This document shows, one piece after another, positions 1-64,000 of a stretch of 64,000 nt of DNA (position 1 is the first letter of the stretch; each line of letters begins with the position of its first letter). The stretch is from Cyanophora paradoxa CCMP329 (lineage: Eukaryota > Plantae > Glaucophyta), in the NCBI GenBank assembly GCA_004431415.1, contig QPMI01000560.1, forward strand, positions 434,001 through 498,000, read 5' to 3'. The position numbers and the translations under genes were made by a program. Below the pieces are notes generated by a model. It searched no databases. It was given only the letters and a program-made list of their open reading frames with translations, and was not told the DNA's origin.

Positions 1-629
1 CGCCCGCTGCCGGTAAGAGTCGGGCACAGCTCTGCAGCTCGCTTAAAAAGGTTCTCTCATGCCGGGTCCAGGTACTGGCACGAGGCGGGGCCCGCTGCAC
101 CCGCGGCCCCCGAGGAATCCGAGCTGGAGTGCGCCATCTGCCTCGGGCCCCTGTCGTCCGGCCCGCCCCCCGCCGCCCTCCCCTGCCGCCGTGCGCCCCG
201 CCAACCTTGCCTTGCCCTCCCGCTGGTCTGACGCCCCCCGCAGACCGCTTCCACCGGCGCTGCATCGAGGAATGGCGGGCGAGCCCGCTCGCTGACGGCT
301 GCCCCGAGTGCCGCTGCCCCTTCGACGGCCCGCCGGCTGCAGCCGCCGGCTCCTCCTCGGGCGCCGGGCCGTCGACGCCGGCGCGGGCCGAGCGGGGCGC
401 GCCGGGCCCCGCCTCGCCGCCGCCGCCGCCGCTGCAGCCGGCCTCGCCCGCGACGTCCGAGGAGGGCCCCAGCGCCAGCGCCCCCGCCTCCCCCCTTCCC
501 ACCTCCCCCGCGCGCGCCCGTCCTCTCTCCGGATCCGCCCCGCCGGTGCCGTCCGGCGCCCCGCTTCGCTTTCCGTTGCGCCCCACGCGGCCCTACAGGC
601 CCCCGGGCCTCTTCCCTGATCATGATTGA
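1..629 (+). CDS. 3' end of a CCCH-RING-H2 gene; inverted paralog of the TPR-CCCH-RING family (5' part outside window)
   Basis: Spliced reading ...ARCR|YWH..ECAICLGPLSSGPPPAALPCR|HRFHRRCIEEWRASPLADGCPECR...PTRPYRPPGLFPDHD*. GT-AG introns at ~13-70 and ~191-243. Confidence 0.85.
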   Translation, partial: PAAGKSRAQLCSSLKKVLSCRVQVLARGGARCTRGPRGIRAGVRHLPRAPVVRPAPRRPPLPPCAPPTLPCPPAGLTPPADRFHRRCIEEWRASPLADGCPECRCPFDGPPAAAAGSSSGAGPSTPARAERGAPGPASPPPPPLQPASPATSEEGPSASAPASPLPTSPARARPLSGSAPPVPSGAPLRFPLRPTRPYRPPGLFPDHD

Positions 630-880
630 TTTATTGCGCTCTTTCTTTCCCTTGACGATCACAAGTTCACAGCACTCACACCTCTACAGCTAGATCTAGG
701 CTAGTCTAGATATCGATACCTTCGCACCGGATCCCAGGCGCCGGCTAATTGCAATTAATTTGCAAGCTCGTCCGAGCCACGTGCGCATGCACTCAGTCTC
801 GAAGCTGAAGGCAACCGGCCGCCGGGCCGGGGGCGGGGGGGGGGGGGGGGGTATATCGCCCTCGCTTTCGCCTGAGCAAA

Positions 881-3306
881 ATGCCGGCGCTCCTGAGGCT
901 ACTGCGCCGCTTTCTGCCACGTCGGGAGGTGCGCGCGGTGCGCCCTGCGCGTGCGCACCGCCGCTGACCCCGCCGAACAGCGCGTGGGTCCGGCGGATGA
1001 GCGCCCGGCTTCGGAGCCGGACGCGGGTGGTGGGCGCTTAGTCAGGAGACTCTCGTTCATGTTTCGGCGCCATTCGATCGCAGCGGTGCCCGCGCCGCCG
1101 CAGGAACACCCGACGCCGGCACAACCGGAACCACATCTCGCGCATGTGCTCCGGAGCGACGCGCCCGCGGAGTCCTTCCCGTCGCTGTCGCGCGAATCGT
1201 CGCCCGCGGCTCGCGCAATCGCGTGGGGCGATGCGAGGCGGTCGCCCTCTCCTCGCCCCGCGCTTCTCCTCTCAGCGAGCGGCCGGCGGCGCGTGCGCTC
1301 TGAGCAGTGCATGCGCCTTACGCCGTGCCGCGACGACGACGCGTTGGGGCCCGCTGCGCCGGGCGCCGACGCCGACCCGCTGGACATGCCGGAGGACGAC
1401 CTGCGCTGCCCCATCTCCCAGAAGCTCCTCACCGACGCCGTGCTGACCCCCTGCAAGCACCGCTTCGACTCGAAGAGTGCGCCCGCCCGCTTCTGAGTTC
1501 GCCCCGTCGCCCCGCCGGCCCTCCAGCTCACGCGCCATGCGCGCCAGGCCTGAAGCTCTGGCTGCTGCAGCGGAGCAAGTGCCCGCTGTGCATGGCCCCC
1601 CTCGCGGCCGACGCGCTGCGCGAGGACAGAGCGTTCCGCGAGAAGCTCCGTGCGCGCCCCGCCCCTGCCCCGCTCGCCGCGCCCCGCCTGCCTGCCCCGC
1701 CCCGGCGGGCTCACGCGGGGCGGGCAGAGCGGCGGCTGGAGCTGGACGCGGCGCTGGCGGAGGAGGCGGACGGGGACCTGGCGGCGGCGCTGGCCGAGGC
1801 GTACCGGGAGCAGGAGGAGCGCTCCGGGGCCGGCGAGGCCGCCCTCGGCGCCCTCCACTGGCCCCCGGCTACGACATCTTCGCCGCCGCCGCCGCCCCCG
1901 CCGCGGGCCGCCGCTGGCGGGGCGGGGCGCCCCCGGCTGGAGGGGCCCCCCCAGGGCCGCGACGAGCCGGGCGGGCCCTCGGCGGACCGCCGCGCGCGCG
2001 CGCGGCTGCTCACCATGCTCGAGAGCGAGGCGCGCCCGCACTCCCCGCCGCCCCGTACGTGTCTGACAGCCGCGGGGCCGGCAGGAGGTGCGCGCCTGCG
2101 CCGTGGCGCACTACCGCGCCCTCTGGGGCATCCTCTGCGGTGCTTGGCCCGGCCCGCCCCAGATCAAATCATGATTTGATCCCGGAGGAACGACGGGCAG
2201 AGCTATCGGAGCGGGACTGGGACGAGGCGCTGGACGTCCTCGAGGCCTCCCTCGCCCCCCTCCTCCGCCGCCAGGCCCGCCCCCGCCCTCGGCCGTGGCC
2301 CCGCGCCCTCTGAACAGCGGTACCCCGCCGCGCAGTTCCGGGATGTGGCCTTGGCCTCGTGCCTGGCGCACGCGCGCTTCGCCGCCCGCGCGGTGGCCCA
2401 GGCCGCCCTCGACGCCTACGAGCTCCACCAGGCCCGCCCGCCCCCGCTCGCCTCGCTTCCTCCCTTGTTATCCTGCCTCCTGAGCCTCGCGGCAGGCCGC
2501 CTCGTGGCGGAACGCGGCGGAGCGGGCGCGGGTGGACCGCCGGACGGGCCGCTACGTGGCGCGGGCGCTCGCGGGGGCCGACCTGCGCGCCGCCCTCGCC
2601 TCCGGTGACCTCCGCAACATGCTCTACAGGCGCCCACCTCCTCCCCTTCTCCATTCCACCAGCTCCGCGCAGCTCCTGACGCGCGTACCACTAATAACTC
2701 AGCCTGGAGGAGGACTACGGGGTGCCCGGGGCGGGGCTGCGCGGGGGCCCGCGCCGCGCCCTCCTCCTCCGCCGCCACGCCGTCCTCGTCTACGCCGACG
2801 TCGAGGCGCCCCCGTACCCCCCTCCCCTACCGAGCTCTGTACCCCGTACCCCCTTCGAGCCGGCGGGCGGGGCGCAGGTGGCGTTCGCGCCCTTCCGGCC
2901 CGGAGACCCCGCCCTCGGCGTCCTCGTGCGCGTTGTACCCCCAAGCTCAACCCCCCCCCCCCCCCCCCCCTCTTAGCCCCCCGGGGCAGCCGGCGGGGCT
3001 TGTGGACCGGTGGCTGCTGAACGGGAAGCCCTTCTCGCGGGTCGACCGCCTCCCCCGCATCTCCCTCCTCGTCCCCCGGCCCCGCCCCGCCCCCGGCCCC
3101 GGCCCCGGCCCCGGCGCCCCCCCGGACCTCCTCCTCGTGCGTCTGCCCCCCGCCCCCGCCCACGCCACCTCCTGAGCCGCCCCTGCCTCGCTCCTCAGAT
3201 GAGCCGGGAGGCGGGGCGGGGGATCGAGCCGGTGTGGGTCCTCGAGGAGCGCTCCGACCGCTTCCTCGTCGCCGAGGCCCTCGCCCCGCCCCGCCCCGAC
3301 CCCTGA
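881..3306 (+). CDS. U-box domain protein (multi-exon putative E3 ligase) with an uncharacterised C-terminal region
   Basis: DLRCPISQKLLTDAVLTPCKHRFDSK|SLKLWLLQRSKCPLCMAPL..REDRAFREKL is a U-box pattern. ATG at 881, stop at 3304-3306, several GC-AG introns; internal exon boundaries approximate. Confidence 0.75.
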
Positions 3307-3559
3307 CTCCCGGCCCCGGCCCCGTCCTGAGCCCCTCGCCCGCCCAGCCACGTCCTCCCCGCCCTCTGGCCTCTGCCTGCGTCTCCCGCGTCGCCCATCT
3401 GCTGCGAGCTGCAGGCCCGCCCCGAGCCCGCTTCCCTTCCCCTCCTTACCCCCCCCCCCCCCCCCCCTCCCCGCTCCCCTACTCCATGCTGCTGCATACT
3501 GCGAACTGAAGAGCCTGCTCCCTGAACCCCTCCTCCGATCCAGATCCCCTTCTTGCGAG

Positions 3560-4220
3560 GATCCCGCGGCCGGAAACCTTGAGATTTCATCCAGATCTAA
3601 ATCATCCTTGAATCATCGAATGAGAAGCTTGAACTCGGGGTTTGAACTCGCTGCTGGCTGCAGTCACATGCAATGCGCCATGGCCAGTATCTCGTGATCA
3701 TGATCATGCCACGATGATCACTTGACTTGTCCATGGCCAATCCGTCCCACTTACGTGTACTGCAGCTGATCATGATGATCATGATGGCAAGAGTCTCTGC
3801 TTCCCGGAGTCCGTCTGTCTCGAGTCACTGAGTCGACGTCACTGATCATGCCATGATGCCATGATGCCAATGATGAGTCTTTTACTTCCGAATTGAATCG
3901 AAGTTCAACGGTTCATGCCATGCATATGATGATCAAGCCTTGAAGCTTCCGCCGCTGTACTAAACTATGATATCGATATCGACACCGTGGCACGGTACGA
4001 AGTTCCGAAGTTCATCCATTTCGAACATTGAACAATAGCTAGCGCTAATGTTAACGCTAACGTTCATGATCAGTTGATCATGAAATCCCACGTGCACAAA
4101 ATCCCACTGGTTCAGAGTCTCTTTCGAATTCAGTGCCGCGCTGCTTCTAAGTTACTGCTCGAACCACCGGCCCGATGCTGACTCGTTCAAGGAAGCTTAA
4201 GCTCGTTCGTTCAAGGTTCA
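3560..4220. repeat. Intergenic DNA saturated with overlapping 6-bp palindromes
   Basis: Runs such as tga-tca-tga-tca-tg, gat-atc-gat-atc, cca-tgg-cca, aag-ctt-aag and cat-atg; lower GC than the flanks; no credible ORF. Confidence 0.75.
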
Positions 4221-4366
4221 AATGATTGGTTCAAATCTGTGGGAGGGACACGTAGGGCGAAAGGCGGGGGCGAAAGGCAAGGGATTCCATGATCCGGGGA
4301 GCCGGCTCAGCAAAGCGGTCAAACGGTTTGCAGCGACTGGAGGACAAGGGACGGAGAGGACAGGAC

Positions 4367-7300
4367 TCAAGCGGGGAAGAGGCCCGGGGGCCGGTAGGGC
4401 CGCGTGGGGCGCCGCGGGCCGTCGAGGTGGCGGCGGCACTCGGGGCAGCCGTTGTTGGGCGAGAGCGCCCGCCACTTCTCCAGGCAGGGACGGTGGAAGC
4501 GGTCTGCGGGGGGCGTCAGATAGGCGGGCGGGGAACAAGGCCGGTGGCGGGCGCACGGCGGCAGGAAAGGGCGGCGGCGGGCGGGCCGGCGGCGAGGGGC
4601 TCGAGGCAGATAGCGCACTCGGGCTCGGCCTCCTCGGGGGGCGCCGCGGGTCCGGCGGCCTCATGCTTGTAACTGCCGCTCCGCCGTAAGACTCTGAGAG
4701 GGAGACAAGAAAAGCTGTGCCCGACTCGTACCGGCAGCGGGCCCCGTCGCGGCAAAAGCCGGCGGCGAAGAAGTGGCACGCCTTAAGCGCGCGCCGTTGC
4801 TCCTGAGCGCGCGCCTTCTCTTCGAGTTGCAGATGTTCCGAGGCGGCCGCAGCCGCCCCAGCTGCCCGGCGCGCCTCTTCCTCCCGTTCCTGCTGCTGGC
4901 GCTGATGCTCTGCCTGCCGCACCTCCTCCCGCATTCGCGCCTCCTTCAGCCGCTGCTCCGCCTGCCGCTCCCGCTCGCGCTGCTGCTCCTCTGCTCGCCG
5001 CCGCGCCTCCTCCTCCTCACGCCGCTTCGCCTCCTCCCGCCGCTGCAACTCCGCCGCCATGTGACGCCGCTGCTCCTGTACCCTGCCGCTGCCACTCAAC
5101 GCTCCGGACAAGGCAAAAAAGGGCGGCGGAGCGATGCACCGGTGTAGGGCGTCGGCGCCGGCGCCCGAGCCGGCGAGCTCCCGCTCCGCCCTCTCGGCCT
5201 CCCGCCCGGCCGCCTCCAGCTGGCCCGCCCCCGCCATGCACCCTGCGCGGCCGGCGGCGTCAGGGCGATCTGCAGCCCCGTGCAGAAGCCGGGCGGCGGC
5301 GCACGGATGCGGAGCAGGCGAGCCTCAAAGTCGTCCGGCGACCGCTGCGGCCGCCCCTCAGGCGCAGTGGCGGCGGGCGCCGTGGCGGGCGGCGTGCGGA
5401 CCCTCAAAAGGGCGTCGAGGAGCTTGCGGGCGGGGGCCCACCGCGCGCCCTCCACGTGCCCCCGCGCCGCCTCCTGCCGCGCCGCTCAGAAGAGGTGGTG
5501 TGTGTGTGTGTGTGTGTGTGTTGTTGTTGTTGGGGGGGGGGGGAGATGCGGGCGGGGGCGGGGGTGCGCACGCGGTCGGCGGCGTCGCGGGCGGCGCGCT
5601 CGGCGCGCTCGGCCTCCCGCCGCGCCCGCTCGCGCTCCTCCTCCGCCCGCTGCCGCTCCTCGCGCTCGCGCCTCCGCTGCTCCAGCTTGCTCGCGAGGCG
5701 TGCCTTAGTGTCCCCGATGCGCTCTTGCTCGCGGATGATGCGCTCCTGCTGGGCGGTCAGAGCGTCTCGCGGTAAGAGAGACCATAGGTAGGGAAGGAAC
5801 CATAGCTCCCGGCGGCATATTAGGCGGCGGCCTCTTGTTCGCCTGTGCCCACTCGAACACGAGCTGCGTGATGCCTTCGTTAGGAAAGTGGCCATACACA
5901 TGGCCAGAGGCGAATCCAGACGACGAGCCTTGTTGAAGGCTCCATTTGAGTCGAGATGTGGAGCCTTCGAGTAAAACTCCCACAGAAAGCTGAGCTCCTC
6001 CCCGACATCCGGGTGGGTCGCGCCCAACATCGCCTCGAGAATCGCCCATCCGCGCTGTGGCTCCGCGTGACAAGTTCACGCAAGCTTAAGGCTCGGCGCG
6101 GCAAGGGCGCGGCAAGGAATCCAAGCGGGCCGCACGCGTGCGTCAGGCTCGATCAGCTTAGCTGGCTTGCGAGCTTGGGAGGCGCCGAATATCAGGGCCT
6201 TGCCAACGAGGTAGTGGTTCCGCCCCATGCGCCGCTCGGTCTCGGACACGAGCCGCTGCACGTACGCGTGCGAGGAGTTCAGCGTAGGGCTAGAGATCGC
6301 AGGGCGGAGCAGATCTAGACAGCCGGCGGCATCGGCACCTCAATGACAGCCTCGGCGGCGGCATAGTCCTTCAGCCGGCACTGGAGACGCGCAAGGCTCA
6401 TCGCGGCCGCCGCGAGAGTTCCGCGCTCGACGCAGGCGGCGCAGTCGCGTCCCGCGATCGCCAGGGCCATCTGCGGGGCGGCTCAGGCGGCTCGTTTGGC
6501 ATTGTACATGTGCACCCGGGGCTTGACCTGTATTAGCTCAAGGGCGCGCTCGGAGCGCCCCGTGTCGGCGTAACTCTCTCCAAGGACGATGAGGGGAAAT
6601 GAAACGCCAAGGTTGCAATTGCAGCAACGCCGCGCGATCGACGCCTCGTGCCCCGCTTCCCGCTCATGCGCGAAGGCAGACTGCGAGGGGTGGGTAGCGG
6701 CCAGGGGCCTGGCCTGGGCGCGGAAAGGGTGGAGAACTGACCTTGTAGTACGTCTCGGCGCCCTCCAAGTCTTCCATTTTCTGAAGGCATATTCCCAGCA
6801 CGTACTCCGTCTTGGCTGTGTCCACGTGAATGGGCCCCTGGCTCTCCTGACGGAACGCGAGCGCCCTCTGTACGCGATGTGCACATGTACAGCGTCAAAT
6901 GAGCCTCGGAGGCAGCGCGGTTGAAAACGTTGTGGGGCGAAGACGAACGAGGAGGACCCGCTTGGCGGCTGCGAGTTCGCCCCTGTCCTTGTAAATTGTC
7001 GCGAGGATCTCGGCATGGTTCGCGAGGGCGCAGAGATCGTTCGAACTCGCTGCCCGCAGCTTCGCGTCGTCATCATACTGAGCCAGCACCGACTGCGCAT
7101 ATGCATGCGAGCAATTGCAAGGATCGGAACGGCTTCAACGTCGGTGCGGGAGGCAGAAAGCGCTCGCCGTTCGCGCGCACTTCGTAGAGTCTGACGGCCT
7201 CGTTCAAAGCCGCGGCGGACTTGATCGGGTTCTCGGGCGTATGGGATAGCGCGAAGTACAGATAGGCGAGGTTCTCGGGCTTCTGGGTCGCTTCGAATTC

Positions 7301-7650
7301 GAATTCGGCCGTGGGGTCCTTCGGCCTTAGGCCTTCCGGATCCTTGCACTCCTGCGCCTGCGCGAAGCAGTCGGCTGGAATACGCATAAGGACGTCGACG
7401 CATGCTCGAGAGTGCGAGCGGACGGGACCTTGATGTAGTCGAGATGATCGGCACTGAAACCGGGAGAGATATTGAGACGCTGCAGCTTGCAGACGCCACT
7501 CTTGCATGCGTCGCACATGCTTTCTGGCGTGCATGTGCACTGATCATGAGATCTAGAGTGCGCGTTTCCTTGCATTTCAGCTGCGATGCTTGAAAGCCAC
7601 GACGCAAAGTCCTCGCGCCACTTGCATCTCTCGTTTCTATATCCATCCAT
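4367..7650 (-). CDS. TPR-like/coiled-coil/CCCH/RING-H2 protein, copy A (1 CCCH)
   Basis: Exons include CTCTPESMCDACK, AVRLYE, LAAAKRVLL, RLVSETERRMGRNH, an E/R/Q-rich coil, CHFFAAGFCRDGARCR|YKH and CAICLEPL..CR|HRFHRPCLEKW..CPECR, ending LFPA*. Integrity not verifiable; may be partly decayed. Confidence 0.75.
5497..5543. repeat. (TG)n + (TTG)n microsatellite followed by a G run, inside an intron of copy A
   Basis: Directly visible; absent from the same intron in the paralogs. Confidence 0.9.
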
Positions 7651-7798
7651 CGCGATGGGTGCGAGCGCGAGCGCGCGCCTTGCAATTGCCGGAAAGGAGC
7701 GCAACCGGAACCGCCGCGCTTCGAACCCGCAATTCCGAGCTGCCGAAGGCGGGGTAAATCGCTAGCCCGGTCGGGGCGCCGGATCGCTCGACGACTCG

Positions 7799-9015
7799 AT
7801 GACCGTCCCCAAAGACGCCGGGCTCGAGCACCCGGTGCGCGGGGCCGCCGCGTCCCAGCAGTCAGGCCGATCCCTATGACATCCGCTGACTTCTCCTCCG
7901 TGCTGGAACTGGGCGTTGGCCGGCAGCCTCATAGCGGACGCGGTGCGCTTGCCGCTCCGAGCTCCGATCGCGAACTGCAGCGCTGACGCAGGTCCAGGCC
8001 GGCGGCCGCGGCCTGGCCGGCTGGGTGGAGCAGCGGCTGCTGCGGCTCGCCGAGGAGCGCGGAGGGAAGGAGGAGCTCGAGCGGGGCGAGGCGGCGGAGG
8101 CGGAGGGGCGGGAGGCGTGGCCGGCGCACCTGCGGCTCGGGGCGCGGCTGCTCGGGCGCGGCGGGGCCGGGGCCGAGGCGGCGCTGCTGCGGGGCTTGGC
8201 GGCGCCGGCGCTGGACGCGACGGTCACGCTGGCGCTGCTCGCGCGCTGCGGCGGCGAGCTCGGCCGGCGCCTGGCGGGCGGCGCGGCCGGCGAGGCGGCG
8301 GGGGCGCTCGCGGAGGGGCGGGCGATGTGGGGCCACTCGTGCCGCTGCCCGCACTTCGACGCCGGCGGCTCGCACGAGCCGGCGGCCCTCCTCGCCGCGG
8401 CGCTCGCCCTCTACGGCGCCTGCGGCCTCGACGGCGAGCCGCTGCGGGCGCGCTTCGCGGCGGCGGCGGCGGCGGCGGCGGCGGGGCGGGGGCGGGGCGG
8501 GAGGAGGCGTGGCGGGCGGCGAAGGAGGCGGCGTGGGGGAGCTGGAGCGGGGCCAGGGGTACCGGGGCGACTACGTGGCGCCCGGGGAGCTGGCGCTGGG
8601 GGCCTCCCTCTCGGCGGGGGCCTTCGGGGAGGTCTGGCGCGCCCACTGGCGCGGCCGCCCCGTCGCCGTCAAGGCCCGCCCCGGCCCGGCCCCGACCCCC
8701 AACCCCTCCCGGCCCGGCGCTGGCTGGGGCGGGGCGGGGGCGGGGCGGGGGCGGGGCGGGGGAGGCGTGGCGGGCGGCGAAGGAGGCGGCCTGCGGGCCA
8801 GGCGGGCGCCTCAGGGCGGCGGGGGCGGGGCGGGGCGGGGGGGGGCGGGCCGACCGGAGGAGGGAGGCCTCCTTGAGGAAGGCGCGCACAGCCCGCGCCT
8901 CCCGCAGCCGCACCACCTGCCCCCCGCCCCCGCCCCGGCCCCCCAACCCTCGTGATGGGTTCCTCGGGTTCCTCGTGATGGAACACAGCCCCAACGGCGA
9001 CCTCCGGGGTACCGC
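7799..9015 (+). pseudogene. HEPN-like/TKL kinase gene copy A, truncated and rearranged
   Basis: NWALAGSLIADA..RAMWGHS..GAFGEVW..VAVK present. The next exon is inverted (~8796-8935), and the sequence stops after FLVMEHSPNGDLR with no HxD or DFG. Confidence 0.85.
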
Positions 9016-9217
9016 ATCCTCACCCCCTCCGCCCCTCTCCAGGCTCGTACTCCCAGGCCAGTACTCCCCAACTGTTTACAGCCTACAACAGCCTTACGAG
9101 AGGTACCCATGACTCCGCAAGGTGCGCCACCCCCGCCCCCTCCTCGGAGGATCATCGAAGGCAGTGTACCCCCCTCCTTCTCTTCGTTGGCCCAATATGT
9201 TACTTGAAGCAATTGGA

Positions 9218-12200
9218 TCAAGCGGGGAAGAGGCCCGGGGGCCGGTAGGGCCGCGTGGGGCGCAGGGGGAAGGAGGAGGGCGGGGGGGCGGGGACGGGCT
9301 GGGCGGATAGTGGGGAAAGAGGGGCGCCAGGGCCAGGACCCTCCTCGGACGAGGCTGGCGAGGCGGGCTCCAGCGCCGGCGGCGGAGAGGCGGGGCCCGG
9401 CGCGCCCCGCTCAGCCCGCGGCGGCGTCACCGGGGGAGAGGAGAGGGAGGGGCCGGCAGCCGGCGGGCCGTCGAAGGGGCGGCGGCACTCGGGGCAGCCG
9501 TTGCCGGGCGAGAACGCCCGCCACTTCTGAATGCAGGGCCCGTGGAAGCGGTCTGCGGGGGGCGTGAGACGGGGGGCGCATGCGGGGGGCGGGGCGGGCG
9601 GGGCGCACGGGTGCAGGGGAGGGCGGCGGGGGGCGGGCCGGCGGAGAGCGGCTCGAAGCAGATGGCGCACTCGAGGCCCGCCTCTTCGGGGGCTGCCGTG
9701 GGCCCAGCGGGCCCCGCCTCGTGGCGATACCTGCCCCCCGCCCTGCGTGAGAGAAGCGGGAGAGGGCGGGGCGGTGCCGGCCCCGCACCGGCAGCGGGCG
9801 CCGTCGCGGCAAACGCCAGCGGCGAAGAAGCGGCACGGGGCAGCCTGCGCGGGCCGCCGCGAGCTCGACGCCGCCTCGGCGTCGATCCCAGCTCCGTGTT
9901 GGAACCTGCGGGGGGCGTGGGCGGGGACCTAAGCGGCGAGGCGAGGCGATAGGCCCACCGGCAGCGCGCGCCGTCGCGGCAGAAGCCGGCGGCGAAGAAG
10001 CGGCACGCCGCCGCGCCCCTGCGGGCGGCCTGCAATTCGCGCCGCTCCGCCCCACGCTGCTGCTCTTTGCGCCGCCGCTCAGCCTCTGATGCCTGCCGCC
10101 GCGCCTCCTCCTCCCGCCGCCGCTCCTCGTCCCGACGCCGCTCCTCGTCCCGACGCCGCTCCTCCTCTTCCCGCAGCTGCTTCTCCCGAGCGAGCGCCTC
10201 CTCGCGCCGGCGCTCTTCCTGCCGCCGCTCCTGCTCCCGCCGGCGCGCATCCTTGCGCTCCTGCTCCTCCCGCCACAGCTGCTGCTGCCGCCGCAGCTCC
10301 GCCTCCCGCTCCTGCTCCCGCCGCTGCTCCTCCAAGCGCCGCCGCTCCTCCGCCTCCTTCTCACGTCGTTTAGCTTCCTCTTTCCGCTTCGCCTCCTCCC
10401 GCTGCCGCCGCAGCTCTGCTTGCCGCTCCTGCTCGCGCTGCTGCTGCTGCGCCAGCCGCTGTGCCTCGTCCTCCTCCCGCTGCCGCCGCGCTGTCTCCCG
10501 CCGCGCCTCCTCCTCCTCACGCCGCTTCGCCTCCTCGCGCCGCTGCAGCTCCGCCGCCATGTGACGCCGCAGCTCCTGTACCCTGCCGCCGCCCCTCAGC
10601 TCCGCGCCGCGAGAAGCAGCGGCGAACTGCGCACCGGCGGAGGGCGTCGGCGCCGGCGCCCGAGCCGGCGAGCTCCCGCTCCGCCCGCTCCGCCTCCCGC
10701 CCGGCCGCCTCCAGCTGGCCCGCCCCCGCCATGCACTCTGCGGGGCCGGCGGCGTCAGGGCGATCTGCAGCCCGCGGACAGCGGCCGGGCGGCACACGAA
10801 TGCGAAGCAGGAGAGCCTCGAAGTCGTCCGGCGACCGCTGCGAACCCCTTACAAGCGGCTGGCCACGGCGGCGGGCGCCGTGCGGACCTTCAAAAGGGCG
10901 TCGAGGAGCTTGCGGGCGGGAGCCCACAGCGCGCCCTCCACGTGCCGCCGCGCCGCCTCCTGCCGCGCCGCTCGGCGGGGGGCGGCGGGCGAGGGACAGG
11001 CGGGGGCGCGCACGCGGTCGGCGGCGTGGCGGGCGGCGCGCTCGGCGCGCTCGGCCTCCCGCCGCGCCCGCTCGCGCTCCTCCTCCGCCCGCTGCCGCTC
11101 CTCGCGCTCCAGCTTGCGCTGCTCGAGCTTGTTCGAGACGTGGGTCTTGGGGCCGTCGGAGTCTATCTTGTCGACTTGCCAACATTGTTGGCAGCTGCAG
11201 CCGGACTCCTTTTCGCGAATGATGCGTTCCTTCGTAACAGGGCGGTGAGCGAGGCCCGCGGCTGCGCAGAGCGTGGCGGGGGCGGAGACCATTGTCTTGG
11301 GCGGAATGTAAGGCGGGGGTCGCTTATTAACCCGCGCCCATTCGCACACGAGCTACGGACAGTCGTTCGTGAGGGGCGCTGTCCGGAGGCGGGCAGACAA
11401 GGGGACCCAACAGCGCGGCGCGTTGTGCACCTTGTTGATGGTCCTGCTGGGGTTGTAGTGGGGAGGCAGCAGATATAACGCCCACAACAAGCCGAGATGC
11501 TCTCCGACCTGCGGGTGGGTGGGGCCCAGAGCGGCCTCGAGGATCGCCCACCCGCGCTGTGGCCGCGCTGAGTTGGGGGTTGGGCGTGGCGAGGGGCCGA
11601 GCCGCACGCGGGCGTGGGGCTCGACCAGTTCGAACGGCTTGCGGGCGTAAAGTTGGCTTTCGGCGAGTAACGTGAGGGCGAAGCCGAGGCGGCGGTGTGC
11701 CGGGCCCAGGCGCCGCTCCGTCTCCGACACGAGCCGCTGCCTGGGGTGAGGGGCTGGGTGAGGGGGGTGAGGGGGGAGGAGGCGCACCTGCGCGATGGCT
11801 TCGGAAGCTGAGAAATCTTTCAGCTGGCGCCAGAGATGCGCGAGACCAATCGCAGATTCTTCAAGGTCGCCGCACTCGAGACAGGCAGGGCACACGCGCT
11901 CCGCGATTACGAAAGCCATCTGCAGGTCGCCTCATAAGCGCGTGGGCGGGAGCGATGCCGATGCAGAAGGGACCTGCAGAAGGGCGATGCCGCGATGGCT
12001 CCGCCCCGCGTCGCCATGGTGCCTTCCGAGGTGTACGAGATGCCGGAGGACGGGCAGCGTGCAGCAAAGCCGCGCGATCGCCGCCTCGTCGCCCGCCTCC
12101 CGCTCGTGCGCGAACGCCGCCTGCGGGGCGCCGGCGTGGGCCGAGAGCCCCAGCACCGGCAGAGCGCGGACCGGACCTTGAAGTACGTCTCCGCGCCCTC

Positions 12201-12900
12201 GAGGTCCTTCAATTGATGCAGGCACACGCCAAGCGTGTACTCCGTCTGGGCGGTCTCCACGTGGACGGGCTCGTCACTCTCCTGGAGAAACGCGAGCGCC
12301 CACTGCGAACTTTTGTGAAAGGAGTTCAAGGAGGCGGCGCGCGCGGGGCTGGCGCGGGGACGAACGAGGAGGACCCGCTTGGCGGCGGGATGATCGCCCT
12401 TTTTCGTGTAGATCATGGCGAGGAGCTCGGCGTGGCTCGCGAGGGCGCCGAGATCGCTCGCCGCCCGCAGCCGCGCGTCCTCCGCGTACAGCGCCAGCGT
12501 TGGCTGCGGCCGCGGGCGCTGTGTGATAGCGAGGCTGAGACGAGCCAGCGACAGTCGCACCTCGTACAGCCTGATGGCCTCTTTCAGAATCGCTTCTGCG
12601 TTGTCCGCCTCTTCAGGCGCTTTAGCCGCATGGAGATGGGCGAGGCGGATCGAGGAGGCGGCGGTCAAGGCGTGCTTCCGCCCAAGCGTCTTCTTGATCG
12701 TGCGCACGTTCTCCTGCGCGCGCGAGGCAGTCGGCTGGCGTGTGAAAGCGAGGGCGAGGGACGCGGGCCTGTGTCTCGGCAACGATGTGGGGGATTTTGA
12801 TGTCATCCGCTATAGAGGCGAACGTGCAATCCTGTAATGCAATGACGAGCGCCTTGCAACTGCCGCACACGCTGTCCTGCGTGCATGCGCATTTATCCAT
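9218..12900 (-). CDS. TPR-like/coiled-coil/CCCH/RING-H2 protein, copy B (2 CCCH, longest coil)
   Basis: CACTQDSVCGSCK, KTLGRKHALTA, EYTLGVCLHQLKDLEGAETYFK, LGPAHRRLG, two CRFFAAG.CRDGARCR motifs, RING CAICFEPL..HRFHGPCIQKW..CPECR. Start could extend to ~12993. Confidence 0.8.
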
Positions 12901-13143
12901 CGCAATGACGCTGCGAGCTGCGAGCGTGCGCGACGCGCATTTCTTGCAGGCATTGCACATGCTGTCGTGCATGCGCATTGCCATTGCGCCCATTGTGACG
13001 GGCGAGCGAGGGCAGGCGTGGCTGGCGGAACAGGAACCACCGCGCTTCGAACCCGCGATCCCGGGCAGCCGAAGGTTAGGCGAACCCGCGATCCCGGGCA
13101 GCCGAAGAGCACGGGAGACTCGTATAGAACTCGCCAGCGTGCG

Positions 13144-14915
13144 ATGACGGTCCCCGACGTGACGCCGGGCTTGGGCACCCGGTGCGCGGGACCGGCGCGG
13201 TCTATCCTCCGGACAGAAACTGGGCGTTGGCGGGCAGCCTGATAGCGGATGCGGTGCGCCGCCGTGCGCGGCACCGTGCGCCCGCCGCTCCGAGCTACTG
13301 GCTGCGCATGCACCGCTCCGGGGCAGGAATTCGAACTGGGCGCTGACCGGCAGCCTCATAGCGGACGTCGACGCGGTGCGCATGCGCTCGCCGCTGGCAG
13401 CTCCGAACTGCGCCGCGCGCGCGCGGCCGCCAGCGGAGCAGCGGATCGGATGCTATGATCATGAGCTAGCGCTGCGGCTCGCGGAGGAGCGGGGGGAAGA
13501 AGGAGCTCGAGCGGGGTGACGCGCGCGGCGGAGGCCTAGGCCTAGGCCTACTAGGCTAGGCGGAGGGGCGGGAGGCGTGGCCGGCGCACCTGCGGCTCGG
13601 GGCGCGGCTGCTCGGGCCGGGCGCGGCGGGGCCGAGGCGGCGCTGCTGCGGGGCCGGGCTTGGCGGCGCCGGCGCTGGACGCAACGGTCACGCTGGCCAT
13701 GGAGCTGCTCGAGCTCGCGCGCTGCGGCGGCGAGCTCGGCCTGGCGCCTGGCGCGGCCGGCGAGGCGGCGGGGCCGGGGCGCTGGCGGAGGGGCGGGCGA
13801 TGTGGGGCCACTCGTGCCGGTGCCCGCACTTCGACGCCGGCGGCTCGCACGAGCCGGCGGCCCTCCTCGCCGCGGCGCTCGCCCTCTACGGCGCCTGCGG
13901 CCTCGACGGCGAGCCGCTGCGGGCGCGCTTCGCGGCGGCGGCGGCTGCTGCGGCGGCGGGGCGGGGGCGGGGCGGGGGAGGCGTGGCGGGCGGCGAAGGA
14001 GGCGGCGTGCACGTGGGGGAGCTGGAGCGGGGCCAGGGGTACCGGGGCGACTACGTGGCGCCCGGGGAGCTCGCGCTGGGGGCCTCCCTCTCGGCGGGGG
14101 CCTTCGGGGAGGTCTGGCGCGCCCACTGGCGCGGCCGCCCCGTCGCCGTCAAGGCCCGCCCCCGCCCCGGCCCCGACCCACTAACCCCTCCTGGCCCGTC
14201 GCTGGCTGAGGGGCCGGGGGCGGGGGGCAGGTGGTGCGGCTGCGGGAGGCGCGGGCCGTGCGCGCCTTCCTCAAGGAGGCCTCCCTCCTCCGGTCGGCCC
14301 GCCCCGCCCCGCCCCGCCCGCCCCCGCCGCCCTGAGGCGCCCGCCTGGCCGCCCCCGCCCGGCCGGGCCGGGCCCGCCCGACGGGGGCCAGGCTTCGGGT
14401 TCCTCGTGATGGACCACAGCCCCCACGGCGACCTCCGGGGTACCGCCCCGCCCCCCCCCCCCCCCCCGCCCGTACCCCCGGCGAGCCTCCCCCGGCAGGG
14501 TACTTGGCGCGGCGCCCGGGGCTGCGGGTGGGGGAGCGGGCGGGGCTGGCGCGGGACGTGGCGGCGGCGCTGGCGCACCTCCACTCGCGGCCCCGGCCCG
14601 TCATCCACTGCGACCTCAAGCCCTCCAACGCGCGCCAGAGCCTGTACCCCCTGCTCCTCCTCTTACTCCGATCCTCGTTACAGGTGCTGGTTTCGGGGGA
14701 CGGGCGGGCGCAGGTGTGTGACTTCGGCCTCGCGAAGGCCCGCATCGCCTCCCTCTCCGGCGCCGCCCGCCCCGCCTCCTCTGCCTCCTCCTCCTCCGGG
14801 CCCTCCCAGGGCTCCCTCTTCGGCACCCTCCACTACACCGGCCCGCCCCTACCCCGCTTCTCCCCCCCCCGCTGACGGGGTACCCCCGCAGCACCGGAGG
14901 TGTTCGCGTTCGACT
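13144..14915 (+). pseudogene. HEPN-like/TKL kinase gene copy B, 5' part (interrupted by the LTR element)
   Basis: Duplicated early exons, many 6-bp palindromic insertions, SVEHPNVV exon deleted; HCDLKPSN and DFG present; broken in the APEVFAFD exon at 14915. Confidence 0.85.
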
Positions 14916-15174
14916 TATCGCAAGGGAGGTTGGACAGCCCCTCGCGCGCAGCCGTGGGCCCGGGATCAGCCACGAGGTTGCCACGGTGCAGGACAGCTGT
15001 AGGGATTAAGAGACTGAGGGGTACAGGAACATCAGGGACTTAGCTACAAGAATGGAACGGAGCGCCTAGCTATACCGTTGCGCTCACCGCTCCGGCAGCG
15101 AAGGCCGCGAGGCACAGGGCTGCAACCTAGCTACTAGGCCGGGCCTAGCTAGCTGAACAATGCCTCATGCAACA
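14916..15174 (-). repeat. 3' LTR
   Basis: tatcgcaaggg...catgcaaca, identical to 26836-27093 except for one extra G. Confidence 0.95.
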
Positions 15175-15188
15175 ACTCCTCACTCTGC
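15175..15188 (-). other. Polypurine tract (PPT)-like site
   Basis: The minus strand reads GCAGAGTGAGGAGT immediately before the TG of the 3' LTR. Confidence 0.65.
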
Positions 15189-16967
15189 GGTCAACTCGTC
15201 CGCGAGTTGAATCACCCCAGAACCTATGCAGCAAGCGCGCGTTACGCAGGAGCGATCGCAAGCTATGAGCTTTGAAATGCAGGATGTAGACTAAGCAGCA
15301 ACCTCACCGCCCGTGGGGGACACACCAGCCCACGCGCCCGGTGGATACAGACGGGAAAGCTTAATGAGCCGCCCGCACGGACTCGAAACGACGGCACGAT
15401 CCGGGTTCCCCGAGCCCAAGGCCTGTGCTACGCACGGCCCCGCACACACAGAGCAGGTTCAGAAACTCGGGACTGGGGATCGAGCCGCCGGAAGGAGGGA
15501 CAGAGGGGAAACGAACAGTGCCCGCCGAGGCCTCGGGGCGGGCACCCCCACAATGTCCAACACGCGATTCGACCAAAGCAGCATTATCACGAGGGCCGCT
15601 GAGGTCCCGACGTCGGGCCAAGCTATAGTGCCCAACCAGCCGGCTACGCAGGTCACGAGCCCGCGGGTTATTTGACGACTCAGACGGCTCCGGCCCCGGG
15701 GCCTTCACAACCGAACGGTCCTTCCCAGAGGCGGCACACAGCGGCCAAAGGGGCATAGCCCGCGAAGAGCAACCACACACAGTGCCCGTACGGTAGCGCG
15801 CGGCAGGCGGGCCACCGCCTAGGGTTTGCTCAACCGCGTCCGACGTGGCCAAGGGAAGGCCACGAATTGACAGCACGCTCGGGCCCAGGGAATCCTGCCT
15901 CCTGAAGGCCACGGCCAGCGGCCCGCGCGAATTGACCGCGACTTTGGGGTAATTCTCAGGCGGAGCCCCACGCCAGCGCTCACACAGAGCATCACTCGAA
16001 CGCCTCAGCATCGTCGTCGCCGTAGACGACCACCGGTTCCATCTAGACGTCAACCACGTGCAGGTAGGGCGCGACGTAACAGCCGCAGAAGTCTCAAGGC
16101 CAGGTACAGGCACAGGAGCCCACCCCGTAGACCGTCGTCATCAATCGAATCCCGCAACAGCGTCGGCGTCGACGTTGGACGTGTACGTGCCGATCGGATC
16201 GGGCATGAATACCTCAAGCTCATGATCAGGAAGCCAGAAGGGATCTCGAAGAACAGCACGCAAGGTGCCTTCGAGGAGAGGTTGCTATCGTGTTCCCGAA
16301 CTCGAGGTTGATCATATGCATGATCATGAGCCAGATGCGAATTCGGAGTCGACGTTGCGATCGTGACCCGACGGCCTCATATTCCTCAGGGCAGCGATAT
16401 GCTAGCCGCAAATCGTGTTCACGTGCACGCCATCTTGAGGTGGACACCAACCGACGACACCCTCTGGATCCTTGATCGACCACGCAGAGGGGGGTGATGA
16501 GTAGCAGGGGCAGCGAATACGGTTTTGTTCTACTCGAATTTTGTTGTTGATGATGGTGATATCGATGATCGCCGTGAGCGCTTAGGACAGGCCTTGGTTG
16601 CGATCGTACGGGGAGAGGCCGTCGTTAGGGGTGAACAGATCTAGATGACCGCGGGCCACGGGCCCGGCAGTAGTGGACGAGCGCTAGCTCCACCCCGTAT
16701 ACGTAGTGAGATGGACAGTTAGTATTGGCGCGCGTCAGAGAGTCGGGGTTCAGGTCGTCCGGGTTTTCCTCGGAATGGAGAGCGAAGAGATTCGTGGCAA
16801 TCAGAATGACTCAGTGATGTCGCAGCACGGCAGGGGCCAGGTTGCGATTGGAAGTCGGCCCAGGCAGCCCAGCGGCTGCGGGAAGCTTCGGGGTTGTACA
16901 TGTAGAAGGCTCCGTGAAGAGAGAAGCTTTGGGGTGCGACTCGACGGCGATCTTGAGGAGGAGCCCA

Positions 16968-17200
16968 ACTCCTCCTCTGCGGAGACTCTCAGCCCCTTGC
17001 TTCTTCTGAGGCCCTGAGGTACTAGATCTCTAGGAGCAAGTAGTCCCAGATGCACATGCCGCGCAGTGAATGTAGATCGATGTCTTACGAAGGGCGTAGT
17101 TCTAGCACGGCACAATTGTTCTCGATGCGCGCGAAGGGCGATGCCGACTCCTCCTCTGCGGAGACCTGCAGCCGACTCCTCCTCTGCGGAGACCTGCAGC
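16968..17200. repeat. Three copies of actcctcctctgcggagac, including a 28-bp tandem duplication
   Basis: Copies start at 16968, 17147 and 17175. Confidence 0.85.
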
Positions 17201-20200
17201 CCCGGGCTTTCCTTGTGCGTATGCGAGACGCGGACGTCATCGCGAGGAGCAGGTGATCGTGAGGAGCTCGAGCCTCTGATTTGCCCGTAGGGCTTGGAGG
17301 CCCTAGGGCTACTCCCCTTTTTCCGAAGGCACCGTCCGCGGTGCCCCAACCAGGTTTCCAATATTAGTTGTGGTCTGAAGCTTTGTAGACACCGATGTCG
17401 TAGCCCGTGGTCGATCGCGATCGCGAGATCCGACCGTCGGACGTCGATTGCGGCTAGCGATCGATGAATCCGATCGCGAGGGCGTGGGGGCCTCGGAGAT
17501 GAGTACGTATAAGTACTAGTAGACTTGTTGCTGCCTCAAGGTAGCGCTAGCTCGCTGCTTCATCCGATCTTCCCTCCATTTAGTGAAGGCGCCGTCCTCG
17601 GTGCCTCAAGCTTGGTACGGTGCGCGCCGCGGCGGTGCGGAGAGAAATCATCTGGCCATCGGAGGATCGAGATCGCTCCGCTACATCCAGCGTCCCCACC
17701 GATCGTGAGGCCGGAGGTCGCGGGTCTAGAATCCGCTCGAGCCCGATCACGAGCGGGCGATCGAGCTCAAGGTTCGAGCCCATACCAGATCCGAGGATCC
17801 GGAGAGGAAGCGCTTCAGAGGCAGCGTTCGGCGGGTTGCTACAGTAGCCTAGTAGATGTAGAAGGGCTTCGAAGTCCGTGATGAAGTATGCGTAGCAGAT
17901 CCCATGATCGTCCGGATCCCGATCGGCAGTACCGGTGCACGTGGGGGCAGCTTGGCGCAGGGCTCGGGCATGCCCTGACCGCGTTCGGCCATTCCGGATC
18001 CCGTCCACCCGAAGCAATTGCAATTCATAATTGCAAACTTGCGGAGAGTGGAGTGGCACACTCCTGGCATACGTCAATGTGCCTGCCGGGCGCGACCTCG
18101 AGCTCAGGGCGGATCGGGCCGGGTCGCCGGGTGTAGCGGTCACGGAATTCGAAGAGCCGGCAGCGGATCGCGCCCCGGCCTGGCTCGGGCCTGGGGATGC
18201 CGTCTTAAGCTTCCGGCCCTCGGTCCGTGATGTCGATCTGGAGCTTGAGATCGCGAGGCCTAGGGGAGCAGGACTTCGGCACGAGGTTGAAGCGGAGTTC
18301 GAAGCCCGATACACACGCTCCTCGCGTTTGAAGCCAACGGATCCCAATTGCAAGGGTCAAGACTTAGACACAGACCCTCTCAAGTTCCAGCAGGGGTTCA
18401 ATTCAAAAGTTGCGAGCCTCCGTGCACAGGGCCGCGCGTGGACTGTGCCGTCTTCGGCGCGTGGCGATCAGGCCTGTCACGATGCGCGGGGGCCGTCGAG
18501 GTTCATGGAGGGCCCAAATCCCCCCAGGATATCGACGGTGCGATGAGGTTGCCGATCGCGATGTGCATGTTGAGCTCGGTCGCGAGGGCCGCAGGCCTCT
18601 CGTGGCTGATTGCACGATCGTGAGTGCACGGTCCGGATCCAGATCTAGACCTAGAGGTCGTGTGCTCGCAGTCGGGGTTGCAGGACGTCCAGGCCTCGAC
18701 TTAAGTAGCCTGGCCCGTGGAGGCCGGTGGATGCAGCAGCCGGGCACGTCGACGTCGACGTCGCCGCCTCGTGATCTTCCGCCAGCTCTTGCTAGCGTTC
18801 GCGATCAGCAGACGCAAGCCAGCTCGGCCTTGGAAGGGCTGGGGTCCTCGCGATATCGATCGCGATCGGCCACGGCCGTCGACGTCGGGTGGCATTAATA
18901 TTAATATTTCGAATTCGGAAGTCGGATCACGAAGCGGTGCTCGCGACCGCCCCACTGAGGCGGTCCGGGCCTGCCCCGCCGCAGTACCAGTGGCTTGCTC
19001 GAAGCTTTCAGCAGCCTCGATCATGTGGCTGGCGAGGGCTTGCAGGAGCTTGCAGGTCCCTTGCAAGTTGCAGGAGCAACGCGCCGCGGCGTGGGCCCAT
19101 GCTTTTAAGGCCAACATGGTGCGCGTGGGGGGGGACCCTGGAGATGTCGACACCAGCGGATCGGGGTCCTCCTCTGTGGAGATTGGCAGCCCTTCGCAAG
19201 AAGGAGCCCCAGCCGCCCGGTGGCCCGAGCTTCGAATTCCTGATCCATGATTAATATTGGGATCTTCTGGTGTTGTTGGCAACCGCGGCCGGTTGTAGGC
19301 AGCGGGGAGGGCCGGGCCGCGGCACGACCGGCTTGTCCGGCGGTCTTTCGCGAGCTCGAGGGGAAGGTCGCGCATCCCCATGATCAGGCCTAGGGGCCGG
19401 GGGCGGCTCCAGCCGCAGGCTAGGTGGCACCGGTCCTACGGTACCCGGCGGGTCCGACGGTCCCCCTCCAGCCAGCTCGAGCTCAAATTCGTGTAAGAAG
19501 CTCGAGTTGAGAAGCTCGAATTTGATCATGATTCGGTTTCGCGGCCGTCTGCGACTGCAAGCTCGAGGCCCGGTCATCGACGATCACTTGCCAGGTGTGC
19601 ATGCGCATGTGCAGGTCCCCATATGCATCCGGATCCACGACCACGACCTCATTGCCCAGCTCGTGAGGTCGCATATGTACAGAGGTGTCTGCAGCTGGCG
19701 CGTGCCGCACGGCGGCCGGCGGGAGAAAGCTCTTCACGGTGCGGCGTGTCGATGTCGAGGAGCCGGCCTCAGCGACGTGCTCCTCGACCTCGTCGCGCGC
19801 GGCCCAGCAGCGCGTAGCCGGCCGCCCACAGTGGCGCCACCAGATGGGCGACGCCGAAGCTTAAGCCCGCGCGATGAGGCCTTGGCGAAGTGGGGGCGTT
19901 GTCTGTCGCCGAGCCTGGATCAGGCGGTTCCGATCCGCGCGCGGTAAGCACCTCCAGCGCTTCGTTTTAGCGCCTGCATGCCTTTGCGGTACTAATGCAT
20001 ATCGTTCGGTTTTCTGGAGCTGAAGACCTCATTGGCCACCTCGAGTTTCGGGTCACCGGGTGCACGTGTGGACTGGATCCTTGAGGGCTCGGTCTTGCAA
20101 GCGTTGTATAGGATGCATATGTGCAAGCTTGTTGCCCAGGTCATCATCGCCATATGCATCGATCCTCGGAGGCCTGGGCCCGTGGCTCAGAAGGAGCGTA

Positions 20201-23200
20201 GCTCAGGCGCCTGGCGTGCTTCAAACTTGCAGGCTGAGCCTCGGAGGCTCCTTTTCGAATTCGATATTGCTGGCGGGCCTCGAAGTTCTCAAGCTTTGCC
20301 CTATCGGCTCTCCGATCCAGACCTCCGATTCGGCGCTGCGAGTTCAAGTAGCTCTTCACTCGGTGTGACTCGGCCTCGGGGATCTAGCCCAGCGCCTGTA
20401 GATGTAGATGCTGGATGATCATGATCATGACGTGCACATGCTCGAGAGCGGGGCGGGCCGGGCCCTCCGCGGCCGTGCACTCTGTGGTCGTCGTTTGGTC
20501 GTGGCCGTGCCATGGTATTCGCCCAGAATTCGAGTTCGAATTCGATGACTGTCCTAGGGCTCACACTTGATCAGCAGCGACGAGCTTAGCTCCGTCGCCT
20601 ACTCCTCCTCTGTGGTAGGCACCGTCCGCGGTGCCTCAGCTGCCATTCACATGTTGTGGGGAGCCACTGCCGGGAATAGGACCCAGCACTGGCATTGCAA
20701 TCAACCGTGGAGAGGTGGGGGTTGTGAGGCTGATCATGAGCGCTGCAGCAGCTAGCGTCCGACGGTCGCGGCAGGTGCTTCCGTTCGGATTTGGCCCTCG
20801 CGATCGCCCAGGGTTCGAAGCGCGAGCGCTATGTGCATGCTCACAAGGGTCTCCTGCTGAGGCTTTGCAGAGGGCCGTGGTTGTGGTTGTGGATTGATGT
20901 GTTGATCGCGATCGTGGCGCTGAAGTGGAGCTTATAATTAGAAGAGCCTCGCTGCGAGTCTGCCAGCAGAGATCGAGGCCTCTGGTAGAGGTGGCATGCA
21001 TATGCGCGCAGTACTAGCGCGGCTGTGCACTGCGGCACGTGGGTGGCTGCCCCACCAGGTACAGGTGGCAACGTCGACGAGCACGTGCACACGCAAGAGT
21101 CTGTCCCCCACCGGTGGTGACGTGAACGCCGCTCCATCCTTCAATCCTCTAGATCTGCCAGGCTGGAGATGTCGATTTCAATGCAGCCTGCTGGCATCAA
21201 CATCGTGTTGCAAGGGGCAGCTTTGCAGAGTAGAGCAGAGAGGGCGGTGTCATGTGGGAGAAAGCGGTCTTGCCAATTGCAAGCAGGCCTAGGGCGGTGT
21301 CCGACGGTCGGGGAGGACGGCACTGGGCCGGTTCCGCGATAGCGTGTCGAATTAAATTCTCGGAGAGGCTTGGGGCTGCCAGCCCTAGGCAGCCTGATGG
21401 CTTCTTAAGCTTGTATGTTGCAATTGCGAGCTCCGCATGTAGCTCAGGGCAGCGTCAAGGGTGACACGGTGACGAACTTGAGGCAAGTCGTGCACGTGCT
21501 CACAAGCTTGATCATGATCGTGAGCAGCACATGAGTGCCTGGCCATGGCACCGCTTCAAGAGGCTGGCGGAGTCAAACTTAGCTCGACGAGGTGCACGTG
21601 CCAGAGGTTCACGATCACGCCAGCGCCTCCGAGTCCGGATCCTCCCCGCGAATTGCAATTGCGGTTCCGTCTTAAGCTTGTAGGCCTATGCATATGTTGA
21701 AGGCCTGTGGTTGAAGTCTGCAGCGTCTCTTCTTCTTCTTCCCTCCACTTCGAATTCGGGGATTTGGCTGTGGCCGCGCCACAGCATCGAGATGCCGGCC
21801 CCGAAGGCCACCGCGGCCGGCCGGATAATCGCAAGGCCCTTCCACTCGCCTTCGGATGGCCGGCGGTGGGGCCCGGGGCGGGCCCGGCCTGAGGACCTTT
21901 ATGATCATGACCCGTCGTCTCGAGCTCGATCGCGAGCTCGGTTCACGTGGCGTGCCGCAGTGCCCCGATGTGTGTGCATACACACCGTGGCACGTGGCGT
22001 GAAGCTTGCCAAGAATATTTTGATTCCCTCTCCCTCCTTCTCTTTTGGGCTGCCTCGGTGGCAGGAGATGCTCAGGAGGCCGCTGGGCAGGCGCCTGAGC
22101 TGGAGAGGACATTGCGAAGCATGCACGGGCGTGACACCATGCCCTGCTCGTGAAGCTTCCGATCGCAGATAGGTAGCGGTGTGTGGCAGGGATCCATTAA
22201 CCAATTGCAAGAGAGCGTCCACCCACGCACGGCCGTGCACTTTTGTTTGGATCTGATGGTCCAGATAGGTAGAGTGCACATGTAGAGCGAACCATGGCCA
22301 TTCCAAGCTTGAGTTCCGGGTCCCCCATGGCCATTGATATCGGTGCGTGCACATGCGTATGCATATGCATGCGCATGCCGAAGATGGCTTCGGGCAGGTG
22401 CAGTTCGAGGGCCAAGTCCGGAGGGATGGGGCCGATATCGATGTCCACCGTGCACGTGGCATCGATGTCGTGAGGATCTGATGATCCAGGGGCCCGCTCT
22501 GCACACCTGTGCCCGCAAGTCGAGCATGTGCATGTGCATGTGATCACGACTGGTGGCATGGTTGCATGCTCCCGATCCCCAGATTGCGATTCGTGATCAA
22601 TCCTCAAATGAGAATCCTCGTGATCATGAGTCTAGGTCTTGCACTGTGGCATGCAGTTGGAAAGCCTCGCCGCGAGGGTTGGTTGGTTTGCCATGGAGCT
22701 CCCGAGCTCATTGTTGCTCGAGCTAATGCTTGCAGAGCCGTGGCGAGCCCGGTGCCTCGCCGACAAGTGTATGGATACCGCTCTGCAGCAGTGGCAAGGG
22801 CCCGGAAGTCAATGTCGCTTCGAGAAGCTATCGACCAGCCACGGGTCCTCCAGGCTGAGCCTCGGAGCTGAAGAGGGGGGTGCGGTTCCACATGTGCAAG
22901 CTTTTAACCAGCTGTGCTTCTCGCAGCCCGCAGGCCTCAGCGAAGTGTGCCGCCACCTGGCGAGTTGGCGCCTGGGCCTGCAGCCACTTGCCACGCGAGG
23001 CTCGGTCGCAGGTGGCCGCGAGGTCAGCTCCCGTCGAGCGTCGCAGGGCGCTGGTCTCGTGTCCTCGGTCCACTTGCCCCGGGCGGGGGTCGTCCTTAAG
23101 CTTGCAATCGGTCCCCTCGAGCTCCTCAAGCTCGCTATCCCCGGCGACCTTTAGATCTTCCATCTGAATCCACCCCGTGCACAAGATGGGCCGGGGGCAC

Positions 23201-23859
23201 TCTTCGTCAGCTATGCCAGCTTGGGGGCGTCCAGGGTCAGGGAGCTCGCGAGGTAGGGGCATGAGCTGTGAAGCCAAAGGGGGCTGATCATGAGGACGTG
23301 ATGGGGACGCCTGGGTTGCTGTGCCGAGCCGCCGTGAGGGTGGCCATCATGATCTCGCGCATGAGTTCTGATCATGATTCGGAGTTCTGATCACGAGCCT
23401 CAGCTGTAGAGCTTGAGGCAGGGTGCAATCGCAAGGCCCGGTCAACAAGCGGGGTCCCAATCGCGGGGCGGTAGCTAGCTATATAGCAGGGCCGGCGCCG
23501 ATGATCATGAGGCCCCGGGCCCGAGCCAAGGCCCGAGATGAGGGGGTCTAGGGCCTCTCGATCTCCAAGCTCGTCGATTTGAACTCGAAGAGCCCAAGTA
23601 GCCGTAGGCGTAGTGGCCGAGGGCATATGCACGCGGCGCCGGTCTGCAGGCAGCCGCACTCGGGGGCTTGGGAGCATGCACTGCCTCCAGGAGGGCGCCT
23701 GCACATGCAGCCATTGACATCCACCTTGCACGGAGTTGTGGTCTAATAGGGTGGGAATCCACAAGGATGGCATCATGATCATGGATCGTGCAGCCACCAC
23801 CAATTGCAAGCAAGGCCATGCATATGGCCACAAGCACTCCATTCAAGTTCAAGTGTCAG

Positions 23860-24950
23860 CGTATGGTCCGCAGGCCCACGCGTCGAGTGCAGTGTCCACG
23901 AAAACGGGTTTGCACGGCGGGCGGACGTCCCGGCCCTTCAGGTCGAGCTCTACCCACCGCCGCCACGGGGTGGCAGTCTTGGCGGCGACCGTCTCAGGCC
24001 GGAAGGGGCCGCGGCCTCCGGGGCCGAGGTCCGCGCCGGGGGCCGTCCTCTAGTCCGAGGGGCCAGCTTCGGGTCCGGAGGGACCGGCTGCACGTGCATC
24101 TGGTAGCGGGCAGTCTCCAGGGAGAGCGAGCGCCGCCGAGGGGGCCCGGGCGGAGGCTCGCCCTCGGAGTCCTCCGGCTCCCATCGTATGTGGATGGGGA
24201 CGGCCAGCTCTCAAGGTCGGCGGGGGTACGCCCGAGGGGCCCCTCGGCGTCGGAGCCGAGGCAGGCGGCGGAGCAGGCGAAGGCGGCGGTGAGGCGGAGG
24301 GTGTACTCGCCGGCCGCCGGGGGAAGCTCGAGCGGGGCGAGCCGCGCCTCGCGGCCGGTGGCGTCCCACTCAAAGGCGAGGCGGTCCCACTCAAAGGCGA
24401 GGCGGAGGGCGGCGGGTACGCCAGTGGCGCGTGTTGTGCTTGTCGCAAGGCTGCCTCTTAAGGGCAGGACCTCGAGGAAAGCATGCATCGGGGTGAAGGG
24501 GGCGAGGCTCTGCAGACCCCTTGGCGCCCCACCGACGCGGCCCGGTCTCCGAGCGCTGGCGCCTCGGTACTTTGTCGGCAAGCGCAAGGGGGAACCCATC
24601 GGCGTCAAACGCGTCCGGCGAGCCCATCTCGTTGGGGAGCGGCTCATCACCGGTGTCGCCAAGGGCGGCGGCCTCGGCGTGTGCACTTTCCAGCAGGGCA
24701 AAGGGGATGCCTGGTTCGCCCTCAGCTGCGTCAGGCATCTCCTCGTCGGAGGAGGCTGCCCGCTCCTCGGCGGCGGTGGCAGGGCCAGGCCCTCGCGATC
24801 GCCGCTTGGGCGGCGGCGAGGCCGACTCAGGTGCCGCTGGCGCGAAGCGGTCGGGGACGGCCCGCGCCCGCTTGCGAGGCCGCAGGGCACGGCAGTCTCT
24901 GAGGAGGTGGAGGCCTTGGCCTCGGCGAACCCGGCCCGGGACGTCGATGT
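23860..24950 (-). pseudogene. Possible captured host-gene fragment inside the LTR element
   Basis: GC-rich island with protein-like translations (RPRKRARAVPDRF..SSDEEMPDAAEGE..; LAPLELPPAAGEYTLRLTAAF) and an in-frame 21-bp tandem duplication (RLAFEWD x2). Confidence 0.4.
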
Positions 24951-25874
24951 TGGGGCCTCTTTCTATATGGTCGGCACCGCCCAGTTGATCACGAGTCTCC
25001 GTTGACGTCCTTGCATGCAAGGCTGTGGGTACCGGTGCCGTGCCGCGGTGGCGTGAATGTTGCCACTGTGCACGTTGCACTGCGGCATGTTCTCGACATC
25101 GCAGCTATGCCCTTCTCCCTCCCGTCGCAAGCCCTCGTCCGCGAGGGCACCTGGGGGCAGCGGATTCGGCGGCCCGGGCCGGCGCAGGGAAGCCTTGAAG
25201 CTAGGCCATCCGCCAGGGCAGCGGCCGGGGGTGCGAGGGCCAAAGAGAGAAGATCGTGGCACATGATCATGAAGCCTGGTCAATGTCATGCCAGGCCGAT
25301 ATCGATATCAAGAGCTATAGGCGATTGGAGGGAGCTGGGCTCGAGGCGCGTGCGTGAATGCAGGAGGCCGGTTCTGCAGTACGTCCAGCGCCGCGGGCCG
25401 CGGTGGCCACGTGCAGTCGGGGCCCGTCCGGGATCCGCGGATAGCAGTGAGGGTGGCTGGCCCAGTACAAGTGGGCCACCGGATCCGGATCCGGAGCTGC
25501 CAGCAGCCACGTGCACAGTGCGTTTCATGATCAGCGCTCTTGGTGACGTCGCCTCGAGCTCGATCCTCACGGTCGAGTTCAACGACCAGCTGCAGCGCTA
25601 GCTGCCTATGCAGCAGCAGCGCCTGCGGCCGGCGCCACGTGCCCTTTCTAGGCCCTGGCCCGAAGTGGCAGGCTCGGCGCCTGTTCATGGCCGGGGCGCC
25701 ATGGAGCAGTGAAGGGTGTGAAGTATGTGGCCCCGTGGCGCGTGCAGTGCACCCAGGTGGTGAGCGTTCCGCACAAGTCCAAAATTTTGATGAAATTTTG
25801 ACAGCATCTCCCCTAGCAGGGAGCGAAATTGATCTCCGAGGCGCGGTAGCGATGACGGCAGCCTCCGGTGATGG

Positions 25875-26090
25875 CGGCCTCCTGGGGAGCAAGCAGTGGA
25901 GCTGCTCCCCGATGTGCCTCCTGGGGAGCGAGCGATGAAGCCACTCCCCCTTCGCCGTAGATGGCGGAAAGCGCCGCGGCGAAGGAGCCGCAGCGCCGTA
26001 GAGGCGATCCTCAGTGAAGACGGCCTCCTGGGGAACGAGCGATGAAGCCGCTCCCCGACGAGCCTCCGGGGGAGCGAGCCGCTCCCCAGG
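25875..26090. repeat. Short dispersed repeats gcctcctgggga(g/a)cgagc(gatgaag)cc(a/g)ctcccc
   Basis: Three to four partial copies at ~25877, 25916, 26023 and 26062. Confidence 0.7.
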
Positions 26091-26820
26091 CAGGGCGAGC
26101 CCACCGGGGTTGCGAAGTGCGAAGCGTCGCGAAGAAGAAGGTCTCCGTCCCGGCGCCCGGCGGCCCAGTTGCCACGGTTGATGAGAAGTGCACCTCGCGC
26201 ATTCCAGTGTCAAGAATCGATCGCGAGCGAATCGAGCGTGGGAGGCCGGGCGAGGAGGGTCTAGACCGCTAGGTTTAGAGAAGGCCCGCTATGTTTGCAG
26301 CCTACTAGGCTAGGCTTCGAGGCTCCATGATCGAGGCCTCATTGTGCACTAGGGAGCAGCTTTAAGCTTGCCAGGGCCCGGGCGCGCGCGCGCGGCGTAG
26401 ATCGTCGGCTCTCTAACGCGTACCGCGGTGTGTAGGTCGAGAAGACCGACTTGCCAGCCAGCAGAGAGATCGAGGGGTCCCGCGCGGATGAGGCGAGCTG
26501 TGATCTGCGCCGCCCCTCCCCCGAACGCAGGCGGGCGTTCTAAGGCGCTACGGAGCACTTAAACATCATGCTTATAAGGAGTCTGTGCTCCGATCACTAG
26601 GCCTGCATGCGTGGAGGTGCGGATCGCCGGATCGCAGGCGCAGGACCGACGGAGGATCCTGCTACGCCTCCAGCGCATGATCGAAGATGCTAGATCGCTT
26701 ACGATGATGCTGATAGAGCTAGTCGCGCACTCTAGAGTCGCGATCCGCGCGTGCGCGGCGTGGATCGCGTGTACTTACGAACTTGCCCTTTGGTCGCCCA
26801 GGATGCTGCGCTCCGGGAGA

Positions 26821-26835
26821 CCGGGCAGTGGCGCC
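26821..26835 (-). other. Primer-binding-site-like sequence
   Basis: The minus strand reads GGCGCCACTGCCCGG directly after the 5' LTR. It would pair with a tRNA ending CAGTGGC-G-CC(A) and resembles the TGGCGCCGTTGCCGG Asp-type PBS. Confidence 0.55.
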
Positions 26836-27093
26836 TATCGCAAGGGAGGTTGGACAGCCCCTCGCGCGCAGCCGTGGGCCCGGGATCAGCCACGAGGTTG
26901 CCACGGTGCAGGACAGCTGTAGGGATTAAGAGACTGAGGGGTACAGGAACATCAGGGACTTAGCTACAAGAATGGAACGGAGCGCCTAGCTATACCGTTG
27001 CGCTCACCGCTCCGGCAGCGAAGGCCGCGAGGCACAGGGCTGCAACCTAGCTACTAGGCCGGCCTAGCTAGCTGAACAATGCCTCATGCAACA
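26836..27093 (-). repeat. 5' LTR
   Basis: Direct repeat of 14916-15174; minus-strand termini TGTTGCA...TGCGATA. Confidence 0.95.
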
Positions 27094-27260
27094 CGACTCC
27101 GGCGGGAGGGAGCCCTGCGGCGCTGCTGACTCCAGCCCTGGACATGTACTCCTTCTCCATGCTCCTCTTCGAGATCTCCACGGGTACCGAGCCCTGGCGC
27201 GACCTCCTCCGCTTCGTCCCCGGTACGGTACCCCCTCCATCGCGACCTGGAGGTACAGTA
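27094..27260 (+). pseudogene. Kinase copy B, 3' remnant after the LTR element
   Basis: Resumes DSG..ALDMYSFSMLLFEISTGTEPWRDLLRFVP and then ends without subdomains X-XI or the RBR. Confidence 0.85.
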
Positions 27261-27334
27261 CCCGCCCCAATCCCACCTCCCCATCCCTATGCATGAGCTC
27301 GCTAGTGGTGTAATAGTTACTGGAGGAACGAGGC

Positions 27335-30300
27335 TCAAGTCGGAAAGAGGCACGGGGGCCGGTAGGGCCTTGTGGGGCGCGATGGGAATGATGAGGCCGT
27401 ATGTAGGGCGGAGAGATCGGAAGCGGGGCTGGGCGCGACGGCGGGCGCGTCGAGAGCTATCGCCGGCCTCGCGGGGTCAGCTTCTGAGAAGCTCAAAGGG
27501 GTGGGCGGGATAGGTTCGTGGGAGGGGCGAAGTGGCGGCGAATTCGACGCGGGCCCCTCCGCGGCCCGCTCGGCCCGCGCCGGCGTCGACGGCCCGGCGT
27601 CCGAGGAAGGGCCGGCGACTGCGGCCGGCGGGCCGTCGAAGGGCAGCGGCACTCGGGCAGCCGTCGGCGAGCGGGCTCGCCCGCCACATCTCAATGCAGC
27701 GCCCGTGGAAGCGGTCTGCGGGGGCGTTAGGACGGCGGCGGAACGGACGGGGACCGGCGGTGTGGCGCGGGGCCGGCAAGGCGCACGGCGGCAGGGAGGC
27801 GGCGGGGGCGGGCCGGCGGACAGGGGCCCGAGGCAGATGGAACAATCGAGCCCCGCCTCCTCGGGGGCGGCCGCGGCCTCGGCGGCCTGGCGCGCCTCCT
27901 GCTGGTGCTGGCGTTCTCGCTCGCGCTGCTGCCCCGCCTCCTCCGCCTGCCGCTCCCGCTCGCGCTGCTGCTCCTCTGCTCGCCGCCGCGCCTCCTCCTC
28001 CTCACTCCGCTTCGCCTCCTCGCGCCGCTGCAGCTCCGCCGCCATGTGACGCCGCAGCTCCTGTACCCTGCCGCTGCCCCTCAACGCCTCCAAAAAGGAA
28101 GGGCGGCGGAGGGGCGCACCGGCGGAGGGCGTCGGCGCCGGCGCCGGAGCCGGCGAGCTCCCGCTCCGCCTTCTCCGCCTCCCGCCCCGCCGCCTCCAGC
28201 TGGCCCGCCCCCGCCATGCACCCTGCGGGGCCGGCGGCGTCAGCGATGGTCGACGGGCCGCGGACAGCGGCCGGGCGGCGCACGGATGCGGAGCAGGCGA
28301 GCCTCGAAGTCTCCCGGAGACCGCTGCGAACCCTTACAAGCGGCTGGCCACGGCGGCGGGCGCCGTGCGGACCTTCAAAAGGGCGTCGAGGAGCTTGCGG
28401 GCGGGAGCCCACCGCGCGCCCTCCACGTGCCCCGCGCCGCCTCCTGCCGCGCCGCTCGCCGGCGGACGGGGGCGGGTGGGGCGGGCGGGGGCGCGCACGC
28501 GGTCGGCGGCGTGGCGGGCGGCGCGCTCGGCGCGCTCGGCCTCCTGCCGCGCCCGCTCGCGCTCCTCCTCCGCCCGCTGCCGCTCCTCCCGCTCCCGCCT
28601 CCGCTGCTCCAGCTTGCCGGCGAGGCGCGTCTTGGGGCCTTCTTCTCGCTCCTGTTCGCGGGCGATGCACTCCTGTTCGTGTGCGATGCACTCCTGACGC
28701 GCGGTCATGCCGTCACGCGCATGCACACAGCGCCGGCAAGGTAGGGACGATACCATTACTCCGGGCGGTATTGTGTGCGGCGGCCTCTTGTGGGCCTGCG
28801 ACCAGTCGTACACGATCTGCGAGGCATTCTAATTCTGAAGCAGGAAAGGGAGCGGAGGGAAAAGAAGGACGGGCGGGGCGCGCCTTGCGGAAGGCCTTGC
28901 TGGGGTCGAGGTGGGGGGCCCGCTCGTAGAGAAGCCAAAGCGTATGCAGCGCCTCCCCGACCCCGGGGTGCGTCCGGCCCATTGTTGCCTCGAGGATCCT
29001 CCACCCCCGCTGCGGCCCGAGTGGGCGGCAGGCGGAGCGCGCAAGGTACGGGCCGGGGCGCACGCGGGCGCCGGCATCCATCAGCTCGGGCGGCTTGTTG
29101 GCGGCGAGCTGGAAGCGAGTAAGGTGCATGAGGGCGTAGCCGACGCGCCAGTGTGCCGGCCCATGCGTCGCTCCGTCTCCGACACGAGCCGCTGCGGGGC
29201 CGCCGCGGTTCACACAGGCATGGGTGCGCAAAGGTGGCCGCCGCGCACCATTGCGACCGCCTCAGCCGCGGACGGGTTGTCTAGACCGAACCAGATGTCT
29301 GTGAGCCTCTCGGAGGCCTTTTCAAAGTCACCGATGCCAACGCAGCGGTTGCACACCCGCTCCGCGATAGCCACGGCCATCTAGTCGGGCCGCCCGGTCA
29401 GCTCGGCTGGAAAGAGCCGGGGCGCTCTGCCGCTCAGCCGGGGCGCCACCCGGCTAGCAGAGTGGGGCAGCCAAGGAGGACCTTCAAAAGGCCGAGCGCG
29501 CACTGGAGGCGTCGCGCAGAGGCGTGGTGATCTCCGAGGAGGACGAGGTACTTCGAGACGGGCAGCTGGCAGCAATGCCGAGCGATCGCCGCTTCCTTGC
29601 CCGCCTCCCCTCGTGCGCAAAGGCCGCCTGCGTGGCACCGCCGTGGGCTGGACAGTGCGTGGAAAGTGCGCAGAATGGACCTTGTAGTAGGCCTCGGCCC
29701 CATCGGGATCCTTCATGTCTTGCAGGCACATCCCCAGCATGTACTCCGTCCTGGCCGTGGCCACGTGGACGGACCCCTGGCTCTCATGGCGGAGCGCTAG
29801 CGCTCTCTGCGTATCGGCGAGCAGCGCGCTCCACGTCAGAAGAAGGCTACCTGAAACAGGCATGCAAGGCTCGCGCGCGGCGGGAGCGCACGAGGAGGAC
29901 CTGCTTGGCGGTGGAAAAGTCGCCCTTGCTGGCGTACGTCTTGGCAAGGAGCTCGGCGTGGTCCGCGAGGGCTCCGGGCTTGCTCGCCACCCGCAGCGCC
30001 GCGTCCTCCTCGTACAGCTTCAGCGCCGCCTGGGAGCGCAGGAAGGCTGTTAGCGCGCGCGAGCTGAGGCAGATCATAGCTGCTCGGAGGCCTAGGCGCA
30101 CCTCGTAGAGCCGGATGGCCTTGTCAAAATTTCCGCGTCCGTCATCCAAGTGGAGATGACCGAAGTGCATCGCGCACGCAGCACTCAACGCGTGCTGCCG
30201 CCCGACCCTGTGCTCGAGCATGTCCAGGTACTCCTGCGCATGCGCAACGCGGTCGGCTGGCATTTGGCTCGCGAGAGTTGCAGCCAGGACGGGCCTGCAT

Positions 30301-30718
30301 CTCGGCGATGTACTGGGGCCGGCGGTCTCTAGATCTGCGTAGGGAGAGGAAGAAGAAGGCCAGCGAAAACCCAGCAATGCGAAGACAAGCGTCTTGCACT
30401 CGCCGCACACGCAGTCGGGCGTGCATGTGCATCGAAAGTATTCGAAATCAATCCAAGCTTAAGGAGATGGACCAGCGGCGGTAGCTTCATGAAGATCATG
30501 TTCGTCTGATCATGAGCTGTCCTAGGCCTCCCAGCGTCGTCCTTAAGCTTAAGCTGCTGAATTAGGAGCGCTAGCTTTGTCTGCCGCTGCTGTTCATGCT
30601 GCTGAAGGGCGCCGGCGTCCGCGCCTGCAGCTGTGTCCGATTCGGCAAACTTCTCCGCGGCCGCGCCGCGGCCGCCTCCCTCCTGGTTGCCTCCAGCTGG
30701 CGCGCCCCTGCCATGCAC
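27335..30718 (-). CDS. TPR-like/coiled-coil/RING-H2 protein, copy C (no CCCH)
   Basis: CTCTPDCVCGECK, HRVGRQHALSA, EYMLGMCLQDMKD; the coil runs directly into CSICLGPL RING. Near-identical to copy D, with many 1-bp G/C-run deletions. Start uncertain. Confidence 0.7.
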
Positions 30719-31000
30719 TCTGCTTCAGGGCATGCGCGTCAGCGATATGCAGCGGTCGGGCGCGCGGCGCACGCGTACGGATGCGGATCGGATCCAGAGC
30801 AGGCCAGCCTCGACGGATGACGGGCGGACCTTCACCTTCAAAAGGGCGTCAAAGAGCTATAGGGCTTGCGAGCCCTCCACGTGCCGCTGGGCCGTCTCCT
30901 ATGCCTGCCGCGCCGCTCGGCGGGCGGGCGGGCGGGCAAGCGGCGGGCGGGGGGCGCGCACGCGGTCGGCGGCGTCGCGAACAAGTTTGCGGGAACGTCG
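30560..31000 (-). pseudogene. Displaced duplicate of internal exons of the TPR-RING gene (also at ~36360-36790)
   Basis: Matches the DAADR / HVEG..DALLK / CMAGAGQLEA exons found at ~28130-28520, but degraded by palindromic insertions. Confidence 0.75.
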
Positions 31001-31163
31001 CGTTGCGAAGGGAATTTGAACGTTAACTGACTATAACCGGCCGCGGAATCTCCGGGCTTCGAACCGCGATCCGGGCTGCCGAAGGCGGGTGGAAACCGTT
31101 AGCTGGGGCCCAGCCGGGGCGCTGAATCGCCCTGAAGACGCGTACACGACTCTTCGACGCGCG

Positions 31164-33030
31164 ATGGCCGTCCCCAACGCGACGCCTGGCTCGGGCACCC
31201 GGTGCGCGTAGCCGCCGCGCCCCAGCGGTCAGTCCGATCCGCTGGCGGCCGCTGATCTCTCCTCCGGACAGGAACTGGACGCTGGCCGGCAGCCTCATAG
31301 CGGACGCGGTGCGCACGCCGCTCCGAGCTCTTGGCTGCGCCGCCTGACGCAGGTCCAGGCGGTCGGCCTGGCCGGCTGGGTGGAACAGCGGCTGCTGCGG
31401 CTCGTCGAGGAGCGGGAGGGAAGGAGGAGCTCGAGCGGGGCGACGGGCGGAGGCGGAGGGGCGGGAGGCGTGGCCGGCGCACCTGCGGCTCGGGGCGCGG
31501 CTGCTCGGGCGCGGCGGGGCGGAGGCGGCGCTGCTGCGGGGCTGGGCGGCGCCGGCGCTGGACGCGACGGTCACGCTGGAGCTGCTCGCGCGCTGCGGCG
31601 GCGAGCTCGGCCTGGCAGGCGGCGCGGCCGGCGAGGCGGCGGGGGCGCTCGCGGAGGGCGGGCGATGTGGGCCACTCGTGCCGGTGCCCGCGCTTTGACG
31701 CCGGCGGCTCGCACGAGCCGGCGGCCCTCCTCGCCGCCGCGCTTGCCCTGTACGGCGCCTGCGGCCTCGACGGCGAGCCGCTGCGGGCGCGCTTCGCGGC
31801 GGCGGCGGCTGCTGCGGGGCGGGGCGGGGCGGGGCGGGGGAGGCGTGGCGGGTGGCGAAGGAGGCGGCGTGGTGGGAGCTGGAGCGGGGCAGGGTACCGG
31901 GCGACTACGTGGACCCGGGGAGCTCGCGCTGGGGCCTCCCTCTCGGCGGGGGCCTTCGGGGAGGTCTGGCGCGCCCACTGGCGCGCCCGACCCGTCGCCG
32001 TCAAGGCCCGCCCCGGCCCCGGTCCTGCTCCGCCGCCCCTTCAGGACGACACGGGCTGAGGGGCCGGGGCGGGGGCAGGTGGTGCGGCTGCGGGAGGCGC
32101 GGGCCGTGCGCGCCTTCCTCAAGGAGGCCTCCCTCCTTCGGTGGGCCCGCCCCGCCCCGCCCCGCCCGCCCGCCCGGCGCGGCGCTGAGGCGCGCGCCCC
32201 CGCCCGCAGGTCCGTCGAGCACCCGAACGTGGTGCAGTGCCACGGGTACAGCGTCGGGCCGGGCCCCCGCCGCTGCCCCCGAGCGTGCGCCCCGCCCGCC
32301 GCCCTCCGCCCCCGCCCGGCCGGGCCCGCCCGACGCGGCGGCAGGCTTCGGGTTCCTCGTGATGGACCACAGCCCCCACGGCGACCTCCGGGGTACCGCA
32401 TCCCCCCGCCCCCCCTGCCCCGTACCCCCCGGGACCCTCCCCCGGCAGGGTACCTGGCGCGGCACCCGGGGCTGCGGGTGGGGGAGCGGGCGGGGCTGGC
32501 GCGGGACGTGGCGGCGGCGCTGGCGCACCTCCACTCGCGGCCCCGGCCCGTCATCCACTGCGACCTCAAGCCCTCCAACGCGCGCCAGAGCCTGTACCCC
32601 CTGCTCCTCCTCTTACTCCGATCCTCGTTACAGGTGCTGGTTTCGGGGGACGGGCGGGCGCAGGTGTGTGACTTCGGCCTCGCGAAGGCCCGCATCGCCT
32701 CCCTCTCCGGCGCCGCCCGCCCCGCCTCCTCTGCCTCCTCCTCCTCCGGGCCCTCCCAGGGCTCCCTCTTCGGCACCCTCCACTACACCGGCCCGCCCCT
32801 ACCCCGCTTCTCCCCCCCCCGCTGACGGGGTACCCCCGCAGCACCGGAGGTGTTCGCGTTCGACTCCGGGCGGGAGGGGAGCCCTGCGGCGCTGCTGACT
32901 CCAGCCCTGGACATGTACTCCTTCTCCATGCTCCTCTTCGAGATCTCCACGGGTACCGAGCCCTGGCGCGACCTCCTCCGCTTCGTCCCCGGTACGGTAC
33001 CCCCCTCCATCGCGACCTGGAGGTACAGTA
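31164..33030 (+). pseudogene. HEPN-like/TKL kinase gene copy C, 3'-truncated, recombinant of copies D and B
   Basis: Subdomains I-IX present (VAVK, EHPNVV, HCDLKPSN, DFG, APE, DMYSF); lacks the CW..RP exon and the RBR. Confidence 0.8.
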
Positions 33031-33105
33031 CCCCGCCCCAATCCCACCTCCCCATCCCTATGCATGAGCTCGCTAGTGGTGTAATAGTTACTGGAGGAAC
33101 GAGGC

Positions 33106-36100
33106 TCAAGTCGGAAAGAGGCACGGGGGCCGGTAGGGCCTTGTGGGGCGCGATGGGAATGATGAGGCCGTATGTAGGGCGGAGAGATCGGAAGCGGGGC
33201 TGGGCGCGACGGCGGGCGCGTCGAGAGCTATCGCCGGCCTCGCGGGGTCAGCTTCTGAGAAGCTCAAAGGGGTGGGCGGGATAGGTTCGTGGGAGGGGCG
33301 AAGTGGCGGCGAATTCGACGCGGGCCCCTCCGCGGCCCGCTCGGCCCGCGCCGGCGTCGACGGCCCGGCGTCCGAGGAAGGGCCGGCGACTGCGGCCGGC
33401 GGGCCGTCGAAGGGGCAGCGGCACTCGGGGCAGCCGTCGGCGAGCGGGCTCGCCCGCCACATCTCAATGCAGCGCCCGTGGAAGCGGTCTGCGGGGGGCG
33501 TTAGGACGGCGGGCGGAACGGACGGGGACCGGCGGGTGTGGCGCGGGGCCGGCAAGGCGCACGGCGGCAGGGGAGGGCGGCGGGGGGCGGGCCGGCGGAC
33601 AGGGGCCCGAGGCAGATGGAACAATCGAGCCCCGCCTCCTCGGGGGCGGCCGCGGCCTCGGCGGCCTGGCGCGCCTCCTGCTGGTGCTGGCGTTCTCGCT
33701 CGCGCTGCTGCCCCGCCTCCTCCGCCTGCCGCTCCCGCTCGCGCTGCTGCTCCTCTGCTCGCCGCCGCGCCTCCTCCTCCTCACTCCGCTTCGCCTCCTC
33801 GCGCCGCTGCAGCTCCGCCGCCATGTGACGCCGCAGCTCCTGTACCCTGCCGCTGCCCCTCAACGCCTCCAAAAAGGAAGGGCGGCGGAGGGGCGCACCG
33901 GCGGAGGGCGTCGGCGCCGGCGCCGGAGCCGGCGAGCTCCCGCTCCGCCTTCTCCGCCTCCCGCCCCGCCGCCTCCAGCTGGCCCGCCCCCGCCATGCAC
34001 CCTGCGGGGCCGGCGGCGTCAGCGATGGTCGACGGGCCCGCGGACAGCGGCCGGGCGGCGCACGGATGCGGAGCAGGCGAGCCTCGAAGTCTCCCGGAGA
34101 CCGCTGCGAACCCCTTACAAGCGGCTGGCCACGGCGGCGGGCGCCGTGCGGACCTTCAAAAGGGCGTCGAGGAGCTTGCGGGCGGGAGCCCACCGCGCGC
34201 CCTCCACGTGCCCCCGCGCCGCCTCCTGCCGCGCCGCTCGGCCGGCGGACGGGGGCGGGTGGGGGCGGGCGGGGGCGCGCACGCGGTCGGCGGCGTGGCG
34301 GGCGGCGCGCTCGGCGCGCTCGGCCTCCTGCCGCGCCCGCTCGCGCTCCTCCTCCGCCCGCTGCCGCTCCTCCCGCTCCCGCCTCCGCTGCTCCAGCTTG
34401 CCGGCGAGGCGCGTCTTGGGGCCTTCTTCTCGCTCCTGTTCGCGGGCGATGCACTCCTGTTCGTGTGCGATGCACTCCTGACGCGCGGTCATGCCGTCAC
34501 GCGCATGCACACAGCGCCGGCAAGGTAGGGACGATACCATTACTCCGGGCGGTATTGTGTGCGGCGGCCTCTTGTGGGCCTGCGACCAGTCGTACACGAT
34601 CTGCGAGGCATTCTAATTCTGAAGCAGGAAAGGGAGCGGAGGGAAAAGAAGGACGGGCGGGGCGCGCCTTGCGGAAGGCCTTGCTGGGGTCGAGGTGGGG
34701 GGCCCGCTCGTAGAGAAGCCAAAGCGTATGCAGCGCCTCCCCGACCCCGGGGTGCGTCCGGCCCATTGTTGCCTCGAGGATCCTCCACCCCCGCTGCGGC
34801 CCGAGTGGGCGGCAGGCGGAGCGCGCAAGGTACGGGGCCGGGGCGCACGCGGGCGCCGGCATCCATCAGCTCGGGCGGCTTGTTGGCGGCGAGCTGGAAG
34901 CGAGTAAGGTGCATGAGGGCGTAGCCGACGCGCCAGTGTGCCGGGCCCATGCGTCGCTCCGTCTCCGACACGAGCCGCTGCGGGGGCCGCCGCGGTTCAC
35001 ACAGGCATGGGTGCGCAAAGGTGGCCGCCGCGCACCATTGCGACCGCCTCAGCCGCGGACGGGTTGTCTAGACCGAACCAGATGTCTGTGAGCCTCTCGG
35101 AGGCCTTTTCAAAGTCACCGATGCCAACGCAGCGGTTGCACACCCGCTCCGCGATAGCCACGGCCATCTAGTCGGGCCGCCCGGTCAGCTCGGCTGGAAA
35201 GAGCCGGGGGCGCTCTGCCGCTCAGCCGGGGGCGCCACCCGGGCTAGCAGAGTGGGGCAGCCAAGGAGGACCTTCAAAAGGCCGAGCGCGCACTGGAGGC
35301 GTCGCGCAGAGGCGTGGTGATCTCCGAGGAGGACGAGGTACTTCGAGACGGGCAGCTGGCAGCAATGCCGAGCGATCGCCGCTTCCTTGCCCGCCTCCCC
35401 CTCGTGCGCAAAGGCCGCCTGCGTGGCACCGCCGTGGGCTGGACAGTGCGTGGAAAGTGCGCAGAATGGACCTTGTAGTAGGCCTCGGCCCCATCGGGAT
35501 CCTTCATGTCTTGCAGGCACATCCCCAGCATGTACTCCGTCCTGGCCGTGGCCACGTGGACGGACCCCTGGCTCTCATGGCGGAGCGCTAGCGCTCTCTG
35601 CGTATCGGCGAGCAGCGCGCTCCACGTCAGAAGAAGGCTACCTGAAACAGGCATGCAAGGCTCGCGCGCGGCGGGAGCGCACGAGGAGGACCTGCTTGGC
35701 GGTGGAAAAGTCGCCCTTGCTGGCGTACGTCTTGGCAAGGAGCTCGGCGTGGTCCGCGAGGGCTCCGGGCTTGCTCGCCACCCGCAGCGCCGCGTCCTCC
35801 TCGTACAGCTTCAGCGCCGCCTGGGGAGCGCAGGAAGGCTGTTAGCGCGCGCGAGGCTGAGGCAGATCATAGCTGCTCGGAGGCCTAGGCGCACCTCGTA
35901 GAGCCGGATGGCCTTGTCAAAATTTCCGCGTCCGTCATCCAAGTGGAGATGACCGAAGTGCATCGCGCACGCAGCACTCAACGCGTGCTGCCGCCCGACC
36001 CTGTGCTCGAGCATGTCCAGGTACTCCTGCGCATGCGCAACGCGGTCGGCTGGCATTTGGCTCGCGAGAGTTGCAGCCAGGACGGGCCTGCATCTCGGCG

Positions 36101-36510
36101 ATGTACTGGGGCCGGCGGGTCTCTAGATCTGCGTAGGGAGAGGAAGAAGAAGGCCAGCGAAAACCCAGCAATGCGAAGACAAGCGTCTTGCACTCGCCGC
36201 ACACGCAGTCGGGCGTGCATGTGCATCGAAAGTATTCGAAATCAATCCCAAGCTTAAGGAGATGGACCAGCGGCGGTAGCTTCATGAAGATCATGTTCGT
36301 CTGATCATGAGCTGTCCTAGGCCTCCCAGCGTCGTCCTTAAGCTTAAGCTGCTGAATTAGGAGCGCTAGCTTTGTCTGCCGCTGCTGTTCATGCTGCTGA
36401 AGGGCGCCGGCGTCCGCGCCTGCAGCTGTGTCCGATTCGGCAAACTTCTCCGCGGCCGCGGCCGCGGCCGCCTCCCTCCTGGTTGCCTCCAGCTGGCGCG
36501 CCCCTGCCAT
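33106..36510 (-). CDS. TPR-like/coiled-coil/RING-H2 protein, copy D (no CCCH)
   Basis: Near-identical to copy C with fewer homopolymer indels; RING CSIC..CR|HRFHGRCIEMWRASPLADGCPECR; start uncertain. Confidence 0.75.
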
Positions 36511-36962
36511 GCACTCTGCTTCAGGGCATGCGCGTCAGCGATATGCAGCGGTCGGGCGCGCGGCGCACGCGTACGGATGCGGATCGGATCCAGAGCAGGC
36601 CAGCCTCGACGGATGACGGGCGGACCTTCACCTTCAAAAGGGCGTCAAAGAGCTATAGGGCTTGCGAGCCCTCCACGTGCCGCTGGGCCGTCTCCTATGC
36701 CTGCCGCGCCGCTCGGCGGGCGGGCGGGCGGGCAAGCGGCGGGCGGGGGGCGCGCACGCGGTCGGCGGCGTCGCGAACAAGTTTGCGGGAACGTCGCGTT
36801 GCGAAGGGAATTTGAACGTTAACTGACTATAACCCGGCCGCGGAATCTCCGGGCTTCGAACCCGCGATCCGGGGCTGCCGAAGGCGGGTGGAAACCGTTA
36901 GCTGGGGCCCAGCCGGGGCGCTGAATCGCCCTGAAGACGCGTACACGACTCTTCGACGCGCG

Positions 36963-38620
36963 ATGGCCGTCCCCAACGCGACGCCTGGCTCGGGCACCCG
37001 GTGCGCGTAGCCGCCGCGCCCCAGCGGTCAGTCCGATCCGCTGGCGGCCGCTGATCTCTCCTCCGGACAGGAACTGGACGCTGGCCGGCAGCCTCATAGC
37101 GGACGCGGTGCGCACGCCGCTCCGAGCTCTTGGCTGCGCCGCCTGACGCAGGTCCAGGCGGTCGGCCTGGCCGGCTGGGTGGAACAGCGGCTGCTGCGGC
37201 TCGTCGAGGAGCGGGGAGGGAAGGAGGAGCTCGAGCGGGGCGACGGGGCGGAGGCGGAGGGGCGGGAGGCGTGGCCGGCGCACCTGCGGCTCGGGGCGCG
37301 GCTGCTCGGGCGCGGCGGGGCGGAGGCGGCGCTGCTGCGGGGCTGGGCGGCGCCGGCGCTGGACGCGACGGTCACGCTGGAGCTGCTCGCGCGCTGCGGC
37401 GGCGAGCTCGGCCTGGCAGGCGGCGCGGCCGGCGAGGCGGCGGGGGCGCTCGCGGAGGGGCGGGCGATGTGGGGCCACTCGTGCCGGTGCCCGCGCTTTG
37501 ACGCCGGCGGCTCGCACGAGCCGGCGGCCCTCCTCGCCGCCGCGCTTGCCCTGTACGGCGCCTGCGGCCTCGACGGCGAGCCGCTGCGGGCGCGCTTCGC
37601 GGCGGCGGCGGCTGCTGCGGGGGCGGGGCGGGGGGCGGGGCGGGGGGAGGCGTGGCGGGTGGCGAAGGAGGCGGCGTGGTGGGAGCTGGAGCGGGGGCAG
37701 GGGTACCGGGGCGACTACGTGGACCCCGGGGAGCTCGCGCTGGGGGCCTCCCTCTCGGCGGGGGCCTTCGGGGAGGTCTGGCGCGCCCACTGGCGCGCCC
37801 GACCCGTCGCCGTCAAGGCCCGCCCCCGGCCCCGGTCCTGCTCCGCCGCCCCTTCAGGACGACACGGGCTGAGGGGGCCGGGGGCGGGGGGGCAGGTGGT
37901 GCGGCTGCGGGAGGCGCGGGCCGTGCGCGCCTTCCTCAAGGAGGCCTCCCTCCTTCGGTGGGCCCGCCCGCCCCGCCCCGCCCCGCCCGCCCGGCGCGGC
38001 GCTGAGGCGCGCGCCCCCGCCCGCAGGTCCGTCGAGCACCCGAACGTGGTGCAGTGCCACGGGTACAGCGTCGGGCCGGGGCCCCCGCCGCTGCCCCCCG
38101 AGCGTGCGCCCCGCCCGCCGCCCTCCGCTCCCGCCCGGCCGGGCCCGCCCGACGCGGCGGCAGGCTTCGGGTTCCTCGTGATGGACCACAGCCCCCACGG
38201 CGACCTCCGGGGTACCGCATCCCCCCGCCCCCCCTGCCCCGTACCCCCCGGGACCCTCCCCCGGCAGGGTACCTGGCGCGGCACCCGGGGCTGCGGGTGG
38301 CGGAGCGGGCGGGGCTGGCGCGGGACGTGGCGGCGGCGCTGGCGCACCTCCACTCGCGGCCCCGGCCCGTCATTCACTGCGACCTCAAGCCCTCCAACGC
38401 GCGCCGGAGCCCGTACCCCGGCCCCTCTTTTCCTCTTACCCTCATATGCAGGTGCTGGTGTCGGGGGAGGGGCGGGCGCAGGTGTGCGACTTCGGCCTCG
38501 CCAAGGCCCGCATCGCCTCCCTCTCCGGCGCCGCCCGCCCCGCCTCCTCCGCCTCCGCCTCGGGGCCCTCCCAGGGCTCCCTCTTCGGCACCCTCCACTA
38601 CACCGGCCCGCCCCTACCCC
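36963..38620 (+). pseudogene. HEPN-like/TKL kinase gene copy D, truncated after FGTLHYT
   Basis: Open from the HEPN-like exon through GAFGEVW; HCDLKPSN and DFG present; no APE exon follows. Confidence 0.8.
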
Positions 38621-38883
38621 CCGTCTACCGGTACCCCTCCACCCCCGCTACCCCTCCACCCCGCACTCCCCAGGCTCACTCGTACCCTGCTGGAACCACC
38701 GGAACTGTTTACAGCTACTGTTTACGACCTCGTACCCTACCCCTCTTACGCTACCCCACCTCCACCACGTAAGGTACGCTACCCCACCTCCACCAGTGTA
38801 CCCCCGAAGTCAGTCGAATCATCGAAGTCAGTGTACCCCCTCCTTCTTTTCGTTGTCCCAATATGTTACTTGAAGTGATTGGA

Positions 38884-41800
38884 TCAAGCGGGGAAGAGGC
38901 CCGGAGGCCGGTAGGGCCGCGTGGGGCGCCGGGGGAAGGAGGAGGGCGGGGGGGCGGGGGCAGGCTGGGCGGATGGTAAGGAGAGAGAGGCACTGGGGCC
39001 CTCCTCGGACGAGGCCGGCGAGGCGGGCTGCAGCGGCGGCGGCGGCGAGGCGGGGCCCGGCGCGCCCCGCTCAGCCCGCGGCGGCGTCACCGGGGCAGCG
39101 GCTGGGGAGGGCCGGCGGCCGGCGGGCCGTCGAAGGGGCGGCGGCACTCGGGGCAGCCGTTGCCCGGCGAGAACGCCCGCCACTTCTGAATGCAGGGCCC
39201 GTGGAAGCGGTCTGCGGGGCCGTGAGACGCGGGGCGCATGCGGGGGGTGGGGCGGGCGGGGCGCACGGCGGCAGGGGAGGGCGGCGGGGGGCGGGCCGGC
39301 GGCAAGCGGCTCGAAGCAGATGGCGCACTCGAGGCCCGCCTCTTCGGGCGCCGCCGCGGGCCCGGCGGGCCCCGCATAGTGCCGGTACCTGCCGCCCTGC
39401 GTGAGAGAAGCGAAAGAGGGAGGAGCGGTGCCGGCCCCGCACCGGCAGCGGGCGCCGTCGCGGCAGGCGCCCCTCGCGAAGAAGCGGCACGGGGCAGCCT
39501 GCGCAGGCCCCCATGATCTTGAGCTAGAAAAAAAAGCGGCCTCGGCGGGGGCCGCCGCGGGGGCCGCGGCTCCGTGCTGGAACCTGCGAGGGGCGTGGGC
39601 GGGGCCCCCCGCGGCGAGGAGGGGCGAGGGGCCCACCGGCAGCGGGCGCCGTCGCGGCAGAAGCCGGCGGCGAAGAAGCGGCACGCCGCCGCGCCCGTGC
39701 GGGCGGTCTGCGGTGCCTCGGCCGCCTGACGTGCCTGCTCCTCGCGCCGCTGCTGCTCCCGAGTCGCTTCCGCCCGCCGGCGCCGCTCCTGTTCCCGTCG
39801 CCGCTCAGCCTCGGCCGCCTGGCGCTCGTCCTCCTCGCGCCGCCGCTCCTCCCACGCCCGCGCCTCCTCTTCCAGTCGCAGCAGTTCCAAGGCGGCCGCA
39901 GCGGCCTCTGCCGCCCGCCGGGCCTCCTCCTGCCGTTCCTGCTGCTGGCGCTCCTGCTCCTCCCGCAGCCGCTGCTCCGCCTGCCGCTCCCGCTCGCGCC
40001 GCTGCTCCTCCGCCCGCCGACGCGCCTCCTCCTCTTCCATTCGCTTCGCCTCTTCTCGCTGCTGCATCTCCGCCGCGATGCGGTGCCGCTGCTCCTGTAT
40101 CCTGCCGCCACCCTCGGTACCCGCAGAGAGGAGGGGCGGCGGAGCGGCGAACCGGCGAAGGGCGTCGGCGCCGGCGCCGGAGCCGGCGAGCTCGCGCTCC
40201 GCCTTCTCCGCCTCTCGCCCGGCCGCCTCCAGCTGGCCCGCCCCCGCCATGCACTCTGCGGGGCCGGCGGCGTCAGGGCGATCTACAGCTCCGTGCAGCG
40301 GCCGGGCGGCGGCGCACGGATGCGGAGCAGGCAAGCCTCGAAGTCGTCCGGCGACCGCTGCGAACCCTTAGAAGCGGCGGGCGCCGCGGCCGGCGGGCGG
40401 ACCTTCAAAAGGGCGTCGAGGAGCTTGCGGGCGGGTGCCCACCGCGCGCCCTCCACGTGCCGCTGCGCCGCCTCCTGCCGCGCCGCTCGGCCGGCGGGCG
40501 GAGGCGGGCAAGCGGCGGGCGGGGGCGCACCCGGTCGGCGGCGTCGCGGGCGGCGCGCTCGGCGCGCTCGGCCTCCCGCCGCGCCCGCTCCCGCTCCTCC
40601 TCCGCCCGCCGCCGCTCCTCCCGCTCTCGCCTCCGCTGCTCCAGCTTGTCGGCGAGATCCCTGTTGGGGCCGATATATTCACAGTAGACTTGAACTGGGG
40701 ACTCCTGATCGCGGACGATGCGCTCCTGGCGGCAGGTCAGGGCGCCGATGCTCTCCTGCCAGCGCGGGCAAGGCAATGAGCGAGACCATCGTCTCGGGCG
40801 TCATGCAACTCGGCGGCCGCTTGTTTTCCCGTGCCCATTCGTACACAATCTGTGTGAGAAATTGTGAGCGGCGCGAGCGGCAGGCGACCCGGAGGGGCAG
40901 GCAGGGCAGAGCGCGCCCTGCGGAAAGTCCTGTAGGGGTCAAAGTGGGGAGCTCGCTCGTAGTGGGTCCACAGCAAGAAGAGCTCGTCGCCGATCCCGGG
41001 GCTGGTGGGGCCCTCGGTCGCCTCAAGAATCTTCCATGCACGCTGCGGCGGTGATCACGGTCAGCGGCAGACGGGACGCGGCGGGGGCACGGGTGGTGTC
41101 AAGAGTGCGGGCCGCACGCGGGCGTAAGGTTCGACCAGGTCAGGAAGCTTGCAGACGTTCAAGAAGAAGCGGGCGAGGTGAATCAGGGCGGATCCGACGC
41201 GGCGGTGCGCCGGGCCCAGGCGCTGCTCCGTCGCCTCCACGAGCCGCTGCGGGGGGCGTGAGGGCAAGGGGCAACTGGATGCGGGGCAAGGCACCCTGAT
41301 GACCGTCTGGGCAGCTACGAAGTCGCCAAGATCTTCCCACAGGCGCGCGAAGCCCATGGCGGTCTGCTCTAAGAAGCCGCGCTCGAGGCAGGCGGGGCAC
41401 ACGCGCTCCGCGATTGCCAAGGCCATCTGCTCAGGCGGTTGGCGGATCCGGGCGGCGCGGTGGGAACATGGAACCGGACCTGCATTAGCCCGAGAGCGTG
41501 CTCGGAGCGCCCCCCATCGGCGTGGCGCTCCGCAATGACGAGGAAGGTGGCGGCGACGGGCAGCCTGCAGCAGCGTCGCGCGATCGCCGCTTCGTGTCCA
41601 GCCTCCTGCTCGTGAGCGAAGGCCGCCTGCACGCGGGGCGTGGGCGGCGACCGAGAGCCAGAGTGCAGGACATGCACCCTGAAGTAAGGTTCGGCGCCTT
41701 CGACTTCAGACTCAGCATATCCTAGCATATACTCCGTCGCGGTCGTGTCCTCGTGCAATGGTCCCTGGCTCTCCTGGCGGAATGAGAGCGCCCACTGCGA

Positions 41801-42432
41801 GGTGCGATGTTAAAGGATGCGGCGCGGGGTCGGTGCAGGGCGCACGAGGAGGACCCGCTTAGCGGCCGCGAGATCGTCTATTTTCGAGTAGATCCCCCCA
41901 AGGATCTCGGCGTGGTCCGCGAGGGCACCGGGTTCTGTCGCCGCTCGCAGTCGCGCGTCCTCCGCGTACAGCGCCAGCGTCGGCTGCGGGGTGCAGAGTG
42001 CGCACGACGCGGGAAAGAGAGCAAAGAGCGGGAGGCGGGAGTCGGAGCTGCGAGGGTCGCACCTCGTAAAGCCTGACGGCCACATTCAAAGCCGCGAAGG
42101 CCTTTTTCGTGTCCTTTATCGCCTTGGAAAGCATGTAGTGTATATAGGCGAGGCGGATTGCGTGCGCTGCGCTCAAGGCGTGCTTCCGCCCGAGAGACTG
42201 CCTGAGCGTGCGCTGATTTTCCTGCGCAAGGCAGTTGTCTGGCGCGTGGACGCGAGGACGCTAAGTTGAGGACCTTGATCAGCTTGAAGTGTTGGGGGAA
42301 AGCTCCCGGTTTCGAAAGATCGAGATCCCGGCCATGTAGCTTGCAGACACGTTCCTTGCAGGGAACGCACACGCTGTCGCGCGTGCATGTGCAAATGAAG
42401 AACCCGTCGCGTTGAGGCGCATCCGGGTCCAT
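38884..42432 (-). CDS. TPR-like/coiled-coil/2xCCCH/RING-H2 protein, copy E (cleanest model)
   Basis: Splices as MDPDAPQRDGFFICTCTRDSVCVPCK..|ENQRTLRQSLGRKH..RLYE|..|WALSFRQESQGPLHEDT..|..LGPAHRRVG..|coil|CRFFAAGFCRDGARCR|FQH..CRFFARGACRDGARCR|YRH..RING..LFPA*. Confidence 0.85.
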
Positions 42433-42873
42433 TGCGATGGGCGAGCAAGGGCGAGCGCAAGTCTCGGCGCTGGCGGCGCTGAGCTGCGTGTGCGCGACAC
42501 GCCCGGCTTCAGTGCCAAGCGAGTCGAGATTGATCGGAACCGCGGAACGCACCCGGAACCTCTGGGCTTCGAACCCGCGATCCGAGGCTGGCATCTTCAT
42601 CTTTCAGCTCCTTTACGCGAGCTTCTAGCTCCAGAAGCTGCGGAGCTGTTGAAATCATTCTCGCGAGCTTTAGGCGCGAGCGCGCGACGCGCCCGGCCGC
42701 GGCCTTGCCGGGAAAGGAGCGCAAGAGGATCTGCCGTGCTTTGAACCCGCGATCCGGGGCTGCTGAAGGCGGGTGGAAACCGCTATAGCTTGCAATTGCT
42801 GGGGCCCAGCCGGGGTTCGGAATCGCACCCGCGACTTGTGCCGCGAGACACGTACACGACTCGCCAGCGCGCG
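42433..42873. promoter_or_regulatory. Putative bidirectional promoter of the gene pair, with a conserved ttcgaacccgcgatcc motif
   Basis: Short spacer between divergent ATGs; the motif recurs in all five spacers (~7720, 13046/13080, 31058, 36855, 42568/42741). Confidence 0.5.
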
Positions 42874-45800
42874 ATGACCGTCCCCAACGCGACGCCGGGC
42901 TCGGGCACCCGGTGCGCGAGATCCGGACCGCCGCGCCCCAGCGGTCAGCGCGATCCCTCCGGTCGTCACTGACTTGTTCTCGGGGCAGGAACTGGGCGCT
43001 GGCCGGCAGCCTCATAGCGGACGCGGTGCGCCCGCAGCTCCGAGGCTCGGACTGCAGCGCTGACGCGGGTCCAGGCGGCCGGGCTGGCCGGCTGGGTGGA
43101 GCAGCGGCTGCTGCGGCTCGCCGAGGAGCGGGGAGGGAAGGAGGAGCTCGAGCGGGGCGACGCGGCGGAGGCGGAGGGGCGGGAGGCGTGGCCGGCGCAC
43201 CTGCGGCTCGGGGCGCGGCTGCTCGGGCGCGGCGGGGCGGAGGCGGCGCTGCTGCGGGGCTGGGCGGTGCCGGCGCTGGACGCGACGGTCACGCTGGCGC
43301 TGCTCGCGCGCTGCGGCGGCGAGCTCGGCCTGGCGGGCGGCGCGGCCGGCGAGGCGGCGGGGGCGCTCGCGGAGGGGCGGGCGATGTGGGGCCACTCGTG
43401 CCGGTGCCCGCGCTTCGACGCCGGCGGCTCGCACGAGCCTGCGGCCCTCCTCGCCGCCGCGCTCGCCCTGTACGGCGCCTGCGGCCTCGACGGCGAGCCG
43501 CTGCGCGCGCGCTTCGCGGCGGCGGCGGCGGCGGGGCGGGGCGGGGCGGGGGGCGGGGCGGGGGAGGCGTGGCGGGCGGCGAAGGAGGCGGCGTGGGGGA
43601 GCTGGAGCGGGGGCAGGGGTACCGGGGCGACTACGTGGACCCCGGGGAGCTCGCGCTGGGGCCTCCCTCTCGGCGGGGCCTTCGGGAGGTCTGGCGGGCC
43701 CACTGGCGCGGCCGCCCCGTCGCCGTCAAGGCCCGCCCCGCCCCTGGCCCCGGCCCCGGCCCCGCCGGTGGGCTGAGCTCGAGGGGGGCGGGGGCGGGGG
43801 ACAGGTGGTGCGGCTGCGGGAGGCGCGGGCCGTGCGCGCCTTCCTCAAAGAGGCCTCCCTCCTCCGGTGGCCCCCCGCCCCGCCCGCCCGCCCCCGCCGC
43901 CCTGAGGCGCGCGCCCCGCCCGCAGGTCCGTCGAGCACCCGAACGTCGTGCAGTGCCACGGGTACAGCGTCGGGCCGGGGCCCCCGCCGCTGCCCCCCGA
44001 GCGTGCGCCCCGCCCGCCGCCCTCCGCCGTGCCCGCCCGACGCGGCGGCAGGCTTCGGGTTCCTCGTGATGGACCACAGCCCCCACGGCGACCTCCGGGG
44101 TACCGCGCCCCCCCGCCCCCCCTGCCCCGTACCCCCCCGGGACCCTCCCCCGGCAGGGTACCTGGCGCGGAACCCGGGGCTGCGGGTGGCGGAGCGGGCG
44201 GGGCTGGCGCGGGACGTGGCGGCGGCGCTGGCGCACCTGCACTCGCGGCCCCGGCCCGTCATCCACTGCGACCTCAAGCCCTCCAACGCGCGCGCGAGCC
44301 TGTACCCCCGGGCCCCCCTCCCCGGCTCACTCTCCTTTGCAGGTGCTGGTGTCGGGGGAGGGGCGGGCGCAGGTGTGCGACTTCGGCCTCGCCAAGGCCC
44401 GCATCGCCTCCCTCTCCGGCGCCGCCCGCCCCGCCTCCTCCGCCTCCGCCTCGGGGCCCTCCCAGGGCTCCCTCTTCGGCACCCTCCACTACACCGGCCC
44501 GCCCTACCCCCCGTCTTCCCCCCCCCCCCTCCCCCCCGCTGACGGGGTACCCCCCGCAGCTCCGGAGGTGTTCGCGTTCGACTCCGGGCGGGAGGGGAGC
44601 CCGGCGGCGCTGCTGACCCCCGCCCTGGACATGTACTCCTTCTCCATGCTCCTCTACGAGATCTTCACTGGGACCGAGCCCTGGCGCGACCTCCTCCGCT
44701 TCGTCCCCGGTACGGTACCCCCCTCCATCGCAACCTCTCGGGTCGTACCCCCCACTGACCCTCGTGCCCCCGCAGACAGCGTGATCAGCTCGGTGCTGGC
44801 GGGGCGGCGGCCGGCGCTGCCGCCGGCCTCGGTCTCCTTCCCCCCCGCCGTCCGCGCGCTCCTTGTGCGCTGCTGGGACCAGCGGCCCTCCGCGCGCCCT
44901 TCCGCCGACGAGGCCCTCCGCATCCTCGTGCGCCTTCGCTTCGGTACCCCCGCCCCACCCCGTCCGCTTCGCCAACTGGGCACCGCAGGAGCAGGAGATG
45001 CGGCCGGCGCCCCCTCCCTCCGCCCCCCGCACCTACGTGGACCGCATCGGGCTCGCCCCGCCCGCCTCGCCGGCCGCCCCCTCCTTCGACGTCCCCTCCA
45101 CGCCCCCCCGCACCGCCCTGCCCCTCGCGACGGCCCCGCCCTCGTCCGCCTCGCCTGCCGCGCCGGCGCCGGCGCCGGCCCTCTGCGTCTCGTGCGGGGA
45201 GGGCCCCGGGGCGCCGGACGCGGAGGGGGCGCCGGCGCCGCCGCTGGTGGCGGTGACGTGCGGGTGCCGCTACTGCCGCGCCTGCCTCGCCCGCTGGATC
45301 CTCCAGTCCTGCCACGACATCTCCAACATGCCGGCGCGCCTTCTCAGAGTCTCCGACCCCCCTCCTGCCTTCCGCCCTGACGCCCCCCGCGCGCTCCCTG
45401 CAGCCGCGGTGCTGCAAGCGGGAGATCAGCGCGAAACTGGCGGCCTCTGTGCTGGCCAAGGAGGAGCACGCGCTCTTCGTGCGGCGCTACCAGGCGCACG
45501 TCCTCGAGGCCAACGCCAAGGAGAAGATGTAGTGCGCCCGGCCTCTCCTCTCCTCTAACCTTCTTCCCCTTCCTAAGCTTTCTTTCAGCTGCCCGGTGGC
45601 GACGTGCTCGGCCTTCGTCAACCTCGACTCGTACCTCTTCGCCCCGCCCAACACCCCCATGTCCTGCCCCATGTGCGTCTACTCGCCCCGGCACGCCCTC
45701 AGCTTTCTGATTAGTGCTCAGGTGCCGGGCGCTGCTGTGCTACACGTGCCGGACGCTCTTCCACGCGGGGCTCACCTGCGCCGAGTTCCAGGCGGCGGCG

Positions 45801-46127
45801 CAGCCCGACCCCGACGAGGTCCAGGCCCAGTCGCTGACCCTCAACCACGTCCGCTGCGCCCGCTGCGCCATGTTCATCGAGCTCGAGGGCGAGGCCGAGG
45901 CCTGCCGCCGCATCCGCTGCCCCCAGTGCGCCGCCGAGACCTGCGCCCAGTGCCGCAACGCCCGCGCCGCCTGCCTCTGCCTCGACCGCGGCGCCTCCGT
46001 GCAGAGCGCCTCCAGCGCGGGGCCCAGCAGCAGCGCCGCCAGCGCCGCCAGCAGCGCCGGCCCCGGCGCCGAGCGCCCGGCGCCCCTGCCCGAAGAACCC
46101 GATCGGGAGCCCGGGCCACCCCCGTGA
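42874..46127 (+). CDS. DUF4559/CXorf38-like HEPN domain + non-RD TKL protein kinase + RBR (RING1-IBR-RING2) E3 ligase fusion
   Basis: 14-exon model: RNWALAG..LAGWVE..DATVTLALL..RAMWGHS; GAFGEVW, VAVK, HCDLKPSN, DFG, APE, DMYSF, CWDQRPSARP; CVSC..CGCRYCRAC..CC; YCPVATC..CPMC..CYTC..H..C; CARC..ACRRIRCPQC..CAQC. A few 1-bp G-run deletions at ~43595-43690 are probably sequencing errors. Confidence 0.85.
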
Positions 46128-46204
46128 GCCCCGGCGCGGCGGCTCCGAGCTCCAGGAGCGAGCTCGAGCTCTGTTTCCGTCCTGTAAAACCTGTAAAGAC
46201 CTAC

Positions 46205-49200
46205 CTAGAGCAGTACACGTGGAGGAGCGCGGGGGCCGGGGCCGGGGCTAGCTAGGGCTGGGTGAGGGCGAGGGCGCGGAAGGAGGCGTGGGGCCCCTCG
46301 AAGGCGGCGAGGTAGGGGCGCGCCGCGGGGCTCGCCTCCAGCGGCGCCAGGAACACCTCCGCCCGCTGCGAGGCGGATCAGATCAAATCCCATCCCATTC
46401 CATCCCATCAGAGCGGGCCTGGGCGTGGGAGAGGCCGTCGCGGGCGACGGCGTCGAGGGCCTGCGCGCTGTCCACCAGCTCCACGTGCTGCCCCCGGCCC
46501 CTGGCTCTCAGGCGAGGAAAGTTGCCAACGAAAGTTCGGGGGGCACCTGGGTGAGGCGCTGGGCGAGGCCGGCCTCCGTGACCTCCCCCGCCGCCACCTT
46601 CCCCAGCACCTCCCCGGCCTCCGGCCACGCCCGCGCCCGCTTCCGCTGCGGCTGCGCCCCGCTCTCAGGCGGGCGGGCGGGGCGGGGCCTAGCCTAGCAT
46701 GGGCGTGCCTCGGAGTCGGCCATGGACTCGAGGACGCCGAAGAGGGCCCGCGACACGTCCGGGATGTACCGCGTCTGCCCCGCGTTGGGCGGGAGGCGCG
46801 GGGGGCGGGGAGGGGGGGCGCGGCGCACGAGGTTGCGCTTGCGCTCGGCGCGCTCCCGCTGCGCCGCCGCCCGCACGATCTTCGCCTTCAGCTGCGGGAC
46901 GGTTCAGATCGAGGATGCTGGGCGCGCCCAGGCTCGGCCCCCCTTGCCCCCGGACCTGGAGGCAGCAGTTCATGATGGCGCTCTTGACGGCGGCCTTGAT
47001 CTCGTCGATGTCGTCCCCGATGTACTCCTTCCCCGTCCCCTTGAACGGCACCTGCGCCCCCGCGGGGTCGGGTGATGGGCGGCGGAGAGCGCTAGGCCGG
47101 GGCACCTTCGTGGAGACGATGGAGACGAAGACGCCGATCTTGTCCTCCTTTGCCCGGATCTTGTACGCCGCCCAGCTGCCGCGCGAGCTTGAGCGGGCTG
47201 GAGCAGGGAGGGGGGAGGCGAGAGGGAGGGGCGCGCTTGACGCTCTTGTTGGCGGTGCGGGTGGCGACGTCGGCGCCCTGCTCGAAGAGCAGCGGGATGC
47301 GGTTCGCGAACCTGCGCCCCCGGCGTCAAGGGAGCAACGTCGGAGGAGAGGCGGGGCGGGGCAGGGAGGCGGGCCGAAAGACGGTGATGCCGGGCTTGAC
47401 GGCCTTGCCCCCCAGCGCCACCGCCGCCTCCACGATGAACGGGTGGCCCTCGTGCACCCGCGCCCTGCGGCGGGGAGGGTACCGGGTTAGATGTGGGGGC
47501 GGGGGTCCAGGGCTGGGGCAGGGGCAGGGGCGGACGGCTCCTCCCAGGTGGCGACCATGTCGGGCTTGAGCTGCTGCATGACGCCGAGGCGGAGGTTGTA
47601 CTCCCCCGCGGGGCTCAGGCAGTCCCCCGACACCTTGTCGAACGAGACCTGGTGGAAGAGCGAGTGCAGCCTGCGCCGCCGCGTCAGAGGCGCCGCGCCG
47701 GCGGCCCGAGAGCAGAGCCGGGCGCGCCGGACGAGCTGCTTGTCGGAGATGGAGCGGACGGGCATCCCCGGGCTAAAGTCCTCCCCCAGCTCCGCTGCGC
47801 GCCGCAGCAAAGCTCCAGGGCGCAGCGGGGCGGCGGCGGCGGGGCAGCGGCGGGGACCGATGAGGCGCTGGGCGAAGGCCTTGTTGATGGACGAGAACTC
47901 GTTCATCAGGAACTTCTCCAGCCCCTCGTGCCGCGTCTCCTGCGGGGGGAGGGTGTCGGCGGAGAGGGGGCGAGGAGGGGGCGCTGGCCCGCCCTCTGGC
48001 TCGCGGGCGCGCCTGGACGAGGTGCTTGATGGTGATGAGGTTGACGGCGGAGGGGTGCGGCTTGACCTCCTTCGCCGGCGGCGGCATCTGGTCCGTCCGC
48101 CGCGCGTACCGCATCCCGAACGACTTGCTGCGAACGAATGAAGGGCGGTGAGATGCAGATGGAGGGAAGGGACGGGGGGGCGCACTCCGGGGCGGCGGTG
48201 GAGGAGAACTTGAGCTCGAAGCGGGCGTAGGGCGTGATCACCGCCATCAGCCGCATGTACAGCAGGATGCGCGCCTGCGGAAAGATGAGGCGAGAGAGAG
48301 GAGAGGAGAAGAAGGGGGCGGGGAGGGAGGGGGCGGGCCTTGTAGGTGGTCCAGTTCCCCTCGACGACGATGGAGATCTCGGTGCCGCGCCACTTGTCCG
48401 AGTTGGGGAGCTTCTCGTGGGCCAGGATGTTCGGCTGGTTCCGCCGGATGTCGATGTCGAGCTTGCAGTACGAGACCGGCTCGCCCGCCTTGCGCACGCT
48501 CCGGATCTCGAACGGCAGGTTCGTGCTCATCTTCGACCACAGCAGCGCCTGCGCGCGCCCCGCGCGGCTCGCATCTCCGGGCCCGCGCGGGGGGCGGAGC
48601 CGCAGGGGGCCGCACCATCTTGGAGCCGAGGCCGAACTTGCCGCGCGTCTGCTTGAGGCCGTACCTGCCGCCGGGTCGGCGTGGCGCGGCGGGCCGCCGG
48701 CTGCGCGGGCTGCGCGGGGCGGGGCGGGCGCACTTGGTGCCGGAGAGGACGCGCCCGAGCATCTCGGGGATGTCGTGGTGCGCCATCCCGATCCCGTTGT
48801 CCTGCCCGCCCCCTCGGCCCCCGCCCGGGCCCCGCCCAGGGCCGCCGGCGCCGACGGGAGTCTCCCGCCACGCGCCCCGCCCCGCCGCGCGCACCTTGAC
48901 GGTGACGCGGTAGAAGGTGCGCTCCTTGGGCCCCTTGGGCCCCTTGCCCTCCCCGCCCTTCGCCGCCTCCGCCTCCGCCGCCGCCGCCAGGCCCCCCGCC
49001 CCGTCGGCCTCCCCCAGGGCCCCCTCCTCGGCCTTGCCCTTGGCCTTGCCCTTGCCGGCGGCGGCCTTCTTCTTGGGGCCCGCCTCTTGGAAGAGCTCGA
49101 GGTCGACGCGCTCGCGCTTCTCCAGCCCGATCAGCCGGTGGTAGTCCCCCAGCGACATCTCCTCGCTGCCGCCCCGCCCCCGCCCCCGCGTCAGCCCCGG

Positions 49201-49631
49201 CCCGGGGCGCCCGGCACGCGGGGCGCTTCGCCGCACATCTTGACGGAGATCTCGGGGAGCGTCGGGACCGCCTCCGCCGCGTCCAGGCCGTTCTCGATCA
49301 GCTCGCGCAGCGTCGTGTACAGCGACTTCCCCGGCTGCGCGGCGGGCGGCAGCGTCACGCACGCGCGAGGCGCGCCACCCGAGCGCCTCAGCTAGCGCCG
49401 CTCACGTTGTCGAAGCCGGCGATCTGCGCGGGCGTACGGGGGCGCGCTGGTCAGAGGCGCGGCCGGCGCAGGGCGTGCAGCAAGTTGCGCACGTTCTTGT
49501 TCTCTGCGAAGAACTCCGCGGGGCCTACGCGTTTGCGTTCAACTCAGGTCGTGCGTGGCGCTAGGCCTAGGGCGGGAAGCGAACGCACTCTTCGACTTGA
49601 GCGCCGACTTCGCTGCGGGGCTGCCCTTCAT
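46205..49631 (-). CDS. TOP6B: DNA topoisomerase VI subunit B
   Basis: KSPAEFFAENKN|IAGFDN|PGKSLYTTLRELIENGLDA, DNGIGM, GKFGLGSKM, MAVITPYA, LSPAGEYNLRLG, RFANRIPLLFE, VPFKGTGKEYIGDD. 3' end approximate. Confidence 0.95.
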
Positions 49632-49879
49632 GATGCTGTGCGTTCTTTGCGCGCTCGCCGCTCGCAGCCCTCGCGGCTTTCTCGAACTGGCGCGTTCAAC
49701 TTTGCCGCGCTAACTCGCAATTGGGCTGCCGCCGCTCCCACGCGCCAGCTCGTCTCCGTGCGCGTGTCGATTGATGGGAGGGCGCCCTGCACGCGAGAAT
49801 GGCCGGTCGCTGGTTCCCTTTTTTTTCAAGTCGGGTACGGCCTTAAAGAGCTGCTCCGCTTGTCTAGGCTTCGCACGCG

Positions 49880-50600
49880 ATGCGGGCTGCCACAGAACGG
49901 CATTGCTTTGCGCTACCACATAGCCTCACAGCCGCTTCACACCGCCGGCTGCAGTCTTGGAGTTCGATCGGGCTGGCGTGCCCGCTGCGCGCTCGGCAGC
50001 GCTGCGCACGGCCGCAAGCGCGCGCGATCGTGGCGGCGTTGGGTCCCGAACCGCAGCGGTCATCCGATCGGAGGGAGAGGAAGCTCGAATTCTCCGATCC
50101 GAGCGATGGACAGCGCTTCGAGGCTACGCGGCGGCGGCCGCTTGACGAGGATGTGGCTTTTCTCGATGCGGACTTGATCGTCAGGGGGGTCGGCTTCCAG
50201 GATCTTCTCGAGGAGGACGACGGCCCGTGGTCGTCGGCATCCGCATCACCGGAGCCAGAAGTGCCGGAGGAGCCAGACGATTCTGATCTGCCGGAGGCGG
50301 CCCGCTTCGACCGCTCCATCCCGTTGCTGAACCAGCGGAGGCGCTTGCTGCGGGCGATGCGCCGCGGCCATCCCGAAGAAGCGGAGGCGGCGATGCGGGA
50401 GTTCGAGGAAGAGCTCGATCGAGTGCGCGGCAGTACTGCGGCAGCGTACCTCACATCCTCGCCCCGTCTCACGTGCGCGACCGCAGGGGGAGGAGGAAGG
50501 GAAGCGGATCCTGACGTGGGCGCTCCTCCTCGGCTTCGGGGCGATGTTCGCGGGCAGGCTCCTCGGCTTCGACGCCCCGGACGTCCTGCCCCCTCCTTGA
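49880..50600 (+). CDS. Hypothetical protein, possibly plastid-targeted, with a C-terminal hydrophobic segment
   Basis: Acidic coding-like exon ..EAAMREFEEELDR|intron|GEEGKRILTWALLLGFGAMFAGRLLGF..*; start uncertain. Confidence 0.5.
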
Positions 50601-50954
50601 CGGAGACGAAGCTATCCGTGGCGGGTTTGAGCCCCCCTTTGAACTTCACAAGGACCCTCCCGCAGCGACGGTGCCGGCGCCGCCCCGCCCCTCCCGCCCC
50701 GTGCGACCCCGGCCCCTCACCCGCTCTCCTGCAGCCTGCATGGACGTCGACCGGCCGTGCTTCTTCTGCTCGCCTGCCCCCCTCGCGATCGCCGCCTCCT
50801 CGCGCCCCTGGCCTCCCTCGAGCCAGTGCCCCCCTCTTGCCGCATTCCACCGGAAGCGATCCCCCCGACCGATGTCAGAGCGGGCGGGCAGCGGCGAAGG
50901 TGGATCCTGTGGGTTGCTTTGGGACAAGAAAGGTACACCGCGCGGGGCCCGATC

Positions 50955-51629
50955 TCAGGCGTTGTACATGCGGATGAGCTGCTCGACGGGGCCCTCGCAA
51001 ATGGGGCAGCGGGCCAGCCCCGGCGCGCAGAAGCCGCACAGGCACGCGTGCCCTGCGCAGCGGAGCAGCGGTTAGGGAAGTGCGGGGAGTACAGCGAGGG
51101 CGGGGCGGGCGCACCGCAGGGGACGACCATGATGGAGGCGGCGGCGTACCCGCACGCCTTGCAGGCCGTCACCGGCGGCATGTAGCGCTGGCCCGCCGAG
51201 CCGGTCGACGCGAGGGGCGCCGCCGCCGAGCCGGCGCCGCCGCTGCCGACCGAGAGCGAGCGCATGAAGGCGAGGGCCTGCTGGCCCTGCTGCCCCGCCT
51301 GCGCCTGGCTCTGCGCCGCCGCCGCCGCCGCTGCTGCCGCCGCCGCTGCTGCCTGCGCCTGCGCCTGCGCCTGTGCCTGTGCCTGCTGATGCTGCTGCTG
51401 CTGCTGTAGCATGGCCGCGGCCGCGGCGGCGGCAGCGGCGGCGGCGCTCTGCTGGGCGTGGGAGGCGTGGTGGGGCGAGGCGCCCTGCTGGGCGGCCTGG
51501 CCGGCCTTGTCCGCGCTGGCGCCGAGGTAGAGCATGTCGAGCAGCGTTGCCACGCCCGGCACGCCCTGCGCCGCCCCGTAGCCGGCCGTCAGGTCCCGCA
51601 CCAGCGCCTCCAGCGAGCCCGCGCCGCCC

Positions 51630-51662
<33 letters not shown>

Positions 51663-53570
51663 GCCTGCTGCTCGCTCGCGCCGGCGCCGGCGGCGCGACG
51701 GGCGCCGCCGCCGTCGACCTCGCTGCCGGGCTCGTCCTCCTCGTCGGTGTAGCCCTCGTCCTCGGCCAGCCCGGAGGCGTCGCCGGGACGTGCTCGCGGT
51801 GCTGCCGCCGCGCGCTCCGCCGCCGCCGCGGCTTCGCCTCGCCCTCGCCCGCACGTCCTCGTAGTCGTCGTCCCCCGCCGCCGCCGCCGCCTCGGCCGGC
51901 GAGCCGCCCTCGAGCACCCGGACGCGCTCCCGGAGCGCGCGGACCTCCCGCCGCAGCGCCCGGTTCTCGTCGAGCAGCTCCCCGTTCTGCGCCCGCAGCA
52001 GCTCGAGCTCGCTGAGCTCCTCGCCGCCGCCTTCGCCGCCGCCGCCGTCGCCGCCGTCGCCGCTCGCCCCGTAGTCCTCGTCCGCCCCGGGCTCGTACTC
52101 CATCCCTCCCCCCGCCTCCTCCTCCGCCCAGTCCTCGGGGGTCGACCCCGGACCCGTCGCGGATTCCACCTCGCCCGCCGCCGCCGCCGCCGCTGCTGCC
52201 GCCGCGCTGCTGCCGGCCGCCGCCGGCGCGCCTGCCGCCGCCGCGCCCGCGCCGGACGCCGCACCGCTGCCGCTTGCCGGCGCTGCCGGCGCCTGCTGGG
52301 CCGCCCTGCTCTTGGCCACGACGCTCGAGTAGCTGACCCCCGCGGTGACGGGCACAGCGGGGGGCACGGGGGCCGGGGGGGGCGGCCTGCCCTCTGCGGC
52401 GGCAAAGCGGTGCGTGAGCTTGTGGCGAAAGGGGGAGGACAGGCGGCGGCGGACCGGGCGCGGGGGCGGGGAGCGGGTCGCCGCTCGTGGGGGAGAGGAC
52501 GCGGTCCTTCACGAAGTCGGCGAGGAGGCCGTTCACGTTGCCGATGGAGCCCGGCGAGCCCTTCATCAGCCGCGACTCCAGCCGCGTCAGCACCCGCATC
52601 GAGTCCGCCTCGCTCAGCGTCCTGCCGCCCGGCCCGGTTCGCCCCCGGCCGGGGTGCAACCGCGCCGGCCGCGCGGCACGCACCGCAGCGCCTCAACCGA
52701 TTGTGCGGTCAAGTACAAAACCTTCCCGTATGCTGGGTAGACCTTGCCCTCGAGCCTGTCGAGCTGCTGCTCGACTGACAGGCCGAGGCGTCCACGCACG
52801 ATCGTCTTCCCGTTCACGGTCTCTGCGAGCAGGCACGGGGCGAACGAAGCGCGTAAGGCGAAGAGCACGCTCCGAGCGCACGGGAGCCCAACTGTCACGC
52901 ACCGAAGAAGCTCCTGAAGAGTGCCTGCACGTTGTCGACTTCCGCAGCGTTAGGGTCGTCCAGCCGCCGGAACAGGGTCCGCAACGCGTGCACGGCCGCT
53001 CGTGCATCCGTAGCCCTGAGCGATCGCGCGATACGTCGCGAGTTAGCCGCCGGAGTGACGCGCGGGTCAGCCGCCAACGCACTTGATGGCAGCGATCCGC
53101 TCTGGATCGAGAACGAGCCGCGCGTGGAGATTGCGAAACTTGCGCCCCATTGCACCACGCAGCTCCGCAGCGAGCTCCGGGTGGAGCAGTCGGATCTCTG
53201 CATTCCCACTTAGGCACGCGAAGGGTGCTGGGCGTCTGGTCGCACCCTCGAAGTTCGTCAGCAGGCTCATGGCGAAGCGGTTCACGTCCCTGTTGGTGAT
53301 GGCACCATCCTCACCCGTTCCCCTCGCCGCTTCCACATAGCGTGCCAGCGCCTTCAGAAACGCATCGGTCTCCTCGGGCCGCAGCCCCGACTTCCGCGAT
53401 CTGCATCAAACCGATCGCAGCGTCATGCGTACATCCCGGTCTGACGATGCGTCCGGCACCCCCAGAATGGCTCACCGCAGCGCGTCCTCGGCGCGTTGGT
53501 CGAACGTAAAGTTACGCGGCACGCGAGAGGAGGCTTCTTTGAGCCTTCGCTCGACCACCCTCACGTCCAT
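50955..53570 (-). CDS. Protein with three helical repeats (hnRNP-Q acidic-domain-like), coiled coil, Q/A-rich tracts and a C-terminal C3HC4 RING
   Basis: C-terminus CKACG..IMVVPCG|HACLCGFCAPGLARCPICEGPVEQLIRMYNA*. Repeats FDQRAEDALR..NRFAMSLL, LDPERIAAIK..NVQALF, LTAQSVEALR..NVNGLL. Confidence 0.7.
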
Positions 53571-53837
53571 CGTGCCAGACGCGCTAGGCTGCGCGACGAC
53601 CGAAACTGCGTCGAGTAGCCGGCCTCGGGGGGTACGCCGTCCTAGGAGTTCGCGCGGTGGGTCGTTCGGACATGCGCATATGCATGCATATGCAAGCACC
53701 TCTCACGATATCGACTACGCTTAGACGGCAAGGGGGGCCAGCCCGGCCGCGGCAGAGGCATCAGGCGGGAGCAGCAGCAGATCGGACAAGCCTGAACTCA
53801 GGGACGCATCGAGGCGGGCAGTGCTCTAAGCCGAACG

Positions 53838-56800
53838 CTATTCATGATTCGGCGCCGCCGGGGCCGCGGCTGCCGCAGCGGCGGCGCGGGTGCGGCGCTG
53901 GAGGGCGCGCAGCTCGGCCGCGTACTGCGCGTCCGCGTACATCGAGAAGAAGGCGGCGCCCTGCACGGGGCAGCGTCGGGCCCTCCGGGGCGGAGGGCGG
54001 GCGGGGGCGGGGTACAGGCGCGCACGCGGTGGAGCTGGGGGACGGCCGTGTCCGGGCGGCGCGGGAAGTACTGCCACGTCCACTCTGCGGGGGGCGGGCG
54101 GACGGGCGGGTGAGCCCGAGGAACGTCCACGCGGGGGCCGGGGGGCGGGGACCGTCGCCGGGGTCGTGGTCGGGGAGGGCGCCGTAGAGGGCAACGTAGT
54201 CGAGCAGGAGCCGGTCCACCGCGTCCAGCGGCCGGTGCGGCGACCGCGGGTCGAACGCCGGCCGCCCCGCCTTCCCGGGTCCCCCCTCCTGCGGCGTCGG
54301 CCCCCGCGGCGGCGGCGGCGGCGCCCGCGCGAGGAGGAGGAGGAGGAGGAGGGACGGGGCCCGGGGCGGGCCGCTCGGCCGGCCGGTCGACGGAGGAGCG
54401 GAGGGAGCGCTGGGAGTCGGAGGGCGGGCGGGGACGCGCGCCCGGGGCCGGGGCGGCCGGCTCGGGCCCGGGAGGCTGCGCTGCGAGTCGGAGGCGGGGA
54501 GGGAGGAGGGGCGGCGGAGCGGGAGCTGCGCTGGGAGTCGGAGGCGGGGAGGGGCGCGCGGTGGGGCCCGGCGGGGGCGGGGCGGCGGGCCCGGGCTTGT
54601 GGGCGGGGAGTGGGGCGGGGAGCGGAGGGAGCGCTGGGAGAGGGAGGCCTCCTCGCCGGGGAGGACGCCGCCCTCCCGCAGGTCCCCGCGAAGTACGTCG
54701 GCCCGCGGTGCGCCAGCGCCGCCGGCACCGCCCGCCCTCCACCACGTACACGTTCGGGCCCTGCCGCCCCCGCCGCACCGGCGACCCCTTCCCCGGCGGC
54801 GACCCCACCGCCTGCCCGCCCGGCGGAGGCAGTGGGCCCGGGTGCGCCGCGGCCGCGCCGGGGGGCATGGAGGCGGCGGAGGCGGTGACGGAGGGCGGGG
54901 CGGAGGAGAGGGGCGTGCGGGGGCGGGAGGGGGGGGCGGAGGAGGGGTTGGAGGAGGGCCCCGAGGGCGGGTTCCGGGGCTTCTTGCGCGCCTGCGGGTC
55001 CAGGCTCGGGTCCAGCCGCGAGTCCACCCGCCGCTGCACCTGCTTGCTCTGGATCAGCGCGGGGCCGGGGGTCGCCGGGGAGGGACGGGAGAGCGCGCCT
55101 TGGACCAGTCGACCTTGCCGGGGGCCGGCTTCTGGGTCTTGCGGCGGAGGAAGTCCCGCGCCTTCCCCTCCTCGCTCCCCGCCCCCGACCCCGACTGCAC
55201 CGAGTTGCTCCGCCCCAGCCCAGAGGGGCCCGCCCCCGGCCCTTCCTTCTCCTTCTCCCTCTCCTTCTCCCCGTCCTTCTCCTTCGCGGCGGCGCCGCGC
55301 CCCGCCTTCTTCGCACGCGTCGCCGGCGCCTGCGCCGTCTCCGCCGCCGAGGATGGACCGCCGGCCTCCGCGGCCTCGTCGCCGGCGGCCCGCGCGGAGG
55401 GCGGCCCGGCGGCGCGGCCGGCGGCGCGGCTCTTCGCGCCGGCGGCGGGGCGGGTGCGGGCGGAGGGCGGGGCCGGCTGCTCCCCGTCGGCCTCGCCGTC
55501 CTCCCCGGCGCCGGCGCCGCCCGGCGCGCCGCCGCCTCGTCCTTGCGCGGCGTGGCCCGCGCCCGCGGCGTCGCCTTCCTCGCCGGAGCCGCCGGCCCGG
55601 CTTCCCCTCCCGCCCTCGCCGGCCGGCGCCGGGCCGGGGCCGGCTCGGCGTCCCGGCCGGCCACGCCCTCGCTCTCCTTCTCCTTCGCGGCCGCCGCCTC
55701 CCGCTCCTTGCGGCGCAGGAGGGCCGTGCGGGAGGCCTGCTTGCCGGCCGGGCGCTGCGCCTGCGGGGCCGTCCGTCGGCTGCGGGGCGGAGCGGGTGGA
55801 AGGGCGGGGCGGGGCGGGGGGCGCACGCGGCGGAGGAGGGACCAGGCGTCGGGGTTGCCGCGGAGGAGGGCGGCGAGGAGGGCGGCGAGCTCCTCCTTCT
55901 TGCGGGCGGCCTGCACGGGCAGCAGCTCCGCGAAGTCCCGCTCCGCCGCCGTCATGGGCGGCCGCGTCCCCGCCCGCGCCGCCCGCCGGTGCGCCGCCAC
56001 GTCCGCCATCAGCCGCGCCACGTCCTGAGGGGGGGGGGTTCAGGGCGGGGCGGGCGGGGAGGGGGGAAGGGGAGAGCGCGCCTGGACCTGGTCGACGAGG
56101 GAGCGGACGGCCGGGGCGCGCAGCAGGCGCCGCACGCGGTAGCCCTGCAGCCCCGCCCGCAGCGCCTCCGCGCTGTGCGGCGAGAGCGCCTCCGGGCCAG
56201 CAGCGCCCCGGCGCCCCGCCCGAGCGCCGCGGGGGCGCACCCCGGCGAGGCGGCGGCGCCCCCGCGAGGGAGCGGCTCGAAGTGGCGGCGGAGGCCGGCG
56301 GGGAGACGACGGGGTCGCTGTTCCACGCGGGGCGGGCCGCCAGGGAGCGCGAGGAGGAGGACTGCGGGCCGCGCCCCGCCCCCGCCGCCTCGGCGCCCGC
56401 CTCCCCCAGGCTACCGTCCAGGCTCTCCATCCCGTCCGGCGCAGCGCGGATCGGCGAGAGGTTCGGGCTCCCGAGGGTCGGCGGCCGCCCGCCGTGGGCA
56501 GCGCGGGGCCGGGCGGCGGCGGCGAGGGGGGTGCGGGCGGCGGCGCGGGGGAGGTGCGGGGTGGCGAAGGGGGAGACGGCGGCGTCCTGGAAGCGGGAGC
56601 GGGAGGCGAGGAAGGAGGAGGAGAGGCGGGGGCTGGGGAGGGGCGCGGCCCCCGCCGGCTCGAGGAAGGAGTTGCGGAAGGTCTCCGCCGCCGCCGCCTT
56701 CTCGACGCCGACGAGGGAGCGGTAGTAGAGGAAGGCGGCGCGCTCCATGCTGCCCCGGTACCAGCTCTGCAGGATCGTGCTCGCGTGCCGCATGATCAGG

Positions 56801-57176
56801 AACCACTTCCTCCGGTGCGCCGCCAGGAACGCCCAGCCCGCCACCGCTGCCGGCCATGTCAGGAATCGCCGCCGCGACCCGCGCTCTCCGACCGCGACCC
56901 GCGGCCGAACCTCGCGCTCGTATCCTCCGCCTGAGCCTGCGGCGAAGAAGGCACGCGCGCCAGGCGATCTGGATGGCCCGGGCGGCGTCGATGCGCTTCT
57001 GCCGCGTCCTCTCCTTGTTGTACCTGCGCGGGCGCGTCATCTGCTGCTCGATGGGCGCCGTAGCGGACTTCTTACACGTCGTTCATGAGCCGCTTCTGAA
57101 AGGCCTCCCGCTGGAGCCGCCTGACGCGCTCCTCCTGAGTCTCCTTGGCGGGCCTCTGCGACGAGGAGGCGTTCAT
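53838..57176 (-). CDS. IQ calmodulin-binding motif protein with long low-complexity regions
   Basis: IQIAWRACLLRRR, LQSWYRGSMER, LQGYRVRRLL; also VDWSK|VQRRVDS; multiple GT/GC-AG introns. Confidence 0.65.
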
Positions 57177-57547
57177 TTGCAGAATGATTGAATGCTCGAG
57201 TCTCTAGCTTAGCTATTCGCGTTTGCAGACGTGCGCGGCTCCCATCGGCGCTCGGCGAGACGTTAGCTACACGGCCGCCCGGCAAGTGGGGCGGGCATGG
57301 CGGCCTCGACTCGAGTGCATGGAGAACTATCGAGGCCGCGAGGGCAATTTGGAACGCCTGCTCAGGATTCGAATGCCCGGCGCACCGTTGCAAGGTGCGC
57401 CGCCTGCGACGTTCCACCGCCAACGGTAGGCGCTCCGGCCGAAGCCGAGGCGCCGTCCACGAGCGGCATCGCTCGTACGCGGTTGCGCCGCGACCGATGG
57501 AATTGCAGACTATACCCCCCTCGCCGAAGGCGAATTGCCCTCGCACG

Positions 57548-58901
57548 ATGCCTCCGAAGGGGCCGGCGCACCAGAACACGTGCGCAGCCGCACAGAGTGG
57601 TCTGCATGCGTGCGCTGACCGCTGCGGCAGGTTCGCCTTTCGGCACAACAAGAACTCCAAGAAGACCAAGCAGATCCTCGCCGCGCCGATCTATGGCGTA
57701 TGCGGAAAGTGCGCAGCTGTAGCCGGCCCCAGCACTCGCGATCGCCGCTGACGCGCCGCAGATGCCACGAGCAGATCGAGTGGCGGAAGCAGTACCGCAA
57801 GTATAAGCCGCTGAAGGTGCGGCGCGTACGCGTTCCCCCGTAGCTAAAGCACCCCGCTCACGTGGCGCCTCGCGCAGTCGCCCGGCAAGTGGTGAGCTCG
57901 AGCTATGCGCCCCGGCGGCGCGTGGCTGGCGCCGCGTAGCTAATGCTGCCCGATCTTCAGCGTCGCATGTCATCAGCCGAAAGTGAGGGCCGGTGAGCTC
58001 CCCGCCGCCCGCGAGCCGCTTTTTGCCTAGAGGGACGGCGCCGAGCGAAGCAAGGCGGGACGCGACCCGGGCGCTGATCATGACGGCGGCGCGCAGCGTA
58101 CCACCAGATGTGCGACGACTGTGCGAGGGCGAAGGGCGTGTGCGCGAAGTGCCTGCTGCCGAAGGAGGTGGCCCAGAAGTGCCAGGCAACGCCCGAGGAG
58201 GAGCAGCGCGAGCGCCAGGCCCTCGAGAACGGCATGCGCTTCCTCAAGGCGCGCGCCCCCCGGCCCGGCCCCCGCGGCTGCTCCGGAGCTGACGGCGGCG
58301 GGGCGGGCAGGAGCGGGAGCGGCGGACGATCCTGCGGAAGGCGGCCAAGGGCGAGGACGTCGCGGACGAGATCGAGAAGAAGGCGGCGGCGCGGGAGGGC
58401 GAGGACGACGACGACTTCGACTTCGACGACGACGACGACGAAGACGATGATGATGATGACGAGGACGAGGACGAGGAAGACGAGGAGGACGAGGAGGAGG
58501 CCAAGCCGCCGGCACGGGGCGGGGCGGCGGGCCGAGGGCAGCAGCAGCAGCAGCGGCGGCCGGGCAGCGCGGCGGCGGCGGGCGCGAAGGCGGGGGGACC
58601 GGCGGGCCAGGCCGCGAAGCCGGCGCCGCCGCCGTCTGGGCCGCCCCAGGGCAAGAAGGGCGCGAAGCCGGCCGAGGAGGAGGAGGAGGACGATGACGAC
58701 GAAGAACTGGACGAGGAGGACGACGATGATGAGGACGACGAGGAGGAGGAGGACGACGACGAAGAGGAGGAGGAGGAAGACGCGGCGGCAGCAAAGGCGA
58801 AGCCCAAGCTCTTCGGCGGGGGCAAGGGGGCGAAAGGCGCGGGCAAGGGCGGCGGCGGGCGGTTCGGGAGCGCAGGCGCGAAGCTCGCCACCAAGAAGTA
58901 G
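57548..58901 (+). CDS. C9orf85/DUF2039-like zinc-binding protein with an acidic tail
   Basis: HQNT|FAFRHNK..GVCGK|CHEQIEWRKQYRKYKPLK|SPGKC|VACHQPKVRA|AYHQMCDDCARAKGVCAKC. Confidence 0.85.
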
Positions 58902-59201
58902 CTAGAGCGTTGTACCCCGATTTCAATGCGCAGTCGAGCACATTCGAATTCTCCATCCGAATCTCTCGTACCGATCGCGAGCCACGGCGCCGATATTCGA
59001 TACGCCCAAGGTGCTGTGAACTCAATTCGAAGCCTTGAAGCAGAGGGGGCAACAAGGCGGTGCAGACTGGAGAGGTTGGGCAAGCAATGAAGGGAAAGGG
59101 ACGGGGCCCTGTAACGGGGGAAACGGAGGGGGCGGACAGGAGGGGATGCGGGCGAGGTGGTTGGCGCCGGCGCGGGGCGGGCGACGGCGAAGGGGCGGGG
59201 G

Positions 59202-60128
59202 CTATCGCTTGAACATCTTGAAGGAGCCCGCACTGTCGAGCTTGTTCATCGAGTCCACCGCCTGCAGCACCTGCCGGCCCGGCGGGGTCAGAGCGGCGGG
59301 GCGGGGCGGGGCCGCGCGGGGCGGGGCCGCGCGGGCGGGGCGGGGGGAGAGGGGCGTGCCTCCGCTACGTTCGTCTCCAAGACCATGCCGCCCATGATGA
59401 TCTCGTCCAGCACGAAGTGCACCTGCGCCGCCGCCGCCGGCCCGCTCGCTCGCTCGCGCCGCCCCGGCGCGCCCGCGGCGCGCGGGGCGTGCGCGGACCT
59501 TTTCGCTGTGGAAAATCAGATCCAGCTCGCACACGTTCGCGAAGATCTTGTCAAGCGTCTCGACAAACACCTGCCGGCGCCCGCGCCCGTCAGCTCTCCT
59601 CGCGCTCCGCGGCGGGGCGGGCGCGGCGGGCGCGCCTGGATGAGATCGAGGATGCCGAGCTCGCTCTCGGCCGTGTCTACGAGGAAGATGAAGTAGAGGG
59701 TCGCGTAGTGCCGATACACGAGCTTCGTGTCCTTCCCGAAGTCCGTCCCGCCCGCGTCCTGTCCTATCTCCACGAAGTTGCACACGCGGTCTGAGCGCTT
59801 CGTAACGACGCTGTGGCACCACCGAATGACCGCCTGTTGTTCTGCGTCCGACTGCGCGAGAAGCGGTCGACCCTTCATGCGACGGCGGTGCGGCGGCCGG
59901 CGGGGATCACGCTCACTATTCGCTCGTAGAACTTCAGCACGCGCGGCTTTCCGTGGTTGTTTATGATGAGAATAGCTGCGGCGGCGAGAGATGTGCGTCA
60001 GCGACGCCGCGCTGGTCGTGCGCGGCGTACGCAGCGTCACCGCTAGTGCGCGGCGCAGGAATGCTGGCGCCGTGCGCGGCGGCGACGGCCGAGGCGGCAC
60101 GGCGGGGTCGGGGCGCACCTTTGATCAT
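59202..60128 (-). CDS. AP3S: AP-3 complex sigma subunit
   Basis: MIKAILIINNHGKPRVLKFYE..VCNF..LVYRHYATLYF..ESELGILDLIQ|VFVETLDKIFANVCELDLIFH..DEIIMGGMVLETN; 5 introns, 2 of them GC-AG. Confidence 0.93.
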
Positions 60129-60280
60129 CGCTGCCACCTATGTCCCACCGACCGCTGCGGTGTAGCTTCTAGTCTTGTTCTAGGCCCGTCTTCGCTCTCT
60201 CTTTGGTCCGGGCTGCTTTCTTCTCGCGCTCCTTCGAATTGTACCCCCCGAATTGAGCCTCGGACTCAGCCTCCATCATC

Positions 60281-61210
60281 ATGCCGGCCTTCTGCGCAAC
60301 CGCGGTCGCTCCAGCGGCCCCCAGCCGGCCCGTATTGCTCTCGGCGTCGATCTCCGCGCACACGTTCAGGGGGCGGCCCGTGTTGCGGCCGCGGCCCGGC
60401 CTCCGCACGCTGGGCCCCGCGACGCACGCCGGCGTTAGCTTCTCGATCAGAGCGTCGTCCTCTTCGTCTGAAGAGCCGGTGAGCATCTGAATGCCGATGC
60501 CTGCCGTCGCCGCTGCGCAGCTCGCGGCCATGGGGGCAGCCTCCTCTGCTTGTCTGTCGAAACCAGCCGAATGCCCGTTTCTGATTTGACCGCGACCCTC
60601 GCAGTCAGCGTTGCCTGGCCTCCCCCCCGCGCAGCCTCTTCAGTATCACGGTGCGCGTGCCGCGGCACCGACGCCCAGAAAACGCCTACGCGTGGCCGAT
60701 TCGCGGCGCAGAGAGCGAGCACATCAACACTGCGCCGAAGAAGACGCCGATCGCGTTCGTCGGCACTCAAAAAGTCAAGGTGCGTTTAACGTTTGTGAGC
60801 TGTTATCGTCCCCTCTCAATGCGCTCCTCTTCTTCGCCCTGACGCGCGGCTACGGCAGCTCATGTTCACGTGCAAGATCTGCGACACGCGCTCGAGCAAG
60901 ATGGTGAATAGGCTCTCGCTGCAGCAGGGGATTTGTATCATCAAGTGCGACGGGTGCGACAAGCGCCACATCATGGCAGGTCTGTTCTTTGCGCGGCCAC
61001 CTTGCAGCGTGCATTCCTCAAACCGCGCTCTCAGACAACCTTGGCTGGTACGGGGACCGTCGGAGCTTCGAGCAGACGGGCCACGAGGCGGGCGGCGTTA
61101 GCAGGGTCAATGAGGAGGTCTATCGCCTGGAGGAGTTGCTTATGCTGGAGGCCGCCGCGCTGCGTGACTCTTCCATCGAAGGCGCCAACTTTCCCGAGGC
61201 CGACGAGTAG
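60281..61210 (+). CDS. DNL-type zinc finger Hsp70 escort protein (Zim17/HEP family), probably plastid-targeted
   Basis: LMFTCKICDTRSSKMVNRLSLQQGICIIKCDGCDKRHIMA|DNLGWY; N-terminal MPAFCATAVAP..RAS transit-peptide-like leader. Confidence 0.85.
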
Positions 61211-61714
61211 GCGGGGCACGCCCTCCGGAGTCTTTCTGCCGCCGGGCCGCGCGCCCGCTCGGCGCCTGCTGTACGCGTACGTATACTCTACCACGCGCCC
61301 GGCGGCTGTACTCTACCACGCATCTTGTAAAGGCGGCTTCCCCGCGTGTATCCCCCCTCCGTCGCGCGCGCTGTAGCGCCGTGGCGGCCATGTTGTATAG
61401 AGAGTTAGGCTCATTTAAGTAATTCAACAAGCTTAAGAGTGGCGATGGCCGGCCTGGCGAAGTAGTACGGAGCGCAACTGAGCACAAGCGGGTTTTGCTG
61501 ACGTATAGCTATAGATCGGCTTGGTTGAGACTCACTTGAGAGGGACCAGGCCGGGCAAGCCGCCGATCAGCATGCGCAAGTCAAGCCGCTGGCTCGAGCT
61601 CGAGCCTGGAGCTCCAAGCCAGACCGAGCCCCAGGGAATTCAGGACGTCGACAAGCTTTGCTTAAGCGCTGTTCTATTGTTTAGCGTAGCACGCCGCATC
61701 AAGCCTTGAAGGCG

Positions 61715-62825
61715 ATGGAGCTGGGGAGCCTTTCCAGGGTCATCCACTTCCTGGCCGTCGGGCGCTTCTCCGACCGCACCATCTTGCTGCTCTGCACGAC
61801 AGACGAGGAAGGCGAGCGCTCAATCGTTATGATCGCGCCGCGTTGGATGACGCGCCGCAGACGACAACCAGAGCCGCGCGAAGGCGCTCCAAATGCTGAT
61901 GGGCGGCGGGCGCTTCAACACGGGCGGTCCGAAGATCGAGCCCTCGCGGTGCTTCCGTTGTCGTTAGCTGCATGGAACTGTGAGACTGACGTCCCGCCGT
62001 CGTGCAAGGTTCACTGTGATGGACTTCGAGGATGGTGCGGCGCCGGCGCGCGCGCGCGTGGTGCCGTTGACCAGCTCACCGGGTCCTCGCAGGGCTCCTG
62101 CACTACTACAGCGATGCCATATGCTTTTACGCGGCCGGCACATCGCCCAGCATGCCTTCCAAGCCGGCGTTCAAGCTCCTCAAGGAGCTCAAGGGCGCTC
62201 TCTCGGGGACGAACATGGCGCAGACGTCGGAGTTCGCGCTGCGGCCGCAGCTGCGCAACGTGCGCGCGCTCATCGACAAGGTGCGCTTGCGCCTGCGCCC
62301 AATCGGATGCGGGGGGCGGCGAAGCTGAGCGCGCGGCTGCGCGTGCAGCACGAGAAGGGGGCGAAGCAGTGGGACTCGGCGACAGCAGCGCGGAGTAAGG
62401 GGATGGAGGAGCACCGCGTGGTGCGGGCCCGGCCCCCGCTCGCCGGCCGCGGCCGCGCGCAGACGTGCACGCACCCGTGACCGTGGCTCCAGGAGCGGGA
62501 GACGCTCCTGGCGCAGGAGCGGGAGATGAACTCGTGGCGGAGCTTCTTCAAGCGCGCCCCCGCCCCGCCGCGCCCCGCGCTGCGCTCCGTTCCGACGCCG
62601 AGGCCAACGCGGGGGCGGGGGCAGGTTCGACGGGATGCGGCAGCAGGGGATCTTCAGCGGGCTCAAGCTGGGCACCTGCTGCGCGGCCGTCTGCCTCTCC
62701 ATCCTCGGCATCATCGCCCTCGTGCGCCCCGCCCGCCCCGCCGCGCCCATGCCACCGCCCCGCCCGCCGCCCACACATGCCACGCCCCGCGGCCGCAGAT
62801 CATCGCCCTTAAGATCTTCCTGTGA
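61715..62825 (+). CDS. Longin-domain membrane protein (VAMP7/Sec22-like N-terminus, C-terminal TM)
   Basis: IHFLAVGRFSDRTILL..LHYY..AGTSPSMPSKPAFKLLKELK..; ends with hydrophobic CCAAVCLSILGIIAL|IIALKIFL*. Confidence 0.65.
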
Positions 62826-63405
62826 CCCTGCCGCGGCCGTCCGCTCCCGCTCCCCTCACCGGACCCCCGCCTTACCCGCGTCCCCTCCCCCACCCCCGCC
62901 CGCCTCTGAGACGTCCTCCCCCTGCCCGCCACTTCGCCCCCCACTGAGGCCAATCTCTCGAGCTCTGGCACATCCCGACCCCGCCCTCCCGCCACCCTAC
63001 GTCTATCCATGATCATCAACGCTGGAGCTCAGCTCTCTTCCTCTTCCCGGCGTCCAGGCCACCCCGCCCCTCGAGTCCACTTTCCTCGCACCCCGTCGGC
63101 GCCCAAGCGCGCGCGCGGTGCGAATGCAGCGCAGCCGTGTGCATGTACCATGAATTTGTAAATGTTCTGAAAAAGAATTCAGTCCTAGTTGAATAAAAAA
63201 AATCAGAGCCCTAGTCCAATATCAATTCGCTACATATAAATTAAATCGTAGTACGTACACTGGATCGGCTAAATACACTGTTGTGGTCTCTACTAGGGCT
63301 AGTGGAACTGACACGTAATGTACAGACTTCATTGTAATTATGAAAACTCGGAATGCAGGCAATGTACAGAGCTAAGGCTCGAGCAAGGGCGGCTGGGCCT
63401 CGTGC

Positions 63406-64000
63406 TCAGAGTTCGGAGTAGATCTCGGGGACAGCGGGGTCGGGGCCGGGCGGAGCCCACTTGCGGGCGGCCATGGCGGCGAAGAGGAGCGCCGAGAAGC
63501 GCTCGAGGGCGCTCCCGGGGGGCGGGCCCCACCCGCCGGCCGGCGCCGCCGGGGGAGCCGGCGCGACGGGGCACTCCGCCGGCTCCGGACGGTCCGGCAG
63601 GGGATCCTGGGCCCCGCCAGGCCGCAGCTGCAGGGGCGGGAGCTTGACCGCCCACCGCGCCGCCTCCGAGTTCGAGAGGCCGTGCGGCGTGGGCGGCGAG
63701 GGGACGCGGGGGGGCGCCAGCGGCTCCAGGATGCGGGGCGGAGAGGGCCCCTTCCGGTCCGCGGAGGCGGAGCCGGGGCGCGGCGAGGGGGCCTTGGAAT
63801 GTACGCCCCCTTTGGGCTTCCCGATCTTCACCTGGCAAGCGCGCGCCCAGTGCAGCCCTGCGGCAGCGGGGCCCGTGAGCTCCCATCGAGCCCCATTGAG
63901 ATGCTCTGGGCCGCACCGCAGGGGTTGCAGAGGGTGTTGCCCCCGTGGGGGCCCCGCCGCCACTGCGACGTCTTCGTCGTCCCTGCGCCGCCGCCGGCCG
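63406..64000 (-). CDS. 3' end of an unidentified gene
   Basis: Terminal exon ..ALERFSALLFAAMAARKWAPPGPDPAVPEIYSEL* followed by an AT-rich 3' region. Confidence 0.45.
   Translation of the reverse strand, partial: GRRRRRDDEDVAVAAGPPRGQHPLQPLRCGPEHLNGARWELTGPAAAGLHWARACQVKIGKPKGGVHSKAPSPRPGSASADRKGPSPPRILEPLAPPRVPSPPTPHGLSNSEAARWAVKLPPLQLRPGGAQDPLPDRPEPAECPVAPAPPAAPAGGWGPPPGSALERFSALLFAAMAARKWAPPGPDPAVPEIYSEL

Follow-up and report, generated by a model that had tools for sequence, protein, structure and literature searches.

The locus at 42874-46127 of a 64,000-nt stretch of the Cyanophora paradoxa CCMP329 genome (contig QPMI01000560.1; the whole stretch is referred to here as the window) raises the question of whether a HEPN-type domain, a TKL protein kinase and a RING1-IBR-RING2 (RBR) ubiquitin ligase can be united in one protein and, if so, what such a protein would do. 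A sequence-only reading had proposed this combination, with an N-terminal HEPN domain of the DUF4559/CXorf38 type, and had suggested a kinase-gated RNase or RNA-binding effector. Glaucophytes are an early-diverging branch of the plant supergroup, and to our knowledge almost nothing is known of their cell-autonomous defence.

The gene lies on the + strand and comprises 14 exons with consistent phases and no stops, giving a product of about 823 aa, a model that holds only with four bases absent from the assembly counted in. The exons are 42874-42911, 42989-43025, 43075-43730, 43805-43866, 43926-44002, 44052-44099, 44157-44287, 44343-44496, 44560-44709, 44776-44927, 44989-45333, 45404-45531, 45589-45672 and 45722-46127, separated by 13 introns of 49-77 nt (nine GT-AG and four GC-AG) that were delimited by three-frame translation and read mapping over 42200-46500, in a region with a GC content of 74-83%. 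All motifs quoted in the sequence-only reading were found where it had placed them, namely NWALAG (42990), LAGWV (43084), WPAH (43189), DATVTLALLARC (43279) and RAMWGHS (43378) in the N-domain, VAVK (43719), HCDLKPSN (44264) and DFG (44379) in the kinase, and RING1-IBR-RING2 with ACRRIRC at 45900. The protein has no obvious signal or membrane segment. Its parts are arranged as follows:

42874..42911, + strand: exon 1 with the start ATG, which is kept in five of five copies; a probable-RNA contig begins at or before 42757
42989..43025, + strand: exon 2, first half of putative HEPN helix 1 (NWALAG...), present in the extra letters of X17 record 9; scores poorly alone on the bacterial profile
43075..43512, + strand: exon 3 N-domain, a probable Swt1-like HEPN (collinear blocks, synonymous excess, RNA over 43122-43508)
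43378..43395, + strand: R-A-M-W-G-H motif, with R1, W4 and H6 as in HEPN_Swt1 RNxWAH and Ala for polar position 2
43513..43601, + strand: Ala/Gly linker, with a G-quadruplex-like run at 43533-43564 and a one-base frame slip at 43595-43599
43602..44927, + strand: TKL kinase, exons 3-10 (43602-43730, 43805-43866, 43926-44002, 44052-44099, 44157-44287, 44343-44496, 44560-44709, 44776-44927), from Pfam PF07714/PF00069 and RNA junctions
44989..45183, + strand: Pro/Ala/Ser-rich linker at the start of exon 11, from the exon model
45184..45415, + strand: RING1, ending in PPRCC (exon 11 end 45333, exon 12 start 45404), with weak RING Pfam matches
45404..45779, + strand: linker helix and IBR with full C6HC, exons 12-14; exon lengths agree with X18 record 15
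45855..45980, + strand: RING2/Rcat, catalytic Cys at 45903 (about C750), from Pfam IBR (2.9e-6) and alignment with HOIP and ARIH2
45981..46127, + strand: low-complexity tail and stop TGA; RNA contigs run on to at least 46365

The earlier claim that kinase and RBR belong to a single spliced gene is borne out by the phase-consistent 14-exon model, by RNA junctions and by an in-frame paralog, c37k. The RNA evidence consists of contigs from three runs whose RNA label is a guess, and which skip introns and are therefore cDNA-like. These probable-RNA contigs confirm most of the introns: the junctions of exons 7-10 are seen directly, the gaps in the contigs correspond exactly to exons 4-6 (187 nt) and exons 12-13 (212 nt), and X17 record 9 contains 115 extra letters that represent exon 2 and 77 nt of exon 3. 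A splice from 43185 to 43602 would stay in frame and omit the HEPN core, but it is ruled out by X17 record 10, which is unbroken across 43122-43508.

The N-domain-kinase unit occurs five times in the window, at 7797, 13112, 31048, 36845 and 42729. The four upstream copies break off within the kinase (following VAVK, following subdomain VIII, or in the intron before subdomain X), and among the five only the copy at 42874 has the whole kinase and the RBR. Three of the copies are represented by Cyanophora paradoxa tig00021127 models in EukProt (g18844, g18846 and g18850). The upstream copies are:

36963..38620, + strand: c37k, N-domain and kinase subdomains I-II continuous in a single exon free of stops; truncated after subdomain VIII
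31164..33018, + strand: c31k (EukProt g18850, P0003), truncated before kinase subdomains X-XI
13144..27248, + strand: c13k (g18846, P0001), damaged in its 5' part, interrupted by a 12-kb insertion and truncated
7799..8770, + strand: c8k (g18844, P0002), truncated after VAVK

The N-domain exon differs from those of c8k, c31k and c37k by seven to nine synonymous and three to four non-synonymous changes, and the introns are 56-78% identical. This synonymous excess, together with the diverged introns, indicates that the N-domain exon is genuinely coding and subject to constraint or gene conversion.

Frame slips, on which the sequence-only reading was silent, affect the junction of N-domain and kinase. 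An X18 contig contains an additional G at 43657, at 43674 and at 43683, the first of which is also confirmed by a DNA run, and these three bases restore the kinase Gly loop (AGAFG) as found in the paralogs. A fourth base is probably missing at 43595-43599, where the N-domain and kinase frames lie one base apart in the assembly; paralogs c31k and c37k have one base more than this copy at that point, and the X18 contig, without a mismatch to this copy, ends its alignment at 43597 with nine letters over, as an extra non-G base would cause. In c37k (37194 onward) the N-domain runs through VAVK in frame, with no stop and no correction.

The same one-base offset would, if real, make the N-domain and the kinase-RBR separate products, as would an internal promoter giving a shorter mRNA. 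The five-G run of the window recurs in paralog c8k, contig depth rises about fivefold over the linker (3-6 in the N-domain vs. 16-27 in the kinase), and none of the RNA contigs bridges 43509-43596 or 44928-45112 (two repeat gaps, with the repeat masked at 43509-43577). However, within 100 nt there are three further G-run deletions that are proven errors of the assembly, the X18 alignment ends where the extra base of c31k and c37k would lead one to expect, and the G-quadruplex-like run at 43533-43564 could account for the depth step by stalling reverse transcription. Moreover, the interval 42757-44100 contains only three ATGs (the start, the Met of the RAMWGH motif, and one after VAVK), none of which, apart from those inside the N-domain frame, would serve a kinase-only protein with VAVK, so that the complete kinase would be translated from the N-domain frame. 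Separate products thus appear improbable, and it is very likely that N-domain, kinase and RBR form one fused protein.

All of the TKL kinase motifs are present in this copy, including the Gly loop, the VAVK Lys, the alphaC Glu, HxDLKxxN, DFG, APE, the subdomain IX Asp and the subdomain XI Arg. Its exons match Pfam PF07714 and PF00069, the paralog model at 4e-26, and the solved kinases nearest to the paralog model are CTR1 (6e-21), FLS2, TAK1 and B-Raf. Judged by its motifs the kinase is intact and CTR1/Raf-like, a likeness drawn from the nearest solved structures rather than from a tree, and it is of the non-RD type, a Cys preceding the catalytic Asp in HCDLKPSN (44264-44287). A non-RD catalytic loop is likewise found in immune kinases such as XA21, FLS2 and Pelle/IRAK, although the Cyanophora protein lacks an LRR, a membrane segment and a death domain. 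Immune signalling makes disproportionate use of non-RD kinases, which account for 12 of 15 immune kinases (PMC8872720); this is an association and not proof of an immune role.

Downstream of the kinase, the C3HC4-C6HC-C3HC4 order of an RBR is found after the Pro/Ala linker as RING1, a complete IBR and a divergent RING2, so that all three zinc modules and the catalytic Cys are kept, as in HOIP, ARIH2 and HOIL-1. Exon 14 aligns with HOIP (E 0.003) and ARIH2 (E 0.014), and the Cys of ACRRIRC falls on the catalytic Cys of HOIP GGCMH and ARIH2 GGCNH. In RING1 a Cys replaces the customary His ligand. The departure of the RING2 loop from the usual sequence, noted earlier as a caveat, is real: Arg occupies the position of the catalytic His two residues after the Cys, a His used by many RBRs (PMC11354881), Ala replaces the usual Gly, and the loop is two to three residues longer. 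These changes, and the weak Pfam scores of RING and IBR (2.9e-6 for Pfam IBR on RING2), would suit a kinase with two degenerate add-ons, a dead HEPN and a pseudo-ligase RBR that only binds E2~ubiquitin or acts as a scaffold, leaving a single enzyme. Such a protein is unlikely, however, given that the catalytic Cys aligns with those of HOIP and ARIH2, that all zinc ligands are kept, and that HOIL-1 is active with Trp in place of this His, by way of a distal His (10.1101/2022.11.13.516300). The caveat is consequently not fatal, and RBR ligase activity is plausible from the residues retained.

The identity of the N-domain is less straightforward. Its NW..AG..L.G[FW]V and WP elements presumably parallel those of CXorf38, the basis on which it had been assigned to DUF4559. 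Membership of that family is not supported, since the N-domain has no Pfam match to PF15112 and no Cys between GLAGWVE and D94, where the zinc ribbon inserted in the HEPN domain of CXorf38/DUF4559 (PMC3710099 Table 1) would be expected. Of the proposed parallels, the CXorf38 motif RNEIMH, which is canonical, and Asp D134 (with R162) agree with a published account (10.64898/2026.05.28.728550); D94 and R127 of the N-domain match D134 and R162 by order, with an Asp about 30 residues before RxxxxH. CXorf38/DUF4559, the animal branch of the Swt1-like clade, also has its HEPN at the N-terminus but differs in the zinc ribbon, the canonical motif, and its partners (dsRBD, NACHT, ankyrin and CARD, as well as DEATH; PMC3710099).

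Because CXorf38 is placed in the Swt1-like group (PMC3710099), the N-domain was compared with a Swt1-type HEPN profile. A set of 120 prokaryotic loci was collected by a Swt1-type motif pattern, with PF18731 confirmed on five, and the profile was built from 112; two control loci from human-gut metagenomes (L150 and L188) were excluded from the analysis. In a four-block collinear test with hand-chosen blocks the N-domain scored 32.3 vs. -6.6+/-6.2, a value reached by none of 1500 shuffles, and with the motif block, which the search pattern fixes, left out it scored 24.4 (again 0/1500). The first 12 residues of exon 3 gave the best PF18731 block score of 104,027 12-mers in the window. Automatically chosen blocks gave z values from 0.3 to 3.8, the null values arising because exon 3 was forced to take the block belonging to exon 2, and a control family, bacterial HrpA HA2, gave -1.2 to 0.8 in the same test. 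When the N-domain was aligned with 70 PF18731 proteins by MAFFT, L, R, W and H were invariant, and the blocks follow in the same order at nearly the same spacing (GL.[FW]VE..L, D...L, L...R..W.H and a final Leu-rich helix; in the N-domain GLAGWVE 28-34, D94 and R127-A128-M-W-G-H132 in model numbering). This order and spacing are common to the Swt1-like HEPNs of Ava_2192/DUF499-linked bacterial proteins in the Abi2/Swt1 clade (PF18731; PMC3710099), from which the N-domain differs in its identity of about 20%, an insert after helix 1 that is about 25 residues longer, Ala for Asn, and an HMM score that is not significant.

Profile methods score this relationship weakly. PF18731 in Pfam gave no match at E values up to 10; a custom PF18731 HMM scored -0.1 bits, with about 1% of shuffles as good, and hhalign returned a probability of 1.5% (E 0.035; 2 of 300 shuffles). 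Unprompted, these two placed GLAGWVEQRL on GLaPFVEREl or RAMWGH on RNrWAH. Exon 2 alone gave no score against bacterial helix 1, only N and G matching. The AlphaFold and fold searches that the sequence-only reading had called for retrieved no HEPN from the PDB, using all-helical models that lacked exon 2 and a search without a positive control; the ESM Atlas fold search gave one weak row, 'HEPN domain family protein' (TM 0.30/0.40). The pLDDT was 49 for the single-sequence model and 71 for one guided by a HEPN alignment, which is partly circular for that reason, and both models end a predicted helix with the RxxxxH-type motif.

Were the N-domain instead a helical domain specific to the lineage, or a remnant of the helicase ratchet-like HA2_C, and not HEPN, only the kinase-RBR fusion would be left as real. 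Such a domain would agree with the negative fold searches and with the blank outcome of all standard sequence searches, in which a homologue search, Pfam and NCBIfam (E 10), PDB sequences and a plasmid tblastn found nothing outside Cyanophora, and phmmer against 1.84 billion representatives found three matches, all paralogs. The composition of the domain (24% Ala, 17% Gly, 16% Leu) favours chance helical matches, and its top feature matches in the ESM Atlas were to HA2_C, at 0.94. Against this, Atlas recognition was low (1470), with 136 of 256 features shared, the HrpA HA2 profile did not exceed z 0.8 where HEPN_Swt1 reached 3.8, and the negative fold search is weakened because a sequence search of the PDB turned up no close HEPN_Swt1 structure and the model lacked half of helix 1. 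HA2_C itself (PF21010), with no Pfam match and HrpA HA2 blocks at z 0.8 or below, was rejected at this sensitivity. A non-HEPN domain is therefore possible but doubtful, and the N-domain is quite likely to be a Swt1-class HEPN, so that the original HEPN assignment is retained with moderate support from the PF18731 blocks and none from structural matches.

If the domain is HEPN, the residue after the motif Arg bears on whether it cuts RNA. As the sequence-only reading had cautioned, this residue is Ala, and it is so in all five copies and in the X17 RNA contig, whereas active HEPN RNases have a polar N, D or H directly after the Arg (PMC3710099; 10.1101/760058). Substitution at this position is reported to inactivate Las1 (H2A) and Ire1, Csm6 and Cas13 (N2A; 10.1101/760058), and the RNase activity of the Cyanophora domain would be lost or strongly reduced on account of the Ala. 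An atypical but active HEPN RNase under the control of its own kinase would be a reverse-order analogue of RNase L/Ire1, with the RBR as timer or second output; a kinase-gated RNase was the main idea put forward earlier. This reading finds some encouragement in the retention of R127, W130, H132 and Asp94 in all copies and in the alternative residues used by some HEPN families (PMC3710099), but the inactivity of the four position-2 mutants counts against it, as does the Asn at position 2 in the bacterial PF18731 set, albeit fixed there by the search pattern, and it appears rather unlikely. The RNA-binding alternative offered alongside it fits better, since inactive Swt1-class HEPNs exist and RNA binding has been proposed for them (PMC3710099). 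Given a HEPN domain, a pseudo-RNase is clearly likelier than an RNase, and the N-domain probably binds rather than cuts RNA.

The explanations weighed so far overlap in part. The best reading of the whole, held tentatively and at a little below an even chance, is a degenerate Swt1-like HEPN followed by a Raf/CTR1-like kinase of the non-RD class, then a flexible linker and an RBR, in which a pseudo-RNase sensor supplying RNA-binding or dimer input would drive the kinase and then the ligase, in place of a kinase-gated RNase. The HEPN-like domain would be the input module, dimerizing and/or binding RNA with its retained Arg, Trp and His, and dimerization would bring the kinases side by side. The active kinase may then turn on the RBR joined to it, in the manner of PINK1 and Parkin but inside a single chain, and the activated RBR would ubiquitylate itself or bound partners. 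Information would thus flow from HEPN to kinase to E3, the reverse of RNase L/Ire1, in a setting that is likely to be stress or anti-pathogen signalling. The signalling direction, the RNA ligand and the defence role are suggested by HEPN dimer biology, by PINK1-Parkin, by the non-RD class of the kinase and by the position of the array beside a CCCH-RING gene. A bolder version, to which only a small likelihood is given, is an RNA-triggered single-chain defence switch combining RNase L-like and PINK1-Parkin-like logic, in which a Swt1-class HEPN senses or cuts RNA despite the Ala and acts through the non-RD kinase and the RBR, the gene being co-transcribed head-to-head with a CCCH-RING partner that evolves fast, and the paralogs, spliced but truncated, serving as possible decoys or dimer partners.

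Several known systems share part of this architecture. RNase L and Ire1 also have a kinase and a HEPN-derived domain (KEN) in one chain, but in the opposite order, as the sequence-only reading had recognized, and with a different HEPN family, an active RNase, Asn at position 2, an ankyrin or luminal sensor, and no E3; in the Cyanophora protein the region C-terminal to the kinase holds the Pro-rich linker and RBR in place of a KEN-type domain, and the HEPN-like domain is N-terminal. DZIP3/hRUL138, found mainly in animals, joins HEPN (with TPR) to a ubiquitin-ligase domain (PMC3710099), although this is a simple RING and not an RBR, and there is no kinase. PINK1-Parkin provides a precedent for an RBR under kinase control (PMC8767196), whereas here the kinase is in the same chain. 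The Swt1-like HEPN fusion partners listed in PMC3710099 include neither protein kinase nor RBR, the four plant RBR subfamilies are without a kinase-RBR fusion (PMC2904391), and HEPN with a non-RD kinase and an RBR is absent from the architectures of both accounts. A search with the kinase C-lobe found only paralog P0003 and one with RING1 found nothing, so that no database model of this copy was retrieved; the triple combination appeared in no database match or literature found, the searches being length-limited and exon-wise and kinase-RBR fusions elsewhere being possible. Each domain is known, while the combination appears to be new, and the protein is probably a reversed, non-cutting counterpart of RNase L/Ire1 with a Parkin-type ligase attached, though it belongs to neither family. 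So far a single genome is known to encode it, and what is most exciting about it is also what is least certain; it offers a compact test of whether loss of the position-2 residue turns HEPN domains into RNA sensors and of whether an RBR can be activated by a kinase in cis.

Some of the N-domain contigs carry variants of c31k and c37k, and these two copies may therefore be transcribed too. The five-copy array adjoins a fast-diverging CCCH-RING partner, the copies of which are 66-80% identical.

The main gene, which joins a HEPN-like N-domain, a TKL kinase and an RBR module, and its four truncated upstream paralogs (c8k, c13k, c31k and c37k) lie among the following features (window positions):

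14916-27093, 12.2-kb insertion interrupting the kinase exon of c13k
27094-32805 and 32861-38620, 5.7-kb tandem duplication (98.6% identity)
38900-42430, minus strand, CCCH-RING partner gene, head-to-head with the main gene
46173-49000, minus strand, convergent neighbour gene, identity read from translation

DNA contig depth over the 5.7-kb tandem duplication is approximately twice that of single-copy sequence, which suggests that the duplication is real and not an assembly echo. RNA-type contigs carrying c31k/c37k variants map on exon 3 (31273-31800 and 37072-37600), which encodes most of the putative HEPN N-domain, and one of them begins at the exon 3 boundary; these truncated copies may therefore be transcribed and spliced. 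Single G's are missing from assembly G-runs at 43657, 43674 and 43683 and within 31400-31960, and because of such losses the EukProt gene models of the HEPN-kinase family are garbled. GC donors are found in a high share of main-gene introns (4 of 13; 43731, 44288, 44497 and 45334).

The insertion that splits c13k is bounded by 259-bp direct terminal repeats that share 99.6% identity, and a 5-bp target duplication, CGACT, flanks it. This anatomy is LTR-like, but the longest ORFs of the insertion gave no Pfam match. c13k also reads GTG CAC GTG at 14005-14015 where other copies have a plain GTG, a 6-bp 'inverted triplet' insertion, and comparable insertions occur at further sites in c13k and c8k.

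The CCCH-RING partner, located ∼440 bp upstream of the main gene, has a helical N-terminal part, a coiled coil and two CCCH fingers, and it carries a RING at its C-terminus. Copies of this partner across the array share only 66-80% identity, a divergence far exceeding that among the HEPN-kinase exons.

Judged from its translation, the neighbouring gene on the convergent side appears to encode topoisomerase VI subunit B. RNA contigs extend into it from the RBR exon of the main gene, and the 3′ ends of the two genes therefore probably overlap.
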